Of a stretch of 64,000 nt of DNA, positions 1 through 64,000 are shown in pieces. How positions within the stretch are numbered: position 1 is the first letter of the stretch; every line of letters starts with the position of its first letter. The notes under the pieces are model-generated. The model searched no databases and was not told where the DNA came from. It saw nothing but the letters and a program-made list of their open reading frames with translations. A program made the translations under genes and the position numbers. This stretch comes from Patescibacteria group bacterium (lineage in GTDB: Bacteria; Patescibacteriota; Patescibacteriia; Buchananbacterales; UBA6539). Where the stretch lies: the NCBI GenBank assembly GCA_034003985.1, contig JAVEXP010000002.1, forward strand, positions 80,789-144,788, read 5' to 3'.

Positions 1-132
1 CATTGTTAAAGTCAGATTGCAAGGGGCTTGCGCCGGCTGTCCGATGTCACAACTTACTTTGCAAGAAGGCATTGGTCGAGTTTTAAGGAATAAAGTCAAG
101 GGGTTTAAAAGTATTGAAGCTGTTTAAAGTAT

Positions 133-1293
133 ATGCCTCAAATTTATTTTGATCATGCCTCAACCACGCCGGTTGATCCGGAAGTGTTTGAGGCGATGAA
201 GCCTTATTTTTTGGATAAGTTTGGTAACGCTTCGTCACTTCATAATTATGGCCAGGAATCATTGGCGGCCGTTGAAAATTCCAAAAAGGTAATTGCTGAT
301 TTTTTGAATTGCAAAACCACCGAAATATTTTTTACTTCCGGGGCGACCGAAAGCGACAATCTTGTTATTTTGGGTTTGGCGAAAAAAGGCGAGCATATTA
401 TTACCTCAAAAATTGAACACCCGGCGATTTTGGAACCAGTTTCTCAATTAGCTAAGCAGGGGGTTGAAGTAACTTATTTGGATGTCGACAGTCATGGTTT
501 GGTCTCGTTGACTGACATCAAAGAAGCGGTCAAGGAAAATACCAGACTAATTTCAATCATGTATGTCAATAACGAAATTGGTACCATTCAGCCGATTGCC
601 GAGATTGGCGCTTGGCTTAAAGAACTGAATCAAACGCGGCAAAATAAAATTTATTTTCATACCGACGCCGTTCAAGCCGTTAATTACTGTGAGATGGATA
701 TTGCTAAACTCGGCGTGGATTTGCTTTCGCTTTCAGCCCACAAAATTTATGGACCAAAAGGAATTGGTGTTTTGTACTGTAAAACCGGGGTACCTTTGCA
801 CCCGATTCAGTTTGGCGGTCATCAGCAAAAGGGAATGCGTCCCGGCACAATTAACACCCCGGGAATTGTCGGTCTGGCCAAGGCCATTGAATTGGTTGTT
901 CAAAACTTCACTAGTGACAATGAAAGACTTAAAAAACTTCGGGATGATCTGATCACCAGAGTTTTAGCGACCATCCCCAAATCGCAGCTTAATGGTGATT
1001 TGAAAAAGCGGGTTGCGAATAACGCTCATTTCAGTTTTTATGGCGTTGAAGGTGAAAGTATGCTGCTGCTGCTTGATCAAGAGGGCGTCGCAGTTTCGAC
1101 CGGATCGGCTTGCGCTTCCGGCTCGCTTGAGCCTTCTTATGTCCTAATGAGTTTGGGCATGGATGTCCTTTTTGCCCACGGCAGTCTGCGCATAACTTTG
1201 GGGAAATCTAATACTCAGCAAGATATCGATTATTTGGTTGCCAAATTACCGCCGATTGTTGAGAAGCTGAGAAAGATTTCACCAATCAAATAA
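133..1293 (+). CDS. iscS: Cysteine desulfurase, class V aminotransferase (IscS/NifS family)
   Basis: 386-aa ORF; PLP-lysine motif SLSAHKIYGPKGIGVLY; active-site Cys loop STGSACASGS near the C-terminus; AGGA-like RBS upstream. Confidence 0.85.
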   Translation: MPQIYFDHASTTPVDPEVFEAMKPYFLDKFGNASSLHNYGQESLAAVENSKKVIADFLNCKTTEIFFTSGATESDNLVILGLAKKGEHIITSKIEHPAILEPVSQLAKQGVEVTYLDVDSHGLVSLTDIKEAVKENTRLISIMYVNNEIGTIQPIAEIGAWLKELNQTRQNKIYFHTDAVQAVNYCEMDIAKLGVDLLSLSAHKIYGPKGIGVLYCKTGVPLHPIQFGGHQQKGMRPGTINTPGIVGLAKAIELVVQNFTSDNERLKKLRDDLITRVLATIPKSQLNGDLKKRVANNAHFSFYGVEGESMLLLLDQEGVAVSTGSACASGSLEPSYVLMSLGMDVLFAHGSLRITLGKSNTQQDIDYLVAKLPPIVEKLRKISPIK

Positions 1294-1300
1294 CCTTCAT

Positions 1301-1696
1301 TTATTTGAAGAAACTTAAAACCTTGGCTGATAATATTGCCACGCTACCGGTCAGCACCGCCCCCCAGATTAAGTCAATAATAGTCATTTTTAAAGGCCAA
1401 TTTTTTATTACCGCTAAAGAAGTTAGATCAAAAGTAGCATAAGCGATAAAACCAAACAGCGCTCCCATTAATAACACTTTTGTTAAATTTTGCTGATAGG
1501 GATAAACGATAAAAACCAAAATTCCGACTACATAAATCGCGTAAAAAATTATTGCCGCCAGCCAATTCGGATTCGGGCGCATTAGCTGCCCAAGTTGTTG
1601 CTGGTAAATATTTTTAGCCACCATCCCTAGCCAGACCAGATCAATGGCTAAAAAAATAATTAAACTAATGAGGTAGTGACTGATAATTTTAGTCAT
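1301..1696 (-). CDS. Small polytopic membrane protein (about 4 TM helices), function unknown
   Basis: 131-aa ORF, strongly hydrophobic segments (LISLIIFLAIDLVWLGMV, AIIFYAIYVVGILVFIV, LLMGALFGFIAYATF, IWGAVLTGSVAILSA); abuts the mnmA stop. Confidence 0.55.
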   Translation of the reverse strand: MTKIISHYLISLIIFLAIDLVWLGMVAKNIYQQQLGQLMRPNPNWLAAIIFYAIYVVGILVFIVYPYQQNLTKVLLMGALFGFIAYATFDLTSLAVIKNWPLKMTIIDLIWGAVLTGSVAILSAKVLSFFK

Positions 1697-2789
1697 ATTT
1701 TTTTACTTTAATAATTTTTCCCCCGCCCAAGCAGATATTCTTATTATAAAATACCGCGTATTGTCCCGGGGTAATGGCTTTTTGCGGTTTGCTAAAAGTT
1801 AAGATGCCGCTGCCATTGTTTGTTTCCAGCTTGGCTTTGGCCGCCGAATGTTGCGATCTGATTTTAGCTTTGACTGTAATTGGCTTGGTCGGTTTTGGCT
1901 GGGAAATAAAATTACAGGGTTTTAAAGTTGTCTGGAGTCCGTTTAAATCAGCGGCTGATTTGGAGACTAATAAAGTATTATCTTTTAAATCAAAACCAAC
2001 CACAAAGTAAGGGCCGCCGGCCAGCTTGATTCCTTTGCGTTGGCCAATGGTATAAAAATGAAGTCCCAAGTGACTGCCTAAAATTTTACCGTCCAAGTTT
2101 TTAATCGGTCCTTCTTTCAGGCCGATTGATTTGGTCAAAAAACTGTTCAGGCTTTTGCCCGAGACAAAACAAAAGTCCTGGCTTTGTTTGCGTTTTTCGT
2201 AAAAACTAAAACCCGCAGCTTGGGCCATGGCTATTACTTCACTTTTGGTATATTTTCCCAAAGGCAAGATTATTTTTCCAAGCAATTTTTGGGGTAAAAA
2301 AGCCAAGGAGTAGGTTTGGTCTTTGGCTAAGTCTTTGGCTTTTAGTAACTGACATAATTTGGTTTTGGAATTTTGGCGGATTTGGGCATAATGACCGGTG
2401 GCCACATAATTGGCCCCCAATTTTTTGGCCGCTTTGAACAGTTGATCAAATTTCAGTTGGGGATTGCAGACCACGCAAGGATTGGGGGTCAAATTTTTTT
2501 TCAGCTCATCCGTGAAATAATCAATTACGGTTTTTTGAAATTCTTGCGAGACATCAATGATATGGTAGGGGATATCCAGTTTTTGGCAGACATATTTGGC
2601 AATTTTGAATGATTCGCTGTCGCAGCAGACATTTTCGCGCAGTTGATTTTCTTTGTCTTGCCAGACGGCGTATTTCAAGGAAACGCCGATTGGTTCAAAA
2701 CCTTGTTGCTTCAGCAATATTAAAGAAACCGACGAATCAACTCCGCCGGACATGCCAACTATCACTTTTTTATTTTTTGTTTTAGTCAT
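1689..2789 (-). CDS. mnmA: tRNA-specific 2-thiouridylase MnmA
   Basis: PP-loop SGGVDSS at N-terminus, C-terminal tRNA-binding region; start placed at internal Met (MTKTKNKKVIVGMSGGVDSS, ATG at 2789) because the ORF-track start (2825) would overlap the upstream Nudix gene. Confidence 0.85.
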   Translation of the reverse strand: MTKTKNKKVIVGMSGGVDSSVSLILLKQQGFEPIGVSLKYAVWQDKENQLRENVCCDSESFKIAKYVCQKLDIPYHIIDVSQEFQKTVIDYFTDELKKNLTPNPCVVCNPQLKFDQLFKAAKKLGANYVATGHYAQIRQNSKTKLCQLLKAKDLAKDQTYSLAFLPQKLLGKIILPLGKYTKSEVIAMAQAAGFSFYEKRKQSQDFCFVSGKSLNSFLTKSIGLKEGPIKNLDGKILGSHLGLHFYTIGQRKGIKLAGGPYFVVGFDLKDNTLLVSKSAADLNGLQTTLKPCNFISQPKPTKPITVKAKIRSQHSAAKAKLETNNGSGILTFSKPQKAITPGQYAVFYNKNICLGGGKIIKVKKYD

Positions 2790-2803
2790 TGGGCTAACAA
2801 ATA

Positions 2804-3307
2804 TTACACAGCTTCCAGCTTCCAATCAATGATTTTGATATCTTTGTCGTACAAAAATTCTCCTTTCAGTTTTTCTCCGTTTAAAATGCGCGGTAGGTAA
2901 TAAGCGGCATCCGGCCACATTAAATTTAGTGGAATTTTTTGAAGCTCAAACCATTGTGGCTCAATCTCCTGAGTTGGCGAGACTTGCCCTTGGAATTTAT
3001 GGCCGATGAAATAATGAACCCGAAAATTCCAATTGGTAAACTGTTTTGTCAGGGGAAAATAAAAATCAATTATTGCCACTTCTTCAAAATCCAATGGTGT
3101 GACTTTGATTTCTTCTTGGGTTTCTCTGATGACCGTTTGATAAATCGTTTCACCCATTTCAACTTTGCCGCCTATGCCCAGCCATTTGCCTTCTCCTAAT
3201 CCTTTGATTTTTTTGCCTAATAATACTTTGTCATTCTGAATAATATATAAACCGGTGCTGACTTTGAGCTCTTGTTTTAAGGCTTGTTTGTGTTCAGCTA
3301 GATTCAT
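2804..3307 (-). CDS. Nudix hydrolase (MutT-like)
   Basis: Nudix box GGKVEMGETIYQTVIRETQEEIKV (G-x5-E-x7-REUxEExGU pattern). Confidence 0.75.
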   Translation of the reverse strand: MNLAEHKQALKQELKVSTGLYIIQNDKVLLGKKIKGLGEGKWLGIGGKVEMGETIYQTVIRETQEEIKVTPLDFEEVAIIDFYFPLTKQFTNWNFRVHYFIGHKFQGQVSPTQEIEPQWFELQKIPLNLMWPDAAYYLPRILNGEKLKGEFLYDKDIKIIDWKLEAV

Positions 3308-3316
3308 GGTTTTGTT

Positions 3317-3393
3317 TTGGTCGGGCTGGCGGGACTCGAACCCGCGACCTCAGCGTCCCGAACGCTGCGCGCTAGCCAACTGCGCTACAGCCC
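3317..3393 (-). tRNA. tRNA-Pro (anticodon CGG)
   Basis: Hand-folded cloverleaf on minus strand: acceptor CGGGCTG/CAGCCCG, D-stem GCGC/GCGC, anticodon stem CAGCG/CGCTG with loop TTCGGGA (anticodon CGG, G37), T-arm GCGGG-TTCGAGT-CCCGC, discriminator A, encoded CCA. Confidence 0.8.
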
Positions 3394-3447
3394 GATGGCA
3401 TTTATTAGTCTAGCGGTTTTTATCAATAAAATCAACTATCTTTTTTT

Positions 3448-3491
3448 AAAAAAAATAGAGGGTCGTGCCGGCAGGAGTGGCATCGACCCTC
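3448..3491 (-). terminator. Rho-independent terminator for the GC-rich minus-strand gene
   Basis: Hairpin GAGGGTCG(18 nt loop)CGACCCTC at 3458-3491, followed on the minus strand by a T-run (A-run 3448-3456 on plus). Confidence 0.55.
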
Positions 3492-3510
3492 AGGGGGTGG
3501 GGGGTGAGGA

Positions 3511-3957
3511 TCATCTTGGATTGGGGCGTTTGGGGGTCAGTATGCCTGACCACTGGACTGCCGCCATGGTAGCGGCAACAACAATGGCGATACTCAGCCA
3601 CATCAGGGCATGCCCTAATAGTGGCTTTTCTTGCCAAAGCCCAGTTCGGCCCATCTCGACCAGGGTTGGCCATACGAATTTGACCATGAAGGTCACCCCG
3701 CCCATGAAAACGATCACGGGTGAGAAAAATCGTACGGTTCTCCCGGTCAAGTTCAGTCCGGCCAAAACCCATTTCCGGTGCAGCAGGTCAATCAGCCCGA
3801 GGCTGATGCAGATGAGTGAAACGAGAGCCAGTCCAGCCCAGACGACATATTGGGCAATGTGCCCAGCTGTCGTTTCGGGACCAAGCGGCTGCCACAGCAA
3901 TCCACTCACCAATACCACTGCCAGAAGTCCAAGGTTTACTTTCGTAACGATCCACAT
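3511..3957 (-). CDS. Small 4-TM membrane protein encoded in a GC-rich (~57% GC) island; family unknown
   Basis: 148-aa hydrophobic ORF (four ~20-aa hydrophobic helices); its GC content is far above the surrounding ~40% GC; the overlapping plus-strand ORF runs into the tRNA and is judged spurious. Confidence 0.5.
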   Translation of the reverse strand: MWIVTKVNLGLLAVVLVSGLLWQPLGPETTAGHIAQYVVWAGLALVSLICISLGLIDLLHRKWVLAGLNLTGRTVRFFSPVIVFMGGVTFMVKFVWPTLVEMGRTGLWQEKPLLGHALMWLSIAIVVAATMAAVQWSGILTPKRPNPR

Positions 3958-4220
3958 GCTACAGGGGTCCTTTCTTGGTTGGTTGCTTAATTTGGTTGCA
4001 GCCCAATTTTCGCAGCCCTCTTGCGCCCAAGAATTTAGGATAATGATATTATAGCATATTTAATAAATGTTGTCAATAGTTATGGCTTTTGACCAAATAT
4101 CTGGTTAAGGGTAGAATATAATAGCCTATATTTGCCTTAAAATTGCGTTTTTTGGCCCCATTAATCAATTTTTGGTATCCAAGGCTTAAATATCAATTTT
4201 CTCCTAAAATTAACAAAACA

Positions 4221-5471
4221 ATGGACTTATTTGACCAAAAGTTAGAGCAGGATTTAAAAAGCCATTCACCTTTGGCTGATCGCATGCGGCCTCAGGCTTT
4301 GCAGGATTTTATTGGTCAAAAAGATGTGGTTGGCACCGGTAAATTATTGCGTCAGGCTATTGAAAAGGATGAAATTCCCTCCATGATTTTTTGGGGACCG
4401 CCGGGTACGGGCAAAAGCACTTTGGCCAGAATCATCGCCAAATTGACCAAATCAACTTTTGTTCAGCTTTCAGCGGTCAGTTCGGGGGTCAAGGATTTTC
4501 GGGAAATCGTCAAAACCGCCGCTGACCGGCGCAAATTCAACGGCCAGCGCACTATTTTGTTTATTGATGAAATTCATCGTTGGAATAAAGCCCAGCAGGA
4601 TGCTTTATTGCCTTATGTTGAACAAGGCTTAATCACTTTGATTGGCGCTACTACCGAGAATCCCAGTTTTGAAGTGGTGTCCGCCTTGCTTTCTCGCTGC
4701 CGGGTTTTTGTTTTGCAGCAGCTGACCGAACATGATCTGGAAATAATTTTGTCTCGGGCCATCAAAGAAGGTTTTGGTGAACTTAAAGTTCAAGCCGATG
4801 ATCAAATTATCAGATATTTGGCCAGCCTTTCCAACGGCGATGCCCGCGTGGCGCTCAATGCCTTGGAGTTTGCGGTCAGATCAAGTCAAACCAAAAATGA
4901 CGGCGAGGTGACTTTGGACCGGGAAATTATCAAAGAATCATTGCAAAAATCAAGCTATCTTTATGATAAAGACGGTGAGCAACATTACAACTTGATTTCG
5001 GCGCTGCACAAGTCCGTTCGGGGCAATAATGCCGATGCGGCCTTGTATTGGCTTGGCCGGATGCTGGAAGCCGGCGAGGAGCCGCTCTATGTCGCGCGGC
5101 GGTTGGTTAGAATGGCGGTGGAAGATATTGGTTTGGCCGATCCTCGTGCTTTGGAACAAGCCGTGGCTTGCCATCAGGCTTGTCATTTTATCGGGATGCC
5201 GGAATGTGATATTATTTTGGGTCAATGCGTGGTTTATCTGGCGCGCGCGCCAAAATCGGTGGAAGTCTATCGGGCTTACGGCCAGGTCAAAGAGGATGTC
5301 AAAAATACTATGGACCAGCCGGTGCCGCTGCACTTGCGCAATGCTCCCACCAAGCTGATGAAGGATTTGAATTACGGCAAAGACTATAAATACTCACCCG
5401 ACTATGATTGGCAGGAAGACCAAGATTATTTTCCCTTGGAATTAAAAAATCGAAAATATCTTGATAATTAG
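4221..5471 (+). CDS. rarA: Replication-associated recombination protein A (RarA/MgsA AAA+ ATPase)
   Basis: Walker A GPPGTGKSTLARIIA, Walker B ILFIDEIHRWNK, C-terminal MgsA helical domain; start moved to MDLFDQ (ATG 4221), a typical RarA N-terminus, rather than the upstream in-frame extension. Confidence 0.85.
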   Translation: MDLFDQKLEQDLKSHSPLADRMRPQALQDFIGQKDVVGTGKLLRQAIEKDEIPSMIFWGPPGTGKSTLARIIAKLTKSTFVQLSAVSSGVKDFREIVKTAADRRKFNGQRTILFIDEIHRWNKAQQDALLPYVEQGLITLIGATTENPSFEVVSALLSRCRVFVLQQLTEHDLEIILSRAIKEGFGELKVQADDQIIRYLASLSNGDARVALNALEFAVRSSQTKNDGEVTLDREIIKESLQKSSYLYDKDGEQHYNLISALHKSVRGNNADAALYWLGRMLEAGEEPLYVARRLVRMAVEDIGLADPRALEQAVACHQACHFIGMPECDIILGQCVVYLARAPKSVEVYRAYGQVKEDVKNTMDQPVPLHLRNAPTKLMKDLNYGKDYKYSPDYDWQEDQDYFPLELKNRKYLDN

Positions 5472-5482
5472 TATCAAAAAAT

Positions 5483-5929
5483 ATGGTTAGAGAAAAAACC
5501 GTCGGTGTTATTACTTTCAAACGAGATGGTCACTCAATTCGCTATTTGCTTTTGCATCACGGTGGTAGCTATTGGAATTTTCCCAAGGGCCGCCAGGAGG
5601 GGCTGGAAACCGAGCTGGAATCGGCTTTGCGGGAACTGCGGGAAGAAACCGGCATTACCAATATTAAAATCATTGACGGGTTTTGCGACGGTTATGATTA
5701 CGATTTTGATACTGTGATTGAAGATGGCGTGAAAGAAAAGGTCTGCAAACAGGCCGTTTTTTATCTGGGCGAGGTTTTGGAAAATGAGGTTAAAATTTCC
5801 GATGAGCATATTGATTATGGCTGGTTTGATTTTAAAACCGCCCAGGATCGGATGTTTTATCAGGAGGGCCGTAGCCTGCTTAAGCGGGCTCATGCCTTCC
5901 TTTCAAAACAGCATGATTTTGTGTTATAA
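5483..5929 (+). CDS. Nudix hydrolase (Ap4A-hydrolase-like)
   Basis: Nudix box GRQEGLETELESALRELREETGI. Confidence 0.75.
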   Translation: MVREKTVGVITFKRDGHSIRYLLLHHGGSYWNFPKGRQEGLETELESALRELREETGITNIKIIDGFCDGYDYDFDTVIEDGVKEKVCKQAVFYLGEVLENEVKISDEHIDYGWFDFKTAQDRMFYQEGRSLLKRAHAFLSKQHDFVL

Positions 5930-5995
5930 TTACTGATGTGAACCAAATAAAATTTATTTTTATTTGGCCCAAGCGATCATCTAATCTTTTCATGT

Positions 5996-7042
5996 ATGGA
6001 TATCAAAAAATATTTTGAAGCGGCCTTGCAGCATCAGGCCTCAGACCTCCATTTGGTTTCTGGCAATAAACCGTCGTTGCGCATCGACGGTAATTTACAG
6101 ATTATTGAAGATCAAGTTTTGGGTTCCACCGACTTGGAGGCCGCAATTTTTTCAATGATGGAGGAATCCGATATTGATGTTTATAAAAAAAATAAAGAAT
6201 TAGATATCGCTTTGGATATCAACGGCGGGCATTTTCGGGTCAACCTTCATCAGCAGGAAGGTCATATTGGCATTTCCGCTCGCGTTATTCCGGAAACCAT
6301 TCCCGATCCTCAAGATATCAATTTAGATGAAACCCTTTATCGCTTAACCCATCTTAATCAGGGCTTGATTTTGGTTACCGGCCCTTCCGGTTCCGGTAAA
6401 TCCACCACTTTGGCGGTGTTGATTGATTTGATTAACAAGGAGCGCCGGGCGCATATTATTACGATTGAAGATCCGGTTGAATTTATTTTTCATGAAAAGC
6501 AAAGCATTATTGAACAGCGGGAGCTTGGGCGCGACACCTTTTCTTTCGACGAAGCTTTAAAGCGGGCTCTGCGTCAGGATCCCAATGTCATCATGGTTGG
6601 TGAAATGCGCGATTTGGAAACAATCTCGGCCACCCTGACGGCGGCGGAGACCGGTCACTTGGTGCTGTCAACTTTGCATACCAATAATGCGCCCGAAACC
6701 ATTGAACGGATTGTCGATATGTTTCCCTCGCATCGTCAGCAGCAGATTTTGACTCAATTGTCGTCTTCTTTGCGCGCGGTGATTTGCCAGCAGATGATGC
6801 CCAAAAAAGGTGGCGGAGTAACCGTGGCACGCGAGATTCTGATTAATACGCCGGCAATTGCCAATTTGATCAGAGAGGATAAGATTGCCCATATCGCTTC
6901 GGCTATGCAGACCGGCCGCAGCGAAGGGATGGTTACGATGCAGTCATCAATTAAAAAGCTTTATGAGGAGGGAATTATTGACGAACAAGTTTATATTAAC
7001 CGAACCGGCCGGGCTGGTGACAGTTTGAGTACTTATTATTAA
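5996..7042 (+). CDS. pilT: Type IV pilus retraction ATPase PilT
   Basis: Walker A GPSGSGKSTT, Asp box/His box, PilT signature AIANLIRE (AIRNLIRE-like), ~348 aa. Confidence 0.85.
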   Translation: MDIKKYFEAALQHQASDLHLVSGNKPSLRIDGNLQIIEDQVLGSTDLEAAIFSMMEESDIDVYKKNKELDIALDINGGHFRVNLHQQEGHIGISARVIPETIPDPQDINLDETLYRLTHLNQGLILVTGPSGSGKSTTLAVLIDLINKERRAHIITIEDPVEFIFHEKQSIIEQRELGRDTFSFDEALKRALRQDPNVIMVGEMRDLETISATLTAAETGHLVLSTLHTNNAPETIERIVDMFPSHRQQQILTQLSSSLRAVICQQMMPKKGGGVTVAREILINTPAIANLIREDKIAHIASAMQTGRSEGMVTMQSSIKKLYEEGIIDEQVYINRTGRAGDSLSTYY

Positions 7043-7053
7043 TGTTTTGATTC

Positions 7054-7392
7054 ATGACTGATGAAAAATGGCAACAAGTTATCGGGCACATTAAAGATAA
7101 TTTTGACATTATTAATCAGCGGACTGAAGAATTGCCCGAAGATATCGGTCCGGGAACCGTTGAAATAATTGAATTTCAGGGGCCATTGGGCAAGATGAAG
7201 CTGGAACATACCGTCCAGCCGTTGGTGGTTGACAAAAAGACCATTGGCAGCCGGCGGATTGGCAGTGATGTAACGGTTGAGTACAGATATTCCGACACCG
7301 AAACCGTTAACAAATTCAAAGCTTACCGTTGGGATGACACCGTCAATGATTGGATCGAGATGACTATGGCCAGAGGGGAAATGATTTTTTAA
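7054..7392 (+). CDS. Hypothetical protein
   Basis: 112-aa ORF immediately after pilT, co-directional; no recognisable motif. Confidence 0.45.
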   Translation: MTDEKWQQVIGHIKDNFDIINQRTEELPEDIGPGTVEIIEFQGPLGKMKLEHTVQPLVVDKKTIGSRRIGSDVTVEYRYSDTETVNKFKAYRWDDTVNDWIEMTMARGEMIF

Positions 7393-7421
7393 AATAAAAT
7401 ATAAATTTAACATTTAAAACT

Positions 7422-7763
7422 ATGCTAAAACGAAAACAAAAAGTAGATGATTCCGAAGTTTTAAAATTCGGATTTCTGGGCGGTATGGCCCAGTCGGTTT
7501 ATATTTTGCTGATTAGCTTATTTATTCAGATTTTGGACAAATCAACCCCGCCGCCTTATCCGGCTCAAATGTGGGGTCCGGTTTTGGTTTTAATAATGTT
7601 TGTTTTCAGCGCCGGCATTTCAGCGATTTTGATGTTTGGTTATCCGGCTTATTTGGCAATGCAGCAGCGTTACGCCGAAGCTTTGATGACAGCGGTAACT
7701 AGTTTGTTAACTTTGGCGATGATTGGTATTTTTGTTTTTATGTTGCTTTCTTCTATTTACTAA
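7422..7763 (+). CDS. Hypothetical membrane protein (3 TM)
   Basis: 113-aa ORF with three hydrophobic helices. Confidence 0.5.
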   Translation: MLKRKQKVDDSEVLKFGFLGGMAQSVYILLISLFIQILDKSTPPPYPAQMWGPVLVLIMFVFSAGISAILMFGYPAYLAMQQRYAEALMTAVTSLLTLAMIGIFVFMLLSSIY

Positions 7764-8192
7764 ATGATTCACAATAGTGCTAAGAATTTAATTTGTTTTT
7801 TTCTAGCCGCTGGTTTGGTCCTTGCCGGTTGTGTTGTCAAAAGTCCGACTGACCCAGTTGATGAATTGAATATTGGTGAATTAAGCTCGCCGCCTAGTAA
7901 TGTTAACGATTCTTCCCAAGTTGCCGAACCCGATTATCAAGAGCAAGCGGCTGATTATCAGCGTCAGGTTAGGGAAATTATTGGTGATTATCGGATTAGT
8001 CAAAGTTTCTTGGGAATTAAAGATAGCTTATTGGTTTTAACGGTGCCGGCAGGTGATTTGGATTTTCATTTTAATTTGGTGCTTGACTTTGAACTGCTTG
8101 AGCAAGCGGCTGATAATAATGACCAAAGTGAGTTTTCGTCCGTCAAGCTCCGGATTGAGGATTTAATTAATCAAACCGAGTGGTTAAATTAA
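7764..8192 (+). CDS. Putative lipoprotein
   Basis: Signal peptide with lipobox LAG-C (FFLAAGLVLAGCVV); acidic mature part. Confidence 0.55.
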   Translation: MIHNSAKNLICFFLAAGLVLAGCVVKSPTDPVDELNIGELSSPPSNVNDSSQVAEPDYQEQAADYQRQVREIIGDYRISQSFLGIKDSLLVLTVPAGDLDFHFNLVLDFELLEQAADNNDQSEFSSVKLRIEDLINQTEWLN

Positions 8193-8199
8193 TAACAAT

Positions 8200-8688
8200 A
8201 TGATCAAAAAGAAACAAGGCATCACTCTTATTGAATTGATGGTTGCTTTTTTGATTATTACCATGATTGCCACCGTGGGGATTATTTCCATTAAAAACAC
8301 CCGGGCCAAATCGCGCGATGCCAAAAGAGCCTATGACATTCAGCAGTATGCCAAGGCATTGCGGCTTTATGCCCAGGATCACGGTAATAATTTCCCGGCC
8401 GCCAACGGTTACCTGGGTCGGGGGAGCGAGTTGGATGAAATGTTAAGACCGTATTTTAGAGATTTACCCAAGGATCCTTTGGATACCGGCGGTGATTCTA
8501 TGCTTGATTATTACTATTATTATGTCGCTAGTAATGTCTGTCTGGGTGTAAATTATCCTACCGTTCATGCTCAAAATATGGAGACCGATAAGTCAGAGCT
8601 CAACGATAATACTTGCACCGATGGTCTGGGCGGTAGCGATAATGGCTATGCCGATCAGGCTGATTTTTTGGCCATAATATTTTATTAA
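8200..8688 (+). CDS. Type IV pilin / pseudopilin (prepilin-type N-terminal cleavage/methylation domain)
   Basis: N-terminus MIKKKQG-ITLIELMVAFLIITMIA matches the class III signal (G|xTLIELMV) processed by prepilin peptidase; 162 aa. Confidence 0.75.
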   Translation: MIKKKQGITLIELMVAFLIITMIATVGIISIKNTRAKSRDAKRAYDIQQYAKALRLYAQDHGNNFPAANGYLGRGSELDEMLRPYFRDLPKDPLDTGGDSMLDYYYYYVASNVCLGVNYPTVHAQNMETDKSELNDNTCTDGLGGSDNGYADQADFLAIIFY

Positions 8689-8692
8689 AATA

Positions 8693-9523
8693 ATGTCAAC
8701 CGATAATTTTTTTAATCAATTGGATAACCCTTCCAAGGCCCAGCCGATTAATCAAAACCAAAAAACCGAGCGCTGGTATTTTGGATTTTTGACCAAGACT
8801 AAGCGCTTTTGGCTTGTGACCGTTGGAATCTTTATTTTAGTGCTCGGTCTTTTAGGTTTGGTGATTATGGCCAAGGCCGGTATTGTCTATTTTCCCGGCG
8901 TATCGGAGCTGATATATCACCAGCCGCAGCCCACTAGATTGATTGTTGATTCGGTTCAAGACCAACTCTCCAGTTCGCAGCCCTTTACCGTTTCTTTCGA
9001 CGAGCAAGCCGGGGTTATTAGTTTGAATATTACCGAGGAAAATTTGACCGGTTATTTAAGGCGTAATCTCGCCCAGTCCGCCAATGCCGCTTTTGGCTCG
9101 CAGTCGCAAATTATATTTAGCGACGGTCGATTTGAATTTTTTGGCCCGATGCTGCGGCCGGTAAAAACCACTTTGACTCTGGAAGCCAGACTATTTACTT
9201 CAAATGGGCTACTGGACTATCAAATTACCAGGTTAAGGTTCGGTGATTTGGATTTGCCCCCGGCTTTATCCGACTGGCTGATTAAAGCATATTTTTCTAA
9301 TCGGGCTAAGGCTGATAATCCATTCGCCAGTCTGTTAGCTAATTTCAAAAACCTTTCAGCCGATACCGGTAAACCTAATATCAGACTGGAACGGTTCAGT
9401 TTGACTGACGGCCAGCTCAACCTGGCAATTTATTTGAATTTGGAAGAAATCAAGGCCGCGATGGAAAAAATTGGCCCCCTTATTGATCAGCGCCTTGATG
9501 AACAGTTAAATCGCAACAATTAA
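8693..9523 (+). CDS. Hypothetical protein with one N-terminal TM anchor
   Basis: 276-aa ORF, single TM (FWLVTVGIFILVLGLLGLVIMA), rest predicted extracytoplasmic; in the pilin gene neighbourhood. Confidence 0.5.
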   Translation: MSTDNFFNQLDNPSKAQPINQNQKTERWYFGFLTKTKRFWLVTVGIFILVLGLLGLVIMAKAGIVYFPGVSELIYHQPQPTRLIVDSVQDQLSSSQPFTVSFDEQAGVISLNITEENLTGYLRRNLAQSANAAFGSQSQIIFSDGRFEFFGPMLRPVKTTLTLEARLFTSNGLLDYQITRLRFGDLDLPPALSDWLIKAYFSNRAKADNPFASLLANFKNLSADTGKPNIRLERFSLTDGQLNLAIYLNLEEIKAAMEKIGPLIDQRLDEQLNRNN

Positions 9524-9534
9524 GCTGACTTATT

Positions 9535-10299
9535 ATGAAAATAATTAATCGCTCCATTCCCATTGTTTGTAGTCTGGCAATCTTGTTGCTGTCGGAGTTG
9601 GTTTTGAGCCGGGCTGATTTGCTTTGGCCATTATTTTCTTTGGCTCCGCTTTGTTTGATTGCGGCGATTTGGCAGCTGACCGGCCGGAATTTAAAATCAA
9701 AAAAATTTTGGCGCTTGTTAATAACACCATTATTGTTTTTGGTTAGTCAGTTGGGTTTTCTTAGTTTTTTGGAGGGGGCGATTTTGCGACAGCTATTGGT
9801 AATTTTTTCGTCTTTGGTAATCTGGATTTTTTTGCAGGTTATCTTTTTGCGTTTTCATTCCCGATTGAAATACCAACTTCACTCGTTGGAGAGTATCGCC
9901 ACCCACATTGATTTACTGACAATCTTTTTTGGTTGTGCAACATTGTTCAGTCTGATGTTATTTTTGGGTGTAAAATTGACTTTGTGTCTGTTAATTTTTG
10001 CCTTTATCACTTTCTTGCTTAGTTATCAAATGATTTGGGTCGGCGAGAAATCCTTGGCAGATGCCTGGCTTTATGTTATGGTAATTACGCTCATTAGCCT
10101 GGAAGTGTTTTACGCTGTTTCTTTTTTGCCAACCAGCGTTTTGGTCAACAGTCTGATCGTTACACTTGCTTATTATTTAATGGGTGGCCTGACCCGTAAT
10201 TGGTTGTTGGATATCAGGGAGGTTAATGTCGCCAAGCGTTACTTGATTATCAGTGGCATCTTGTTGCTTGTTGTTTTCCTGACGGCTAAATGGTTTTAA
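9535..10299 (+). CDS. Polytopic integral membrane protein, unknown function
   Basis: 254-aa ORF, >6 hydrophobic helices. Confidence 0.55.
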   Translation: MKIINRSIPIVCSLAILLLSELVLSRADLLWPLFSLAPLCLIAAIWQLTGRNLKSKKFWRLLITPLLFLVSQLGFLSFLEGAILRQLLVIFSSLVIWIFLQVIFLRFHSRLKYQLHSLESIATHIDLLTIFFGCATLFSLMLFLGVKLTLCLLIFAFITFLLSYQMIWVGEKSLADAWLYVMVITLISLEVFYAVSFLPTSVLVNSLIVTLAYYLMGGLTRNWLLDIREVNVAKRYLIISGILLLVVFLTAKWF

Positions 10300-10300
10300 C

Positions 10301-11458
10301 ATGAAAATTTTTCGTAAAAAATCTAATCAATTTGTTTCGCAGGTGGTAATTCTGGCGATGGTTTTTGGTTTTGCCGCCGGCGTGGTTGGCCAACTGGTGG
10401 CTGATACTTATCTTGATCCGTATGCTGAATATGCCGATAGTTACATTGCGGCCAATACTAATATCGCTCCGATCATCCCGGAACTCAGCCGGCTTAAAAG
10501 ATTTTTGGGGATTGAACAAGATTTTGCCGTTGACAAGGCTGTCCAAAAAACTCAACTTTCTTTAGCCGGTATCTATTTGGAAAAAACGGCGAATAATACT
10601 ATTAGTCAAGCTTATCTACCTTCTGATTTGCTGGCCAATGCTTTTGTTTTGACCAGTGACGGCTGGCTGGTTACCGATAGCAAGATTTTTTCCCGGTATC
10701 AAGTCAATCAGTTGGCGGTTGCTTACCAAAATAAGATTTACCAAATTGAAAAAGATATTACCGACGATGTCAGTGGCATTACTTTTGTTAAAATTTCTGC
10801 CAGCAATTTGCCGGTGATGGTTTTGGGGGATAGCGACGAAATGATCCGCGGACAATTGGCAGTAGTCTTAAATGCTTTGGGCCAGGTTGAAGTTTTGAAT
10901 CTCAAAAGCAATACTTATTATGATTTAACTTCGCCGCAGGATTTAATTCAGAGTTCGGAAGAATATCATAATTTGTTTTTGTTTAACACTCATCTTGATC
11001 AGTCGTTTGTCGGCAGTCCGGTCGTTAATCTCGCTGGTGAGGTGGTTGGCGTTATAAATTATGTTGATTTAAATGACAATTTGATCACCGCGGTGCCGCT
11101 CAATCAGTTTCGGCCGGTGGCACTTGATGTCTTGCGCAGCAATGTGGTCAAGCGCCCTTATTTGGGTGTTGAATATTTGGATTTATCCCAAACTATTGGT
11201 TTGAGTGATTCGGTTAGCCAGGGTTTGGATCGGGGAGCGTTGGTCTTTCAACAGCCAACCAAATCCAGCCCGGCGGCTGAGGCCGGTGTAAAATTAAACG
11301 ATATTATTTTAAGTGTCGAAGGGCAGTTGGTTGGAAAGGATAGCAGTTTAACCGAATTGATTCAACAGTATCAGCCTGCCGATCAAATTATTTTGGAAGT
11401 TCTGCGTGACGGTCAAGTAATCAGTTTCGATGTCACTTTGTCACTTTTGACTCAGTAG
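10301..11458 (+). CDS. HtrA/DegP-like trypsin-fold protein with C-terminal PDZ domain (catalytic motifs apparently degenerate)
   Basis: N-terminal TM, trypsin-like core with VGSPVVNLAGEVVGVINYV in place of GNSGGPLVN and no obvious catalytic His; PDZ-like C-terminus (GVKLNDIILSVEGQLV...ILEVLRDGQVISFDVTL). Confidence 0.6.
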   Translation: MKIFRKKSNQFVSQVVILAMVFGFAAGVVGQLVADTYLDPYAEYADSYIAANTNIAPIIPELSRLKRFLGIEQDFAVDKAVQKTQLSLAGIYLEKTANNTISQAYLPSDLLANAFVLTSDGWLVTDSKIFSRYQVNQLAVAYQNKIYQIEKDITDDVSGITFVKISASNLPVMVLGDSDEMIRGQLAVVLNALGQVEVLNLKSNTYYDLTSPQDLIQSSEEYHNLFLFNTHLDQSFVGSPVVNLAGEVVGVINYVDLNDNLITAVPLNQFRPVALDVLRSNVVKRPYLGVEYLDLSQTIGLSDSVSQGLDRGALVFQQPTKSSPAAEAGVKLNDIILSVEGQLVGKDSSLTELIQQYQPADQIILEVLRDGQVISFDVTLSLLTQ

Positions 11459-11467
11459 TTTTGCAAC

Positions 11468-11501
11468 AAAAAATGCGATGTTAGGGTAATCGCATTTTTT
11501 T
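11468..11501. terminator. Bidirectional rho-independent terminator between convergent genes
   Basis: Hairpin ATGCGAT-gttagggta-ATCGCAT flanked by A-run upstream and T-run downstream. Confidence 0.6.
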
Positions 11502-11509
11502 AAATCAAT

Positions 11510-11797
11510 CTATTCTTTGATCAAATCCTTCTTAGTTAAATCGGGGTGAGGGGAATAGAGTTTATTTTTAATTTTCCACTTATCCACATATTTCCCAATC
11601 CCTTTTTGAGATAGCTTATTTTTGATCGTCGTTTTGCCTTGCGACCATTCCAGCAGGCTGACGAAATTGATTTTATACCGCCCTTGGACTACGATGTATT
11701 TTAATAGCCCGTCTTTAATGGCGCGCCTGATGGTTTTTTGTTCCACGCCAAATAGTCTGGCGGCCTCGGAAACTGATAACCTGATGACATTTGACAT
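11510..11797 (-). CDS. Excisionase/MerR-family helix-turn-helix DNA-binding protein
   Basis: 95 aa; HTH LSVSEAARLFGVEQKTIRRAIKDGLLKYIVVQGRYKI resembles excisionase-family HTH_17 domains; basic C-terminus. Confidence 0.65.
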   Translation of the reverse strand: MSNVIRLSVSEAARLFGVEQKTIRRAIKDGLLKYIVVQGRYKINFVSLLEWSQGKTTIKNKLSQKGIGKYVDKWKIKNKLYSPHPDLTKKDLIKE

Positions 11798-11814
11798 ATT
11801 GTTTGGTTTAGAGA

Positions 11815-11842
11815 TTTTTGTCTAGACTAGTCTAGACAAAAA
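11815..11842. promoter_or_regulatory. Perfect 28-bp palindrome (putative operator) 18 bp upstream of the minus-strand HTH gene
   Basis: TTTTTGTCTAGACT|AGTCTAGACAAAAA is an exact inverted repeat (14+14); lies in the divergent intergenic region. Confidence 0.6.
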
Positions 11843-11924
11843 TGATAATTATTGACTTAAGTATATTATAATTTTTTCAGTTTGGCAATATTATTAGGCC
11901 CTTAATTGTATTGCTAAACCTACT

Positions 11925-11953
11925 TTGACTTTATTTTAAAAAATAGTTATAGT
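11925..11953 (+). promoter_or_regulatory. Sigma-70-like promoter upstream of the ECF sigma gene
   Basis: TTGACT - 17 bp - TATAGT, ~55 bp upstream of ATG 12007. Confidence 0.4.
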
Positions 11954-12006
11954 ATACTCTATTACTGTAACAAATTGACCCAAATCTCGTCTTAATTAGT
12001 GTCTTA

Positions 12007-12573
12007 ATGAATTCTTCAAAATTTCAGGAAAAACTGCTATTATTACGGCTGAAGAAAAAGGATCCGGAAGCTTTCTCTAAAATATATGATCTGTATGTTA
12101 CGCCAATCTACAGATTTATTTATTTTAAAGTGGCTAGCCGGCAGGATGCCGAAGACCTAACTTCCGAATTGTTTTTAAAGATTTGGCAGTATGCTACTGA
12201 AAGTGATGAAGAAATTGAAAACTTAAGGGCCCTGTTATATCGTTCGGCCAGAAATTTGGTGATTGATTTTTATCGTCGGAATGCCCGGCGGGATCTGACT
12301 CGGGACGAAGAGGTTTTGAACAATGTCCAGGATGAGCGGCAGCAAAGCTTGCTGGCCAGAATTGACACCGAACTTGGCATGCGTAGCATCGAAAAAGTTT
12401 TGCGCCAGTTAAAGGATGAATATCGTGAAGTAATTTTGTTGCGCTATGTCGAAGAACTGTCGATTGGTGAAATCGCCGACATCCTTGGCAAGTCCCGGGG
12501 ATCAGTCAGGGTTTTGCTCCATCGTGCCCTTAAGGTTTGCAAAGATTTGATAGATAATAAAAAGGATGAATAA
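12007..12573 (+). CDS. ECF-type RNA polymerase sigma-70 family factor
   Basis: 188 aa; region-2-like FSKIYDLYVTPIYRFIYFKV...DLTSELFLKIW and region-4 HTH LSIGEIADILGKSRGSVRVLLHRAL. Confidence 0.8.
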   Translation: MNSSKFQEKLLLLRLKKKDPEAFSKIYDLYVTPIYRFIYFKVASRQDAEDLTSELFLKIWQYATESDEEIENLRALLYRSARNLVIDFYRRNARRDLTRDEEVLNNVQDERQQSLLARIDTELGMRSIEKVLRQLKDEYREVILLRYVEELSIGEIADILGKSRGSVRVLLHRALKVCKDLIDNKKDE

Positions 12574-13474
12574 TATCATTTCCGAATTCAAAAATTTAAA
12601 GGACGAAGTCTCTCCTCGTTCCGAATGGGTTGAACTCAACCGGAATTTTTTGTTGCAGCAAATTAGCAGCAGCCAACCAACCAGAACCCGAGTTTCGTTG
12701 GGAGACTACCTTGGTTTGTTTACCGCCGCTTTTCGTCAGCATCTACTTGAACCAGCCGTCGTGATGATTTTGATTTTGGTTTTTTCGCTTTCTAGCAGTC
12801 TGACCATTAACGCCGCTTTTTACAGCTTGCCCGGCGACACTTTGTATCCCGTCAAATTGGCTTTGGAAAAAACCCATGTCAGTTTGACTCCCGACGAACA
12901 AAAGAAAGTAGAGTTAAAGATTGAATTTGCCGAAAAGCGGATTGCCGAATTCCATAAGATTGTGGCCCAACCCGATGCCAATCCGCAAGAGAAGCAGAAG
13001 AAAATTGAAACCGTTGTTAAAGAATTCAAGAATAATGTGGTGGCTGTCAGTAATCATTTGAATAAAATCAGCCAAGATGAAATCAGTCTAGATCAGGCCG
13101 CTAAAGTCAGGATGGCGGTAGCGGTTAGTGAAAAGACCGAAGAGCTGGCTAAAAATTTGGATCAAAATGCCGCCGATCTGTCTGATGCTGATAAGAAACA
13201 GTTTGAGGATGCCGTGGCCGAGGTTGTCGCTTCCGCCCGCCAGTTGGCTGAAAATATTGAAGCGCAAGCGCTGCAGTCGGAGGATCAGACCGGCAGTAAC
13301 GAAACCAAATCGGTTGATCAGCCTGGCATCGTCGAAGGTGTAGACAATCAGACCGATGTAAGCATCGGACAAAACAATTCTGATGATCAGGACAATTCCG
13401 CTGCAACGACTGATACCGAGTCAGTTTCTGATTCGGGTTCGGCAGAAGTTGATGAAACAGTGGAAACAGAATAA
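12566..13474 (+). CDS. Membrane-anchored putative anti-sigma factor (DUF5667-like) with acidic low-complexity C-terminal tail
   Basis: Overlaps the sigma gene stop by 8 nt; single TM (AVVMILILVFSLSSSLTINAAF) followed by LPGDTLYPVKLALE... and coiled-coil region; D/E/S/T-rich tail. Confidence 0.55.
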   Translation: MNNIISEFKNLKDEVSPRSEWVELNRNFLLQQISSSQPTRTRVSLGDYLGLFTAAFRQHLLEPAVVMILILVFSLSSSLTINAAFYSLPGDTLYPVKLALEKTHVSLTPDEQKKVELKIEFAEKRIAEFHKIVAQPDANPQEKQKKIETVVKEFKNNVVAVSNHLNKISQDEISLDQAAKVRMAVAVSEKTEELAKNLDQNAADLSDADKKQFEDAVAEVVASARQLAENIEAQALQSEDQTGSNETKSVDQPGIVEGVDNQTDVSIGQNNSDDQDNSAATTDTESVSDSGSAEVDETVETE

Positions 13475-13512
13475 TTATTTTAGTAAGCAATCCTAACTTT
13501 AAGTTAGGGGCT

Positions 13513-13741
13513 TAAAATAAAAGTTCATTGATACTTTTTGGACCAATTAGGGTTTAGTTTCCCTTGATGACCTAAGGCAAAGGTCGATCCAATGACTTGG
13601 AGTCTTTCGCCTGTCAAGGAATTAGAAGCTAAACGGCTTTGTGCCCGCAGGCGATGTTGTTAGGTTCGCCTAGGCGTAACAAAATCGCTGTCAGCCTAAC
13701 CGGAAAGCTTTGATGAACAAAATTAATGAAAGGAAATAAAC
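13513..13741 (+). promoter_or_regulatory. Long, relatively GC-rich, stem-loop-rich 5' leader of the giant surface-protein gene
   Basis: 267-bp non-coding gap with several hairpins read by eye (CCAAtgacTTGG; CGCCTG...CAGGCG enclosing AAGCtaaacgGCTT; GTTAGG...CCTAAC enclosing GCCTAGGC); strong RBS AAAGGAAAT 7 nt before ATG 13742. Confidence 0.35.
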
Positions 13742-16700
13742 ATGACTAAAAGATTACTAACCTACGCTGTTGTTATTTCAACCGTCGTTTGGTCAGTAGG
13801 CTTGCTCGCTATGCCTTTTTCTGTGGGAGCAGCCGTTTCCGGCGATCTAGTTAAGAAAGCCGGCAGTCCAGCCGTTTTTTACCTTGGTGCTGATAGCAAG
13901 CTGCACACTTTTACCAGTTCAGCTGACTATTTCACTTGGTATAGTGATTTCTCGGGTGTCGTCACCATTTCTGACACCGAGTTTTCCGGCTACCAGTTAG
14001 GAAGCAATGTCTTCCCAAAACCTGGCGTCAAATTAGTCCAGGTTGTTGATGGTGAAACTCCTTGGAACATTTTCAGTCCAACGGTTTACGCCATTGCTGG
14101 TAATGGTACTGCTCGACCAATCGGTAGTGCTGAAGCAGCTGTCGAATTATACGGTGCCAATTGGGAATCAATGATTATCCCGGTTGTTACCAGCGTATTC
14201 AGCCAATACAAAGCCGGCGAAACCATTAATTCAGCTTCCGATTTTGACAAAGAAGCTGAAATGGAAGATGCCGCTACCATTAATGATGATTTGAACTTGA
14301 CCCTTGGCGGTGGATCCGGTGTATCAACCGGTACCAGCTTAACCGTCGCCTTGGCTTCTGATACCCCAGCCAGCGGTCTTTTACTTGGTAACACGATTAA
14401 TAATCGGATGACCAAGGTTAATTTGACTGCTTCCGCTGATGGTGACATTGTCATTGATCAGTTGGTTGTTAAAAGAGGTGGCACCGTCGCTTCCGATGGT
14501 CCTTTCTCTTCAATCGCTTTGATTGATGCTGGCACCAACACCAGAATTGGCAACACTAAAACCTTAAATTCCGAACACAAGGCTGTCTTCAATCAAGACA
14601 TTACTATTCCAGCCGGTACCACCAAAACCATTTACTTGGCTGGTAACTTGGGCGCCACCGCTGCTTACGCCGGTGAAATCCCAAGCTTGGACTTGGATTC
14701 AGTTACCTTGTCGGGCAGTGCCGCGGTTATTGGCAGCTTGCCAATCGTTGGTCACTACCAGAATATCAATGGAACCATTACGGTCGGTACTTTGACCGTC
14801 CACAAGGGTTCCAATCAGCCTGATGCTTCAACCCAGAAGATCGGCGTTACCAACTACATCGTTTCCGGCGTCAAATTATCCGCCAACTCCACTGAAGATT
14901 TCAAAGTGACTCAAATCACTTGGGATGAAGGTGGTACTGCCGGTGATTCCGATGTCGCCAACTTAGATTTGTTGGTCGACGATGCTGTAGTCGCGACCGT
15001 AGCCCAGCCCAGCGATGGTAAGGTTACTTTCAACCTATCAGCCAACCCGATTGTCATTCAAAAAGGCAGAAGCGTTCAAGTTGACTTGCAGTTAGACATC
15101 CTTGATGGTTCAGACCGGACCATCCGCTTCGACATTGAAGACGAATCAGACATCTATGCTCGTGGTGAATTATATGGTGCGGAAGTCAAGGTTGCTGCCA
15201 GCTCCGACGCCGAAGTTGTTGCTGACGCCACCCCATTCTACACTGCCAAAATAACCACCATTGATCGTGGTGCCTTGCGAATTAGCACCGCTACTTTGTC
15301 TGCCACCAATATTCCTGAGGATGCTACTCAGATTTTATTGGGTAAATTCGAATTCGAAGCCAAGGGTGAACCAGTTGAAATCACTTCATTGCCAATCGCG
15401 TTTACCGTTACCACTTCAACCGGTGACTTATCAACCGATAGTGCTGTTGATATTACCGCGGTAACTGTTTATGACGAAAATGGCAAAGTTGTCGCTGGTC
15501 CAATTGACCCGGTAAGCAAAGTTTCTGCTTATGGTGGTAACAATGCTGTTGAGTTATTGGTTGCTACCACTACTGATTCAATCACTGTCCCAGCTGGTAA
15601 GCACATCTATTCCGTTAAAGCCGACATCGATTCTGATTTCGGTACTAACGATACGATTGTTGTCAGAATCAACCCCGGTCAGGTTACGGCTAAGGGTGAA
15701 AGTACTGGTTTGTCAGTAAGTCCAACCCCAAGTACCGACCAGAGTTCAGCGGTAATGACAGTTCAGTCAGCCGCTTTGTCAATCTCAATTTCCTCCACCC
15801 CGGTTGCTCAGAATGTGGTTGCCGGTTCCAAAGACTTCGTTTTTGCTAATGTTGTCCTAGGTGCCCAATCATCCGGTGAGGACATTAAGGTTACCAAGAT
15901 CAAGGTTCAAGTTGACGCGGTTGCCAGCGCCAGTCCATCAGAAGTTTCCAACTGGAGCATTTTTGACGGTTCAACCGAACTGTCAGTCACCAATGATCCA
16001 GATTCCGATACTTCCACCAAGACTACCGCTGCTTCCGATGCCACTTCAACCTTCACCTTCACCACTCCTTTAGTTATTCCTAAGGGAACTTCCAAGACCT
16101 TGACCATCAAGGGTGATGTCAGCAGTTCTGCTACCAACAACGGTACCATCCGCGTTGGTATTGAAGACCAGACTTCAGAAACCATTACCGCCAAAGGTAA
16201 GGATACTGATTTGGATGCCGCTTTGACTGTTTCCGAAAGTGCCGGTCAAACCATGACTATCAAGTCAACTGGTGGTTTGACTATCACTCGTGACAGCAGC
16301 GCGCCCAAAGCTGGTTTGTTGCCTGCTAACTCACAAGGTTTGACTGTTGGCGTTTTCAGCGCTTCCGCTACTAACGAAGATGTTAATATCGAGAAGTTGT
16401 ACTTAACCGCCGTTCAAGCCAACGGTGGTGGTCTAGACCAGATTAACAAGTTGTATCTCTACAACGGCAGCACTTTGCTGGCCGAAGTTGAGCCAACTAG
16501 TACCGACGGTGTTGACCGAACAGTTTTGTTCGATGTCACCAACAACCCGATTGTCGTCGCTAAAGACAGCAGCACCAAGTTGACCCTAAAGGCCGACACT
16601 GCCGCTGCCGACTATGAACGGGCCTTGGGTACTGGTTCATCCGGTGAAGGTCTATGGTTAAAGATTGCCGCCACTAGCGATATTACGGCCAAGGGCGCTC

Positions 16701-17440
16701 AATCCGGCACCACCATCACCAGCAAAGACATTACTAATGCTTCGACTACCGCTCAATATGTTTTCCGCAGCGTTCCAACCGTTACGCCAAACGAGAATTT
16801 GGCCAGCCCGGTTAACGGCGGAACTTTGAGCACCAAGACCAATGAACCGGTCTACAAGTTCAGCGTTACTGCCAGTTCTGCTGGTCCAGTCGCCTTGTAT
16901 CGCGTTCAATTCTTGGTTACCACTTCAACTGCTACCACCACCAACTACAAGTTGACTGATGGTACAGAAGATGTCGCCGCTACCTCCACCGGTATCATTT
17001 TGACCACCGGCACTGGTAATGGCAGCCAGATCGTTGAATTTTTGATGACTTCCGACGGTCTTGCTCCGGCATCAGGTGGTACTAATGTCCAGCCTTATGT
17101 CATTGCTACTGGCCAGACCAGGACTTTCGTTGTTCGAGCCGACTTAGAATGTAATTCTTTGAACTGTGCTGCTTCCAGCGGTGCTACCGGCGGTTCAATC
17201 TCCTGGCAGATGCTGGGTGACACCGCTTTGCCAAGCACCATGCCAGCTAGCGCTATGGCTCTTGACGACGAAATGTACGAAAGCAGCTTTATCTGGGGCG
17301 ACTTATGGCGGACTTCCGTTTTGGAAGTTTCCTCCACCACTGCTTCTTCATCAGCACAGTGGTCAAATGGTTACCTCGTTGCCGAAGCTGACGGCGGTAA
17401 GTTAGCCGCTACTTCAACTGCTGTAACTTTCACTAAATAA
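13742..17440 (+). CDS. Large secreted Thr/Ser/Ala/Val/Gly-rich surface protein (S-layer/adhesin-like, predicted beta-rich repeats)
   Basis: 1232-aa ORF; N-terminal signal peptide MTKRLLTYAVVISTVVWSVGLLAMPFSVGA|AVS; extreme Thr/Ser content, no LPXTG or C-terminal TM; GC of the gene above local average; followed by a strong double terminator. Confidence 0.8.
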   Translation: MTKRLLTYAVVISTVVWSVGLLAMPFSVGAAVSGDLVKKAGSPAVFYLGADSKLHTFTSSADYFTWYSDFSGVVTISDTEFSGYQLGSNVFPKPGVKLVQVVDGETPWNIFSPTVYAIAGNGTARPIGSAEAAVELYGANWESMIIPVVTSVFSQYKAGETINSASDFDKEAEMEDAATINDDLNLTLGGGSGVSTGTSLTVALASDTPASGLLLGNTINNRMTKVNLTASADGDIVIDQLVVKRGGTVASDGPFSSIALIDAGTNTRIGNTKTLNSEHKAVFNQDITIPAGTTKTIYLAGNLGATAAYAGEIPSLDLDSVTLSGSAAVIGSLPIVGHYQNINGTITVGTLTVHKGSNQPDASTQKIGVTNYIVSGVKLSANSTEDFKVTQITWDEGGTAGDSDVANLDLLVDDAVVATVAQPSDGKVTFNLSANPIVIQKGRSVQVDLQLDILDGSDRTIRFDIEDESDIYARGELYGAEVKVAASSDAEVVADATPFYTAKITTIDRGALRISTATLSATNIPEDATQILLGKFEFEAKGEPVEITSLPIAFTVTTSTGDLSTDSAVDITAVTVYDENGKVVAGPIDPVSKVSAYGGNNAVELLVATTTDSITVPAGKHIYSVKADIDSDFGTNDTIVVRINPGQVTAKGESTGLSVSPTPSTDQSSAVMTVQSAALSISISSTPVAQNVVAGSKDFVFANVVLGAQSSGEDIKVTKIKVQVDAVASASPSEVSNWSIFDGSTELSVTNDPDSDTSTKTTAASDATSTFTFTTPLVIPKGTSKTLTIKGDVSSSATNNGTIRVGIEDQTSETITAKGKDTDLDAALTVSESAGQTMTIKSTGGLTITRDSSAPKAGLLPANSQGLTVGVFSASATNEDVNIEKLYLTAVQANGGGLDQINKLYLYNGSTLLAEVEPTSTDGVDRTVLFDVTNNPIVVAKDSSTKLTLKADTAAADYERALGTGSSGEGLWLKIAATSDITAKGAQSGTTITSKDITNASTTAQYVFRSVPTVTPNENLASPVNGGTLSTKTNEPVYKFSVTASSAGPVALYRVQFLVTTSTATTTNYKLTDGTEDVAATSTGIILTTGTGNGSQIVEFLMTSDGLAPASGGTNVQPYVIATGQTRTFVVRADLECNSLNCAASSGATGGSISWQMLGDTALPSTMPASAMALDDEMYESSFIWGDLWRTSVLEVSSTTASSSAQWSNGYLVAEADGGKLAATSTAVTFTK

Positions 17441-17463
17441 CCTTTACTGAAAATTACATAGTT

Positions 17464-17542
17464 GGGCTGTTGTAAAAAACAGCCAAAACCTAAAACCCCC
17501 GCCAAGTGGCGGGGGTTTAGGTTGTCAGACTTGGTTTTTTTT
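17464..17542 (+). terminator. Tandem rho-independent terminators after the surface-protein gene
   Basis: Hairpin GGCTGTT-gtaaaaa-AACAGCC, then CCCCCGCC-aagt-GGCGGGGG + TTT, then a second T-run (GGTTTTTTTTG). Confidence 0.65.
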
Positions 17543-17562
17543 GCTAAATTTAATCTAGATTT

Positions 17563-19263
17563 ATGCTGGAATTCATCAATAAAAATCGGAAAATATTTTT
17601 AGGGCTGATAATACTATTGGCCGTTTTTTTGATATTTTTCAGGCTGGATCGGGCTGATATGCAAACTGATGACGCAATTAATTCCTTTCGGGCGATTGGT
17701 TATCTTGATTTTATGGATGCCAATACTCAGACTACGCCGGTTGATTGGTTTGAAACTATACCTTGGTGGTCAAAACTTTCATTTCATGACGCCCCGCCCT
17801 TGGTTTTTATTTTGCAGTTTTTAACTTTTAAATTGTTTGGTATTTCTACTTTCGCCGCTCGCTTGCCTTTTGCTTTAGCCGGCTTAGGTTCAGTTATTCT
17901 GTTATACTTCGTTATTAAAAAACTTTATAATGCCAACATCGCCTTATTGGGAAGTTTTATTTTGAGTATTCTGACTTATCATATTTGGGCCAGTCGCGTC
18001 GGCTATTTGGAAGCCGTGGCTTTGTTTTTTATTCTTTTGACCATCTATTTGTTTTTGTTGGCTCTAAATAATCCTAAATATTTTATTTTATTTGGTGTTT
18101 CGTTGGGCTTTACCATTCTTACCAAATATACGACTTTTTTCATTATCCCAGTATTTTTTATTTATTTATTTGTTGTTAACAAAAGATTATTGATCAATAA
18201 ATATTTTATCGCGGCCATTTTGCTTGCTGCTCTAATGTTTTCGCCGGTGATTTTTTATAATTTCAAGGTTTTCCAAGCTCGTGGCCATTTTGATTTGCAA
18301 TTTTCTCGCTTACTCCGTCAGGATATTTCCCAAGACTGGCCGAAGTTTAATGATGGTCAAACTGACTATGCTGTAAATTTAATTCGTGTTTGGGATCTGC
18401 GGGAAATGGTGTCTTTACCACTTGTTATTTTATTGGTTGTTTGTTTGATTATGATAATCTACGATTCGGTGCTGTCTTGGCGAAACAAAAAAAATTTTTT
18501 ATTGCTGCTGCTGCTGTTGTTTTTTACTTTGGAATTTTCAATCATTGGAACAGCGGTTCGATTTCTTTCAGTTATTGCTCCGTGGGTGGCAATGATCCTG
18601 GCTTTGGGAATAATATCGGGGTATGACTTATTTATCAAAGGGACTAATTACCAGAATCTCAAAACTTCGGGGTTGATTTTGATTTTAATTTTGATTTTTG
18701 GTTTTGAACTATTTTTTAACATCAACACTAATCTGGTGATTAAACCGTTTGGTGAGAGGGGTAAATACTATTCCGTTAACCGCCTGGCCAACGGCGGGTT
18801 TAACCAATTGGCCGAATATCTTGAAGCCAACACTGACATTGCCAGTTATTCTAAAACCGTCATTAACAGCCGGCGCGATCTGGTGTATTCCGTTTCTTCG
18901 CTGAATGGTAAAGATGTTTATATTTTTGACCCTAATCTGAATTGGTTTTCGGCCAAGTGGTATTTTAGCCGTTGGACTGTTTATCACCATATTCTTTTTA
19001 CTTCGGCGACTGACCTGGTTGCTTCTGGCGTTATTAATGAAGATAATTGGTTTAGTTTTTTTGGCAAGCTTGGCGTTAGAAATTTATATTATCTGAAAGG
19101 TGAAAACGATTTATTGTTTACCAATCACGATTTAGCCAGTCCCGACCAAGTGTCGTCTGCAAATTTGGCAATTTTATTCAGTCGTGCCGGAGCTGATACT
19201 GTGTCGATTACCAATTTGGCGGGGGACCAAGCCTTTGAAGTTTATAAATTAAAATTAAATTAA
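17563..19263 (+). CDS. GT-C fold membrane glycosyltransferase, PMT/ArnT-like (GT39/GT83-type, PMT_2-like)
   Basis: 566 aa, ~11 TM N-terminal region with loop-1 acidic motif (MQTDDAINSFRAIGYLDF) and conserved FHDAPPLVFILQ...LTKYTTFF, C-terminal soluble domain; paralogue of 19973..21622. Confidence 0.7.
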   Translation: MLEFINKNRKIFLGLIILLAVFLIFFRLDRADMQTDDAINSFRAIGYLDFMDANTQTTPVDWFETIPWWSKLSFHDAPPLVFILQFLTFKLFGISTFAARLPFALAGLGSVILLYFVIKKLYNANIALLGSFILSILTYHIWASRVGYLEAVALFFILLTIYLFLLALNNPKYFILFGVSLGFTILTKYTTFFIIPVFFIYLFVVNKRLLINKYFIAAILLAALMFSPVIFYNFKVFQARGHFDLQFSRLLRQDISQDWPKFNDGQTDYAVNLIRVWDLREMVSLPLVILLVVCLIMIIYDSVLSWRNKKNFLLLLLLLFFTLEFSIIGTAVRFLSVIAPWVAMILALGIISGYDLFIKGTNYQNLKTSGLILILILIFGFELFFNINTNLVIKPFGERGKYYSVNRLANGGFNQLAEYLEANTDIASYSKTVINSRRDLVYSVSSLNGKDVYIFDPNLNWFSAKWYFSRWTVYHHILFTSATDLVASGVINEDNWFSFFGKLGVRNLYYLKGENDLLFTNHDLASPDQVSSANLAILFSRAGADTVSITNLAGDQAFEVYKLKLN

Positions 19264-19267
19264 AACT

Positions 19268-19966
19268 ATGAGTAAGAAAAAAATTAATCTTATTATTTCA
19301 ATCGTTGTCTTGCTGTTGGTATTGATTGGTATTGGTTGGTATTTTTCCGCCGACCTGGTTAAGCTGTTGCCACAACAACAGGAGCCGGTTGTTTTATCCG
19401 AATTCAAAGTGGTTCGGACCGACTTGAGCGAAGATCAGATTTCGCAATATCGTCAGGAATTTGATCGTCTGCTTGGTTTACTTGATGAGTCACCGGACGA
19501 TTTTTATGTTTTGTTGCAGCTTGGGCGCGTCAAAAAAGATGTTGGGGACTATCATGGCGCCGAGGCGATTTGGATTAGGGTGGGTGAAATCAGCCCTCAA
19601 AACAGCGTTTCTTTCGGCAACTTGGCCGATTTGTATACTAATTTTATGTTTGATAAAGATAAAGCTCTCGCTGCTTATCGGACCGCTGTTGCCAATTCAG
19701 CTAATGAGCCGATTAACTTGCCGTTTTATCGGAATTTTTATGATTTTTATCGCTACAGCTTGAATGATATGGAAGGTGCCAAGCAAGTTTTATTGGAGGC
19801 GATTGCTAATAACCCTTTGAGCAGCGAACTCCATGTTTTGCTTGCCCAGTTTTATTTAGACAATGATCAGCAAGAGCAGGCTTTGCGAAGTTTTCAGGAG
19901 GCCTTAAAGATTGATCCGGATGATGAACTAATCAAAGCCGAAATCGAAAAGTTGAATAAGCGTTAA
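19268..19966 (+). CDS. TPR-repeat protein with N-terminal TM anchor
   Basis: 232 aa; TM (LIISIVVLLLVLIGIGWYF); TPR-like helical repeats (LGRVKKDVGDYHGAEAIW..., ALRSFQEALKIDPDD). Confidence 0.6.
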   Translation: MSKKKINLIISIVVLLLVLIGIGWYFSADLVKLLPQQQEPVVLSEFKVVRTDLSEDQISQYRQEFDRLLGLLDESPDDFYVLLQLGRVKKDVGDYHGAEAIWIRVGEISPQNSVSFGNLADLYTNFMFDKDKALAAYRTAVANSANEPINLPFYRNFYDFYRYSLNDMEGAKQVLLEAIANNPLSSELHVLLAQFYLDNDQQEQALRSFQEALKIDPDDELIKAEIEKLNKR

Positions 19967-19972
19967 TTTTTA

Positions 19973-21622
19973 ATGAAAAAATTTTCTCGCCAATTATTTT
20001 TGCTTTTGGCAATTTTGACTTTGGCCGCCTCGCTTAGGTTTTGGGGTATTACCAAAGCCGATGTTATTACCGATGAAGCCTTAATCGGCTTTCGCAGTAT
20101 TGGCTATCTTGATTTTTTCGTTTCACCTTACCAAACCACTCCCTATGAGTGGTTTTTGGTTGTTCCGGCTTGGGCTAAGCTTTCTTTCCATGATCATCCT
20201 CCCTTGACTTTTATTTTGCAGCATTTGTCTTTCACTGTTTTTGGCCAAAATGTTTTTGCCTTGAGATTGCCGTTTGTTTTGGCCGGAATCGTCAGCGTCT
20301 ATCTTTTGTATTTGGTATCGTGGCAATTGTTTAAGCGCTTTGATTTAGCCTTGGTGGGAGCATTACTTGTCGCCGTTTCTTGTTGTCAGGTTTGGATCAG
20401 TCGGATTGGCTTGCAGGAATCTTTGGTAATTTTATTTTCATTGCTGTCAGTTTGGTTATTCTTAAGATCGCTGGAAGATAATCGTCATTGGCTTTGGGGG
20501 CTTAGTTTGGGTTTGGCGGCATTGATTAAATATACGGCTTTTATTTTATTACCAGTATTTTTTATTTATTTTTTGATTTATCGCCGCTCAGTTTTTCGCC
20601 AGTCTAAATTTTGGTTGACTTTGTTACTAATGCTGGTAATTTTTAGCCCGGTATTGATTTATAACTTCAAGATGTTTCAGGAACGCGGGCACTTTGATTT
20701 GCAGTTTTCTTATTTGTTCAATCAGCCAGTCGAAGAATGGCAGTTTTTGCCTGGCAAAATTCAGGCTGGCAGTCTGGCTGATCGGTTTGGCCATTTAGTC
20801 CCGGCCTTGTTCAGTAATTTGATGTGGCCGTTGTTTATTGTTTGGGCAATGAGTTTAATTTATTTTATTATTCGCGCTCGGCACAATCCTAATGTAATAT
20901 TTTTGTTTTTAATTATAATTTTTGAGCTGCTGTCTTTTCTGATTATCGGTCCCAGCAAGCGTTTTGTGGCGGTAGTCGTGCCTTATATTATTATTTTTGT
21001 CGCCTGGTTTATTTGTCAACAGCCCCGGCTGTTGAAGCGGTCTTTATTGGCCATTCTGGTTAGTTTGGAGCTGATTTTCACTATCAATACCTTGATTTTG
21101 CCTTATCCTGTTGGCGCCGAAAATATTACTTATTCCAACTTAAAAATTGAAAGTTACCAGTGGGGTTACAAACAACTTGATGATTATCTTGATAGCTTAT
21201 TGGCTGATAAGTATCCGGCCGTCAGTTTTGTTCCTCGTTACCAATTTTTGGAAGATATAAAAAATCAGGCGATTGAGTTGGCTGAAAATCAAGGCAAGGA
21301 GTCTTCTCAAACTTTGGTTATTTATGATGCCGATATGTTTGATTTGGCGACTTTATGGCTGTTTCATCGCCGGATGATTTATCAAGGCTGGCCGATTATT
21401 ACGGCCCAAGATTATTTATCTCAATCCAAAGAATTTTGGCAAGAGCAGGGGATTAATGATTTTTATTTTTTCCAACTAATTGATTCGCAGATGCTTCAAC
21501 AGCCAGAAATTGATCGCACTTCTTATTCTCAGGAGCTGGTCGGCCAAATCAGGGACTATTTAACCCGGAAAATAAAACGGCCTGACGGCCGTGAGGTGGT
21601 AGCGGTATATCATTGGCAATAA
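19973..21622 (+). CDS. GT-C fold membrane glycosyltransferase, PMT/ArnT-like (second paralogue)
   Basis: 549 aa; loop-1 DE motif (VITDEALIGFRSIGYLDF), FHDHPPLTFILQ, LIKYTAFILLPVFFIYF; same architecture as 17563..19263. Confidence 0.7.
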   Translation: MKKFSRQLFLLLAILTLAASLRFWGITKADVITDEALIGFRSIGYLDFFVSPYQTTPYEWFLVVPAWAKLSFHDHPPLTFILQHLSFTVFGQNVFALRLPFVLAGIVSVYLLYLVSWQLFKRFDLALVGALLVAVSCCQVWISRIGLQESLVILFSLLSVWLFLRSLEDNRHWLWGLSLGLAALIKYTAFILLPVFFIYFLIYRRSVFRQSKFWLTLLLMLVIFSPVLIYNFKMFQERGHFDLQFSYLFNQPVEEWQFLPGKIQAGSLADRFGHLVPALFSNLMWPLFIVWAMSLIYFIIRARHNPNVIFLFLIIIFELLSFLIIGPSKRFVAVVVPYIIIFVAWFICQQPRLLKRSLLAILVSLELIFTINTLILPYPVGAENITYSNLKIESYQWGYKQLDDYLDSLLADKYPAVSFVPRYQFLEDIKNQAIELAENQGKESSQTLVIYDADMFDLATLWLFHRRMIYQGWPIITAQDYLSQSKEFWQEQGINDFYFFQLIDSQMLQQPEIDRTSYSQELVGQIRDYLTRKIKRPDGREVVAVYHWQ

Positions 21623-22747
21623 TTACTGCCGGTAGAGTTTTTCGGTTTGGGCAATCATTTTATCAAGACTGAAATCAGTGTCAACATCCTGTTTGGCTTG
21701 CTTGCCTAAGGCCAGGGCCAAATTTTTATTGGTAAGCAAATTAGCAATAGCTATTGCTAAAGCTTCAGGGTCGGCTGGTTTAACCAGCAGGCCGTTTTTT
21801 TTATTTTGAATCATTTCCGGCACGCCGCCAACATTAGTAGTCACGATTGGTAATTTAGCTTTCATTGCTTCTAAAATGGCAAAAGGCAGCCCTTCTTTGA
21901 CCGACGAGCTGACATAGAGGTCAAAGGCTTTAAGATATTGAGAAGCCTTATCGACAACTCCCAAAAGTTTAAAATTATTTTCCAAATTGGCATCGACGAT
22001 TTCTTTTTGCAGCAGCGATTTAAGTTGGCCGTCGCCGATGATGACAAAAATTAAATTAGGATAATCTTTAATTATCGTTTTGGCCGCTTGAATCAAATAT
22101 AATAGTCCTTTGGTGGCATAAAAATTGGCCACTGTCCCGATTATTATCTCGTCTTGTGGCAAATCTAATTTTTTTCTGGCGGTTTCTTGTTCTAATAGAG
22201 GAAAGTCATTGATGCCGTTATGAATGACAATTAATTTTTCTTCGCTGCAAATTTTATTGGTAATTGCGGTTTGGTAATCGAATTGGGAAACACAGATTAG
22301 TTTATTTTTGTATTTGGCCGTAAATTTTTCGGCCCAAAGATATATTAATTTTTTCCAATCAGCCATTGGTTCGTTAAAGACAAAACCATGAACAGTATAG
22401 AATATTTTTTTTACCCCAGCATGCTTGGCCGCCAAGGCACCCAGAACTCCGGCCTTGCTGCTGTTTAAGTGGACGATATCTGGTTTTAACTCTTTAATTA
22501 GCTTTTTTATTTTCCAGTAGGCTCTGAAATCATTAAGTGGACTGATTTCCCTGACCAGATACTGTAATGGTCTGGTTTCAATGTTTTGTTGCTTTAACTT
22601 AGTTAGTAATCCGTCTTTGCCGCCACTGGCAACAATTGTTTTATAACCTTGTCCTGTCAGGCCGGTTGCTAAATAAAAAATATAGCGCTGGGCGCCACCG
22701 AATTCTGATTGGGTAATTAGGTATAAAATTTTGCTTGGTTGAGCCAT
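21623..22747 (-). CDS. Glycosyltransferase family 4 (GT-B, retaining)
   Basis: 374 aa; C-terminal Glycos_transf_1 motif SSSVKEGLPFAILEAMKAKLPIVTTNVGGVPEMI (E-x7-E). Confidence 0.8.
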   Translation of the reverse strand: MAQPSKILYLITQSEFGGAQRYIFYLATGLTGQGYKTIVASGGKDGLLTKLKQQNIETRPLQYLVREISPLNDFRAYWKIKKLIKELKPDIVHLNSSKAGVLGALAAKHAGVKKIFYTVHGFVFNEPMADWKKLIYLWAEKFTAKYKNKLICVSQFDYQTAITNKICSEEKLIVIHNGINDFPLLEQETARKKLDLPQDEIIIGTVANFYATKGLLYLIQAAKTIIKDYPNLIFVIIGDGQLKSLLQKEIVDANLENNFKLLGVVDKASQYLKAFDLYVSSSVKEGLPFAILEAMKAKLPIVTTNVGGVPEMIQNKKNGLLVKPADPEALAIAIANLLTNKNLALALGKQAKQDVDTDFSLDKMIAQTEKLYRQ

Positions 22748-22853
22748 AAATTGGTGGATAAATTGTGGTTTATTTGGCTTGACTGAAAGCCGAATTTATA
22801 TAATAATAATAAAGTATTCTTTGTTAATAATCAAGGTTCAATTTAGCTAAACT

Positions 22854-23807
22854 ATGAAGATTTTAGTGACCGGCGGCGCCGGTTTTATTGGCGCTCATGT
22901 CGCCGGTAAATTAATCGCTCGGGGAGACGAAGTTGTCATTATCGACAACTTTAATTCATACTACGAGCCTCAGCTAAAACGCGGGCGACTGGATAATTTA
23001 GTCGGCCGTCAGGCCAAAGTCTATGAGATTGATTTAGCCGACGAAACTGGCGTTAGCCAGGTTTTTACTGATCATCGGTTTGACCAGATTTGCCACCTCG
23101 GCGCTCAGGCCGGAGTTCGCTATTCGCTTCAACATCCGCAAGAGTATATTAAATCTAATATTGTTGGTACTCATAATATTTTGGAAAACGCCAGACAGCA
23201 CAATGTAACGCAGATCGTTTTTGCTTCGTCTTCTTCAGTGTACGGTGCCAACACCAAAATTCCCTTTAGTGAGACCGATCCGGTTGACCGGCCAATCTCT
23301 CTTTACGCGGCCACTAAGAAGAGCAACGAATTGGAATTTTATGCCTATCATCATTTGTTTGGTATTGATGTCATTGGTTTGCGTTTCTTTACAGTTTATG
23401 GTCCTTGGGGCCGGCCGGATATGGCCTATTTTTCTTTTGCTCGAAAGATTCTGAAAGGTGAGCCAATTGATGTCTATAATAATGGCCAGATGAAGCGTGA
23501 TTTTACCTATATTGATGATATCGTCGCGGGCGTGCTGGCTGCTTTGGATAACTGTCACGGCTACGATATTTTTAATCTCGGCAATAATCAACCAGTAGCT
23601 TTGGAAGATTTTATTGATTTGTTGGAAACCAATTTGGGCTCAAAATCACAACGAAATTATTTGCCCCTGCAGGATGGTGATGTTGTCGAAACTTATGCCG
23701 ATATTACCAAGGCCAAGACTAAATTGAATTGGCAACCAACCACCGATATCGCCGAAGGTATTTCTCGATTTGTTGAGTGGTATAAAAATTATTATCAAAT
23801 ATCTTAA
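22854..23807 (+). CDS. NAD-dependent UDP-uronate 4-epimerase (Cap1J/TviC-like extended SDR)
   Basis: MKILVTGGAGFIGAHV Rossmann motif; YAATKKSNELEFYAYHHLFGIDVIGLRFFTVYGPWGRPDMAYFSF closely matches the UDP-glucuronate 4-epimerase consensus (YxxxK catalytic pair). Confidence 0.7.
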   Translation: MKILVTGGAGFIGAHVAGKLIARGDEVVIIDNFNSYYEPQLKRGRLDNLVGRQAKVYEIDLADETGVSQVFTDHRFDQICHLGAQAGVRYSLQHPQEYIKSNIVGTHNILENARQHNVTQIVFASSSSVYGANTKIPFSETDPVDRPISLYAATKKSNELEFYAYHHLFGIDVIGLRFFTVYGPWGRPDMAYFSFARKILKGEPIDVYNNGQMKRDFTYIDDIVAGVLAALDNCHGYDIFNLGNNQPVALEDFIDLLETNLGSKSQRNYLPLQDGDVVETYADITKAKTKLNWQPTTDIAEGISRFVEWYKNYYQIS

Positions 23808-23810
23808 ATT

Positions 23811-25064
23811 ATGAAAGAAAAAATTTGTGTGGTTGGACTAGGTTATGTTGGTTTGCCCTTGGCTTGTTTGCTGTCAAAACATTTTTCCGTCAGCGGATTT
23901 GATATCAGCGAGCGTAAAATAAAAGATTTGCAAAATGGCATTGATGAAACGGGGGAGATTGATAATTTAAAAAAATATCAGCTTGAGTATTCGGCCAACC
24001 CATCAATTATTAGCCAAGCCAATTTTATTATTGTTGCCGTGCCAACGCCGATTACCGAAGATCTGAAGCCGGATCTAACGCCGCTGGAAAGCGCTTCGGA
24101 AATTGTTGGTAAGAATTTGCAAGCCGGCTCAGTTGTCGTTTATGAAAGCACGGTTTATCCCGGTTGTACCCGGGAAGTCTGCTTGCCAATTTTGGAACAA
24201 CGATCCGGGCTGAAATTTGGTACGGATTTTCAGCTTGGTTATTCGCCCGAACGGGTTAATCCCGGCGACCGGGTTCATACTATTGAAACCATCACTAAAA
24301 TAATTTCGGCCAGCGATCCCCAGACTTTGGCCAGGCTTAAGGCGGTTTATGGCCAAATTACTCAGGTGCATGAAGCTCAGACTATTGAAGTGGCCGAGGC
24401 CGCCAAGGTGATTGAAAATGTTCAGCGTAGCCTTAATATCGCCTTAATGAATGAACTCTCGTTGATTTTTGACAAGCTGGGCATCAATACCAAAGATGTG
24501 ATTGAGGCCGCTGCCACCAAATGGAATTTTCATAAATATTCACCGGGCTTGGTTGGCGGGCATTGTATCGGCGTTGACCCTTATTATTTGACCTACAAAG
24601 CTCAGCAGGAAGGTTATGAGCCAAAGATTATTTTATCCGGCCAGGAAGTAAATGAATCAATGGCCGGTCTGGTCGCTCAAAAATTTGCCGGCAAAATCAA
24701 TGTCTTGGTGTTGGGCATTACTTTCAAGGAGAATGTGCCGGATTCGCGCAATACCAAGGCACTTAATGTGATGTCGCGGTTGGCCGAGCAGGGAAGTAAA
24801 ATTTATTGGCATGATCCAGTTTTTACCGCCAAGCATCAGCCGCAGGCTTTTTCCGCCTATCCTTATTTGCCGTCCTTAGCCGGATCACCAGTCAAGTTTG
24901 ATGGTATTTTACTTTTCAGTCCCCATCAAATTTTTGGCAGTGCCGATTATGACCTGGCTAAATTGAAAGAAATTTGTAATGACCAGGCGTTAATTTTTGA
25001 TGTGAAGGGATTTTACAATCAGACCGAAGTAGAAAATTTAGGATTTAAATATTTAACTTTGTAA
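23811..25064 (+). CDS. UDP-sugar 6-dehydrogenase (Ugd/TviB/WbpA family nucleotide-sugar dehydrogenase)
   Basis: N-terminal VVGLGYVGLP NAD fold; catalytic Cys motif GGHCIGVDPYYL (TviB/WbpA-type); 417 aa. Confidence 0.8.
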   Translation: MKEKICVVGLGYVGLPLACLLSKHFSVSGFDISERKIKDLQNGIDETGEIDNLKKYQLEYSANPSIISQANFIIVAVPTPITEDLKPDLTPLESASEIVGKNLQAGSVVVYESTVYPGCTREVCLPILEQRSGLKFGTDFQLGYSPERVNPGDRVHTIETITKIISASDPQTLARLKAVYGQITQVHEAQTIEVAEAAKVIENVQRSLNIALMNELSLIFDKLGINTKDVIEAAATKWNFHKYSPGLVGGHCIGVDPYYLTYKAQQEGYEPKIILSGQEVNESMAGLVAQKFAGKINVLVLGITFKENVPDSRNTKALNVMSRLAEQGSKIYWHDPVFTAKHQPQAFSAYPYLPSLAGSPVKFDGILLFSPHQIFGSADYDLAKLKEICNDQALIFDVKGFYNQTEVENLGFKYLTL

Positions 25065-26182
25065 TGAAAGTCTTAATTGTTTCATTGGCATATTTGCCTT
25101 TTATTGGCGGCGCTGAGTTGGCCGTCAAAGAAATTACCGATCGTTTGCCCGAAATCGACTTTGATATGATTACGGTAAACTTGGATGGGCAACAACCAAA
25201 AAATCAGCAGGTTGGCAATGTTAATATTCACCGGTTGGGCCGAGGAAAGATTTCCAAGTATTTATTTCCCTGGACTGGTTTTAAATTGGCGACCAAACTG
25301 CACCAAGAAAAAAAGTATGATGCTGTTTGGGCGATTATGGCCAATCAGGCTGGATTGGTGGCTTTGCGGTTAAAAAACAAATTTCCCCAAATCAAATATT
25401 TGTTGACTTTGCAAGAAGGGGACTCATTAAAGCGGATCTGGAGCCGGACTTTTTTAATCCGTCCGCTTTACCGTCGAATTTATCGCCGCGCTGACTACAT
25501 CCAATCAATTAGCAGCTATCTATCCAATCGGGCTGTTCAGTACGGTTATCGCGGTAAATCAAGTATCGTGCCTAACGGCGTTGATTTGGAAAAATTTAAG
25601 ACCGATATTGATTCAGCCCAGCTTGATGAATTGAGAACTAAATTGAATCTTACTTCAGCCGATAAAATCGTGGTTACTGCTTCACGCTTGGTTCACAAGA
25701 ATGGTATTGATATTTTGATCAAATCCGCCCGTAATCTGCCACTCAAAATTTTAATTTTAGGCCAAGGTGAGTTGCAGCTTAAACTGGAGGCGTTGGCCCA
25801 GGAATTGGGTGTTAAAAATAAAATTTTATTTTTGGGCCACATCGGTCAGCCTGATTTGCCAAAATATTTGAAAATTGCCGATGTTTTTGTCCGGCCGTCG
25901 CGGTCCGAGGGTTTGGGTTCGGCTTTTCTGGAAGCCATGGCTGCTGGCCTGCCGGTGATTGGCACTAAAGTTGGTGGCATCCCTGATATTATCACCGAAG
26001 GCCAAACCGGTTTATTCTGCGAAGTCGACAATCCCAAAGATTTGGAAAATAAGATCAAATTATTACTGACGGATAATGATTTGCGTTTGCGCTTAATTGA
26101 CAACGGCAAGAAATTGGCAGTCAATAAATATGATTGGCAATTGGTTACCAGTCAAATGAGAGACATTTTTAATTCTTTATGA
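25064..26182 (+). CDS. Glycosyltransferase family 4
   Basis: RSEGLGSAFLEAMAAGLPVIGTKVGGIPDII motif; start overlaps the previous stop (translational coupling). Confidence 0.8.
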   Translation: MKVLIVSLAYLPFIGGAELAVKEITDRLPEIDFDMITVNLDGQQPKNQQVGNVNIHRLGRGKISKYLFPWTGFKLATKLHQEKKYDAVWAIMANQAGLVALRLKNKFPQIKYLLTLQEGDSLKRIWSRTFLIRPLYRRIYRRADYIQSISSYLSNRAVQYGYRGKSSIVPNGVDLEKFKTDIDSAQLDELRTKLNLTSADKIVVTASRLVHKNGIDILIKSARNLPLKILILGQGELQLKLEALAQELGVKNKILFLGHIGQPDLPKYLKIADVFVRPSRSEGLGSAFLEAMAAGLPVIGTKVGGIPDIITEGQTGLFCEVDNPKDLENKIKLLLTDNDLRLRLIDNGKKLAVNKYDWQLVTSQMRDIFNSL

Positions 26183-27285
26183 AATTAGTTATTGCCGCTG
26201 AAATTTTTCCGCCTGATATCGGCGGTCCGGCTACTTACAGCCAGCGTTTAGCCCAAGCCTTGATTGCTCGTGGCTGGCAGGTTGAATTAATTTGTTATAG
26301 TGATGCCAGACATCAAAACGATGAACCTTATATTCATCGCATAATTAGGAGCAAATTTAAGCCGCTTCATTATTTTAATTATTACCGTCAGCTTAAAACC
26401 CTGGCCAAAGCGGCTGATGTGATTTATGCCATGGGTCCGGTTGGCTCCGGCCAGCCAGCTGGCAAAGTTGCCAAAGAATTAAAAAAGAAATTAGTGATCA
26501 AGGTGGTGGGTGATTATGCCTGGGAAAGCGCCAGAAATTCCGGACAAACCAAGCTTTCAATTGACGATTTCCAAACCAAGGAATTTGCCGGCAAGATCGG
26601 ACTGCTACAAAAAACTGAACGCTTAGTTTGCCAAGCCGCGGATAAGGTGATTACTCCCAGTCAATATTTAAAACATATCGTCAAGGCCTGGGGGGTTGCC
26701 GAAAATAAAATCGAAGTCGTTTATAATTCTTTTGAGATTAATACCGCTGCTTCATCATCAATTGATACTAAAAATTTAATCTCAGCTGGGCGCTTGGTTC
26801 CTTGGAAAGGTTTTGAAACTTTGATTAAGCTGATGCCAGAATTGGATCCAGCTTTTAAATTGACGATTTTTGGACAAGGTCCAGATTATGATAATTTATT
26901 TTCGTTGGTCAATAAATTAAGTTTGGCTGATCGGGTAGAACTGGTCGGTCAAGTTACCAGTCAAGAATTGGTGTCCGAAATGTCAAAAGGAATTTTTATT
27001 TTAAATACTGGTTATGAAGGTTTATCTCATACCGTCTTGGAAGCGATGGCCGCATCCTCGCCAGTGATCACCACCAGAATTGGCGGTAATCCTGAATTAA
27101 TTACCGATGGAGTCAATGGTTTGTTGGTTGAATATAATAACCAAGAGCAATTAAGAGAGGCAATTATTAAACTTGATACTAATCCGGAGTTGGTTAAGCA
27201 GTTTGTGGCTGAGTCAAAAAATATTCTGGAAAAATTTAGCGAACAAAAAATGATTGAAGAGACTATTAGAGTTTTGCAATCATGA
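26179..27285 (+). CDS. Glycosyltransferase family 4
   Basis: GYEGLSHTVLEAMAASSPVITTRIGGNPELI; ATGA overlap with the upstream gene. Confidence 0.8.
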   Translation: MKLVIAAEIFPPDIGGPATYSQRLAQALIARGWQVELICYSDARHQNDEPYIHRIIRSKFKPLHYFNYYRQLKTLAKAADVIYAMGPVGSGQPAGKVAKELKKKLVIKVVGDYAWESARNSGQTKLSIDDFQTKEFAGKIGLLQKTERLVCQAADKVITPSQYLKHIVKAWGVAENKIEVVYNSFEINTAASSSIDTKNLISAGRLVPWKGFETLIKLMPELDPAFKLTIFGQGPDYDNLFSLVNKLSLADRVELVGQVTSQELVSEMSKGIFILNTGYEGLSHTVLEAMAASSPVITTRIGGNPELITDGVNGLLVEYNNQEQLREAIIKLDTNPELVKQFVAESKNILEKFSEQKMIEETIRVLQS

Positions 27286-28361
27286 AAGTTTTAATGATTT
27301 CAATTGACAGGGGATTACTTGGCCAAAATCAGTTGGGCGATGTTATCCAACGCCACGCGGAATATGGCAAACATATTGACCAGCTGGATGTGGTTGTTTT
27401 TTCTCAAGATGGTTTTTCAAAATTTCCTATTTCATCGAATGTTACGGCTTATCCCACTAACTCCAAATCAAAATGGCGTTATTTTTTTGATGCCAAAAAA
27501 CTTGGCACCAAATTATTCCAGAATAATCGTTATGACTTGGTAACTAGTCAGGATCCGTTTGTGACCGGCATGGTTGCTTGCCGCCTTAAGAAGAAATTTA
27601 AATCTAAATTTTTAGTCCATTTTCACGGCGATTTTTGGGGGAATATTAATTGGCTGAAAGAGTCAAAATTTAATTGGTCGCTTTGGTTAGTTTCCCGCCG
27701 AGTGGTTTCTCAAGCTGACGCCATCCGGGTAATGAGCGAAGGCCAAAAATCAAAATTGGGAAAACACCAGGTTAAGGCTAAAATTATCTCTACTCCGGTT
27801 GATTTAGCCAAATATCAAATTTCAACCTCTCGGATTTCAAGCCGAAAAATGGTTTTGCATGTTGGCCGTTATGACAAAGCCAAAGATTTTTCCACTTTAG
27901 CTAAAGCTTTTAAGTTAGTTAGGGATAAAATATCTAATGCGGATTTTGTCCAATGTGGTGCCGGTCCTCAAGTGAAAGAATATTTTAGCAGTTTGCCGTT
28001 AGTTGCTTATCCCAAGATTAGCCAATCTGCTTTGATTGATTTTTATCATCAATCTTTGGTGGTAGTCTTATCTTCTACTTCTGAAAGTTTTGGTAAAGTG
28101 TTGGTGGAAGCAAATGCTTGTGGTAAGCCGGTAGTCGCCACGGCCACGACCGGTGCCAAAGAAATTGTTCAAGATGGCTACAATGGTTATTTGGTGCCTA
28201 TTGGTGATGCCGAAAAACTGGCCGAAAAAATTATTGAATTATTAAATGATCCGGTCAAAGCCAAAGAGTTGGGAGAGAACGGCAGAAAATTAGTTCAAGA
28301 AAAATTTGGTGACAATACTAACAAGATTATTAATTTTTGGAGGGAAATAGTTAATGGTTAA
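27282..28361 (+). CDS. Glycosyltransferase family 4
   Basis: TSESFGKVLVEANACGKPVVATATTGAKEIV; ATGA overlap. Confidence 0.75.
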   Translation: MKVLMISIDRGLLGQNQLGDVIQRHAEYGKHIDQLDVVVFSQDGFSKFPISSNVTAYPTNSKSKWRYFFDAKKLGTKLFQNNRYDLVTSQDPFVTGMVACRLKKKFKSKFLVHFHGDFWGNINWLKESKFNWSLWLVSRRVVSQADAIRVMSEGQKSKLGKHQVKAKIISTPVDLAKYQISTSRISSRKMVLHVGRYDKAKDFSTLAKAFKLVRDKISNADFVQCGAGPQVKEYFSSLPLVAYPKISQSALIDFYHQSLVVVLSSTSESFGKVLVEANACGKPVVATATTGAKEIVQDGYNGYLVPIGDAEKLAEKIIELLNDPVKAKELGENGRKLVQEKFGDNTNKIINFWREIVNG

Positions 28362-28842
28362 AATAACTTGCCACAATCACGAGGGTATACTTCGTGATTT
28401 TGACTCAAGCGAGTTGACTTTTCGTCCCTCGGTTTATGGTATTTTGATTAAGGACAACAAAGTTTTACTTTCTAAACAATGGGATGGCTATGATTTTCCC
28501 GGCGGCGGAGTGAATATTGATGAAACTCTTGAGCAGACTTTAAAGCGGGAATTTTTTGAAGAAACCGGATTACAGGTTGAACCGGGAAAAATCGTTCACG
28601 CCCAAACCTCATTCTTTTTTACCCGTTCGGGCAAGCGGCCTTATAATGCGGTGGTGATTTATTTTTTGTGTCAACAAGTTGGCGGCAAGCTTTCAATTGA
28701 CAATCTTGATATTTATGAAAAAGGATATGTTGGTATGCCCGAATGGCTTGATATTGAGGATTTGGACAAATTTAAATATTATAATCCAGTTGATAGTCCG
28801 GCGTTGATTAGGGAAGCTTTAAAAATAAAAAATCAACAATGA
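28354..28842 (+). CDS. Nudix hydrolase embedded in the glycosyltransferase operon (possible nucleotide-sugar hydrolase)
   Basis: Nudix box GGGVNIDETLEQTLKREFFEETGL; 162 aa. Confidence 0.7.
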   Translation: MVKITCHNHEGILRDFDSSELTFRPSVYGILIKDNKVLLSKQWDGYDFPGGGVNIDETLEQTLKREFFEETGLQVEPGKIVHAQTSFFFTRSGKRPYNAVVIYFLCQQVGGKLSIDNLDIYEKGYVGMPEWLDIEDLDKFKYYNPVDSPALIREALKIKNQQ

Positions 28843-29879
28843 AATTATTAATGATTACCAGAAAAGTTGATAAGAACGAACACCTGGCCGGGTTCATTTA
28901 TCATTGGGTTAAAAAATTGGGCCAGCAGGTTGATGAGTTGCGAGTGATTAGCTGGCAGGAAGGGGATAGTTCCGGCTTGTCTGATAATATTAAAGTGTTT
29001 CATTTGCCAGCCGCCGCCAATAAATTTTCTAAAATTTTAGCCTTTCAAAAAATACTGTGGGAAAATATCAGGGGGGTTGATGGGATTTTTTGTCATCAGA
29101 ATCCGGAATATACTTTATTGGCTGCTTTGTTGGCTAAAATTTTTGGTAAGCGGCTAGTGGTTTGGTATGCTCATGGTTCAGTTTCCTGGCGTTTAAAGTT
29201 AGCCGAGAAATTGGCTGATAAAATAATCAGCTCATCAATTGATAGTTTCCGGCTCAAATCTAAAAAGTTGGTTATTATTGGTCAGGGAATTGATACCGAA
29301 AAATTTGTCCCCGGCCCGAGTGAATCGGATTCACCAATTAAAAATCTATTGACTGTCGGGCGAATTTCACCGACTAAAGATTATGAAACTATGATTAAAG
29401 CCGTTGATATTTTGGTTAAAGATGGTTTTAAAAGCCTCTCTTTTTCAATCATCGGTGGTATTGGTTTGGCGCTTCATCAAGTCTACTTGGATAGTTTACA
29501 AGAAATGGTTCAGAAGATGGGCCTTGCCAGTCGGGTAAAATTTTTAGGGACCGTTCCTAACGATCAGCTTCCAGCTAAGTTGCAACAATGTGATATTTTT
29601 CTTAACCTCAGTAATACTGGCAGTCTGGATAAAGCCGTTTTGGAAGCGATGTCTTGCGGCTGTTTGGTTTTGACCAGCAATGAAGCCTTTAAACCAATAT
29701 TGAATTCTGAATTCTTAGTAGAACAAAATAATCCCAAGCAATTGGCTGAGAAAATCAAGTATTTAATTAAGCTGTCTCGGGATCAAAAAGATAATTTTGG
29801 CAATCAGTTGCGCCAAGAAGTGATTAATAGTCATAATTTGGATAATTTGGTTAAAAAAATAGTCGAACAATTTAACTGA
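28839..29879 (+). CDS. Glycosyltransferase, GT4-like
   Basis: GT-B architecture; C-terminal SNTGSLDKAVLEAMSCGCLVLTSNEAF (E-x7-E-like). Confidence 0.65.
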   Translation: MKLLMITRKVDKNEHLAGFIYHWVKKLGQQVDELRVISWQEGDSSGLSDNIKVFHLPAAANKFSKILAFQKILWENIRGVDGIFCHQNPEYTLLAALLAKIFGKRLVVWYAHGSVSWRLKLAEKLADKIISSSIDSFRLKSKKLVIIGQGIDTEKFVPGPSESDSPIKNLLTVGRISPTKDYETMIKAVDILVKDGFKSLSFSIIGGIGLALHQVYLDSLQEMVQKMGLASRVKFLGTVPNDQLPAKLQQCDIFLNLSNTGSLDKAVLEAMSCGCLVLTSNEAFKPILNSEFLVEQNNPKQLAEKIKYLIKLSRDQKDNFGNQLRQEVINSHNLDNLVKKIVEQFN

Positions 29880-29881
29880 TT

Positions 29882-30793
29882 ATGAATTTAAAAAATTTGA
29901 AGCTAGAATTTTTTCATATCCGTAAGGCCTTCTTGGTTTATGGCCACGGTTGGGCCTACCTTTATTATCGCTATATTGTTGCCCCAAAGATTTTTCGGCT
30001 TAAAACTCCTTTGGATCGGCCAATTAACTATTCTGATTTATCTGTTCATATTCTAACCTGCCACCGCGATTTATTGATGTTTATTTGGTCGCTGGCCAGT
30101 TTTTATCGTCATGGCGAAATGATTGGTCAGGTTGTTGTCCATAATGATGGTAGTCTGACGGCTGCCGATCAAAGATTAATTAAAAGATTATTTCCATCGG
30201 TAGCGATTTATCAGACTAGTGATTTTTTGAAAGATTATCAGTCTAATTTTAATAATTATCAGATATTAAATGATTTTCGTGCCAATTATAAAAAATTTTC
30301 TTTTAAAAAATTGATTGATCCTTACTTTGTCTCAACTAAGAGTTTTCGGTTGGTGATTGATTCTGATCTTTTCTGGTTTGGACCACCTATCATCATCAAG
30401 CAGGCGCTTGACAGTAGTGATGATAAATCATTGATGCAGCAAAATAATATTCCTATTTATGTCAGTTTTAAAGATGGTTCAAGAGTCGCCGACTATTTAG
30501 CCCAGGCAAATTCCGGGATTGTTTTTTATCGCCAGGAAAGTTTTGACCTTGAAAAATTAGCGGAGTTTTTGACTAAGTTAGACACCAAAGTTGAAAAGAA
30601 TTTGTATTTTGCCGATCAACTTGGGTATGCTTATAGTTTAAAAAATTTGTCTTTTTTACCCCCAGAAATCTATCCCATCAAGTCGCCTTGGACTAATGAA
30701 ATATCAATTAAACATTATACCGGGCCGCGCCGTTCACTTTTTTATGTTGAAGGTGTAAAACGCTTGGCTAAAGAGATTCTCAATATTAAATAA
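29882..30793 (+). CDS. Hypothetical protein (possibly a nucleotide-diphospho-sugar transferase-fold enzyme)
   Basis: 303 aa in-operon ORF; no confident motif. Confidence 0.45.
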   Translation: MNLKNLKLEFFHIRKAFLVYGHGWAYLYYRYIVAPKIFRLKTPLDRPINYSDLSVHILTCHRDLLMFIWSLASFYRHGEMIGQVVVHNDGSLTAADQRLIKRLFPSVAIYQTSDFLKDYQSNFNNYQILNDFRANYKKFSFKKLIDPYFVSTKSFRLVIDSDLFWFGPPIIIKQALDSSDDKSLMQQNNIPIYVSFKDGSRVADYLAQANSGIVFYRQESFDLEKLAEFLTKLDTKVEKNLYFADQLGYAYSLKNLSFLPPEIYPIKSPWTNEISIKHYTGPRRSLFYVEGVKRLAKEILNIK

Positions 30794-30795
30794 TT

Positions 30796-31935
30796 ATGAA
30801 AAGAATTTACTATATTGCCAATATTAGAATCCCGACCGAAAAAGCCCATGGGCTTCAAATTACCAAGACCTGTGAAGCCTTGGGTAATAGTGGCGTTCAA
30901 GTTAAGCTGGTAGTACCGACGAGAAAAAATTATGAATTGGCCAAAGAAGATCCTTACGATTTTTATAATGTTAGTTCATCTTTTAAGATTAAAAAGATTT
31001 TTTCGCTTGATCCTAGATTTTTATTGGCCGCGCCGGCCGGGATTTATATTAAAGTTCAATCCCTGCTATTTATTATTAGTCTTATCCCTTACTTATTATT
31101 TAATCGTCAAAAATTTGATGTTCTTTATACCCGAGATGAAATTTTGTTGCCGGTCTTACAGCTGTTTTCCAAATCGGTAATTTGGGAAGCTCATAATCTT
31201 TCGTCTCATCGGACAAATTATGTTCGTTATTGGCATAAGTGCCATAAGATATTTGCCATTACTTCAAAACTCAAAATCGAGCTGGTCAAGCTGGGGGTTG
31301 GGGAGGATAAAATTGAAATTTTACCCGATGCGGTTGATTTGGATGTTTTTGAAAAAGTTACCCAATCTCCCGTTCAACTCCGTCAAGAGTTTAAGTTACC
31401 GGTGGATAAAAATATCATTGTTTATACTGGTCATCTTTATGATTGGAAGGGCACCCAGGTTTTGGCTGATGCCGCTAATGAACTTTCGGATAATGAGGTG
31501 GTGGTTTTTATCGGTGGCACCCAGCAAGACATTGAACGCTTTAAAGAAAAAAACAATCAGCAAAAAAATATTTTAATTTTAGGCCAACAACTGCACAAGA
31601 AAATCCCGGCTTATCTTAAGGCCGCTGATGTTTTGGTATTACCCAATTCGGCCAATCGCGAGATATCGGTGAATTATACTTCCCCAATGAAGATGTTTGA
31701 ATATATGGCAGCCAAAAAGCCGATTGTTGCCTCAGACCTGCCTTCAATCAGGGAAGTCTTGAATAATGAGAATGCCTGCTTGGTTTTACCGGATTCACCC
31801 GGCAAATTAGCCCAAGGCATTAGAAAAGTTTTGACTGATAAAGATTATGCATCCAAAATTGCCACCCAATCTTTCAGTGATTCTCAGCAGTATAGTTGGC
31901 TTAATAGAGCCAAAAAAATTATAAGTTTAATCTAA
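30796..31935 (+). CDS. Glycosyltransferase family 4
   Basis: NYTSPMKMFEYMAAKKPIVASDLPSIREVL (E-x7-E), GT-B layout. Confidence 0.75.
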   Translation: MKRIYYIANIRIPTEKAHGLQITKTCEALGNSGVQVKLVVPTRKNYELAKEDPYDFYNVSSSFKIKKIFSLDPRFLLAAPAGIYIKVQSLLFIISLIPYLLFNRQKFDVLYTRDEILLPVLQLFSKSVIWEAHNLSSHRTNYVRYWHKCHKIFAITSKLKIELVKLGVGEDKIEILPDAVDLDVFEKVTQSPVQLRQEFKLPVDKNIIVYTGHLYDWKGTQVLADAANELSDNEVVVFIGGTQQDIERFKEKNNQQKNILILGQQLHKKIPAYLKAADVLVLPNSANREISVNYTSPMKMFEYMAAKKPIVASDLPSIREVLNNENACLVLPDSPGKLAQGIRKVLTDKDYASKIATQSFSDSQQYSWLNRAKKIISLI

Positions 31936-31936
31936 G

Positions 31937-31976
31937 TTGACACCATTTGACACTTATTGACACCTAGTTATATAAT
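31937..31976 (+). promoter_or_regulatory. Promoter with three 10-bp-phased TTGACAC direct repeats overlapping the -35, plus TATAAT -10
   Basis: gTTGACACcatTTGACACttaTTGACACctagttaTATAAT: repeats at 31937, 31947, 31957; middle TTGACA + 18 bp + TATAAT (31971-31976); ATG of the HTH gene 8 nt downstream. Confidence 0.5.
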
Positions 31977-31983
31977 TAATTAT

Positions 31984-32232
31984 ATGACTGAAGAAATAAA
32001 ACCCAATGCCATTTATACCACGGACGAGACGCAGAAATTTTTGAAAGTTAGTAACAGCACGATTAAGCGTTTGTTGAAAAAGGGACTAATCAGAGCCAAT
32101 AAGGTCGGCGGGCAATACCGGATTTTAGGCAAGGAAATTCTGAGATTAGTATCGCCGGAGTTGGAAGCCAAGGCCACACAGTCCTATTTGGGTGTCAAAA
32201 AGAAAGTCGTTGATAAAATAAATAAATGGTAA
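31984..32232 (+). CDS. Excisionase/MerR-family helix-turn-helix DNA-binding protein (second paralogue) heading the pse/decoration operon
   Basis: 83 aa from ATG 31984 (ORF-track TTG start at 31957 rejected); HTH TDETQKFLKVSNSTIKRLLKKGLIRANKVGGQYRI, similar to 11510..11797. Confidence 0.6.
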   Translation: MTEEIKPNAIYTTDETQKFLKVSNSTIKRLLKKGLIRANKVGGQYRILGKEILRLVSPELEAKATQSYLGVKKKVVDKINKW

Positions 32233-32235
32233 ATT

Positions 32236-34029
32236 ATGCCGTCTGATTATCTAGCCAAAGTATCCGGAGTCTTTCGGTTGTCGGTTAAAGCATTTAGTGA
32301 ATATAAATTCCAAATGCTTATTTTGGTCGGCTTGAGCTTGGTTGGTGGGTTGCTTGAAGGTATTGGTATTACGGCGGTAATTCCATTGTTGTCTTTGGTG
32401 GTGGAAAGCGCTCAGACTGAGCAAAACGCGATTATGGTGGTAATTCAGAATCTGTTTGCTTTCTTTAACTTGTCATTTTCAATTAAGTCTTTGTTGGTCT
32501 TTATTGGCATTCTATTTTTTGTCAAAGCTTTAATTATGATTCTTTTGGAGTATATTAAGATAATCATTACCACTAATTATGAAACTAAAACCCGATTATC
32601 GTTATTCCAGGAGATTTTGCGTTCCGATTGGCTGCATCTGATAAAACAAAAGTTGGGATATTTGGACACTATTTTGTTGATTGACATTCCTTCCAGCGCC
32701 ATTTTACTGCGCGAAATTGGCACCGCCATCATGATCAGTACCAGTTTGCTGGTTTACATTGTCATTGCTCTTAATATTTCTTTTGGGGTAACAATGGTGA
32801 CCATTGGGCTGGGTGGCTTGATTTTTGTCACTATGCGGCCGTTGTTGTTTCAGGTTAAGCGCTACTCCCATAAAGTTACCAACATCAATAAAGAAGTCGC
32901 TCATCATGTCAACGAAAATATTTTTGGAATCAAAAGCATCAAAGCAACCAATGTCACCGATAAGGTGATTAACGAAGGTAAAATTTTATTTGATAAATTA
33001 AAGCGCGGCCGGATTAACATCGTGATTTTCAAGAGTTTAACCAGTTCGTTCATTCAGCCGATTAGCATCGTTTTTGTCAGCATCGTTTTTGTGGCAATGT
33101 ATAAATCGCCGGATTTCAATTTTGCCGTGCTGGTGGCGGTGATGTACCTAATTGATCGAATTTTTATTTATATCCAAAAAATGGAACGCAGTCTTAACAC
33201 CATCACTGAGCATGTTCCTTATTTGAAAAGTGTTGTTGATTATCAAGAAAATTCTCAATTGAATCAAGAAATTGACGCCGGCCAAGCCGATTTTAAATTT
33301 GAACATCAGATCAAATTTGACAATATAAATTTTGGTTACCAAAAAAATCAAGAAGTTTTGCGTGGTTTGAACTTAGTGGTTTCCAAAGGCCAAACTGTTG
33401 GCTTGATTGGTCCGTCTGGTTCCGGCAAGACAACAATAATTGATTTGACTTTGAAATTGATAAATCCCGAGTCCGGTAGAATTTTATTGGATGACACCGA
33501 CATTAAGGATATCAAGATGTCGCAATGGCGTGATAATATTGGCTATGTCTCGCAGGATATATTTTTGATCAATGATACAATTGCCAATAACATTAAGTTT
33601 TATCGGCCCGATATTTCTAGGGAAAAATTGGAACAAGCCGCTAAAATGGCCAATATTCATGACTTTATTATTGGTTCGCCCGACGGTTATCAAACCTTTG
33701 TTGGTGATCGCGGAGTTATGCTTTCGGCCGGTCAGCGCCAGCGGATTGTCATTGCTCGGGTGTTGGCTACTAATCCCCAGATTTTAATTCTAGATGAAGC
33801 TACTAGCGCTTTAGATAGTGAATCGGAAATGAGAATCCAGGATGTCATTGAATCTTTGCACCAGAAAATAACGGTTATTATTATTGCTCATCGTCTCTCA
33901 ACTATTAAGAATGTTGATCAATTGTTTGTTTTGGCGGAAGGAAAAATTGTTGAGTCTGGTCCGCCCGAGGAGTTATTAAAAAATAAAGACACCTATTTTT
34001 ATAAAATGTCTAATATTAGTAAGGAATAG
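32236..34029 (+). CDS. ABC exporter, fused TMD-NBD (MsbA/PglK/Wzk-like lipid-linked glycan flippase candidate)
   Basis: 597 aa; six-TM domain then Walker A GPSGSGKTT, signature LSAGQRQRIVIARVL, Walker B ILILDEATSALD, H-loop IIAHRLST. Confidence 0.85.
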   Translation: MPSDYLAKVSGVFRLSVKAFSEYKFQMLILVGLSLVGGLLEGIGITAVIPLLSLVVESAQTEQNAIMVVIQNLFAFFNLSFSIKSLLVFIGILFFVKALIMILLEYIKIIITTNYETKTRLSLFQEILRSDWLHLIKQKLGYLDTILLIDIPSSAILLREIGTAIMISTSLLVYIVIALNISFGVTMVTIGLGGLIFVTMRPLLFQVKRYSHKVTNINKEVAHHVNENIFGIKSIKATNVTDKVINEGKILFDKLKRGRINIVIFKSLTSSFIQPISIVFVSIVFVAMYKSPDFNFAVLVAVMYLIDRIFIYIQKMERSLNTITEHVPYLKSVVDYQENSQLNQEIDAGQADFKFEHQIKFDNINFGYQKNQEVLRGLNLVVSKGQTVGLIGPSGSGKTTIIDLTLKLINPESGRILLDDTDIKDIKMSQWRDNIGYVSQDIFLINDTIANNIKFYRPDISREKLEQAAKMANIHDFIIGSPDGYQTFVGDRGVMLSAGQRQRIVIARVLATNPQILILDEATSALDSESEMRIQDVIESLHQKITVIIIAHRLSTIKNVDQLFVLAEGKIVESGPPEELLKNKDTYFYKMSNISKE

Positions 34030-34033
34030 CAAT

Positions 34034-35032
34034 ATGTTCAAAGATCAAACAATTTTAATCACGGGCGGGACTGGCTCGCTGGGAAAAAAATTAGTTAAGT
34101 ACTTTCTGTTTCAAACCCAGGCCAAAAAAATTATTGTCTTCAGCCGTGACGAACTCAAACAAAGTCAAATGCAAAAGATTTTGTTGCCCCATGATGCCGA
34201 CGACCGGTTGCGGTTTTTTATCGGTGATGTCCGTGATCTCCAGCGGTTGAGGCGGGCATTGCATGGGGTTGATATAGTTATTCATACCGCCGCTTTAAAG
34301 CAGGTTCCAGCTTTGGAGTATAATCCGATCGAGGCAATTAAAACCAATATTTACGGTTCACAGAATGTTGTTGAAGCTTCAATTGACGAAGGTGTTAAAA
34401 AGGTTTTATTGATTTCCACCGACAAAGCCGCGCAGCCGATTAATTTATATGGTGCCACCAAGCTGGCCGCCGAAAAATTATTTATCGCCGCTAATTCTTA
34501 CGGTGCCGGTAAAACCATTTTTAGTGCCGTCAGATACGGCAATGTGATTGGCAGTCGCGGCAGTATTGTTGATTTGTTACTAAACAGTCCCGAAGCCGAT
34601 AAAATCGGCATCACCCATCCGGAGATGACTCGCTTTTGGATTACCTTGGATCAAGCAGTTCAGCTGGTAGTTTTTGCTTTGGAAAATATGGAGGGTGGTG
34701 AAATTTTTATTCCAAAGATTCCCAGTATGAAATTAATTGATTTGTTCGAGGCGATTACCCCGGGGGTTAATCGTGCCGTAAGTGGCATTCGCCCCGGTGA
34801 AAAGATTCATGAAGATTTGGTGAACGAACACGAATCAGCTTGCGGTTATGAATTGGAAAATAATTATGTAATTTTACCCCAATTTATATTTTTTGCTGAA
34901 GGAGTTTATGACAAATATAAAAAAGACGGCAAAAAACTTACTGAGGGCTTCAGTTATAAGAGTAATCAAAATGACAAATGGCTGAATAAGGATGAAATTG
35001 CCAAAATTGTTAAAGAATTAACCATTGGATAA
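34034..35032 (+). CDS. pseB: UDP-N-acetylglucosamine 4,6-dehydratase (inverting), PseB/FlaA1
   Basis: MFKDQTILITGGTGSLGKKL...RDELKQ...FIGDVRD...YGATKLAAEKLF...GNVIGSRGS...MTRFWITL...GGEIFIPKIPSMKL, very close to the C. jejuni/H. pylori PseB pattern as recalled. Confidence 0.85.
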   Translation: MFKDQTILITGGTGSLGKKLVKYFLFQTQAKKIIVFSRDELKQSQMQKILLPHDADDRLRFFIGDVRDLQRLRRALHGVDIVIHTAALKQVPALEYNPIEAIKTNIYGSQNVVEASIDEGVKKVLLISTDKAAQPINLYGATKLAAEKLFIAANSYGAGKTIFSAVRYGNVIGSRGSIVDLLLNSPEADKIGITHPEMTRFWITLDQAVQLVVFALENMEGGEIFIPKIPSMKLIDLFEAITPGVNRAVSGIRPGEKIHEDLVNEHESACGYELENNYVILPQFIFFAEGVYDKYKKDGKKLTEGFSYKSNQNDKWLNKDEIAKIVKELTIG

Positions 35033-36143
35033 AATGATTCCTTACGGCAAACAATCAATCAGGGATGACGATATTAACTCAGTCGTCAAGGTGTTAAAAT
35101 CTGATTTTTTGACTACCGGTCCTAAAGTTTCAGAATTTGAAAATAGTCTGGTAAAATATTGTGGCGTCAAATATGTAGTAGCGGTTTGTAACGGTACAGC
35201 TGCTTTACATTTAGCCTATTTGGCCGCTGGCCTTAAAACCGGTGATGAAGTTATTGTTAGTCCCAATACTTTTGTGGCGACTACTAATATGATTTTGGCA
35301 GTTGGGGCTAAACCGGTGTTCTGCGATATTAGATTAGATACCTATAATATTGATGAAACTAAGATTACTAAGTTATTGACCAAGAAAACCAAGGCAATCG
35401 TAGCCGTCGATTTTGCCGGTCAACCCGCGGAATATCAGAAAATTAAAAATATTTGTAAAAAATATAAATTATTGTTGATTGAAGACGCGGCTCATTCACT
35501 GGGTGCCGATTACCACGGCCGGAAGGCCGGTAATTTGGGGGATGTGGCGACGATGAGTTTCCATCCGGTCAAGAGTATTACTACCGGTGAGGGCGGTGTG
35601 GTATTAACCAATAATAAAGATATCTGGGAGAGGCTGATTAAATTTAGGAATCACGGAACCACTAAAGATCGTCGGGGTTTTAATGTAATGACTGATTTTG
35701 GTTATAATTATCGTTTGACCGACATTCAAGCCGCATTAGGAATTAATCAATTATCGAGATTGAATAAGTTTGTCAACACTCGTCGGAAATTGGCTAATCG
35801 CTATATTAATCAGCTGAAATCTGTTTCACAAATAATTTTACCGCTTGAACAAAAAGATCTTCATTCCAGTTGGCATTTATTCGTCATTAGGACTAAAAAA
35901 GCTTACGATCGGTTGCCGCTGTATAATTTTTTGAAAACCAAGGGGATTGGTGTTAATTTTCATTATCCGACAGTTTACTCCCAGCCATTTTATCGCCGTA
36001 ATGGTTATGCCAAAACCAAATTGAAAAATGCTGACATTTATGCTTCGCAAGCCATTACCATTCCTTTGTTTCCCGCGCTAAACTTAGAACAGCAGGATTA
36101 TGTAGTTAATTCCATTAAAGAATATTATAAGATGTCGTCATGA
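35025..36143 (+). CDS. pseC: DegT/DnrJ/EryC1-family PLP aminotransferase, PseC-like (UDP-4-amino-4,6-dideoxy-sugar transaminase)
   Basis: MIPYGKQSIRDDDI...; SFHPVKSITTGEGGVV PLP-Lys region; sits between pseB and pseF. Confidence 0.75.
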   Translation: MDKMIPYGKQSIRDDDINSVVKVLKSDFLTTGPKVSEFENSLVKYCGVKYVVAVCNGTAALHLAYLAAGLKTGDEVIVSPNTFVATTNMILAVGAKPVFCDIRLDTYNIDETKITKLLTKKTKAIVAVDFAGQPAEYQKIKNICKKYKLLLIEDAAHSLGADYHGRKAGNLGDVATMSFHPVKSITTGEGGVVLTNNKDIWERLIKFRNHGTTKDRRGFNVMTDFGYNYRLTDIQAALGINQLSRLNKFVNTRRKLANRYINQLKSVSQIILPLEQKDLHSSWHLFVIRTKKAYDRLPLYNFLKTKGIGVNFHYPTVYSQPFYRRNGYAKTKLKNADIYASQAITIPLFPALNLEQQDYVVNSIKEYYKMSS

Positions 36144-36832
36144 AATCAATTGCTATTATTCCGGCCCGTGGTGGCAGCAAAAGGATACCTAATAAAAATA
36201 TTAAGGATTTTCTTGGTTATCCAATCATTAAATATGTCATTGAAACCGCTATTGATTCTAAATGTTTTGATGAAGTGATTGTTTCGACTGATAGTAAGAA
36301 AATAGCCAGCCTTGCCGAAAAATTCGGGGCTTCAGTCCCTTTTCTCAGATCACCCAAAAGTTCTAATGATCATGCCACTACGGCCGATGTTATCAGTGAA
36401 GTTATCGAAAATTATCGTAAGCGGAATAATAATTTTGATTTCTTCTGTTGCCTTTATCCCACCTCCATATTTGTGACTAGCCAACTATTAAATTCTGCTT
36501 TTGACCAGCTAAAAGGCGACGGTTTAGACGGCGTTATATCGGTTATGAAATATCGGCATCCTATTGAGCGGGCATTCAAGATTGATGATGGCAATTTATC
36601 GATGTTGTATCCGGAAAATGTTTTTGGTCGTACCCAGGATTTTGTCCCTAAATATCATGATGCTGGTCAATTCTACTTTATGAAAACGGATGCTTTTTTG
36701 CGGGAAAAGAAAATATTTACCTCTAATATTAGAGGTTTTGTATTGCCTTTCAGGTATGTCCAGGATATTGATACGGAAGAGGATTGGTATTTGGCCGAGC
36801 TGAAATATAATATTTTAAAAAATCAAAATTAA
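36140..36832 (+). CDS. pseF: CMP-nonulosonate synthetase, PseF/NeuA family (CTP_transf_3)
   Basis: N-terminus MKSIAIIPARGGSKRIPNKNIK typical of acylneuraminate/pseudaminate cytidylyltransferases. Confidence 0.7.
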   Translation: MKSIAIIPARGGSKRIPNKNIKDFLGYPIIKYVIETAIDSKCFDEVIVSTDSKKIASLAEKFGASVPFLRSPKSSNDHATTADVISEVIENYRKRNNNFDFFCCLYPTSIFVTSQLLNSAFDQLKGDGLDGVISVMKYRHPIERAFKIDDGNLSMLYPENVFGRTQDFVPKYHDAGQFYFMKTDAFLREKKIFTSNIRGFVLPFRYVQDIDTEEDWYLAELKYNILKNQN

Positions 36833-36869
36833 TTATTTACAACATCAATAGGCCTCAATTTTTAAGAAT

Positions 36870-37796
36870 ATGAATAATAAAATCAGGATTTTGATAATTG
36901 GCTTTGGATCAATCGGTAAGAGACATTATCGAAATTTATTTCAGGCCGGATATCAAGATATTGATTTTTATGATCCCAAGGTTATTAAATACGAAAATCG
37001 CATTAGTTTGCCGGAGGTCTCTAAAAAAATATTGGCAAACTATGGTGTCGTATTTATTTGTACGCCAGATAATCTTCACATTAAATATGCTTTGATGGCC
37101 GCTCAAGCTGGCTGTCATTTATTCATTGAAAAACCACTCTCGGACAGTTTAAAAAATGTTAAAAAACTCCGAAGTATTATTAAGCAAAAAAAGTTGATAT
37201 CGTTTGTAGCTTGTAATATGAGGTTTCATCCTTGCTTAATCAAGATGAAAGAGATGGTTAATCGCGGTAGCTTGGGAAAAATTTACAGCATTCGGAACGA
37301 ATTCGGCCACTATTTGCCAGCTTGGCGGCCTGGTGAGGATTATCAGTCTATCTATAAGAGCGGCATCATTTTAAATGACATGCATGAGTTTGATTTGCTT
37401 TTCTGGTTGAATAATTTTAAGTCGGTAAAATCAAAAACCAGAATATCTGGCAATGTCAGTAATTTGCGGGGAGTAGGTGAAGATCAGGCCGTTGTCAGTT
37501 TTGAATTTAATAATAAAGTTTTTGGAACGGTCCATTGTGATTATTTACAAAAGAAATATAGTCGATCTTGTAAAATTGTTGGCGAAAAGGGTAATTTAAA
37601 TTGGAATTTTGATGATAACATCGTTTGGCTGGAGAATGAAAAAGGCCGGAAGATGATGGCTCATTACAAGAGTTATAAAATTAATGAAAGCTATTTAAGA
37701 GAAATAAAGTATTTTATGGGTTGTGTTATTAATAACACCAAAACTTCCAATGATGTTATCAGGGCTACTGCAATATTAGAACATGTTTATGAATAA
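36870..37796 (+). CDS. Gfo/Idh/MocA-family NAD(P)-dependent oxidoreductase
   Basis: N-terminal Rossmann IRILIIGFGSIGKRH, ~308 aa, EKP motif (HLFIEKPLS). Confidence 0.6.
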   Translation: MNNKIRILIIGFGSIGKRHYRNLFQAGYQDIDFYDPKVIKYENRISLPEVSKKILANYGVVFICTPDNLHIKYALMAAQAGCHLFIEKPLSDSLKNVKKLRSIIKQKKLISFVACNMRFHPCLIKMKEMVNRGSLGKIYSIRNEFGHYLPAWRPGEDYQSIYKSGIILNDMHEFDLLFWLNNFKSVKSKTRISGNVSNLRGVGEDQAVVSFEFNNKVFGTVHCDYLQKKYSRSCKIVGEKGNLNWNFDDNIVWLENEKGRKMMAHYKSYKINESYLREIKYFMGCVINNTKTSNDVIRATAILEHVYE

Positions 37797-38535
37797 TCTT
37801 TGTATTATCCAAGCTCGAATGGGTTCCAGCCGTTTACCGGGCAAAATGTTGATGAGGTTGGGAGAATTTACGGTTATTGAATATCTCTTGAAGAGATTGG
37901 TTCGCAGTAAAAAAATTGATAAGATTGTTGTCGCAACCACTGATCAAAAAACCGATGACTCATTGGTTGACCTTCTTCAAAAGAATAAAGTTGAATTTTT
38001 TCGGGGTTCGGAAAATGATGTCCTTGATCGCTATTACCAATCTGCCTTGGGTTTTCCTGAATTTGATACGATTATTCGAATTACCGGCGATTGTCCATTA
38101 ATGGATCCTGAAATTGTTGATCAGGTGATAAGTTTTTTTGAAAATGGTGATTATGATTATGTTAATAATGTTGATCCCGAGCCCACATTTCCCGATGGCA
38201 TGGATGTTGAGGTATTTTCCAGAAATGCGCTTATTCAAGCGGCAGTAAACGCCACCAAAAAATCAGACCGCGAACATGTTACGCTTTATATTAGGAACAA
38301 TGAGTTATTTAAAAAAGGTTTTGTGTCTTCAGATATTGATTACTCGGGCTATCGTTTAACTCTTGATGAACCGCTTGATCTGGAAGTGATCAGGCATTTA
38401 GTTAATAATCTACCGCCAGACTCTAATTTTAAAGATTACCTTGAATTTTTAGACGCTAATCCGGAATACCAAAAAAACAATATTATCAGGCGCAATGAGG
38501 GTCTGGAAATATCATTAAAGAATGACCTAATCTAA
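37783..38535 (+). CDS. Second cytidylyltransferase of the CTP_transf_3 family (KdsB/SpsF-like)
   Basis: LCIIQARMGSSRLPGKMLMRLGEFTVIEY resembles the KdsB/SpsF N-terminal nucleotide-binding motif. Confidence 0.65.
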   Translation: MFMNNLCIIQARMGSSRLPGKMLMRLGEFTVIEYLLKRLVRSKKIDKIVVATTDQKTDDSLVDLLQKNKVEFFRGSENDVLDRYYQSALGFPEFDTIIRITGDCPLMDPEIVDQVISFFENGDYDYVNNVDPEPTFPDGMDVEVFSRNALIQAAVNATKKSDREHVTLYIRNNELFKKGFVSSDIDYSGYRLTLDEPLDLEVIRHLVNNLPPDSNFKDYLEFLDANPEYQKNNIIRRNEGLEISLKNDLI

Positions 38536-38544
38536 AATTAAAAT

Positions 38545-39834
38545 ATGAAAAATCGATATCAAAAAAGTAATCAGGCTTTTAAAAAGATTAATCGGTTGAT
38601 TCCGCTTGCTTCGCAGACCTTTAGTAAAAGCTATCTGCAATATGTTAAGGGTACGGCGCCATTATTTGTTAGTCGGGCTAAGGGTTGTCGTATTTGGGAT
38701 GTTGATGGAAATGAATATGTTGATATGATAAATTCTTTACTGGCTGTATCTTTGGGTTACAATCATCCATCGACTAATCGTGCCATTGCCAAACAGCTTA
38801 AGAAAGGAATCAGTTTTTCACTCGCTACTTTGTTGGAAGGCGAATTGGCTGAATTGTTGATTAAATATATACCAAGTGCGGAAATGGTAAGATTCGGCAA
38901 AAATGGTTCTGACGCTACTACCGGTGCTATCAGATTGGCCCGGGCAATCACTGGTCGGGAGGAAATCGCGGTTTGCGGTTTTCATGGTTGGCATGATTGG
39001 TATATTGGCAGTACTACCAGAAAACTCGGGGTGCCGAAGTCGACAGTTGAGTTAACTCATAAATTTGAATATAATAATCTCGAATCATTAGCTAAAATAT
39101 TCAAATCTCGCCGTAATAAAATTGCCGCGGTTATCATGGAGCCGATGAGTTATGAATGGCCAAAAGATAATTTCTTGGCCAAAGTTAAAAAATTAGCTCA
39201 TCAACACGGCGCGCTGTTGATATTTGATGAGGTTATAACCGGATTTCGTTTCGGTTTGGGCGGCGCTCAAAAATATTTTGAAGTTACGCCAGATCTTTCT
39301 TGTTTTGGCAAGTCAATGGCTAATGGCATGCCAATTTCCGCTTTGGTTGGAAAAAGACAATATATGAAAAGAGTCGAAGATATTTTTTATTCATTCACTT
39401 TCGGTGGTGAGAGTCTTTCACTGGCAGTTGCTATTGCCACCATCCAAGAGATGAAAAATAATAATTTTTCTAAAGTAATTGATCAAACCGGTAAATATCT
39501 AAAAATCGGCACTGAAAGAATAATTAAGAAACATGGCTTAATGGAAGTGGTTGAATTGAAAGGCGCTAATCACTGGCAGATTTTCTTTTTCCATGACCAC
39601 CGCGCTGCCAAAGCAATGGAAATAAAATCTTATGTCCAGGAAGAGTTGTTAGCCAGGGGAGTTTTATGGTATGGTCAGCATAACATCAGTTTTAGCCACC
39701 GACAAAAAGATTTAGATTTTGTTCTTAGTCATTATAATCAAGTATTTGAATTATTGAGCAATCAGTTGGCCAAAGGAGTTTTGTCCAAGGGTATTAAAAG
39801 TCGGATGATAACCGATATTTTTAAAGTTAGGTAA
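38545..39834 (+). CDS. Class III PLP aminotransferase (glutamate-1-semialdehyde aminomutase-like)
   Basis: DEVITGFRFGLGGAQKYFEVTPDLSCFGKSMANGMPISAL (PLP-Lys in FGK); 429 aa. Confidence 0.75.
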   Translation: MKNRYQKSNQAFKKINRLIPLASQTFSKSYLQYVKGTAPLFVSRAKGCRIWDVDGNEYVDMINSLLAVSLGYNHPSTNRAIAKQLKKGISFSLATLLEGELAELLIKYIPSAEMVRFGKNGSDATTGAIRLARAITGREEIAVCGFHGWHDWYIGSTTRKLGVPKSTVELTHKFEYNNLESLAKIFKSRRNKIAAVIMEPMSYEWPKDNFLAKVKKLAHQHGALLIFDEVITGFRFGLGGAQKYFEVTPDLSCFGKSMANGMPISALVGKRQYMKRVEDIFYSFTFGGESLSLAVAIATIQEMKNNNFSKVIDQTGKYLKIGTERIIKKHGLMEVVELKGANHWQIFFFHDHRAAKAMEIKSYVQEELLARGVLWYGQHNISFSHRQKDLDFVLSHYNQVFELLSNQLAKGVLSKGIKSRMITDIFKVR

Positions 39835-39836
39835 TC

Positions 39837-40487
39837 ATGTTGGATTTTATACCAATTAGAGCCGTTGCCGTTTTAGCCGGTGGAATTATTAAAGATAAAA
39901 ACGGCAAGTGGCATACCACTAATTTTGGTGAGCCAGGTGATCACGCCGGTGTAACCGGCGATCGCCTGAGAGTTGAAGCTGCCACTTATCTTTACTTTGA
40001 TGATCCGGAATTATTAATTATTGCTTCGGCCGGGAAGGGCCATCTGCAAAATGTTGCTGATGCGCCGATGTTGGCCGAAATTATTGCCGAAGAATTGATA
40101 GAAAATGGTGTAGCGTCTGATCATATTTTTAAAGAAGTGACTTCCAATAGTACCTATGAACAATTATTGGAAATTCAGCGGCTGTCGGCACAAAAAAATA
40201 TTAAAGAACTTGGAATAGTTTCTAATGAGTATCATTTGCCTCGCATTAAAGCGATGATTGATAATTTCAATCAGCTGGCTGATTTGAGAAATGATAGTGT
40301 TAAATTGATTTCCGCCGAAAAAGTTTTAATTGATCATGATCCAGACAAGTGGTCCAACCTGATTAGTCAAGCTTATAATAGTTCCGAAATGGTTGAACGG
40401 CTTGCCAAAGAAGAACAGGGGATTGCCGATATTGAAGTCGGCAAATATGAGTTTAGAGATTTAAACGACAGTAATAAAGTTATATGA
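39837..40487 (+). CDS. Hypothetical protein, DUF218/YdcF-like fold suspected
   Basis: AVAVLAGGIIKDKNGKW Rossmann-like start; in-operon. Confidence 0.45.
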   Translation: MLDFIPIRAVAVLAGGIIKDKNGKWHTTNFGEPGDHAGVTGDRLRVEAATYLYFDDPELLIIASAGKGHLQNVADAPMLAEIIAEELIENGVASDHIFKEVTSNSTYEQLLEIQRLSAQKNIKELGIVSNEYHLPRIKAMIDNFNQLADLRNDSVKLISAEKVLIDHDPDKWSNLISQAYNSSEMVERLAKEEQGIADIEVGKYEFRDLNDSNKVI

Positions 40488-41545
40488 TAAATAATTTAAT
40501 CATTCAATCCGCCAACAGTGAAATAAAAATTGGTCCTGGTAATCCAGTTTTTATTGTCGCGGAAATTTCAGCCAATCATAATCAGTCAATTGATTTGGCC
40601 AAAGGATTGATTGACGCGGCCGCTCAAGCCGGTGCTAATGCGGTGAAAATGCAGACTTATACTGCCGATACTATTACCATTGATTCGGACAAAGAATATT
40701 TTAAAATTACTGGCGGCAACTGGGCCGGTGAAACTTTGTACAGTCTTTATCAAAAAGCCTATACGCCGTGGGAGTGGCAGGCTGAATTAAAGACCTATGC
40801 CGAGGGCAAGGACCTGGTTTGGTTTTCCGCGCCTTTTGATCAAACCGCTGTTTCTTTTTTGGAAGGCTTGGGAGTTAGTCTTTATAAAATCGCCGGCTAT
40901 GAGTTTGCTGATTTGCCGTTATTGCAGGCGGTAGCCAAGACCGGCAAACCGGTGGTTGCATCAGCGGCCATGGCTTCAGTTGAAGACATCGCCTGGTCAA
41001 TTAAAATTTTGCGGGATAATGGCTGCAGCCACTTGGCTATTTTGCATTGTATTAATGCTTATCCGGCCAACCCCGAAGAAATGAATATCTCGACGATTAC
41101 TGATATTATCAATAGATTTGGAGTAGTGTCTGGTCTATCCGATCATTCATTAGGTGCCGAAGCGGCGGTGGCTGCAGTAGCCGCCGGCGCGTCAATTATT
41201 GAGAAACATATTATTATTTCCCGACAGTCAGACAGTCCGGATAAAGAATTTTCTTTGGAACCGGACGAATTTAAATCTTTGGTTAATGCTGTCAGAGAAA
41301 CAGAAAAAATTATTGGCCGGCCAAAGTATGGTGCTGGCCTCAGTGAACAGCCTAATGAGAAGTTTAAGCGATCCCTGTTTGTTGTTAAGGATATCAAGCG
41401 CGGTGAAACTTTTACTGAAGAAAATGTCCGTTCAATTCGTCCCGGCTATGGTTTGCCACCAAAATTTTTGCCGAAAATTATGGGTAAAAAAGCGGTTCAG
41501 GACATTGAACGAGGAACGCCTTTGAGTAACGACCTAATTGATTAA
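40484..41545 (+). CDS. pseI: Pseudaminic acid synthase (NeuB family with C-terminal SAF domain)
   Basis: VFIVAEISANHNQSIDLAKGLIDAAAQAGANAVKMQTY NeuB-type TIM-barrel start; C-terminal SAF (antifreeze-like) domain. Confidence 0.8.
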   Translation: MINNLIIQSANSEIKIGPGNPVFIVAEISANHNQSIDLAKGLIDAAAQAGANAVKMQTYTADTITIDSDKEYFKITGGNWAGETLYSLYQKAYTPWEWQAELKTYAEGKDLVWFSAPFDQTAVSFLEGLGVSLYKIAGYEFADLPLLQAVAKTGKPVVASAAMASVEDIAWSIKILRDNGCSHLAILHCINAYPANPEEMNISTITDIINRFGVVSGLSDHSLGAEAAVAAVAAGASIIEKHIIISRQSDSPDKEFSLEPDEFKSLVNAVRETEKIIGRPKYGAGLSEQPNEKFKRSLFVVKDIKRGETFTEENVRSIRPGYGLPPKFLPKIMGKKAVQDIERGTPLSNDLID

Positions 41546-42011
41546 TATTTTAGATATGACTGAAAATTATTTAGTCCGCCCGGTTGAGACCGATGACATT
41601 AAGCGAATTTGGGAAATTAGAAATCACGAAGATGTCAGAAAAGTTTCGGGCAGTTCGGACATTATCACTTTGGAAAATCATCTTAGTTGGTTTAACAAGA
41701 AATATTTTACCACTCGGCAAAATCTTTGTTATGTTTTAGCAAATAACAATCAGATTATTGGCTATTGTCGGTTTGATTACGATCCTGATAAAAATTATTA
41801 TGTTGTTTCGATTGCTGTTGATCCGGAATTTCATAGTCGGGGATTGGGTGGTATCTTGTTGGCTCAAAGCCTTAAAGAATTTGGTGGTCGCGGAGCTGTT
41901 TTGGCTCAAATCAAGAAACTTAATATTCCTTCAATTAAATTGTTTGAGAAAAATGGCTTTGTTTTGGATCATCAAGATCAAGAAAATTGGTATTTAATTT
42001 ATAATAATTAG
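41538..42011 (+). CDS. pseH: GNAT N-acetyltransferase, PseH-like
   Basis: 157 aa; acetyl-CoA motif region RGLGGILLAQSLKEFG; directly follows pseI. Confidence 0.6.
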   Translation: MINILDMTENYLVRPVETDDIKRIWEIRNHEDVRKVSGSSDIITLENHLSWFNKKYFTTRQNLCYVLANNNQIIGYCRFDYDPDKNYYVVSIAVDPEFHSRGLGGILLAQSLKEFGGRGAVLAQIKKLNIPSIKLFEKNGFVLDHQDQENWYLIYNN

Positions 42012-42012
42012 T

Positions 42013-43830
42013 TTGATTATGCAGGCATTAATTTTAGCCGCCGGCCAAGGCAACCGTTTAAAACCAATGACTGACAAAATCCCTAAGGGATTAGTTCAGG
42101 TAAACGGCATCCCAATTCTTGAAAATGATTTAAATATTCTATCAAAGAAAGGCATTGCCAAAACTTTTATTGTTGTTGGTTATCTTCAGGATGAAATTAA
42201 AAATCATTTTGGTTATGACTGGAACGGGATGAAAATTGAATATCTTGAAAATAAAATTTTTGATCAAACTAACAACATTTATTCTTTATGGTTGGCTAAA
42301 GATGTGTTGCATGATGATACTATCTTGATGGAATGCGACATTTTTTTTGAGGAAAAATTAATTGATATATTGATTTCTGAAAAACTTGAAGACCGGGTCG
42401 TGGTTGATCGATTCGAACCTTTTATGGATGGAACGGTAGTGACCATTAATGATCACAGCGAGATAACAAAATTGATAACTTCCGATGATCAAGGAGAAAA
42501 TTTTGATTTTTCCAATACTTACAAAACCGTCAACATCTATCTGTTTACTAAAGATTTTTTGGAAAAGTTTTTCGTTCCTAACCTTGATCTTTATGTCAGC
42601 ACCCAAGGTAAGAATAAATATTATGAATTAATCCTTTCAATATTCATCAATTTCCGTAACCCGGTTTTAAAAGCCGCTGTTATTTCTGGTGTTAAATGGA
42701 TGGAAGTAGATGATTTTAGTGATCTGCGCCGGGCGGAAATGATGTTTGCTAATCCCCAAACCAGACTGGACGCCGCCCTTAATACTCACGGTGGTTTTTG
42801 GCGTTATGATTTTATGGATTTTTCCTATCTTTATAATTGGTATTTTCCGCCCTTGTCGTTAATTAACGAAATCCGAGTAAATTTACCAAGTTTATTGGCC
42901 ATTTATCCATCGTCTCAAAATTCAGTTAGTCGGATCCTTTCCAATTGGTTGGGGATTGAAGATAAGTATTTAGCGACCGCCAATGGTTCATCCGAGATAA
43001 TAAATTATGTTACCAGGACTTTGGTTAAAAAAATGTTGATCCCGGTACCGACTTTTAATGAATATGAGAGACTGTTGACGGCCGAGCAGATAGTTAAGTT
43101 TGATACTTCTAAAAATAATTTTGATCTTGATGAACAGGAGGTTGTAGATTTGGCCAGGCGGGAAGGCTGTAATTCAATTGTTTTAGTTAATCCGAATAAT
43201 CCGACCGGTAAATTTATGCCCTTGGCTGAAATAAAAAGTTTGGTTAAAAAATTGAATTTTCTCGACTTAATAATCGTTGATGAATCTTTTATTGACTACA
43301 CTTCATTAGACAAAAGCCAAAGCATGCACTCGGTTTTCGGCGAATTTTCCAATTTATTGATTGTTAAGAGCATGGGTAAGGATTTGGGTTTATTAGGTTT
43401 GCGCTTAGGTTATGCTTTGTCGGCCAATATCGATTTGATTAATGAAATTAGAATTAATTTGCCAATTTGGAATGTCAACTCTATTGCTGAGTATACTTTA
43501 GAATCCTTAACTAAATATCGAAAGGAGTTTGTCAAATCAATTGCATTAATGAATGATGATCGTCAGTATTTGATGAACCAGCTGCAAAATGTGGGCGGAC
43601 TTGAACCAATCGAATCGTACACCAATTTTATCACCTGTCGGATTAAAGGGAATGTCTCCAGTACCGAGCTGCGCGATCAATTATTTCTAAAACATAATAT
43701 TTTTATCAAGGATTGTAGTAATAAAAGTGGTATGGCCGACCAGAAGTATGTTCGGTTTGGCGTTAGGAAGAAAGCCGATGTTGATTTGTTAATCAAAGCG
43801 CTTAAAAAAGAATTATCAGATGGAAAATAA
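42013..43830 (+). CDS. Bifunctional protein: N-terminal sugar/alcohol-phosphate nucleotidyltransferase (LicC/GlmU-N-like) fused to a C-terminal class I/II PLP enzyme (HisC/CobD-like decarboxylase/aminotransferase)
   Basis: N-terminus MQALILAAGQGNRLKPMTDKIPKGLVQVNGIPILE (G-x-G-x-R-L NTP-transferase motif); C-terminal ~350 aa with aminotransferase class I/II features (NPNNPTGKFM, SMGKDLGLLGLRLGY with the Lys expected to bind PLP). Confidence 0.7.
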   Translation: MIMQALILAAGQGNRLKPMTDKIPKGLVQVNGIPILENDLNILSKKGIAKTFIVVGYLQDEIKNHFGYDWNGMKIEYLENKIFDQTNNIYSLWLAKDVLHDDTILMECDIFFEEKLIDILISEKLEDRVVVDRFEPFMDGTVVTINDHSEITKLITSDDQGENFDFSNTYKTVNIYLFTKDFLEKFFVPNLDLYVSTQGKNKYYELILSIFINFRNPVLKAAVISGVKWMEVDDFSDLRRAEMMFANPQTRLDAALNTHGGFWRYDFMDFSYLYNWYFPPLSLINEIRVNLPSLLAIYPSSQNSVSRILSNWLGIEDKYLATANGSSEIINYVTRTLVKKMLIPVPTFNEYERLLTAEQIVKFDTSKNNFDLDEQEVVDLARREGCNSIVLVNPNNPTGKFMPLAEIKSLVKKLNFLDLIIVDESFIDYTSLDKSQSMHSVFGEFSNLLIVKSMGKDLGLLGLRLGYALSANIDLINEIRINLPIWNVNSIAEYTLESLTKYRKEFVKSIALMNDDRQYLMNQLQNVGGLEPIESYTNFITCRIKGNVSSTELRDQLFLKHNIFIKDCSNKSGMADQKYVRFGVRKKADVDLLIKALKKELSDGK

Positions 43831-44533
43831 TTGGCATAAAATTTGGGAGAAAAAGGGGAGTGTGGCTAAGACTGGACAGCCTAGTCTTGCCGATTTAATC
43901 GGTTATGATGGCTTTGATTCTAAGATTGGGCGGATTACTGAAGCCGAATGGCGAAAATATGTTTCGCAAACTATTGCTAAATTGAGGATTAGCAAAAATG
44001 ATAAAATTTTAGAAATTGGTTGTGGTGCCGGAGCATTTTTGTTGCCTTTATATGAGCAGGGTTATAATGTTGCTGGCTTGGATTACTCTCAGTCGTTATT
44101 GGACGCTGCCAAAAAAGTGCTCGTTGGGGCCAATTTGGTCTGTGGTCAAGCCAATAATTTGCCGTTTAAAAATGGTGAATTTGATGTGGTCATCAGTAAT
44201 AGCATTTTTCATTATCTACCAAGCATTGATTATGCCGCCAAGGTGCTTAATGAAATGTTTCGAGTTTTGAATCAATCTGGTCGAGCGGCAGTTTTGGATA
44301 TTAATGATCAGGCTAAACAAGATTTTGCCGAAGATTTAAGAAGAAAAGAAATTGGCAATAAAGAATATGAAGAAAAATATAAGGGGTTGGGTCAATTGTA
44401 TTATCCTAAGTCTTTTTTTGAAAACTTCGCTGAAGAGCATGATATTAAATTTGTTATTGAACCGCAAGTCATTGATGGCTATCAGAATTCTTTGTGGCGT
44501 TACAATTTTTATTTTTATAAATCATCATTATGA
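43820..44533 (+). CDS. Class I SAM-dependent methyltransferase
   Basis: Motif I ILEIGCGAGAFLL, motif post-I LDYS, motif II FDVVISNSIFHYL. Confidence 0.7.
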   Translation: MENNWHKIWEKKGSVAKTGQPSLADLIGYDGFDSKIGRITEAEWRKYVSQTIAKLRISKNDKILEIGCGAGAFLLPLYEQGYNVAGLDYSQSLLDAAKKVLVGANLVCGQANNLPFKNGEFDVVISNSIFHYLPSIDYAAKVLNEMFRVLNQSGRAAVLDINDQAKQDFAEDLRRKEIGNKEYEEKYKGLGQLYYPKSFFENFAEEHDIKFVIEPQVIDGYQNSLWRYNFYFYKSSL

Positions 44534-45222
44534 ATTTTAGGCTAAAAATCGTTCCGGTAAAAAATTTGGTGCTCCATGAAGATGCCGACCAAGCGCGTAT
44601 TGCGCGCTATATCAAGCTTTTTAAAGTTAGCGGCAAATTAATTGATCCGCCGGTTGTTAGTCCCTTGGCAGGTGGCAAGTTTTTAGTTTTGGATGGCGCT
44701 AATCGAACTTCAGTTTTTAAGGCGTTGGGTATTCCTCATATTGCCGTGCAGGTTGTAGACTATTTTTCTAACGAGGTTAATCTCAGTTCTTGGAATCATC
44801 TGATTTGCCATCAGGATTTTGTTTGTCAAAATAAAAAGAAAATTATTTTTAAAAAGAACCAGCTGGCTGAAATGTCGCAATTTGTTAAACAATACAATGG
44901 CAAATATCAAATTAATCGTCTTGACTATGACAATTCGGTTCGAATCAAAAAGGAATATGGTTCAAACTGCTGTTTGATTGTTTTCCCTAAGTTTACCAAA
45001 TCAGACATTTTTAAATTTGCTAAAACCAATCAGCATATTCCTTCTGGTATTACTCGGCATCTAGTTAATGGCCGAGTGCTTAATTTAAATCTTAATCTTA
45101 GTTTTTTAAAAAGCAAAACCAGTTTGGCTGGCAAGCAAAAGAAATTAGATGAGTTGATTAAACGCAAATTAAATAAACATAATATTAGGCATTATGTCGA
45201 ATCGGTTAATATCATTTATTGA
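44530..45222 (+). CDS. ParB/sulfiredoxin-like domain protein, unknown role
   Basis: KFLVLDGANRTSVFKALGIPHIAVQV resembles the ParB N-terminal domain/Srx fold (hDGhHR-like); 230 aa. Confidence 0.45.
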   Translation: MNFRLKIVPVKNLVLHEDADQARIARYIKLFKVSGKLIDPPVVSPLAGGKFLVLDGANRTSVFKALGIPHIAVQVVDYFSNEVNLSSWNHLICHQDFVCQNKKKIIFKKNQLAEMSQFVKQYNGKYQINRLDYDNSVRIKKEYGSNCCLIVFPKFTKSDIFKFAKTNQHIPSGITRHLVNGRVLNLNLNLSFLKSKTSLAGKQKKLDELIKRKLNKHNIRHYVESVNIIY

Positions 45223-45922
45223 GGAAAATATCATTAAATATTTGCTTTCATTATTAAGGATGATTTGGCATTTAATTAAAAAAATTAAACCTTATAAAAC
45301 GGTTTATTTTAACGATTTTAATGCCACGATGGCGATGCCCCTTGATGCTATCCAGGTGATGAAGAGTTGCACTGAGGCTTTAAATCAAGCGGGGATTAAT
45401 TATCATTTGAGTTGGGGCACTGCCTTGGGCCTTTATCGTGATGGTAAATTGATTGGCCATGACACTGATATTGATTGTGACATTATGAATCCCGACATTA
45501 ATCAGATTGATCAGGCTTTAAAGCAGGCTGGGATGGTTATTGGTAAAAAAATTTATTACGGTAAAAAAGTCCAGCAAGCAATTTATGTTTCCTCCGGCGG
45601 AGTGGTCTTTGATGTTTTGTGTTGGTATCGTCGCGGGCAATTTTGTTTTAATCGATGCGAAGAAGATTATATTTTGAGGATTTCTCGCAACTATTTTATT
45701 GGCCATGACACGGTAGTTTATGATGGTGTTAATTATAATGTTCCTAAGCCGATTGAAAAATATCTTGAGTTGTTGTATGGTTCAACTTGGAAAATACCCC
45801 AATCGGCCAAAGGTGACTGGAAAGAGGGCTGTCCAATTGTTTCTAAAAAGTTATCACCATTGAAAAAAATATATTCTAAATTATTGCCGTATTATTATAA
45901 ATATTTGAAAAAAAATGGATAA
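45194..45922 (+). CDS. LicD-family phosphotransferase (phosphocholine/phospho-alcohol transferase family)
   Basis: INYHLSWGTALGLYRDGKLIGHDTDIDCDIM matches the LicD core (GT(A/L)LG...R......D.D.D). Confidence 0.7.
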   Translation: MSNRLISFIEENIIKYLLSLLRMIWHLIKKIKPYKTVYFNDFNATMAMPLDAIQVMKSCTEALNQAGINYHLSWGTALGLYRDGKLIGHDTDIDCDIMNPDINQIDQALKQAGMVIGKKIYYGKKVQQAIYVSSGGVVFDVLCWYRRGQFCFNRCEEDYILRISRNYFIGHDTVVYDGVNYNVPKPIEKYLELLYGSTWKIPQSAKGDWKEGCPIVSKKLSPLKKIYSKLLPYYYKYLKKNG

Positions 45923-47471
45923 AATTACCTTAGAATTTATTGAACAAAATAAAAAATTTTGGCCAGCCCGGCAAAATTTTAATGGCAGCTTTTTACTCGA
46001 TTTAACCTTGGCGGATATCGAATATGTCAATGTCAGACTTGTTACCGCCAGGGCGTTCATGGATCTATATCAGGCTGAACCAATCGTTTTAATTTCCACT
46101 TCTAAAAATCAGAAGCTGATTGAATTAATCAAGAGTTATGGAATTAATAAGTTAATTTATCTAGATAGTATCAAACTCAATTATTGGACTAAGCTATTAT
46201 ATTTTGTTTTGGCAATTTTGAATTGGCTACCGCGCAAGACCAGGGCCAGTTTGTTGAAATTAAAATTTCGGGGAAACCGAATAGGCAATTTTGTTTATGA
46301 TACCTGCATTAACTCGACTGGCTGGGGGACAGTTAATCCTTGGAATACCCGTTATATTAAATTTCTTTATTATGCCTATTGTTTGTATCTTCGCTATGAG
46401 CGGATTTTTAAGCAATGTCATCCAAAATTTTATTTTGGGGTCGAACAGGCTTACATTTCTGGCGGCATTCCTTCGGCTGCAGCGATCGCTAATCAATTAG
46501 GTGTATTCTATGCCAAACTTGGCCCTAATCGGATTGTTTACAAAAGTTATAAGACCATTGCTGACCTGGATATTTATCCTGCTCATCCCAGCAAAGATGA
46601 TTTTGTGTATATCATGGAACAACAAAAATCACAAGCCCTTGAGTGGGCCAATAAGTATCTTGGAAATTTATTTTCCGGCAATGTCAATCCGGCTGATTGG
46701 AATGCCATTAATGCTTTTGGCAAAGCCAAATTGCTTGATCAAGAATTGTATAATAAATTATTTAAATCAGGGTACAAATATCGGGTTTTCATTTTCCCAC
46801 ATGTTACAGTTGATGCCCCTCATGGCTATGTCAACGGGATTTTTAACGATTATGAAGAATGGCTGGTTGAAACTTTAAAAATCGCTTCCCGCCGTCAGGA
46901 TGTTTTGTGGATTTTAAAACCGCACCCCAGTGAAAAGGCTTACCATGTCGAGAAAAAAGTTTCCGATATTTATCATCGGCAGTTTGCCCAATATAAAAAT
47001 ATAATTTTGTACCCGGAGAATACCTCAACCGCCAACTTGGTAAACGAAATCGACGCGATTGTCACTGTTCGGGGTACGGCAATCGGGGAATACAGTTCAA
47101 TGGGAATACCGGTTATTACCGCCGGTCAGAATATGTTTGAGCATGGCAATTTCACCATTTTGCCAAAAGATCGTCAGGATTATGAGCGAGTTTTGATGGC
47201 TACCGAATTTCAGAAACTGTCAGCCGAAAAGATCGATTGCGCCCGAATTAGTTTATACCTTTATTTGCAGTTTAATTCTACTCCAATGCCTTTATTTTCT
47301 GACATTATTTTTGATACTTCCAAGCCGGCTGGTGATCAAATTTATAGTCATTTGTTGAATAAATTAAGAGAAACTAAGGTGGAAGATCTTTGGTCTCAGG
47401 AATTTAAAAACTATCTTAACAATAAATTCTATGATGGATGGAATCAAAAAGATAATCCCGCCGCTGATTAA
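45915..47471 (+). CDS. Capsule_synth (KpsC/KpsS/LipA-like, beta-ulosonate transferase family) protein
   Basis: 518 aa; conserved ILKPHPSEK motif (KxHPxE signature of the KpsC/KpsS family) and preceding VFIFPHVTVDAPHG. Confidence 0.55.
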   Translation: MDKITLEFIEQNKKFWPARQNFNGSFLLDLTLADIEYVNVRLVTARAFMDLYQAEPIVLISTSKNQKLIELIKSYGINKLIYLDSIKLNYWTKLLYFVLAILNWLPRKTRASLLKLKFRGNRIGNFVYDTCINSTGWGTVNPWNTRYIKFLYYAYCLYLRYERIFKQCHPKFYFGVEQAYISGGIPSAAAIANQLGVFYAKLGPNRIVYKSYKTIADLDIYPAHPSKDDFVYIMEQQKSQALEWANKYLGNLFSGNVNPADWNAINAFGKAKLLDQELYNKLFKSGYKYRVFIFPHVTVDAPHGYVNGIFNDYEEWLVETLKIASRRQDVLWILKPHPSEKAYHVEKKVSDIYHRQFAQYKNIILYPENTSTANLVNEIDAIVTVRGTAIGEYSSMGIPVITAGQNMFEHGNFTILPKDRQDYERVLMATEFQKLSAEKIDCARISLYLYLQFNSTPMPLFSDIIFDTSKPAGDQIYSHLLNKLRETKVEDLWSQEFKNYLNNKFYDGWNQKDNPAAD

Positions 47472-48231
47472 GAAAATCATTAAACAGCAAATTTTTTTAA
47501 TCAGCAAATTTTTTATTGTTATTAAACTGGTCATCAGAAATCCTAAAAATTATTTTAACCTCACCAAAGAGGAAAAGAGATTATTCGCTGAGCCGTGGTA
47601 CAATGATTTTTCTGACTTAGGGATCAAGACCCAGCAACAAGATAAAAAAGACAAACTTAACCAGAATTGTAAACAAAAGATCATTTTTGGTTTGATTGGC
47701 CAGGCTTTGGACATTGCTGGAAAAGATTCTTTTGGTTTGGACCTTTTTTGTGCCAATGGTTTTTATGCCAATTATTCAGTCCGGCAGGGAGCAGTAAGAA
47801 TTGACGCTTTAGACCTTAATGAATATGAAATTAGCAAGGCTAAATTGATTACCAAGCTTTTGGGGAATTCCGAAAAAATTAATTTTTTGGTCAAAGATGT
47901 TTTTGAAAGCGCTGGCCCTTATGATTTTGCGATTTGCACCGGCGGACTTTATCATATTTCTAACCCCGATAGACTTTTGGTGGATCTTCGGCAGAAAGTG
48001 AAGAAAGCACTGATTATCCAGACAGTCTATTCCTTGGCTAACGAGGATAAAAATTATTTTGAAACCCCGGCTCCTGGCTGGACTTGGGGCTGTCGTTTTA
48101 GCCATAAATTTTTACTAAATATGGTCGAGTCAGCCGGATGGAATATTATCCATTCCGAAGTGAATGTGCTTCGCGGTAATCACAAACCGCAAAGCCAAGG
48201 CTCAGCCTATTTGTTGTGTGTTCCTAAGTAG
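47431..48231 (+). CDS. Putative SAM-dependent methyltransferase
   Basis: GLDLFCANGFYANYSV (motif I-like) ... FAICTGGLYHISNPDRLL; 266 aa; N-terminal boundary uncertain (41-nt overlap with upstream gene). Confidence 0.5.
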   Translation: MMDGIKKIIPPLIKKIIKQQIFLISKFFIVIKLVIRNPKNYFNLTKEEKRLFAEPWYNDFSDLGIKTQQQDKKDKLNQNCKQKIIFGLIGQALDIAGKDSFGLDLFCANGFYANYSVRQGAVRIDALDLNEYEISKAKLITKLLGNSEKINFLVKDVFESAGPYDFAICTGGLYHISNPDRLLVDLRQKVKKALIIQTVYSLANEDKNYFETPAPGWTWGCRFSHKFLLNMVESAGWNIIHSEVNVLRGNHKPQSQGSAYLLCVPK

Positions 48232-48233
48232 TT

Positions 48234-49019
48234 ATGAAACCAGTTGTCATCGCCGTACCATACTATAAAAATGAATTAAGCCCTGACGAGCAAATATCTT
48301 TGAATCATTTGGAAAAATATCTTGGGCGCTATGATATTTTTTTGGTTGCTCCCGATGGCTTGCAAATTAATTTGGAAAAATATCCGACCAAAAGATTTCC
48401 GGCTAAATATTTTAAAAGTACTAAATCTTATTCCAAATTATTGCTGTTGGAAAGATTCTATAAGCAGTTTAGCGATTACGAATATCTTTTGATTTACCAG
48501 CTTGATTGCTTGGTTTTTTCCGATCAATTGTTGGACTGGTGCCAGCGCGGTGATGATTATATCGGCGCTCCTTGGTTCAAGAGTCAGATGATTAAGCGGT
48601 ATGATTATCCCGATGCCTGCGGCAATGGCGGTTTTTCTTTACGCCGAATTGATAAGGCAATTGAGGTAATTGAAAAAAGCAAATTGCCGTTTTGGAAAAT
48701 TATCAGCCAAAGCTTTCAAACTATTGCCGAAATTCCGTCCTTAAATCCCAAATCAATTTTAAAAGCTATAAAATTGGCATGGAGTAAGTCTGCCGCCTGG
48801 CGAACATTATTAAACGAGGACCGTTATTGGTCTTTTGAAGCCCAAAAAATAGTTGCTGATTTCAAAATTCCGGATGTCGATACTGCTTTGCGGTTTGCTT
48901 TTGAAATCGGCCCTCGGTATTGTTTTGAACGCAATCATCGTCAGCTACCGTTTGGTTGTCACGGCTGGATGAAATATGATCGCAATTTTTGGCTGCCTTA
49001 TATAATAAAAAATAATTAA
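48234..49019 (+). CDS. Hypothetical protein
   Basis: 261-aa in-operon ORF; no confident motif. Confidence 0.45.
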
Positions 49020-49029
49020 CTTAATAATT

Positions 49030-50085
49030 ATGAAAGACAAACAAGCGTTAATTACCGGATCGGGAGGGTTAATTGGTTCAGAGTCAACTAAATTTTTTAT
49101 CAGTCAAGGCTACAAAGTGGTTGGAGTTGATAATGACATGAGAGCTTATTTTTTTGGTTCTGAAGCTTCAACCAAAACTAAAGTGCAGGAATTGCAGAAT
49201 AATTATCCCAATGACTATCAGCATTTCCAGATTGACATTAGAGAGTATAATCAATTGGAAAAAGTTTTTAAAGATAACAATTTTAACATTATTATTCATA
49301 CCGCCGCTCAGCCCAGCCATGATTGGGCGGCCAAAGAACCCTTGACTGATTTTGGTGTTAATGCTTTAGGAACTCTTAATATGTTGGAGCTTGCCCGGCA
49401 GTACTGTTCAGAGGCGACTTTTATTTTTACTTCCACCAATAAAGTCTATGGCGATACCCCCAATTATTTGCCTTTGGTTGAATTGGAAAAGCGTTATGAA
49501 ATCGCTAAGGACCATAAATATTACCGGGGAATAGATGAGACGATGTCAATTGATCAAAGCAAGCATAGTATTTTTGGCGCTTCCAAAGTGGCCGCTGATG
49601 TAATGGTTCAGGAATATGGCCGCTATTTTAATATGCCCACCGCCGTTTTCCGTGGCGGTTGCTTGACTGGGCCGGCTCATAGCGCCGCCGAATTGCACGG
49701 TTTTTTGGCTTACTTGATCAAGTGTATCGCCAGCGGCAAAGAATACACTATTTTTGGCTACAAGGGTAAGCAGGTTAGGGACAATATTCATTCTTACGAT
49801 TTGGTTAATATGTTTTGGCATTTTCACCAGAAACCTCGTCCCGGTGAAGTTTATAATGCCGGCGGGTCTCGCCATTCCAATGTTTCAATGCTTGAAGCGA
49901 TCGAAAAAATTGAAACCGCTTTGGGTCGCAAGGCCAACTATGCTTATTCGGAACAAAACCGGATTGGCGATCATATTTGGTATATTTCCGATGTCTTTAA
50001 ATTTCAGCAGCATTACCCTGATTGGCAATATAAATATGACATCAACGCGATTATTGATGAAATGTGTCGGGCCGTCAGGAACTAG
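49030..50085 (+). CDS. NAD-dependent epimerase/dehydratase (extended SDR, CDP-paratose-2-epimerase-like)
   Basis: [14 protein letters not shown] Rossmann motif, catalytic YGASK (YxxxK), 351 aa. Confidence 0.7.
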
Positions 50086-51113
50086 TTTTTAGCCGAGAAG
50101 ATTTCCTGGTAGGATTGGAGGTGGCTTTGGTACGAGAAGTTTTGTTTAATAGTTGAGAGGGAATTAGCGCTGATAGTTTGAGCTAGTTTTCGATCTCGGA
50201 TGATTTCAGTGATTTCCTTGATCCAATCTTGAGTATCGGCGGCCAGAAAACCATTCTGGCCGTTTTTAATAAAGTGTTTGGCTTCCCCGACATTACTGAC
50301 AATTGTTGGAATGCCATGCTGCATATATTCATAGGTCTTTAAGGGACATTTTCCTTCTTCCCATTGGCTTTGGATCAAGGGGGTTAGGGCAACATCGAAT
50401 CTGACCAACTGGTCGCCAACTTCTTCAGGCTTTAGCCAGTCGATTATTTCTTTTTTTAATCCGGGAATATTAAATAGTTCATAAACCGGCCTATGGCCTT
50501 TGGCACCAATTAGAATTAATTTAAAATCAATGTTTTGGGTAAGCAATCCCTCGATTACCGGTTTGATGATTTCGAGATTGCGGAAGTGAATCTTGCCGTC
50601 GCCGATCCAGCCGATATTGTAAATTGGTTTTTCTTCAAAATCATTTTTGATTGCCTCGGTGTTTTCGGTATCCACTAGCATTGGAATAATTTTGGTATTT
50701 TTATTTATTTTGACGGCATAGTCGTAAAGAAAATGTCCGCCCACCACCACTGATGTCGCCAGTTTGGTCAAGATATAAGTTTTGACGGGGGAGTGCAGGA
50801 AGATAGGGTCGTCAAAATCAAAAATGTATTTTTTTCTTAAAATAAGGCGAAAAAATATAACGATTATTATAAAGTCCAACTGGTAGACGGGCCGATGGAG
50901 GTATAGGGTGTCTTCTTTTTTTAGGCCGCTTAAAATTTTGATATTTTGAATTGCTTCTTTGAATCTTTCAATTGATAAATTCCACCAGGGCCGATGGGTC
51001 GGTACGAAAATTTTTGATTGATAGCCAAAATTTTCAAGATATTTGGCTAAATAAAAAATCCGCCGGCGCGAGCTGGGGACATCTTCGGATCCTTTGGTAA
51101 AAAAATAGATCAT
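50082..51113 (-). CDS. Glycosyltransferase (GT-B, GT1/GT4-like)
   Basis: 343 aa; two-domain GT-B-like layout with C-terminal [26 protein letters not shown]. Confidence 0.5.
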
Positions 51114-51129
51114 TTTTTAATTGATTTTT

Positions 51130-52521
51130 TTAACATCCCTTTCGGGCCAAGACGATTTTAATGGTTTTTAAGATAATGCTAATATCAAGAGCCAGTGACC
51201 GGTTTTTAATGTAATACAAATCATACTGTAATTTTTCTAGACTTTCTTCTTTGCTGCCGCCATAAGCCGGACCGACCACTTGGGCCCAGCCGGTCAATCC
51301 TGGTTTGGTTAATAATCTTTCTTTGTAAAACGGAATTTCTTGTTGAAGCTGTTCAATAAATTCCGGCCGTTCCGGTCGTGGTCCGATGAGACTCATCTCT
51401 CCGCGCAAAACATTAATCAACTGAGGGATCTCGTCAATTCTGGTTTGGCGCAAAAACTTCCCCAATCTGGTAACTCGGGGGTCGTTTTTAACCGCCCATT
51501 GGGCGCCGTTAACTTCGGCGTTTTGCACCATAGTTCGGAATTTAATTGCCAAAAAATTCTTGCCCAATTTTCCAGTCCGAATTTGAGTAAAAAAGATTGG
51601 GCCGCGGCTATCGATTTTTATGGCTAAAATGATTAATGGTATAAATGGCAAACTCAGTAGCAGCATAATAATTGATAGACCAATATCACTTATTTGTTTG
51701 AAATATTCATACGATTTTTTATTACCCTCGCTTAAATTTTCTAACAGCCAAATTTGCTCAATGGTGTTAACCGGAATTTTGCCCATAATTTTTTCGTAGA
51801 AACTGGCAATCTCAAAAAAATTAATTTTTAAAGGCAGACATTCAAATAGGCTTTGGGAAAGCAGATTGTCCCCGCGGGGATTGGTGATTGAAACAATGAT
51901 GTCAACTTTTTTTTGTTCACAAATATTTTTTAATTCGCCAATTTGCCGATTGATGATCAGTGGTTGAAATTTCTGTGGTATTTCTTCATTTGGTTCGCTT
52001 AAAATAGCGACCAGTTGCAGTCCTAAGTGAGGATTTTTGTCGATTTTATCAATTATTTCTTTAGCCAAGCTGTTGAAGCCGATGATTATTACCCGATTGG
52101 CAATCTTGGAAGATTTGGTCAGGCCTAAAAAAACCAAATGCCAAAGATATATTAAAATTGAAGCTAAGATGATATTAATCGCTAATACCGTCTGGGGTTT
52201 GATGGTGAACAATCGGTTTTGGCCTAGATAGAAAAAGACTATCGATAGACCCGAGCCGATTGCCATTGTTCTTAGCAGCTTAACCAGCAATCCGAGCTTA
52301 CCCTGGGTGAAGTTTAGTTCATAGATGTCATCAATATAAGAAATAATCAGCCAGATTAAAAATACGACCGTAAAAGGCACTAGGTGTTGTGACCATAAGT
52401 TGGTTGTAAAGTCTTGGCCATAACGGATAATCAGGGTTAGATATAAAGAAAAATAGAGGATTATAATATCCCCGGCAATCAGCAAATATTTCTTTGTTCC
52501 AAAAAGCGAGTTTTTTGCCAT
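51130..52521 (-). CDS. Polyprenyl-phosphate hexose-1-phosphate transferase (WbaP/WcaJ-type priming phosphoglycosyltransferase)
   Basis: N-terminal 4-5 TM + central domain, C-terminal bacterial sugar-transferase domain IFFTQIRTGKLGKNFLAIKFRTM...DEIPQLINVLRGEMSLIGPRPERPEF. Confidence 0.85.
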   Translation of the reverse strand: MAKNSLFGTKKYLLIAGDIIILYFSLYLTLIIRYGQDFTTNLWSQHLVPFTVVFLIWLIISYIDDIYELNFTQGKLGLLVKLLRTMAIGSGLSIVFFYLGQNRLFTIKPQTVLAINIILASILIYLWHLVFLGLTKSSKIANRVIIIGFNSLAKEIIDKIDKNPHLGLQLVAILSEPNEEIPQKFQPLIINRQIGELKNICEQKKVDIIVSITNPRGDNLLSQSLFECLPLKINFFEIASFYEKIMGKIPVNTIEQIWLLENLSEGNKKSYEYFKQISDIGLSIIMLLLSLPFIPLIILAIKIDSRGPIFFTQIRTGKLGKNFLAIKFRTMVQNAEVNGAQWAVKNDPRVTRLGKFLRQTRIDEIPQLINVLRGEMSLIGPRPERPEFIEQLQQEIPFYKERLLTKPGLTGWAQVVGPAYGGSKEESLEKLQYDLYYIKNRSLALDISIILKTIKIVLARKGC

Positions 52522-52602
52522 AATTTTTAGAAAAATTATAGCTAGATTATAGTAAATTTTACAGAATTAGTCAATTTGACGGTTGCCTGATTATTTGGGC
52601 TT

Positions 52603-52611
52603 TGCTATAAT
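52603..52611 (+). promoter_or_regulatory. Possible extended -10 promoter element for the O-antigen-ligase-like gene
   Basis: TGcTATAAT ~33 nt upstream of ATG 52644 in the divergent intergenic region; no good -35. Confidence 0.3.
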
Positions 52612-52643
52612 TAATTTGCTTTATAATAACATTTTTTTAACTT

Positions 52644-55097
52644 ATGGAAGCCAGGCTATCCAATTATCTCCTTAAATTTTTGAAAATTGGGGTATTTGTG
52701 ACTCTATTTTTACCCTTAGTGATGAACAGCCATTTTTTCTTTCCCTTTATTGTTTTTAAAAATGTTTTATTCCATATTGCTGTTGAAGTGATGTTTGTGG
52801 CCTATTTATTTTTGGCCAGCATTAACCCTCGTTTTCGTCCCAGATTAGACAAACTCACCATTGCATTGGTGGCTTTTTTTGTCATTTATGTTATGGCGGG
52901 AATATTTGGTATTGGGATTTACAGTAGCTTCTGGGGTAATTACGAAAGAATGTCGGGAATTTTTCACATGTTTCACTTGGTCTTGTATTTTTTGGTGGTG
53001 GCCAATGTTTTTAAAGTCAAAGAAGATTGGCATGCCTTTTTTACTTTTTCAATTTTTGCCAGTTTGCTGATGAGTTTTTTGGGTCTGGCCCAATGGTTGA
53101 AAATTCCTTTTTTGCTGGAATCTTCCGGCGGCAGCCGGTTATCCGGAACAGTTGGTAATGCCACTTTTTTGGCCGCTTATCTGATTTTTAATTTATTTTT
53201 TATTTTATATTTTTGGGCCAAAGAGGAAAGATTCAATTTGAAGCTTTTCGCCGTCAGTTTTTTAAGTTTTGACATTTTTTTGGTTCTGAGTTCAATTTTA
53301 AACAAGCTATTTATTACCAGCGATTGGGGACTTTTAAATATTTTTAAAATTCCAATTTTGATTGAAGGTTTTGATTACCCTAAAATTTGGGTGGCTTATT
53401 TGGTATTTCAGGCTTTAATTCTGGCGGTTTGGCTGCTGCGAACCAAGATCAACGCCGTTCGAGTGTTGTTGTCGGCCATTCTGTTGTTGGATTTTTTCAT
53501 TTTTTTCAATACCCAGACCCGCGGCGCAATCATTGGTTTTGTTTTAGGGGTTGGATTTTTGGCCGTTGCCGGATTGGTCTTTAGCCGCGACAAAAAAATT
53601 AAAGCCGCTGTTGCCGGATTTTTATTATTGGCGGTGATTTCACCCTTTATTCTATTGGCCGCCAAAGATACCAGTTTTATCCAAAACAACGGCACTTTAA
53701 GCCGACTGGCCAATATTTCCAAATCGGATTTGACTACCGAGTCGCGCTTGTTGACCTGGCAGGCCAGTTGGCGAGGTTGGTCGGAAAACTCCAAATCTTT
53801 TTTGATTGGTTATGGTCCGGAAAATTATTACTATGCTTTTAACAAGTATTTCCCGACGGCTATTTACAAAGATGCCGGTTCACGGATTTGGTTTGATCGG
53901 GCCCATAATATTATTTTTGATATTGGAGTTACCACTGGCATTATCGGTTTGGTGAGCTATCTGAGCATTTTGGCTTTGGCCGCTTATTATCTGGTTGCCG
54001 CGTACCGTCAAGTTAAGGAAATTAGTTCCAGCTGGTTATTTGTCGGCTTGCTGATTGCCTATTTCATTCAGAATTTTTTTGTTTTTGATACGATTAATAC
54101 CGAGATCCCGTTCTTTTTGTTTTTAGGTTTTATTGTTTTTCAATATTTTGAGGCGTACTCATCTCAAAATTCGTCTGCCACGAATTATCGGGAGATAAAT
54201 TATATTTATCTTGCCACTTTGGCGGTGGTTTTATTGTTTGGCGTTTTGGCTGTCAATGTTCGGGTGCTTAAATCCAATAATTACATTTTTAAAGCCTTGA
54301 CTGGCAACGGCGATGTCCAAATCGCTTTTGATTATTTCAAACAGGCCATTGATCAATCTCTGACCGGTCGGTTTGAGGCTCGGCAACAAATCGCTGATTT
54401 TGCCAATCGGCTGTTGACCAACCAGAGCGTTAATAATAACAAAAAATCAGAGATTATTAGTTTTGCCGGTTTGGAACTGAAAAAAAGCATTGACGAAGAA
54501 CCACTGAATGTTCGCCATTACATTTTTTTGGCCAATTTTCGGAATTCCACGGCCGCGGCTAATATTCAAGCGGTTCAAGAGGCAGCTGATTTAATGTCTC
54601 AAGCCATTGAATTAAGTCCCAATAGACCTCATGTCTATTCCGAGTTGGCCAAGGCTGAAGTTTTGCTCGGTAATTTTGAAGCAGGGGAGAAGTGGTTTAA
54701 ACAGTCCGCCGCGCTGGCACCTTGGGTAATTGATGTTCACTGGAATTTGTTGACCGTTTATATCATGTTTGAAAAGTATGATTTGGCTGATGAATACATG
54801 GAGTACATGAAACAGGAGCTTGACTGGCAGCCTGGCGTTCAGGACTATGGCCGGTTGGTTGATTTGTACGCCCGCGTTAAAAATTACAACCGGATGCTTG
54901 AAGCTCAACTTTTAAAGATTGAAATTGAATCAACGGCCGATAACTATGCTCAGCTGGCCGCCATTCATGCCAAGCTTGGTCAAAACGAACAAGCCCGCCA
55001 GGCTACTCAAAGGGCTGTTGAAATAAACCCAGAATTTTCCGGTCAGGCCCAACAATTTTTACAACTTCTGGATCAGGGGGAATTATTAGATAAATAA
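52644..55097 (+). CDS. O-antigen ligase family (Wzy_C) polytopic membrane protein fused to a C-terminal TPR-repeat domain (WaaL/PglL/WsaB-like)
   Basis: 817 aa; >10 TM; large loop with FDRAHNIIFDIGVTTGIIGLVSY (Wzy_C AHN...G..G motif with the conserved His); C-terminal ~250 aa of TPR-like repeats. Confidence 0.75.
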   Translation: MEARLSNYLLKFLKIGVFVTLFLPLVMNSHFFFPFIVFKNVLFHIAVEVMFVAYLFLASINPRFRPRLDKLTIALVAFFVIYVMAGIFGIGIYSSFWGNYERMSGIFHMFHLVLYFLVVANVFKVKEDWHAFFTFSIFASLLMSFLGLAQWLKIPFLLESSGGSRLSGTVGNATFLAAYLIFNLFFILYFWAKEERFNLKLFAVSFLSFDIFLVLSSILNKLFITSDWGLLNIFKIPILIEGFDYPKIWVAYLVFQALILAVWLLRTKINAVRVLLSAILLLDFFIFFNTQTRGAIIGFVLGVGFLAVAGLVFSRDKKIKAAVAGFLLLAVISPFILLAAKDTSFIQNNGTLSRLANISKSDLTTESRLLTWQASWRGWSENSKSFLIGYGPENYYYAFNKYFPTAIYKDAGSRIWFDRAHNIIFDIGVTTGIIGLVSYLSILALAAYYLVAAYRQVKEISSSWLFVGLLIAYFIQNFFVFDTINTEIPFFLFLGFIVFQYFEAYSSQNSSATNYREINYIYLATLAVVLLFGVLAVNVRVLKSNNYIFKALTGNGDVQIAFDYFKQAIDQSLTGRFEARQQIADFANRLLTNQSVNNNKKSEIISFAGLELKKSIDEEPLNVRHYIFLANFRNSTAAANIQAVQEAADLMSQAIELSPNRPHVYSELAKAEVLLGNFEAGEKWFKQSAALAPWVIDVHWNLLTVYIMFEKYDLADEYMEYMKQELDWQPGVQDYGRLVDLYARVKNYNRMLEAQLLKIEIESTADNYAQLAAIHAKLGQNEQARQATQRAVEINPEFSGQAQQFLQLLDQGELLDK

Positions 55098-55098
55098 T

Positions 55099-57363
55099 TT
55101 GATGAGACTGAAAAGAAATTTAATCCCAAGCGTTTTTTTGGTGTTGGCTTTGAGCCTGTCGGCTTGTGTTTTTTATCCGCCGCTATTGGCTCGCGCCTCT
55201 CAGTTGCCTCTTGGCCAGTATCAGCCAGGTGAATTTTTAGTCAGATTTAAAAGTAATCCCAAGGTTTATCGTTTTAAGACAACCCCTGATTTGGACATTG
55301 AGGCTGCCATTGCTAAATATGGCCGTTGGGACTCAGTTGAATTCATTGAACCAAACTATTTGTATCAGGCCGCTGCTTTCCCTAATGATCCAGATTATTC
55401 TTTACAGTGGTACCTGACTGCGGTCAATGCTAAGGAGGCCTGGTCAAAAGAATTGCTTTTGCGCCAGACCAACCCTAATCTCAAAGATCCGATTATTGCC
55501 GTCTTGGATACCGGAGTTTACCTGAATCACCCTGATTTAAAAGATCAGATTTGGACCAACCCCAAAGAAATCGCCAATGATGGGATTGACAATGACCGCA
55601 ACGGTTACATTGATGATGTCTACGGCTGGGATTTTCTTGATGATGATTCTGACCCGAATCCTTCATTCAGCGCAAATTATGATGCCGATGCCGTTAACCA
55701 CGGTACGATTGTTGCCGGTATTGCCGCGGCGGCTAATAACAACTTTCAAGGAATTGCCGGTGTCAGTTGGTCAGGCAAGATTATGCCGTTGCGGGTTTTG
55801 GATAGCCACGGCGGCGGGGAAGTCTACTCGGTAATCCGAGCGGTTGACTATGCCATCGCCAACGGGGCTGATGTTATCAACATGAGTTTTGTCGGCGATG
55901 ATTTTAGCCAGGCGTTGTTTGATGCCGTGCTTAAGGCTTATAACCATAATGTTATTGTCGTGGCGGCGGCCGGCAACACTAATCCCGGCGTCAATGGCGT
56001 TGATTTGGATGTTGCCAAATCATACCCGGTTTGTTTTCAGGGACCCCAGGGTGAAAATATGATTATTGGGGTCGCGTCGATCGGCAAAAATTTGGTTAAG
56101 TCGCCGTTTTCCAATTATGGCAGCTGTATTGATTTAGTTGCTCCGGGCGAAAGTTTTTATGCCACCCAGGTCAAACAATCCGGCATTTCCGGGTTTGAGA
56201 ATTATTACAACGGCTATTGGTCCGGTACTTCCTTGTCAACGCCGATTGTTAGTGCCGTTTTGGCTACCGTTAAGTCACTTAACCCTTTGGCCACTATTGA
56301 CCAAATTCAGTCGGTGGTCTTGAAGGCCACTAAAGATGTTTATTCTTATAACAGTATTTATCGCGATAAATTAGGTTATGGTCTAGTTGATTTCTATAAA
56401 GCCATTAATACTTCGTTGGCCAAAACCAATCCGGTTTCTCAAACCAATCAGAATCATTATATTTTGGCGGGGCTTGGTTACGGCTCTTTTCCGCAATTAA
56501 AGCTCCTTGCTTCAGACGATGGTCGGGAGTTCAAATCATTTTTTGCTTACAGTCCTTATTTTAACGGCGCTGTCAGGGTGGCATCCGGTGATTTGAATGG
56601 CGATGGTCAGCCCGAAGTGATTACCGGCACCGGCATCGGTGGTGGCCCGCATGTCAGAATTTTTGATATCAATGGCAAATTGATCTCGCAATTTTTTGCC
56701 TACGCCAAAGATTTTCGCGGTGGGGTTAATATTGCGACTGCCGATTTGGATAATGACGGCAAAGCCGAAATCATTACCGGCCCGGGTCCAGGTATTGAGC
56801 CGGAAGTCAAAGTGTTTGATTTGAATGGTAATCAGAAGCTTGGTTTCCTGGCCTATGGTCAAAATTTTTTGGGTGGGGTTAAAGTTGCCGCTGGTGATGT
56901 TGACGGTGACGGTCGTGACAACATTGTTGTTGGCGCTGGGAACGGCGGCGGTCCGCATGTTCGGATTTTTGAATATAACGGTAAATTACTGTCGCAATTT
57001 TTTGCTTACAACAGTGATTTCCATGGTGGGGTGAATGTTGCCGTTGGTGATTTCCATGGCGACGGTAAAGCGGAAATTGTCGTCAGTATTGAAAAAGATT
57101 CTTTGCCCACCGTCAGAGTGTTTAATTATCAGGGCATTAAACTTTCCGATTTTTTCGCTTTTGAATTTGATTTTCTAAAAGGTGTGGAGGTCGCAGTTGG
57201 CGATGTTACCGGCGACGGCCTGGCCGAAATCATCGCCGGAAAAGCTCAAGGTGGAGCGCCCTTAATTAAAATTTTTAATATTAACGGTAAGTTGAAATCC
57301 GAATTTTTTGCCCACAGTAAGGGTTATACCGGTGGCGTTAGAACCGCGGTTATTAGTTTTTAG
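55099..57363 (+). CDS. Secreted subtilisin-like S8 serine protease with C-terminal FG-GAP beta-propeller repeats
   Basis: Signal peptide; catalytic triad motifs AVLDTGV (Asp), HGTIVAGIAAA (His), GTSLSTPIVSA (Ser); six ~47-aa repeats of G-D-x-x-G-D-G-x-x-E-I-x-x-G ... G-G-P-x-V-x-x-F. Confidence 0.8.
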   Translation: MMRLKRNLIPSVFLVLALSLSACVFYPPLLARASQLPLGQYQPGEFLVRFKSNPKVYRFKTTPDLDIEAAIAKYGRWDSVEFIEPNYLYQAAAFPNDPDYSLQWYLTAVNAKEAWSKELLLRQTNPNLKDPIIAVLDTGVYLNHPDLKDQIWTNPKEIANDGIDNDRNGYIDDVYGWDFLDDDSDPNPSFSANYDADAVNHGTIVAGIAAAANNNFQGIAGVSWSGKIMPLRVLDSHGGGEVYSVIRAVDYAIANGADVINMSFVGDDFSQALFDAVLKAYNHNVIVVAAAGNTNPGVNGVDLDVAKSYPVCFQGPQGENMIIGVASIGKNLVKSPFSNYGSCIDLVAPGESFYATQVKQSGISGFENYYNGYWSGTSLSTPIVSAVLATVKSLNPLATIDQIQSVVLKATKDVYSYNSIYRDKLGYGLVDFYKAINTSLAKTNPVSQTNQNHYILAGLGYGSFPQLKLLASDDGREFKSFFAYSPYFNGAVRVASGDLNGDGQPEVITGTGIGGGPHVRIFDINGKLISQFFAYAKDFRGGVNIATADLDNDGKAEIITGPGPGIEPEVKVFDLNGNQKLGFLAYGQNFLGGVKVAAGDVDGDGRDNIVVGAGNGGGPHVRIFEYNGKLLSQFFAYNSDFHGGVNVAVGDFHGDGKAEIVVSIEKDSLPTVRVFNYQGIKLSDFFAFEFDFLKGVEVAVGDVTGDGLAEIIAGKAQGGAPLIKIFNINGKLKSEFFAHSKGYTGGVRTAVISF
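56509..57360 (+). repeat. Tandem coding repeats (FG-GAP-like modules, about six copies of ~140 bp)
   Basis: DNA-level similarity between units, e.g. ggtggtggcccgcatgtcagaatttttgatatcaatggcaaattgatctcgcaattttttgcctac vs ggcggcggtccgcatgttcggatttttgaatataacggtaaattactgtcgcaattttttgcttac. Confidence 0.6.
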
Positions 57364-57365
57364 CT

Positions 57366-57815
57366 ATGTTTTTTGATTTTATTAAGCGTCAAGTTTTCAT
57401 CCGGCAGTTTGTTAAATTTTGTGTTGTCGGCGGTTTGGCCGCCGTTATTAATTTTATTTTACTTTATGCTTTAACGGAATGGTTTGGGATCTGGTATGTG
57501 ATTTCTTCGGCCTTCGGCGGGGTGATTTCGGCAATTTGGAATTTTTTGGCCAATAAGTTTTGGACTTTTCGCAACCGCGACCGCGGGCGTCAGGCTTTGG
57601 AGCAGATGTTTAAGTTCATCGTGGTAATCGGCAGCGGGGTAGTGGTTAATACTTTACTGGTCTATTTGTTCACCGATTTCGGCGGACTTGATTATCGTTG
57701 GTCTTGGGTTTTGGCCACTGGCGTTGTTACTTTTTGGAATTTTGGGTTTAACCGGTTTTGGACCTTTGGCGCCAAATCGGGGATTGATCCAAAGTTGCTT
57801 TCCGGTTCTTTTTAG
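57366..57815 (+). CDS. GtrA-family small membrane protein (polyprenyl-phosphate-sugar flippase family)
   Basis: 149 aa, 4 TM, FVKFCVVGGLAAVINFILLYAL...WNFLANKFWTF pattern. Confidence 0.75.
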   Translation: MFFDFIKRQVFIRQFVKFCVVGGLAAVINFILLYALTEWFGIWYVISSAFGGVISAIWNFLANKFWTFRNRDRGRQALEQMFKFIVVIGSGVVVNTLLVYLFTDFGGLDYRWSWVLATGVVTFWNFGFNRFWTFGAKSGIDPKLLSGSF

Positions 57816-57860
57816 GTTATAATATATTAAAGTTTTGGGATTAAAATATAATTTAAAGTT

Positions 57861-58886
57861 ATGCCAAAAGTTGCCATTTTCGAGAAAAAAAATATTTTGG
57901 TAACCGGTGGGGCGGGGTTTATCGGTTCACATTTATGCGATGAGTTGGTTAAGGACAATAAGGTTATTTGCGTTGACAATTTTATTTCCGGGGATGAGGC
58001 CAATATCGATTATCTGCTGCGTAATCCAGATTTTAAGTTTATTAAACACGACATTAATGAACCGTTGGGCTTGGAGGCTTTGCCGGAATTGGAAGACTTT
58101 CGGATTAAGTTTCAGGGCCTTCAGGAGATTTATCATTTAGCTTGTCCAACCTCGCCTAAGGATTTCGAAAAAACCAGAATTCAGACCGCCTGGGCCAATT
58201 CGGTCGGTGTGAAGAACGCTTTGGATTTAGCCGTCAAATATAAGGCTAAATTTTTGCTTAGCTCCTCTTCGGTGGTTTACGGTCCGCGTGAGGCCAAAAA
58301 TAAATTTTTTTCGGAAAACTACACCGGGTTGGTTGACCAATTGAGTCCCCGTGCCTGTTATGATGAAGGTAAGCGCTTTGCCGAAACTTTGACTGAGACT
58401 TACGGCGAAGTCTATAATCTTGATACTAAAATCGTCAGGATTTTTAGGACCTACGGTCCGCGGATGAAATTGAATATCGGTGAGATGCTGCCCGATTTTG
58501 TTTCCGATGCTTTGGACAATAAAGATTTGGTGATTTATGGCGACCAGGATTTTTCTTCCTCTTTCTGCCATGTTTCCGATATCATTGAAGGAATGATTAA
58601 AGTCATGAAGAGCGGAGAAAGCGGTCCTTTGAATTTGGGTAGTGATTTGGAATACAAATTGGTGGATGTCGCCCAGAAAGTAATTGACATGACTGGCTCA
58701 AAATCAAAAATTATTTTTAAAAAACCCTTGCTGTTTATGTCTCCTTTGGGACTGCCTGACATCAGCCAGATTAAAGAGCGCCTGGGTTGGTTTCCGGTAG
58801 TTTTGCTAGAAGATGGCCTTCAGGGCGCGATTGATTACTTCAAGGCTCATAAGTCAATTTTGGGTCCGACCAGCCGGTTTAAATAA
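57861..58886 (+). CDS. UDP-glucuronate decarboxylase (UDP-xylose synthase, UXS family)
   Basis: ILVTGGAGFIGSHL; IYHLACPTSP; SPRACYDEGKRFAETL; RIFRTYGPRM, each matching UXS signature blocks (IYHLASPASP / PRACYDEGKR / RIFNTFGPRM) as recalled. Confidence 0.8.
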   Translation: MPKVAIFEKKNILVTGGAGFIGSHLCDELVKDNKVICVDNFISGDEANIDYLLRNPDFKFIKHDINEPLGLEALPELEDFRIKFQGLQEIYHLACPTSPKDFEKTRIQTAWANSVGVKNALDLAVKYKAKFLLSSSSVVYGPREAKNKFFSENYTGLVDQLSPRACYDEGKRFAETLTETYGEVYNLDTKIVRIFRTYGPRMKLNIGEMLPDFVSDALDNKDLVIYGDQDFSSSFCHVSDIIEGMIKVMKSGESGPLNLGSDLEYKLVDVAQKVIDMTGSKSKIIFKKPLLFMSPLGLPDISQIKERLGWFPVVLLEDGLQGAIDYFKAHKSILGPTSRFK

Positions 58887-58893
58887 TTTAGTT

Positions 58894-59571
58894 ATGAAGA
58901 CCGCGGTAGTAATTCCAGCTTACAATGAGTCCAAAATAATCAGTCAGACTATTGCCGGCCTCAGAGCCCAAAATCAGGTTAGTGAAGTGATTGTGGTTGA
59001 TGACGGCTCTGCCGACAATACCGGCCCGGCGGCTCGTGCTGCCGGTGCGGTGGTCTTGCGTCATCTTGTTAATCGCGGTCAGGGTGCAGCTTTACAAACC
59101 GGCATTAACTTTGCCTTAAAGCATGGCGCCAAAATCATTATTACCTTCGATGCCGACGGTCAGCATGACGCTAAAGAGATTGTTAAGATGATTGAACCGA
59201 TAATTTCGGGCCAATCGGCAGTAGTCTTGGGTTCTCGATTTTTGGTTAAGCAAAATCAAGTTCCTTTCAGTCGTTTGGCCGTTTTGAAACTGGCGATAAT
59301 ATTTACCAGGATTTATACTGGTTTAACAGTCACCGATGTCCATAACGGCTTTCGGGCATTTTCGGCCAAAGCCGCCAGCCAGCTTGATCTTCGGCAAGAC
59401 GGCATGGCTCATGCTTCCGAAATTCTTGAACAAATTCGGAAGCATCGCTTGGCTTTCTGCGAGGTGCCAGTCACTATTGCTTATACTGATTATTCTTTGC
59501 ATAAAGGCCAGCGCTTAAGCAACTCCTTTCGCATCGTTTTTGAATTAATTTTGGGGCGTTTAACCAAATGA
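58894..59571 (+). CDS. GT2 polyprenyl-phosphate glycosyltransferase (DPM1/GtrB/ArnC-like)
   Basis: MKTAVVIPAYNES...VIVVDDGSADNT (DxD region), 225 aa from ATG 58894; the ORF-track N-terminal extension overlapping uxs rejected. Confidence 0.75.
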   Translation: MKTAVVIPAYNESKIISQTIAGLRAQNQVSEVIVVDDGSADNTGPAARAAGAVVLRHLVNRGQGAALQTGINFALKHGAKIIITFDADGQHDAKEIVKMIEPIISGQSAVVLGSRFLVKQNQVPFSRLAVLKLAIIFTRIYTGLTVTDVHNGFRAFSAKAASQLDLRQDGMAHASEILEQIRKHRLAFCEVPVTIAYTDYSLHKGQRLSNSFRIVFELILGRLTK

Positions 59572-59900
59572 TTATCAAAATTTTAATCATCGTTTTTATC
59601 CTATTTGCCGTTTATCGTACGGTTGCCAGGTTCCGTCAGCGCGATATCGCTTTTCGGGAATTATTGATTTGGCTAATATTTTGGTTGCTGGTTGGTTTGG
59701 TGACGATTTTCCCCCAAAAGACCGACAGCATCGCCCAGTGGCTGGGTGTAAGTCGTGGTGCTGATTTGTTGGTTTATATTTCAATTATCGTATTGTTTTT
59801 TGCCGTTTTTAAGATTATCGTCAAACAGGAAAAAATTGAGCGCGATATCACCAAAATTGTCCGGGCCAAAGCCTTGGCCGAAAAACCAGATCATGAGTAG
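59568..59900 (+). CDS. Small 3-TM membrane protein (DUF2304-like), commonly paired with GT2 enzymes
   Basis: 110 aa; MIIKILIIVFILFAVYRTV...; overlaps neighbours by 4-8 nt. Confidence 0.5.
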   Translation: MIIKILIIVFILFAVYRTVARFRQRDIAFRELLIWLIFWLLVGLVTIFPQKTDSIAQWLGVSRGADLLVYISIIVLFFAVFKIIVKQEKIERDITKIVRAKALAEKPDHE

Positions 59901-60942
59901 TAAGAAAGTTTTAATAGTCATTGCAGTCCATAACGGCACCGATTTCCTCGGTGACTGTTTGTCTAGTCTTGCCAAAATCAATTACCCACAGGAAGACTTA
60001 ACTATTTTAGCTGTCGATGACTGCTCAACTGACAATTCGGTTGAATATCTCAAAACGACTTGGCCGCAGGTTGAGCTAATTATCAATCAGACCAATCTTG
60101 GTTTTGCCGTCAGTAATAATTTGGGATTTCAATACGCCCTTGACCATAATTTTGCCTATGTTTATATGTTGAATCAGGATACTGTCGTGGAGCCTGATTT
60201 TTTGTTTAAGGCAGTAGCTCTGGCTGAAAGTGATTCCCGTATCGGTGCGGTTCAGTCAAAACTGATGCTGTTTGCCGACCCAAACAAGATTAACAGTATC
60301 GGCAACGAGATCCACTTTTTGGGTTTTGCTTTCGCCGGCGGTTATCAATCCGCCGACCAGAATTTAGCGGCCAAGGAAATCACTTATCCTTCGGGCGCCG
60401 CGGTATTGTTGAAAACTTCAGCTTTAAAACAAATCGGTTTTTTGAATCCCGATTTTTTTATGTACCACGAAGATACCGACTTGGGCTGGCGGCTGTGGCT
60501 GGCGGGCTGGCGCGTGATGCTATCTCCCGATTCCGTGGTCTATCACAAGTATGAGTTTTCCCGCAGTATCAAAAAATATTATTACATGGAGCGCAATCGT
60601 TATTTGATTATTTTTCAAAATTATAAAATCGCCACTTTAATTTTACTTGCCCCAGCTTTGGCGGTTATGGACACGGCCATGATTTTTTATTCTTTCCTCA
60701 ACGGTTGGCATCGTCAGGAATTGCGTGCCATTAATTATTTGTTCAGTCCTTTGGCCTGGCAAAAAATCTATCATACTCGCAGAGCCGTTCAGGCTAGTCG
60801 CTGCGTCAAAGATCGCGAAATTGTCAAACGGTTTGTTGGCCGGATTGATTTTCAGGATATCCAAAATCCCTTATTGGAATATTTGGTCAACCCGGTATTT
60901 GATTTTTATTGGAAGATTATCCGGCATATTATTTTTTGGTAA
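59893..60942 (+). CDS. GT2 glycosyltransferase (rhamnosyl/WbbL-like GT-A)
   Basis: Start at MSSKKVLIVIAVHNGTD (ATG 59893); LAVDDCSTDNS, YMLNQDTVV (DxD region), C-terminal amphipathic/TM segment. Confidence 0.75.
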   Translation: MSSKKVLIVIAVHNGTDFLGDCLSSLAKINYPQEDLTILAVDDCSTDNSVEYLKTTWPQVELIINQTNLGFAVSNNLGFQYALDHNFAYVYMLNQDTVVEPDFLFKAVALAESDSRIGAVQSKLMLFADPNKINSIGNEIHFLGFAFAGGYQSADQNLAAKEITYPSGAAVLLKTSALKQIGFLNPDFFMYHEDTDLGWRLWLAGWRVMLSPDSVVYHKYEFSRSIKKYYYMERNRYLIIFQNYKIATLILLAPALAVMDTAMIFYSFLNGWHRQELRAINYLFSPLAWQKIYHTRRAVQASRCVKDREIVKRFVGRIDFQDIQNPLLEYLVNPVFDFYWKIIRHIIFW

Positions 60943-61036
60943 TTCACATTTCTTCTCTTCGTTCAGCCTGCCAGCAGGCAGGGATGACAAAGAAAGTGTT
61001 CAGGAGGATAGGGGGCATTTTTTTTGATGTTTGTTA

Positions 61037-61065
61037 TTGACAAATTGACAATGAATTGGTATATT
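61037..61065 (+). promoter_or_regulatory. Near-consensus sigma-70 promoter for the GC-rich orphan ORF
   Basis: TTGACA(61037)-17 bp-TATATT(61060); a second TTGACA 8 bp downstream of the first; GGAGGG RBS 9 nt before ATG 61123. Confidence 0.5.
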
Positions 61066-61122
61066 GTTTTGTTTGCAGAGTCTTTGTTTTCAGCCGTTCT
61101 GAACATATGGAGGGTCCAAAGC

Positions 61123-61482
61123 ATGGCATTGGGAAAAGGGGCTCTTAAGAATTTGAGAGCCAAAAAGACCGCGGTGCTTGACGAGTTCAAGCGCCAGGAA
61201 GAAGCCTTGGCAGTTGAGCTCAGGGGAGTCGTTCCCGAAGGCCTTAATGCCTGGCTTGAAGAGGATGGTAACGGAGTGATCGCCAACTTGTTTGAGTATG
61301 GTGAGGCGAGTCGCAAGTACCATGCCAGTCAAGAAGACGGCGAAACCTACGGCTACAAAAGCCTCAAAGAGTTTGCCGCTTGGCTCAAGCAGCTCCAGGC
61401 CGCCTGGCAGGGGGTTGTCGAAATCAAGACTGCCGGATCAGTCGGTGGTCATCGGCTTGATGTCAGATTTATCGTTGTCTGA
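61123..61482 (+). CDS. Hypothetical soluble protein encoded in a GC-rich (~53%) patch
   Basis: 119 aa from MALGKGALKNL...; own promoter and terminator; composition unlike neighbours. Confidence 0.45.
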   Translation: MALGKGALKNLRAKKTAVLDEFKRQEEALAVELRGVVPEGLNAWLEEDGNGVIANLFEYGEASRKYHASQEDGETYGYKSLKEFAAWLKQLQAAWQGVVEIKTAGSVGGHRLDVRFIVV

Positions 61483-61511
61483 CTTAGGGCTACTGGCTCG
61501 ACGCAAACAGC

Positions 61512-61551
61512 GGTCCCGCGGATGTCGTTTATCCCCGGGACCGAATTTTTT
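61512..61551 (+). terminator. Rho-independent terminator
   Basis: GGTCCCG...CGGGACC stem with T-run (gaatttttta) downstream. Confidence 0.5.
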
Positions 61552-61649
61552 ATATAACTTCGTGTTATTTTGAGGCCGTAGACCGAAGAATCTAGTTTTT
61601 TTAGGATGACATGGGGTGATTTTTATATCACTAAAATTATAGCAGGATT

Positions 61650-61970
61650 TTATTTTTCCCGATTAATCCATTTGGTCTTGATTGTTTCTTCCAGGTCAAT
61701 TTCTAGTAGGTGAGCGTTGACAATTACCATACCAATGACATCAGCCAATTCATCAGCTAGTTCTTTTTTTGATTCGGTTTCATTAATGTATTTTTCTGGC
61801 CGGCATTTTTTACGGTGAATTAAAATTGCCTGAGCCAGTTCGCCGACTTCTTCGTACAGTTTTAATAAGGCAAAATCTTCATCAATTTCAATATTATAGT
61901 TTTTGCCATACCTAATGGCATTTTGGATAATTTTGTCTTCTAATTCTTTGAATTCCATAGCTTTATTCAA
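61650..61970 (-). CDS. MazG-like nucleotide pyrophosphohydrolase domain protein
   Basis: 106 aa all-alpha; EEVGELAQAI and ELADELADVI motifs (EExxE metal-binding helices of the MazG/NTP-PPase family). Confidence 0.65.
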   Translation of the reverse strand: MNKAMEFKELEDKIIQNAIRYGKNYNIEIDEDFALLKLYEEVGELAQAILIHRKKCRPEKYINETESKKELADELADVIGMVIVNAHLLEIDLEETIKTKWINREK

Positions 61971-62042
61971 TTATTATAAATTTGTTTTTTCGATTTTTAA
62001 AAATAAAAGGGGAGCTAGGGTGAGTTTTGTTTTTAAAAATCC

Positions 62043-63158
62043 TCATCCTAAAAAATGTTTTTTGATTGATTCTTTTAATGCGCTTGATAAAAATGTCGGT
62101 ACGGCATTTCCTATTTGTAAATTTTTATCACTTCTTGAGCCATAAAAAATATAATCATCAGGAAAACATTGTATTCTTGCTCCTTCTCTTGTGGTTAGAG
62201 GCCTGGGCGCTTTTGGGTGGATGCATCTTGAAGAAGAAGGAGTACTTAAATTTCTAGTAATTGTTGTGCTTGGTCTATCCCACCAAAGTCTACAATAAGT
62301 ATTCGCAAAACCACTTTTAGGTCTTAGTTCTTTTGGCAAATCATTTGGTGTTCCTCCGTCGGGAAGATTTTCCATAAGACTTACTAACTTTTTATTATTG
62401 TTGGGAGCATTATGATCCATGATTTTTTTAGGAGCATTTTTTCTCATCAATTTTTGGAAATCGTTTTTTGGTTCTTCACTATATTCAAAACTTTCCTCCC
62501 CGCTTTTAATAAACGGTAGATCACTTATTGCTTCTGATAAAGTTAGATATGGCTTCAAATGTTGTGTCAAAAGAGTTTGTCCTTCTTCCGGATTATAATG
62601 AGTTGGCTTGGGATAGTTGAATTTGGTGTTCAATTTGGTCCCAATAATAATTATCCTTTCCCTAACTTGCGGCGCTCCGTAATCAGCAGCATTCAAAACT
62701 TTATATGCAACTTTATAACCCAAAGATTCAAATAAAGAAATAATTGTCGATAATAATTCTCCTCCTTGCATTGATAATAAACCTTTTACATTTTCAAAAA
62801 GAAAAACTCTTGGTTTTATTTCTTTAAGAACTCTATAATATTCTTGAAATAATTTTCCTCTTGGGTCATCAATCAATCTTTTCCCAACTGTTGAATAGGC
62901 TTGACAAGGGGGACCAGCAACAACTAAATCTATTTCACCTTCTTTAATACCAAAATCTTCTTGTAGGTCTACAATTCCAAACTCTTTAATATTTTTGCAG
63001 TAAACTTTTACTGTTGGGTGGTTTAATTCGTAGGCTTTTGCTATTTTTGGCAAAATTTCATTTGCTGCAATGATTTCAAAATTATCATCATTGGCAAAGC
63101 CAAAGCTTAGCCCTCCAACTCCTGCAAATAAATCTATAACTTTAATTTTTCTTGCCAT
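62043..63158 (-). CDS. DNA (cytosine-5)-methyltransferase
   Basis: Motif I IDLFAGVGGLSFGF, motif IV GPPCQAYS, motif VI ENVKGL, motif X LQIGNAVP; very AT-rich codon usage. Confidence 0.85.
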   Translation of the reverse strand: MARKIKVIDLFAGVGGLSFGFANDDNFEIIAANEILPKIAKAYELNHPTVKVYCKNIKEFGIVDLQEDFGIKEGEIDLVVAGPPCQAYSTVGKRLIDDPRGKLFQEYYRVLKEIKPRVFLFENVKGLLSMQGGELLSTIISLFESLGYKVAYKVLNAADYGAPQVRERIIIIGTKLNTKFNYPKPTHYNPEEGQTLLTQHLKPYLTLSEAISDLPFIKSGEESFEYSEEPKNDFQKLMRKNAPKKIMDHNAPNNNKKLVSLMENLPDGGTPNDLPKELRPKSGFANTYCRLWWDRPSTTITRNLSTPSSSRCIHPKAPRPLTTREGARIQCFPDDYIFYGSRSDKNLQIGNAVPTFLSSALKESIKKHFLG

Positions 63159-63167
63159 TATTATACC

Positions 63168-63950
63168 TTATGAAAAAGATAAATCATTATATTTAGGTGG
63201 ATTTTCAGTTACTTTCCAAACAAAATAATTTTGATCGATATTAAAGACCGTTTGTCCTTCCATTTGTTGCCTGGTTATCCAATTAATACTATCATCATCA
63301 ATTTTGTTTATTTCCACAAAAGCAACTTGACCATTGTATAAATCAAAATGAATTACCACTGATGAAATATTTTTTTCTCTTTTAATCTTTTTAGCTTCCA
63401 AAACCTTATGTTGTTTTATGTCATTTATTCCTTGAAAGCCTGATTGAACTTCAACTCTTATCTTTTCGCCATTTTTTAAATTGATTTGCAAATCTGCTTT
63501 TGGTGTTCTTTTGAAAGTTTCAATATTTAATAAATCATCATCTCCGATTAAATCGATATTTTTGATGTCGACATCAAAAACTTGACTTAAAGCATTCAAA
63601 AAATAAGAAGAAATTACAAAACCCCTCATCCATGAAAAATAAACTTCCTCGGGTCTTCTGCCTTGATTATTTAACTTTGGAATAATGTTGTGCTTTTTCA
63701 ATTTTTCAAAAACTATTTTTATATTTTTATCACAAAACAAATTTATATTTTTTACTTTAATGTTGTCTACTACTAAATCATTAATTTTTGCGACAATTTC
63801 AAGAAGTCTATTATTCAGCAAATTAATATAGTCATAATCAATTGTTGGGGTTATGTCTTTCGCGGCAAAAAATATTTTAACCCCGTTTTGGTTTGTAAAG
63901 CCAAGTTTTTCCCTGTACTCTTTGAAGTATCTTGTATTGATTGGTGTCAT
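63168..63950 (-). CDS. Putative Type II restriction endonuclease partner of the C5-methyltransferase (no recognisable family)
   Basis: 260-aa ORF immediately upstream of and co-oriented with the MTase (9-nt gap), same AT-rich composition; assignment by context only. Confidence 0.35.
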   Translation of the reverse strand: MTPINTRYFKEYREKLGFTNQNGVKIFFAAKDITPTIDYDYINLLNNRLLEIVAKINDLVVDNIKVKNINLFCDKNIKIVFEKLKKHNIIPKLNNQGRRPEEVYFSWMRGFVISSYFLNALSQVFDVDIKNIDLIGDDDLLNIETFKRTPKADLQINLKNGEKIRVEVQSGFQGINDIKQHKVLEAKKIKREKNISSVVIHFDLYNGQVAFVEINKIDDDSINWITRQQMEGQTVFNIDQNYFVWKVTENPPKYNDLSFS

Positions 63951-64000
63951 ATTTTTCCTCGTAAAAAATAAAAGTTATTTGTACTACATAAGTTTTGTTA

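Follow-up and report, generated by a model that had tools for sequence, protein, structure and literature searches.

At 42013-47471 of the window, the 64,000-nt stretch of Patescibacteria DNA that was analysed, five open reading frames on the + strand follow one another so closely that each stop overlaps or abuts the next start (Table 1). The block is translationally coupled and adjoins the 3' side of genes for PseB, PseC, PseF and PseI. Chance is excluded for long reading frames with such E-values in DNA of ~35% GC. The five-gene operon, the domain content and the overlapping gene ends given in a preliminary description are all borne out by the reading frames together with Pfam and NCBIfam.

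Table 1. Genes of the operon and its flanks
Feature	Position	Strand	Length	Remarks
CMP-pseudaminic acid genes	34034-42011	+		co-directional, gaps <=37 nt
NTP-transferase + class I/II PLP fusion	42013-43830	+	605 aa	1-nt gap to preceding gene
MT1, class I SAM methyltransferase	43820-44533	+	237 aa	11-nt overlap with preceding gene
ParB/Srx-fold (SbnI/SerK-type) protein	44530-45222	+	230 aa	4-nt overlap with preceding gene
LicD transferase	45194-45922	+	242 aa	29-nt overlap with preceding gene
KpsC-like GT-B protein	45915-47471	+	518 aa	8-nt overlap with preceding gene
MT2, second SAM methyltransferase	47431-48231	+		Methyltransf_23 (Pfam 2.8e-10); 41-nt overlap with preceding gene
DUF5672 protein	48234-49019	+		Pfam DUF5672 1.4e-51

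The upstream genes encode PseB, PseC, PseF, a GFO oxidoreductase and a second CTP_transf_3 protein, in addition to a GSA-aminomutase-like aminotransferase, a DUF218 protein, PseI and a PseH-like GNAT. PseB (446 bits), PseC (439), PseF (286) and PseI (451) all score above the curated NCBIfam cut-offs, and it is proposed that these products make the nonulosonate of the decorated glycan. In a Magasanikbacteria relative (L081), a nonulosonate cluster is followed by the same block of fusion, methyltransferase, LicD, KpsC-like and DUF5672 genes. The DUF5672 gene occupies the same position there and is also found in the syntenic locus L089; in CPR relatives it is a conserved companion on the 3' side of the LicD and KpsC-like genes.

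In the fusion, Pfam places NTP_transferase and NTP_transf_3 at residues 5-131 (8e-10 and 2e-7) and Aminotran_1_2 at residues 312-596 (1.7e-27). Since the LicC- and inositol-phosphate-cytidylyltransferase-type alignments end at ~residue 242 and those with CobD and 3FTB begin at residues 257-263, the domain boundary is mapped to ~245-257. The protein is 100% identical to one from a Patescibacteria MAG; the public entry for the identical protein (P0001) has 603 aa and starts two codons downstream, at the ATG at 42019. The GQGNRLKP motif described earlier is present in the N-terminal domain. Across an alignment of 88 sequences, G11, R15 and K25 are invariant and G13 is glycine in 87, while the PLP domain retains D423, R464, R581 and the active-site lysine, K456, without exception. 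Based on its sequence, the N-terminal half (~1-245) is classified as a LicC-like cytidylyltransferase and the C-terminal half (~257-605, with Lys456) as a CobD/SMUL_1544-like fold-type I PLP enzyme.

LicC (1JYK) is the best match of the N-terminal domain among solved structures (1.5e-16), whereas hexose-1-phosphate nucleotidyltransferases reach 1e-6 or weaker; 6PD1 is matched by the fusion at 3e-9. The top NCBIfam models are of the sugar-1-phosphate type (AglF, 1.8e-26; archaeal GlmU, 3.8e-25), both far under their cut-offs. The domain shares the NN[IF]YSL[WY] motif with LicC. The fusion family was traced to at least 593 bacterial and archaeal genomes at species level, and Clostridium sp. Marseille-P2415 and Herbinix hemicellulosilytica are cultured carriers. 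Of 80 sampled loci, 52 (65%) have a gene for a CDP-alcohol phosphotransferase (LicD, TagF-like or CDP-OH_P_transf) no more than five genes from the fusion, LicD being the most frequent neighbour (33/80). These neighbours and the LicC motif are the basis for the proposal that the fusion product is a CDP-alcohol. Even with AglF and GlmU leading among the NCBIfam models, a specificity for hexose-1-phosphates, which had been named as a counter-scenario, is unlikely, mainly because of the same two features.

For the PLP domain, CobD is the best NCBIfam model (3e-51; 174 bits against a cut-off of 290) and HisC follows at 152 bits, also under its cut-off; sequence alone does not separate a decarboxylase from an aminotransferase in this domain. 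Among solved structures, 6OUX matches best (1.4e-38); its molecule name is the annotation of SMUL_1544, and we take it to be this Ser-P-specific L-Ser-P decarboxylase, working on free Ser-P. Alternatively, the domain could be an aminotransferase of the Cj1437/HisC type that converts, for example, DHAP to serinol phosphate, which would be activated to a CDP-glycerol analogue for LicD/TagF-like transfer. The narrow distance between the HisC and CobD scores, the HisC annotation of several top PDB matches, TagF-like neighbours that use donors resembling glycerol-phosphate and the fusion of T. denticola PntC to an aminotransferase speak for this route, but it would leave the operon's serine kinase without a role, and FrbH, which has a homologous architecture, is a decarboxylase (PMC8976061); it is therefore considered highly improbable. 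No his or cob context was detected in the 80 fusion loci, which goes against a genuine HisC in a his operon, the other counter-scenario raised earlier. A HisH/HisF-like pair in L081 was rejected as his context, as WbuY/Z of a WbuX/Y/Z acetamidino set.

A further alternative keeps a decarboxylase and changes its substrate: L-Thr would be phosphorylated, and the fusion would make CDP-(R)-1-aminopropan-2-ol in the manner of CobD, followed by methylation and transfer. It draws on CobD, an L-Thr-O-3-P decarboxylase, being the best model, and is weakened by the shortfall of that score against its cut-off and by the presumed Ser-P specificity of 6OUX. In addition, SerK, a characterised relative of the kinase, uses Ser but neither Thr nor homoserine as a substrate (PMC5120207), and the literature describes SbnI as a serine kinase. 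No cobamide genes were found near the operon. Altogether this route is judged improbable, and the CobD-like threonine chemistry of the preliminary description is less likely than serine chemistry.

To our knowledge, FrbH, which belongs to an antibiotic pathway, is the sole studied member of the fusion family. It is a characterised fusion of a cytidylyltransferase and a PLP decarboxylase, contrary to the earlier statement that no such enzyme had been characterised, and it first cytidylylates its substrate and then decarboxylates the CMP conjugate (PMC8976061). With 2-amino-4-phosphonobutyrate, FrbH uses the C-P isostere of O-phosphoserine, a compound without a beta-methyl group, which is a further point against threonine. 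The tie of FrbH to the family is drawn through a FrbH-like Streptomyces locus (L055) with FrbG-like, fusion and FrbF-like genes, rather than through the FrbH sequence itself; the fusion of this locus aligns with the window protein along its full length at 35% identity, and every invariant residue is common to both. The domain order of the window fusion is that of FrbH from the FR-900098 pathway of Streptomyces rubellomurinus, where a PLP decarboxylase follows a cytidylyltransferase. FrbH, however, acts on a phosphonate in an antibiotic pathway with PEP mutase, whereas the window fusion lies in a surface-glycan operon with LicD and without a ppm gene, and its presumed substrate is a phosphate ester. 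Phosphonate tailoring in the window, such as the conversion of phosphonoalanine to CMP-AEP, is suggested by the characterised fused relatives, FrbH and PntC, and by one MT1 homologue inside a PEP-mutase cluster. Nevertheless, the PEP-mutase motif EDKxxxxxNS was found neither in the window nor less than 10 kb from any of the family's 80 loci, and PEP_mutase is not among the 25 listed of the 51 families matched by 23 further window ORFs, leaving this explanation barely conceivable.

The 230-aa protein has no Pfam match, and its NCBIfam matches are SbnI (4e-23; 82 bits against an equivalog cut-off of 350) and SerK (3.5e-12). It aligns with both domains of SbnI in the PDB (4e-13), and the equivalents of the catalytic Glu and Asp of SbnI (E17 and D55) are invariant. 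An AF2 model (pLDDT 93.9) retrieves SbnI (TM 0.80) and SerK (TM 0.65) over the full length as the top nine Foldseek hits. Judged by sequence and predicted fold, the ParB/Srx-like protein is thus assigned as a full-length homologue of SbnI/SerK-type free L-serine kinases. It shares with them the two-domain fold throughout and the LHE and DG..R motifs, but is only 19-22% identical and scores under the equivalog cut-offs. Furthermore, SbnI and SerK feed siderophore or cysteine synthesis, whereas the window kinase would feed glycan decoration; neither an HTH nor a heme-regulatory role could be inferred for it. Together with the module, the kinase is seen in P0121-P0123 and L089 only; it is absent from L081 and from 80/80 other fusion loci sampled and therefore is no core part of the pathway, but a lineage-specific insertion. 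Relatives of ~40% identity occur in unrelated CPR clusters.

MT1 matches Methyltransf_11 in Pfam (1.9e-21), and the best PDB matches of its family profile are plant PMT2 (1.5e-16) and PMT1 (7e-15), with the similarity mostly in the SAM-binding core. The gene adjoins the fusion in six loci (L004, L045, L072, L080, L081 and L091), and the pair is seen in Patescibacteria, Desulfobacterota, Clostridia and Bathyarchaeota. Triple fusions of nucleotidyltransferase, PLP domain and MT1 (P0009, P0188 and P0215) are independent in at least three lineages. MT1-family genes also follow cytidylyltransferases of the aminoethyl-phosph(on)ate type other than the fusion: one such enzyme is a nucleotidyltransferase resembling LicC, and another is encoded within a PEP-mutase cluster. 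MT1 is proposed to be a pathway member that acts as N-methyltransferase on a (CDP-)ethanolamine-phosphate head group. It shares the class I SAM fold and this proposed substrate class with the PMT/PEAMT enzymes of plants, nematodes and Plasmodium, but represents a distinct ~230-aa family that is genomically tied to cytidylyltransferases. One sampled MT1 homologue adjoins an unrelated Mur-ligase protein. MT2, with no counterpart in L081 or in the 80 fusion loci, could add further methyl groups to the head group or O-methylate a sugar.

A choline-independent ChoP pathway would run from P-Ser over P-Etn and PMT-like trimethylation to phosphocholine, CDP-choline and LicD, corresponding to the earlier order of decarboxylation, methylation and CDP activation. 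Several observations agree with it: the presumed action of SMUL_1544, the closest solved PLP relative, on free Ser-P; LicC as the best solved match of the nucleotidyltransferase domain; PMTs as top MT1 profile matches; LicD as the classical P-Cho transferase; and a second methyltransferase in the operon. Likewise, Cj1436 of the C. jejuni capsule locus decarboxylates free L-Ser-P to Etn-P for capsule modification (PMC11800397). On the other hand, FrbH cytidylylates before decarboxylating, and most fusion family members are without any methyltransferase but have an identical nucleotidyltransferase pocket. As no column of the 88-sequence alignment parts methyltransferase-linked from methyltransferase-less fusions, methylation would follow activation, and the pocket would not be remodelled for a trimethylammonium group. 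Moreover, residue 107 of the fusion is Glu, like E104 of PntC, which hydrogen-bonds a primary amine, and not the smaller Asp of LicC, and MT1 has an invariant Tyr where PMTs carry their catalytic His. The ChoP pathway is therefore regarded as rather unlikely; its order is disfavoured by the FrbH precedent and the identical pocket, and the 'phosphocholine-like' product suggested previously is not supported in view of the Tyr and Glu residues.

The LicD protein exceeds the Pfam LicD cut-off (31.5 versus 22.6 bits), matches the NCBIfam model of Mf1 cholinephosphotransferase (6e-13) and aligns with the catalytic region of FKRP, with the DxDxD motif kept. Its homologue Mf1 accepts CDP-choline as well as CDP-ethanolamine, transferring P-Cho or P-Etn (PMC11982090), and the window protein is proposed to move a phospho-amino-alcohol from a CDP donor onto a glycan hydroxyl. 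The 518-aa protein matches Capsule_synth at 21.2 bits (cut-off 20) and contains an 'LKPHPSE' motif, of which K335, H337 and P338 are invariant across its very small family (9 homologues). It is proposed to be a CMP-nonulosonate (pseudaminic acid) transferase, with a TagF-like CDP-alcohol phosphotransferase as the alternative. Compared with the beta-Kdo transferases KpsC, KpsS and WbbB (GT99/GT107, Capsule_synth), it has ~12% identity and no CMP-Kdo context, the CMP-sugar of the locus being pseudaminic acid.

From the observed domain identities, the conservation of catalytic residues, the folds, the order of the genes and their associations across genomes, we infer all substrates, the order of steps two to four, how many methyl groups are added and what the acceptor is, as follows. 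First, the SbnI/SerK-type kinase would convert L-serine with ATP/ADP to O-phospho-L-serine. Second, the LicC-like N-terminal domain would form CDP-L-serine from O-phospho-L-serine and CTP, which the PLP domain (Lys456) would next decarboxylate to CDP-ethanolamine and CO2, in the order known from FrbH. MT1, possibly helped by MT2, would then add one to three N-methyl groups, the head group probably still being CMP-linked. Finally, LicD would place phospho-(N-methyl)ethanolamine on a hydroxyl of the surface glycan, to which the KpsC-like GT-B would add pseudaminic acid from the CMP-Pse made upstream. The Lic-1 system (LicA/LicB/LicC/LicD) likewise combines a LicC-like cytidylyltransferase with LicD to install a zwitterionic phosphodiester on a surface glycan; in the window, neither a transporter nor a kinase for choline was found, the head group would be built de novo from an amino acid, and Glu107 replaces the LicC Asp. 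Choline is probably not the product, or not the sole one. SMUL_1544, for norcobamide, and Cj1436 are CobD-family PLP enzymes like the window domain; they are stand-alone proteins acting on free Ser-P whose products enter a cobamide nucleotide loop or an amide, whereas the window domain is fused to a cytidylyltransferase and would yield a CDP-activated phosphodiester donor.

The preliminary description is thereby partly supported: its general route from a phospho-amino acid over a CDP-activated phospho-amino-alcohol and LicD to a pseudaminic glycan is plausible, given the kinase homologue, the phosphotransferase neighbours and the methyltransferase fusions. The sequence from Ser over P-Ser, CDP-Ser and CDP-ethanolamine to N-methylation and LicD transfer is, with modest confidence, the probable reading, by which the locus would encode a self-contained glycan decoration module, and the serine kinase homologue would supply the missing first step of the pathway.

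The five plus-strand open reading frames laid out in the preliminary description were borne out by an ORF check. Their junctions consist of a 1-nt gap followed by overlaps of 11, 4, 29 and 8 nt, and they form the distal part of a co-directional array of ~27 kb (~22.8-50.1 kb of the window), in which an ABC exporter, glycosyltransferases of family GT4 and the enzymes of a pseudaminic-acid (Pse) pathway are also encoded. The window stems from a Patescibacteria (CPR) MAG. As PseB, PseC, PseF and PseI score above the curated NCBIfam cut-offs, the earlier wording of a nonulosonate-containing glycan is justified. One section of the Pse operon additionally encodes a GFO/IDH/MocA oxidoreductase, a second CTP_transf_3 cytidylyltransferase, a DUF218 protein and a glutamate-1-semialdehyde-aminomutase-like aminotransferase (386 bits, under its cut-off), and PseG was not recognised there; these genes may represent a modified nonulosonate route or provide a second activated sugar. 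The G+C content of the glycan-decoration part (30001-48000 of the window) is 0.35-0.40, below the 0.40-0.47 of the first 18 kb and of the 54-62 kb stretch, as is typical for variable or horizontally exchanged surface-glycan loci. More surface-related genes flank the cluster on both sides, namely those for two glycosyltransferases of the PMT_2 type (ArnT/PMT-like), a Wzy_C/O-antigen-ligase-like protein that has TPR repeats, a subtilase that has FG-GAP repeats, and an unassigned ORF of 1232 aa.

Features of the operon, of the fusion enzyme and of its genomic neighbours (window coordinates in nt; neighbour positions in genes relative to the fusion)
Feature	Position	Assignment	Loci
Fusion enzyme (605 aa)	42013-43830, +	LicC-like nucleotidyltransferase and CobD-like PLP domains	
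Fusion N-terminal domain	residues 5-131	PF00483/PF12804 (NTP_transferase/NTP_transf_3)	
Fusion C-terminal domain	residues 312-596	PF00155 (Aminotran_1_2), fold-type I PLP	
MT1	43820-44533, +	SAM methyltransferase	
Kinase homologue (230 aa)	44530-45222, +	SbnI/SerK-like	
LicD	45194-45922, +	PF04991	
KpsC-like protein (518 aa)	45915-47471, +	Capsule_synth (PF05159)	
MT2	47431-48231	second methyltransferase	
Section of Pse operon	36870-40487	oxidoreductase, cytidylyltransferase, DUF218 and aminotransferase genes	
Flanking surface-related genes	13742-21622; 52644-57363		
LicD neighbour	usually +1 / +2	LicD	33/80
TagF-like neighbour	usually -1 / -2	Glyphos_transf	12/80
CDP-OH_P_transf neighbour	usually +1	CDP-OH_P_transf	7/80
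Any of the three neighbours			52/80

The first gene encodes a nucleotidyltransferase and a PLP domain in one polypeptide, an architecture conserved across 88 sequences; in the public annotation the identical protein has 603 aa, starting two codons later. The statement that no such fusion had been characterised proved wrong, since FrbH cytidylylates 2-amino-4-phosphonobutyrate and then decarboxylates the CMP conjugate (PMC8976061). This substrate is the carbon-phosphorus isostere of O-phosphoserine. The link to FrbH is made via an FrbH-like locus of Streptomyces sp. NPDC001568 (L055:8607-14301), whose fusion shares 35% identity with the window protein (residues 4-585) and lies between genes for an FrbG-like flavin oxidoreductase and an FrbF-like N-acetyltransferase (Antibiotic_NAT), adjoining NRPS genes. 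No PEP-mutase motif was found within 10 kb of this locus, which could use CDP-ethanolamine to form a phosphate ester analogous to FR-900098 or fosmidomycin; fosfoxacin is an example of such an analogue. Residues G11, R15, K25, E107, D109, K171, T172, N174, E205, E231, D233, D237, N324, D423, K456, R464 and R581 are invariant in 88/88 aligned sequences, including the Streptomyces protein, and G13 is a glycine in 87/88; K456 is the active-site lysine of the PLP domain.

The N-terminal domain is closest to LicC (1JYK, 1.5e-16), with which it shares an NN[IF]YSL[WY] motif, and also matches the PntC fusion of T. denticola. In alignment with 1JYK the LicC signature GxGxRL...K and the NN[FI]YSL motif are present, and T86, N87, N88, S91 and L92 of the latter are invariant in the family. 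FrbH and PntC bring to mind a role in phosphonate tailoring, which is scarcely credible here and was rejected, because the PEP-mutase (Ppm) motif is absent from the window and from every one of the 80 fusion loci surveyed. E107 aligns with PntC E104, as opposed to the smaller Asp (D105) of LicC, in a pairwise HMMER alignment that serves as a hint only. PntC E104 hydrogen-bonds the primary amine; the small amine-facing Asp of LicC, which gives room for trimethylammonium, is not present in the fusion. Moreover, no alignment column among the 88 sequences separates methyltransferase-linked from methyltransferase-less fusions. From these two observations we infer that the nucleotidyltransferase would take an unmethylated substrate and that methylation would follow activation, paralleling FrbF and FrbG, which reportedly tailor CMP-linked intermediates. 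The order given in the preliminary description, in which free phosphoethanolamine is methylated to phosphocholine and then activated to CDP-choline, agrees with the closeness to LicC and is at odds with the E107 alignment; it is considered unlikely.

For the PLP domain, the best NCBIfam models are CobD (TIGR01140, 3.3e-51) and HisC (TIGR01141, 1.7e-44), neither of which reaches its cut-off (174.4 bits against 290.55 and 152.1 bits against 276.55, respectively). The CobD match would fit a threonine-derived aminopropanol head group, an improbable reading; cob or cbi genes were found neither in the window nor among the top neighbour clusters of 80 loci. The HisC match would fit an aminotransferase yielding, for example, serinol phosphate, which is less probable still, and no his genes were detected among the fusion loci examined. 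The his-operon context that had been raised as an objection was rejected, as the HisH/HisF-like pair of a Magasanikbacteria relative (L081) belongs to a WbuX/Y/Z acetamidino set. The best solved relative is 6OUX (1.4e-38), whose molecule name, 'threonine phosphate decarboxylase-like enzyme', is the annotation of SMUL_1544; from this shared name, it is probably the SMUL_1544 product. SMUL_1544 governs norcobamide biosynthesis, its product reportedly being an L-serine-O-phosphate decarboxylase. In C. jejuni, Cj1436 converts L-serine phosphate to ethanolamine phosphate for capsule modification (PMC11800397).

The fusion was found in at least 593 species-representative genomes. Bacterial carriers belong to the Bacteroidales, Treponema, Clostridia, Chloroflexota, Myxococcota, Planctomycetota and Actinomycetota, archaeal carriers to the Nano-, Bathy- and Aenigmatarchaeota, Thermoplasmata and Asgard archaea, and cultured carriers include Clostridium sp. 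Marseille-P2415, Herbinix hemicellulosilytica and Bacteroides sp. 224. Genes within five of the fusion were clustered and annotated at 80 loci, and three transferase families stand out (see table); when the count is restricted to loci flanked by 5 kb or more in each direction, 32 of 48 have LicD, a TagF-like protein or CDP-OH_P_transf. All three families use CDP-alcohol donors, and these partners are therefore the strongest comparative evidence that the fusion product is a CDP-activated phospho-alcohol. Genes for flippases, glycosyltransferases and initiating sugar transferases also occur nearby. The complete gene set of the window was expected to be kept around the fusion and was not: the kinase and the KpsC-like protein occur at 0/80 loci each and the DUF5672 protein at 1/80; the only general features are the association with CDP-alcohol transferases and the recurrent pairing with MT1.

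Several neighbours are confined to particular groups. An opine-dehydrogenase or ornithine-cyclodeaminase-type gene adjoins the fusion in 16 loci, 15 from Bacteroidales and one from an Elusimicrobiaceae MAG (L063): Octopine_DH in L030, L033, L040, L042, L052, L063, L064, L069 and L073, and OCD_Mu_crystallin in L032, L039, L042, L043, L051, L053, L054 and L078, with both in L042. Mostly located at +1, with one locus each at +2 or -1, these genes suggest that the amino-alcohol head group may undergo reductive N-carboxyalkylation in place of N-methylation; Proteus O-antigens contain N-(1-carboxyethyl)ethanolamine phosphate. A protein of ~912 aa, with a YidC-like 60KD_IMP domain and a weak sulfatase/LtaS-like domain, accompanies the fusion in 12 loci, mostly two genes upstream. 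Eleven of these are from Treponema/Spirochaetes (L016, L026, L028, L029, L031, L034, L035, L037, L038, L047 and L074) and the other is L063, and a TagF-like protein is co-present in 8/12. In Promethearchaeota (Asgard; L083/L084:2319-10893), genes for an ATP sulfurylase, an APS kinase, a sulfotransferase and a TagF-like phosphotransferase flank the fusion, pointing to a glycan that bears sulfate as well as a phospho-amino-alcohol.

MT1 is a class I SAM enzyme (Methyltransf_11, 1.9e-21). Its orthologues immediately follow the fusion in Solidesulfovibrio (L004), Clostridium sp. Marseille-P2415 (L045), two Clostridia MAGs (L072 and L080), Magasanikbacteria (L081) and L091, and the Bathyarchaeota MAG L002 has one close to the fusion. 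Nucleotidyltransferase, PLP enzyme and MT1 are joined as triple fusions in three divergent proteins (P0009, P0188 and P0215). Sampling from the MT1 side (n=4) placed one gene after a fusion, one after a stand-alone LicC-like nucleotidyltransferase, one after the CTP_transf_like gene of a PEP_mutase/Ppd cluster, and the last beside an unrelated protein. The family profile finds as its best solved structures the plant phosphoethanolamine and phosphomethylethanolamine N-methyltransferases (PMTs; 1.5e-16 for 5WP5, and 7e-15), aligning mainly over the SAM core. The PMT catalytic His ('SRDxILH' segment) is not kept, its aligned position being the invariant Tyr132 of the MT1 family; PfPMT structures reportedly contain a catalytic Tyr/His dyad. 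Given the fusions, the gene pairings, the PMT profile matches and the Tyr at the His position, MT1 is very probably a head-group methyltransferase of this pathway and not a canonical PMT. MT2 is lineage-specific, and a fusion of two methyltransferases (P0178), considered as a link between MT2 and MT1, displays generic similarity only (E 2e-4). Elsewhere, L093:38-3418 carries an MT1-family gene among PEP_mutase, phosphonopyruvate-decarboxylase and CTP_transf_like genes, then a second small methyltransferase, and this cluster may produce head groups of N-methylated 2-aminoethylphosphonate.

The 230-aa protein had been described as ParB/Srx-like, which holds for its N-terminal ~80 residues, but over its full length it is a homologue of the free-serine kinases SbnI and SerK. 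It has no Pfam match, and its NCBIfam matches to SbnI (4e-23; 82.1 bits against a cut-off of 350) and SerK (3.5e-12; 46 bits against 380) remain below equivalog level, while SbnI crystal structures are matched across both domains. Its AlphaFold model (pLDDT 93.9) predicts a two-domain fold with a ParB/Srx-like N-domain and a specific C-domain. The top nine Foldseek matches of the model are SbnI and SerK, the only proteins matched at full length (TM 0.80 and ~0.65), whereas ParB, Noc and sulfiredoxin proteins match just the N-terminal part. In 16 family members E17 and D55, aligned to SbnI E20 and D58, and the PSGITR...GR motif are invariant. Verstraete reportedly assigned catalytic roles to SbnI E20 and D58 and to SerK E30 in 2018, and the PDB entry names of SerK E30 mutants agree with the latter. 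SerK phosphorylates free L-serine and neither threonine nor homoserine (PMC5120207). Fold, conserved residues and SerK specificity together indicate that the 230-aa protein plausibly supplies O-phospho-L-serine. The kinase is accessory to the module: it is absent from the Magasanikbacteria relative and was found within the module only in a narrow lineage (P0121-P0123 and the syntenic, frameshifted L089). Relatives at ~40% identity sit in CPR gene clusters that are unrelated to the module and abound in PEP-utilizer domains, so the family is not dedicated to this pathway. Such homologues lie in conserved clusters of other Patescibacteria (L085:343-12342, L086:867-11003 and L090:572-7437) with 2-5 paralogous 'PEP-utilizers' proteins and a NicX/Peptidase_M29 gene, joined by PPDK_N in L085 and L086 and by a His_Phos_1 phosphatase in L090. 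It is reasonable to infer that most organisms draw phosphoserine from SerA/SerC and that this metabolically reduced CPR lineage must presumably phosphorylate scavenged serine.

LicD passes the Pfam cut-off (31.5 bits against 22.6), and its 'HDTDIDCD' segment aligns with the catalytic segment 'WDYDVDLG' of FKRP, conserving the DxDxD motif. Its best NCBIfam match is Mf1, which uses CDP donors to transfer P-Cho as well as P-Etn (PMC11982090). The 518-aa protein barely passes the Capsule_synth threshold (21.2 bits against 20), with a KpsC-like GT-B fold and HP motif both present and K335, H337 and P338 invariant in a family of nine homologues (E <= 1e-5 among 5.8 billion clustered proteins); a longer homologue, P0158, has 745 aa. 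As the locus encodes synthesis of CMP-Pse and not of CMP-Kdo, the protein is naturally read as a CMP-pseudaminic-acid transferase, the alternative being a TagF-like phosphotransferase. In the Magasanikbacteria relative, a block of fusion, methyltransferase, LicD, KpsC-like and DUF5672 genes likewise follows a nonulosonate cluster.

Altogether, we favour a route in which the kinase would convert serine to phosphoserine, the fusion would form CDP-serine and then CDP-ethanolamine in the order of FrbH, MT1, with or without MT2, would N-methylate the head group, and LicD would transfer it onto the Pse-bearing glycan. As a whole this route is moderately likely, its substrates and products all being predicted. 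The interpretation in the preliminary description is thus partly supported: its observation of the gene set stands, its claim of an uncharacterised fusion does not, and phosphocholine as the end product is unproven. The literature searched contained no description of a prokaryotic conversion of phosphoserine to CDP-ethanolamine via CDP-serine, no phosphoserine-decarboxylating or cytidylylating enzyme in glycan loci, no bacterial use of CDP-ethanolamine with LicD except Mf1, and no assay of any glycan-locus member of the fusion family. The components are of known kinds (FrbH, LicC/LicD, Ser-P decarboxylases, SbnI/SerK, PMT-like methyltransferases and KpsC-like glycosyltransferases), and the novelty lies in how they are combined: serine would feed a route, run at the level of CDP conjugates, that decorates the glycan with (methylated) ethanolamine phosphate. 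A second outcome is that the FrbH-like enzymes make up a large family that spans bacteria and archaea and is tied to surface glycans.

Phosphoethanolamine and phosphocholine decorations govern surface recognition by immune lectins, antibodies (CRP, TEPC-15-type) and antimicrobial peptides. The phosphocholine pathways that a 2023 survey gives for bacteria are limited to Lic-1, PmtA, Pcs and acylation-dependent routes, fed by choline uptake (Lic-1) or phospholipid head groups (PMC10434233), and a soluble route starting from serine would add a new source of such decorations. In its widest form the proposal is doubtful: the FrbH-like family might provide a prokaryotic phosphoserine to CDP-serine to CDP-ethanolamine route across bacteria and archaea, decorating glycans, teichoic-acid-like polymers and, in view of the CDP-OH_P_transf neighbours, perhaps lipids, and in the CPR operon MT1, with or without MT2, might methylate the CMP-linked head group to CDP-choline, which would be the first pathway to bacterial glycans bearing phosphocholine that depends neither on choline nor on lipids. 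If the favoured pathway is real, it would give a function to a family present in at least 593 species genomes, show from what kind of primary-metabolic enzyme the antibiotic enzyme FrbH probably descends, and suggest that head groups are generally diversified by tailoring at the CDP level, whether through N-methylation or through opine-type carboxyalkylation. It would also explain choline- and ethanolamine-free decoration in organisms of minimal metabolism, such as CPR bacteria and DPANN or Asgard archaea, as well as in many gut Bacteroidales, Treponema and Clostridia.

Follow-up and report, generated by a model that had tools for sequence, protein, structure and literature searches.

The window analysed here, a 64-kb stretch of DNA from an uncultured, ultra-small Patescibacteria (CPR) group bacterium, carries on its plus strand at 52644..55097 an open reading frame with an ATG start that codes for a protein of 817 residues. 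The Pfam family Wzy_C (PF04932) matches residues 279-440 (E 6.6e-17, 62.1 bits, gathering cut-off 31.7 bits) and is also matched by all 49 aligned homologs. Several Pfam TPR families match residues ~579-800, among them TPR_2 (E 4.2e-10) and TPR_19 (7.5e-7). The AlphaFold2 model of the protein is confident (pLDDT 91.2, pTM 0.88). According to its helices and to hydropathy, residues 1-553 (52644..54302) form a membrane domain of 15 transmembrane helices, 11 before and four after an external loop. The loop region comprises 83 residues in the model (340-422). The external catalytic loop is assigned to residues 340-432 (53661..53939) and contains R368, W416, D418 and H421, which are invariant in the homologs. 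The C-terminal domain (residues 554-817, 54303..55094) is made of 14 helices (558-810) that form about seven TPR-like pairs over ~260 residues. The original prediction of a Wzy_C membrane domain with more than 10 helices, fused to about 250 residues of TPR-like repeats, was therefore correct, including the exact limits of the reading frame. PDB matches of the TPR region are OGT and consensus TPR proteins, both by sequence and by fold. Mean pairwise identity is highest in the external loop (60%) and lowest in the TPR domain (34%). A functional role of the invariant motif 'LSPxRPxxY' (residues 657-665) of the TPR domain was considered and rejected: the motif falls on the usual consensus between TPR repeats (compare 'ALELDPRSAEAW' of consensus TPR proteins) and is therefore probably structural.

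The orientation of the protein in the membrane can be predicted from its charge distribution. The short loops contain more lysine and arginine inside than outside (20.7 versus 8.2), and this positive-inside pattern is consistent in 49 of 49 homologs. Four transmembrane helices separate the external catalytic loop from the TPR domain in the AlphaFold2 model. Charge counts and helix parity together therefore place both the catalytic loop and the TPR domain on the outer side of the membrane. A cytoplasmic TPR domain had been named as the outcome that would speak against the original prediction; the prediction obtained here is that the domain faces the outside of the cell.

The residues expected of a glycan ligase are present. 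The motif FDRAHNIIFDIGVTTGIIG begins at residue 417 and contains H421 (codon 53904-53906), which is the external-loop histidine already singled out in the original prediction as ligase-defining. Two arginines accompany it, R368 (codon 53745-53747) and R293 (codon 53520-53522), the latter on a short external turn that precedes the catalytic loop. R293, R368 and H421 are invariant in the alignment of 49 homologs. They align with chain positions 191/265/313 of the Cupriavidus metallidurans WaaL in a membrane-domain profile and with R215/R288/H338 of the Escherichia coli K-12 WaaL (b3622), the Arg/Arg/His correspondence being obtained in two independent alignments. The roles given below to the aligned residues rest on these alignments, on the study of PglS (PMC12800693) and on the literature for R215, R288 and H337-338 of the E. 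coli enzyme.

Searches of the PDB with the full-length protein or its profile return only TPR proteins, and the membrane domain was therefore searched alone. Its profile has a sole match, WaaL 7tpg (E 0.025). By Foldseek, the membrane domain matches 7tpg_B with an E value of 2.9e-4, a probability of 1.0, 15% identity and a TM-score of 0.64 (normalised to WaaL), and this is the only membrane-protein fold match in the PDB top 50. The likeness is remote at such a profile E value and such a fold identity, which is counted against the explanation preferred below. NCBIfam gave no ligase, oligosaccharyltransferase or polymerase equivalog for the protein and only partial matches of TPR type. Overall, the product of 52644..55097 is assigned as a WaaL/PglL-type membrane glycan ligase (GT-C_B, Wzy_C family) of a monoderm Patescibacteria bacterium.

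The ligase gene lies within a gene module. A polyprenyl-phosphate glycosylphosphotransferase (PGT) of 463 residues, the priming enzyme, is encoded on the minus strand at 51130..52521 (Pfam Bac_transf, E 2.4e-66; NCBIfam TIGR03025, 396 bits, above cut-off). It is the divergent priming transferase of the original prediction and is separated from the ligase gene by 122 bp (52522..52643). This intergenic region contains back-to-back sigma-70-like promoters, TTGACT-17-TATAAT on the minus strand (52574..52546, 11/12) and TTGCCT-17-TATAAT with a TG on the plus strand (52583..52611, 10/12), both as consensus matches only. Downstream of the PGT gene, a GT4 glycosyltransferase is encoded on the same strand (50082..51113; Pfam Glyco_trans_1_4 / Glycos_transf_1). 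On the other side, the ligase gene is followed on the plus strand by a gene for a secreted S8 subtilase with FG-GAP repeats (55099..57363; Pfam Peptidase_S8, E 5.4e-48, and FG-GAP). The junction sequence places the start of the protease 1-4 nt past the ligase stop codon, so the two proteins are probably co-translated. The gene directly 3' of a ligase relative encodes an S8/FG-GAP protease in 29 of 76 loci, and this holds for relatives with identities as low as 28-34%. The protease has a signal peptide and its lipobox is not conserved: the window copy shows a lipobox-like LSAC motif that occurs in only 4 of 33 homologs, and a lipoprotein was rejected in favour of an ordinary signal peptide. Further downstream, all on the plus strand and assigned by Pfam, are a small membrane protein of the GtrA family (57366..57815; GtrA_DPMS_TM, E 8.5e-30), a candidate polyprenyl-P-sugar flippase that is syntenic in relatives, an SDR epimerase/dehydratase (57861..58886) and two GT2 glycosyltransferases (58813..59571 and 59755..60942). 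At its 3' side the module closes with the conserved SDR-GT2-GT2 genes (57861..60942), whose order is kept in loci L001, L002, L006-L021 and others. The number of terminator-like matches within the operon does not exceed that expected from shuffled sequence, and these matches are given no interpretation.

Upstream of this module extends a glycan-assembly cassette (21623..50085) that encodes, according to Pfam, GT4 enzymes, a UDP-sugar dehydrogenase, epimerases, LicD, methyltransferases and DUF5672. Nonulosonic-acid genes are found at 34034..41545. Two CTP_transf_3 cytidylyltransferases and an NTP-transferase fusion are also encoded in the island. The cassette includes an ABC exporter with both transmembrane and nucleotide-binding domains (32236..34029, plus strand; Pfam ABC_membrane and ABC_tran), a candidate flippase for the lipid-linked glycan. 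It resembles HepA, MsbA and PglK (NCBIfam HepA_fam_ABC 5.7e-105, MsbA 7.7e-92, PglK 5.2e-69, all below equivalog cut-offs). Among the proteins of the 64-kb window, no match was obtained to the Wzx families (Polysacc_synt/MATE), which leaves the ABC type as the only exporter, nor to a Wzz/PCP chain-length regulator, and there is no separate Wzy-like protein. Neither Lpx nor Waa genes occur in the 64 kb of the genome that are visible.

This inventory bears on the possibility that the protein is a Wzy-type polymerase, joining Und-PP-linked repeat units on the outer face of the membrane with the TPR domain as a chain-length or co-polymerase (Wzz-like) scaffold. Pfam Wzy_C spans polymerases as well as ligases, the gene adjoins a PGT and many glycosyltransferases, and the locus of one relative (L004) contains a Polysacc_synt gene of Wzx type. 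Against a polymerase stand the invariance of the WaaL-type His/Arg/Arg set, the fact that the nearest solved structure is a ligase, and a window with an ABC exporter and neither Wzx nor Wzz. Moreover, the window has no second protein of the Wzy_C family, so that a polymerase role would leave the island without a ligase or transferase for its product. The original prediction had expected a Wzy polymerase to reveal itself by the lack of a His/Arg ligase signature upon alignment; the signature is there, which speaks for a Wzy_C protein of the ligase type and not of the polymerase type. We consider a polymerase quite improbable.

The glycan island has at its other end a plus-strand gene (13742..17440) for a secreted protein of 1232 residues, which lies 35 kb upstream from the ligase gene and hence is not adjacent to it. 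This protein is rich in Ser, Thr and Ala (23.6% Ser+Thr versus 11% in the other window proteins), acidic and without a match in Pfam or NCBIfam. In an AlphaFold2 model of residues 1-700 (pLDDT 83.5), a signal helix and an N-terminal module precede arrays of Ig-like domains. Its fold matches include integrin legs and PrgB/AspA/SpaP. The protein is built of tandem beta-sandwich domains; it is a candidate acceptor, of S-layer-like or adhesin-like kind. Upstream lie genes for an ECF sigma factor (12007..12573) and a DUF5667 membrane protein (12566..13474), both assigned by Pfam on the plus strand. Directly 3' of the 1232-residue protein gene, the window encodes two PMT_2 transferases (17563..19263 and 19973..21622; Pfam) with a small membrane-anchored TPR protein between them (19268..19966; Pfam and transmembrane prediction), all on the plus strand, and not a Wzy_C-TPR ligase. 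This distance and these PMT_2 neighbours are likewise counted against the preferred explanation. PilT-like ATPase and N_methyl pilin-like genes are located just upstream of the big-protein locus in the window and in two syntenic relatives (L166, L167).

Homologs of the big protein were collected independently, by a scan with a 5-sequence alignment, a 13-sequence alignment being too divergent. In the 44 loci retrieved, a Wzy_C-TPR gene is present within 5 kb downstream in 26 and PMT_2 just downstream in 16; one or both occur in 36, and the remaining eight have GT4 genes. The small TPR protein is found just downstream in 42 of the 44 loci. Upstream of the big-protein genes, the ECF sigma factor is present in 31 of 41 loci and DUF5667 in 29 of 41. 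Two related genomes have these same two ends, the one with the big protein and the one with PGT, ligase and S8 protease, on either side of glycan cassettes of ~34 and ~60 kb; the cassette of the window measures 35 kb.

The ligase family itself is very common in Patescibacteria, with relatives in at least 573 genomes and 3162 protein clusters. It is already annotated (NCBI, JGI): an NCBI entry from a Patescibacteria MAG, "O-antigen ligase family protein", has a sequence 100% identical to that of the protein described here. The family is unstudied, and no paper on it was found in the literature collection searched. The architecture is not new. Two contexts are observed among the relatives. Their genes are placed either between PGT and S8/FG-GAP genes, as in the window, or directly downstream of homologs of the 1232-residue protein. 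PGT is the commonest neighbour (39 of 55 evaluable loci), the big-protein homolog precedes the ligase gene in 14 of 55, and 53 of 55 loci have at least one of the three markers PGT, S8 protease and big-protein homolog next to the ligase gene, pilin-like genes not being among the markers. In an unbootstrapped neighbour-joining tree the two contexts are interleaved. A clean orthology of two groups is accordingly not claimed, and function is not simply transferable between paralogs.

The two contexts of the relatives, together with the 36 of 44 big-protein loci, make a surface-protein O-oligosaccharyltransferase the best reading of the enzyme, to which we give a probability of about 0.5. The divergent PGT, whose family is observed, would act in the cytoplasm and prime a polyprenyl-phosphate carrier. 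The cassette (21.6-50 kb), with its many GT4 and sugar-nucleotide enzymes, would then build an oligosaccharide, probably with nonulosonic acid, and the HepA/PglK-like exporter would flip the lipid-PP-glycan to the outer face. There, the external loop of the 15-helix enzyme would bind the lipid-PP-glycan, with R293 and R368 contacting the pyrophosphate and H421 acting in catalysis by analogy with the aligned WaaL, and the glycan would be transferred en bloc to an extracytoplasmic acceptor. The outward TPR domain, of predicted topology, most likely holds a protein partner, so that the enzyme would most likely serve one or several secreted surface proteins. TPR domains also scaffold polysaccharide machineries, and the domain is therefore no proof of a protein acceptor. 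The S8/FG-GAP protease, translated right after the ligase, probably acts on the same exported substrate, which is speculative. The O-oligosaccharyltransferase of the original prediction remains a candidate, and its generality finds no support. The suggested link with the 1232-residue protein is favoured by comparison, through the 14 of 55 and 26 of 44 loci above, and is weakened in the window, where the gene is remote and followed by PMT_2.

The best candidate acceptor is the Ser/Thr-rich tandem-Ig family of the 1232-residue protein, which heads the same glycan island, and the second is the type IV pilin-like proteins. The enzyme could indeed be an O-oligosaccharyltransferase for pilins (PilO/TfpO/PglL-like), the PMT_2 enzymes being those dedicated to glycosylating the 1232-residue protein. 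PilO and PglL glycosylate pilins (PMC2943079), and both the pilin-like genes near the big-protein locus and the PMT_2 genes that follow it here agree with this view. The recurrent direct neighbour of the ligase is nevertheless a big protein or the PGT/S8 pair, within the marker set used for the 55 loci, and we regard pilins as improbable principal acceptors.

A non-protein acceptor deserves somewhat more weight and is still unlikely in our estimation. The enzyme would then be a ligase similar to TacL, moving a teichoic-acid-like or secondary cell-wall glycopolymer from polyprenyl-PP to an envelope acceptor other than a protein, such as a membrane glycolipid, and the TPR domain would be a scaffold for partner enzymes. 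Pneumococcal TacL, from a monoderm, is a Wzy_C-family protein that ligates an Und-PP-linked polymer at the external surface of the membrane (PMC5727136). The ligase signature fits this activity equally well, and the commonest neighbour of the relatives is a PGT rather than a protein substrate. LicD, the two CTP_transf_3 proteins and the NTP-transferase fusion recall teichoic-acid pathways; that LicD and cytidylyltransferase genes also fit a teichoic-acid-like polymer is counted against the preferred explanation. TacL, however, has 397 residues, no TPR domain and a glycolipid acceptor (PMC5727136), whereas the external TPR domain is conserved in the family studied here. The repeated position of relatives right after a large secreted-protein gene, in company with a small TPR protein, the translational coupling to a secreted protease, and a window in which no glycolipid-anchor synthase was recognised also argue against a TacL-like role.

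Extending the surface-protein O-oligosaccharyltransferase to the whole island, a conserved Patescibacteria surface-glycoprotein system can be tentatively sketched, although we hold it to be rather doubtful as a whole. An ECF-sigma-controlled, wall-associated tandem-Ig protein of ~1200 residues (S-layer-like) would receive its glycans outside the cell from TPR-bearing membrane transferases (Wzy_C-TPR and/or PMT_2, helped by the small TPR protein) and would then be processed by the coupled S8/FG-GAP protease. As in an O-antigen or capsule locus, a variable cassette flanked by conserved ends would specify the glycan. Episymbionts with such a system would vary their surface in a serotype-like manner, which would matter for host attachment and phage evasion. 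In Patescibacteria/CPR, hardly any work has been done on protein glycosylation or on the assembly of the envelope. The present work names the catalytic residues of a concrete enzyme, proposes the ~1200-residue surface proteins as a candidate family of substrates and describes a conserved PGT-ligase-S8 module. If the acceptor is a protein, O-glycosylation of WsfB/PglL type extends to a very large uncultured radiation, and a TPR-guided O-oligosaccharyltransferase could join the bioconjugation toolbox. As a sequence observation the finding is ordinary: the architecture is common, automatically annotated and has published precedents.

Among known systems, WaaL (C. metallidurans 7TPG/7TPJ, E. coli K-12) provides the nearest solved structure and shares with the Patescibacteria enzyme the aligned Arg/Arg/His set and a catalytic loop on the outer face. 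WaaL has ~400-420 residues and no TPR domain, in contrast with 817 residues and an external TPR domain of 264 residues. Its C terminus is cytoplasmic and its acceptor is lipid A-core; to our knowledge, Patescibacteria are monoderms without LPS and hence without such an acceptor. The WaaL-type arrangement of ~12 helices and a cytoplasmic C terminus without an extra domain differs from the 15 helices found here, four of them past the catalytic loop, and no NCBIfam WaaL model matches the protein. A TPR array fused to a glycosyltransferase is also known from TMTC1-4, eukaryotic GT-C O-mannosyltransferases with luminal TPRs, and from OGT, a TPR-guided glycosyltransferase. In these enzymes the array is believed to choose the proteins that are modified. 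Those of OGT and of consensus proteins are the most similar to the TPR domain described here; the likeness to TMTC1-4 and OGT is a functional analogy only, their catalytic folds and donors being unrelated or distantly related.

The O-oligosaccharyltransferases PglL (Neisseria), PglS and PilO/TfpO share with the enzyme a Wzy_C/RfaL domain and a catalytic histidine with flanking arginines. They transfer en bloc from an Und-PP-glycan, as is proposed here. PglL, PglS and PilO have an extra transmembrane helix and a sizeable periplasmic C-terminal domain, a feature matched by helix 15 and the external TPR domain. PglS of Acinetobacter has 13 transmembrane helices, a large periplasmic C-terminal domain (438-548) and H324 (PMC12800693). 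The Patescibacteria enzyme differs from them by 15 helices, a longer and canonical TPR domain (~7 repeats) and a monoderm host. PglL_A (PF15864) does not match it at E <= 0.01 and is absent from the 25 families most matched by the 49 homologs. The lack of this domain and of a curated NCBIfam ligase or oligosaccharyltransferase match is counted against the preferred explanation. Wzy_C_2 (PF11846) matches the C-terminal part of 10 of the 49 relatives (best E 1.5e-5), and not the protein itself.

The S-layer O-oligosaccharyltransferases of monoderm bacteria, WsfB of Paenibacillus alvei and WsaB/WsaA of Geobacillus stearothermophilus, offer a further parallel (PMC2943079). The combination of Wzy_C with a C-terminal TPR domain was noted in 2010 for WsfB and PglL, and for WsaB the TPR part is a partner protein of its own, WsaA (PMC2943079). 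Compared by description rather than by sequence, WsfB has the same Wzy_C membrane domain and C-terminal TPR domain as the enzyme described here, and WsaA finds its counterpart in the small membrane-anchored TPR protein at 19268..19966, with its 42/44 conservation. Differences concern the 15 transmembrane helices, the S8/FG-GAP protease partner and export, for which the island would use a HepA/PglK-like exporter in place of Wzm/Wzt. The substrate is a candidate here, and its S-layer nature is not inferable from the fold. The WsfB/WsaB clusters resemble the island in combining glycan assembly and a priming Gal-1-P transferase with a link to a secreted surface protein of large size (PMC2943079). 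As to the placement of the ligase gene, it lies directly downstream of a big-protein homolog in 14 of 55 loci of the relatives, and 26 of 44 big-protein loci have a Wzy_C-TPR gene, the window copy standing 35 kb downstream of the big-protein gene.

The original prediction had read an O-antigen-ligase (Wzy_C) membrane domain fused to a large TPR domain, and the gene proved to lie exactly where it was claimed, at 52644..55097 on the plus strand, with an ATG start and a product of 817 residues. Pfam Wzy_C matches residues 279-440 (E 6.6e-17; 62.1 bits against a gathering score of 31.7) and several Pfam TPR families cover residues ~579-800. The AlphaFold2 model, computed with 49 homologs as input (pLDDT 91.2, pTM 0.88), contains 15 membrane helices, in agreement with the more than ten anticipated. 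Eleven of them precede and four follow an external loop region (residues 340-422), and 14 further helices at 558-810 form about seven TPR-like pairs that resemble OGT and consensus TPR proteins in both sequence and fold. Conservation peaks in the external loop, where pairwise identity averages 60%; in the TPR part the average is 34%. The proposed periplasmic-loop motif begins at residue 417 and its His is H421.

Two checks bear on this reading, namely whether the TPR domain lies outside the membrane and whether the signature is that of a ligase rather than a polymerase, and neither refuted it. With the N terminus of the target assumed to be inside, the Lys and Arg of the short loops averaged 20.7 on the predicted inner side versus 8.2 on the outer side over 49 homologs, and the bias had the same sign in 49/49. 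The bias thereby puts the loop that carries H421 on the outer side, which is also its position in WaaL. Since four transmembrane helices follow that loop, helix count and positive-inside bias both predict an extracytoplasmic TPR domain. A profile of the membrane domain alone matched one PDB sequence, the WaaL of C. metallidurans (7TPG/7TPJ), with remote similarity (E 0.025). In the alignment R293, R368 and H421 are paired with its residues 191, 265 and 313, of which 313 belongs to an 'HAHN' motif, and Foldseek with the target model also retrieved this WaaL (TM-score 0.64 normalised to WaaL). With E. coli K-12 WaaL, hhalign paired R293 with R215, and local pairwise alignment gave R293/R215, R368/R288 and H421/H338. 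The alignment of 49 sequences shows no variation at any of the three, nor at W416, D418, Q476 and D482. The enzyme has the appearance of a ligase or transferase and not of a Wzy polymerase. We put the probability of a ligase acting at the outer face at about 0.8. A Wzy polymerase is quite improbable: the ligase residues are invariant, neither Wzx nor Wzz was matched in the window, and the island around the gene would be left without any other ligase.

This island is a single long surface-glycan locus extending from ~13.7 kb to 61 kb. Genes for an ECF sigma factor and a DUF5667 protein (12007-13474) come before that of a secreted Ser/Thr-rich protein of 1232 residues (13742-17440), which is followed by PMT_2, a small membrane-anchored TPR protein and a second PMT_2 (17563-21622). 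GT4 genes, sugar-nucleotide enzymes, a HepA/MsbA/PglK-like ABC exporter, nonulosonic-acid genes, LicD and methyltransferases occupy 21623-50085. GT4 and the phosphoglycosyl transferase PGT lie on the minus strand (50082-52521), and the target, an S8/FG-GAP subtilase, GtrA, SDR and two GT2 genes complete the island (52644-60942). The predicted priming neighbour is indeed the divergent PGT (51130..52521, Bac_transf/TIGR03025), separated from the target by a 122-bp gap with back-to-back promoter-like matches. The two PMT_2, the ABC exporter, PGT, the target and GtrA are the sole polytopic membrane proteins of the island, and neither a Wzx-family match nor a second Wzy-like protein was found among the window proteins. 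The nonulosonic-acid genes (34034..41545) code for a PseB-like dehydratase, a DegT aminotransferase, two CTP_transf_3 cytidylyltransferases, a GFO/IDH oxidoreductase, NeuB and GNAT. The set needed for a nonulosonic acid of pseudaminic or legionaminic type thus appears to be present, and with it the island glycan probably carries a sialic-acid-like sugar.

In two closer relatives (JABWCG010000001.1, ~91-131 kb, loci L166/L001; Ga0376277_0000023, ~415-481 kb, loci L167/L002), the end with the 1232-aa protein and the PGT/ligase/S8 end share contig and orientation at distances of ~34 and ~60 kb. The gap is 35 kb in the window and its genes differ from those of the two relatives; in the flanks that were read, nonulosonic-acid genes occur in the window and L001, radical-SAM and Asn-synthase genes in L002. 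It appears that a glycan cassette varies here between two conserved ends, much as in O-antigen and capsule loci, which also have conserved flanks. Upstream of the island, 5996..10299 holds genes for a PilT-like T2SSE ATPase, an N_methyl pilin-like protein (8200..8688), a single-TM protein of 276 residues and an 8-TM DUF5656 protein, in an order kept in L166 and L167. At the other side, 62001..64000 has a GC content of 0.31 versus ~0.40-0.44 nearby and a switch in the sign of GC skew; the stretch, which may be a restriction-modification or mobile insert, encodes a C-5 cytosine DNA methylase (62043..63158, minus strand) and has a 260-aa ORF without assignment. The 245-aa TTG ORF at 3317..4054 (+) runs over the window's single tRNA gene (tRNA-Pro CGG, 3318..3394, minus strand) and is probably no real gene.

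The secreted S8/FG-GAP subtilase (55099..57363) starts 1-4 nt past the stop codon of the target. The module of divergent PGT, ligase, S8/FG-GAP, (GtrA), SDR and GT2 also surrounds homologs of 55%, 53% and 34% identity. Eighty further genome loci were searched with the window proteins by tblastn and blastp, a detection that undercounts divergent neighbours, and 55 of them had enough flanking DNA. PGT was accompanied by an S8/FG-GAP gene immediately downstream of the ligase in 21 of these 55 and was the only marker in 17, and the ligase lay directly 3' of a homolog of the 1232-aa protein in 13. One locus had PGT, S8 and the large protein together, one had S8 only and two had none of the three. 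Identical proteins were removed from these loci, some of which come from the same populations, so that phylogenetic non-independence stays in the counts. Both kinds of copy occur in one MAG, S139_113 (loci L060 and L063). Separate subfamilies by gene context were considered and dropped, as the unbootstrapped NJ tree interleaves the PGT/S8 and large-protein contexts. An S8/FG-GAP gene directly follows Wzy_C-TPR in 29/76 loci, and this coupling is kept down to ~28-34% ligase identity.

The 1232-aa protein (13742..17440, plus strand) has no Pfam or NCBIfam match. It begins with a signal-type helix, contains 23.6% Ser+Thr versus 11% in the other window proteins, and is low in Lys, Arg, Cys, His and Met. 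In a model of residues 1-700 (pLDDT 83.5), a mixed alpha/beta module at the N terminus (residues 36-183) is followed by tandem beta-sandwich domains, with fold matches to integrin leg domains and to Ig-like arrays in the adhesins PrgB, AspA and SpaP. Every database homolog is a 'hypothetical' Patescibacteria protein of ~1200 residues, and some distant full-length ones bear the peptidoglycan-binding domain PF01471 (PG_binding_1), which fits a wall-associated surface protein. The N-terminal module of ~150 residues (33-186, window 13838..14299), possibly a wall-anchoring domain, recurs at the C terminus of separate proteins of 420-450 residues (L004 7534..8889; L020 16395..17669; L037 202..1566), one of them just 5' of a Wzy_C-TPR gene (L004). 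Over 14001..18000, coinciding with the 1232-aa gene, GC rises locally to 0.47 with negative skew, likely from the Ala/Gly/Thr/Ser-rich composition of the protein rather than foreign origin.

A full-length homolog in a Parcubacteria MAG (32% identity, E 7e-153) is encoded just 5' of two tandem Wzy_C genes and preceded by ECF-sigma and DUF5667 genes. In the reverse test, 80 metagenome loci were retrieved by the large protein alone, 44 of which extended 4 kb or more past the gene. Wzy_C-TPR followed on the same strand within 5 kb in 26/44, PMT_2 in 16/44 and one or both in 36/44; the other eight go on with GT4 glycosyltransferases. The small TPR protein (window 19268..19966) was found downstream in 42/44, and an ECF sigma factor 5' of the gene in 31/41. 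The cassette order, i.e. ECF sigma, DUF5667, secreted tandem-Ig protein of ~1200 residues, small TM-anchored TPR protein and membrane transferase (Wzy_C-TPR and/or PMT_2), is seen at window 12007..21622 and in L005, L020, L022, L030, L044, L046, L053, L082 and L086-L165, often with an HtrA-like protease 5' of it.

The family, the fold, the conserved Arg/Arg/His, the predicted outside-facing loop and TPR domain and the gene associations are the basis from which we infer a pathway. PGT would prime polyprenyl phosphate, cytoplasmic glycosyltransferases would build the oligosaccharide and the ABC exporter would flip it; R293 and R368 of the target would bind the pyrophosphate, H421 would act in catalysis, and the glycan would be passed en bloc to an extracytoplasmic acceptor. 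Patescibacteria, being monoderm and without LPS, would offer no lipid A-core for this. The odds that the acceptor is a protein are about even. The conserved external TPR, published precedents, the tight coupling of the target to a secreted protease and the recurrence of its relatives and of the small TPR protein right after the large-protein gene all point to a secreted protein, with the 1232-aa family as best candidate; the choice of the 1232-aa protein itself is tentative. The pilin-like and PilT-like genes at 5996-8688, syntenic in relatives, would suit an O-oligosaccharyltransferase serving pilins instead, and the PMT_2 pair may serve the large protein in this genome; we regard this as improbable. 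It is rather unlikely that the enzyme puts a teichoic-acid-like polymer on a glycolipid, as does TacL, the pneumococcal lipoteichoic acid ligase. TacL is itself a Wzy_C protein of a monoderm, and genes for LicD and cytidylyltransferases are present in the island, but TacL carries no TPR and the link of the relatives to the large protein would be left unexplained.

As a sequence observation the target is ordinary. It is 100% identical to the NCBI entry 'MAG: O-antigen ligase family protein [Patescibacteria group bacterium]', and JGI annotates it as O-antigen ligase and TPR pilus-assembly protein. Nearly all of the best 120 database matches have 750-900 residues with Wzy_C and TPR domains, and the named organisms among them are Buchananbacteria, Parcubacteria or Patescibacteria. 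At least 573 genomes encode a relative in a scan of one genome per species. The 80 loci kept from these come for the most part from MAGs whose names place them in Patescibacteria lineages (Buchanan-, Komeili-, Kuenen-, Doudna-, Nealson-, Portnoy-, Falkow-, Taylor-, Sungii- and Saccharibacteria), the others being labelled merely 'bacterium' or 'uncultured Gammaproteobacteria'. The latter label, carried by the MAG records of Patescibacteria-type loci L013, L018, L027, L029, L039, L041, L044, L053, L056, L057, L059, L067 and L071, is probably wrong; most show the PGT/ligase/S8 module or the large-protein cassette, L071 being too short to tell. At E <= 1e-30 the membrane-domain profile collected 3162 clusters (50% identity), and among the top 150 the majority have 700-900 residues; in this very large family, then, the Wzy_C-TPR fusion is the norm. 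Our literature search found no paper on the Patescibacteria Wzy_C-TPR family itself. The useful yield lies in the comparative evidence linking this family to a specific surface-protein family, to a coupled protease and to an island with conserved ends.

Among known systems, canonical WaaL has 12 TM helices and a cytoplasmic C terminus, and the predicted topology of the target departs from both. No PglL_A domain was found in it, it is not compact as TacL is, and no Wzx/Wzz partners like those of Wzy were matched in the window. Wzy_C with a C-terminal TPR was already noted for the O-oligosaccharyltransferases WsfB and PglL (PMC2943079), and in the PglS model 13 TM helices are joined by a large C-terminal domain in the periplasm (PMC12800693). 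The target is best filed as an uncharacterised Patescibacteria-clade member of the Wzy_C ligase/O-oligosaccharyltransferase kind with a C-terminal TPR. By analogy with their published descriptions, it would work like WsfB, PglL and PglS, combining Wzy_C family membership, a WaaL-like fold, WaaL-like catalytic residues and a predicted external C-terminal domain.
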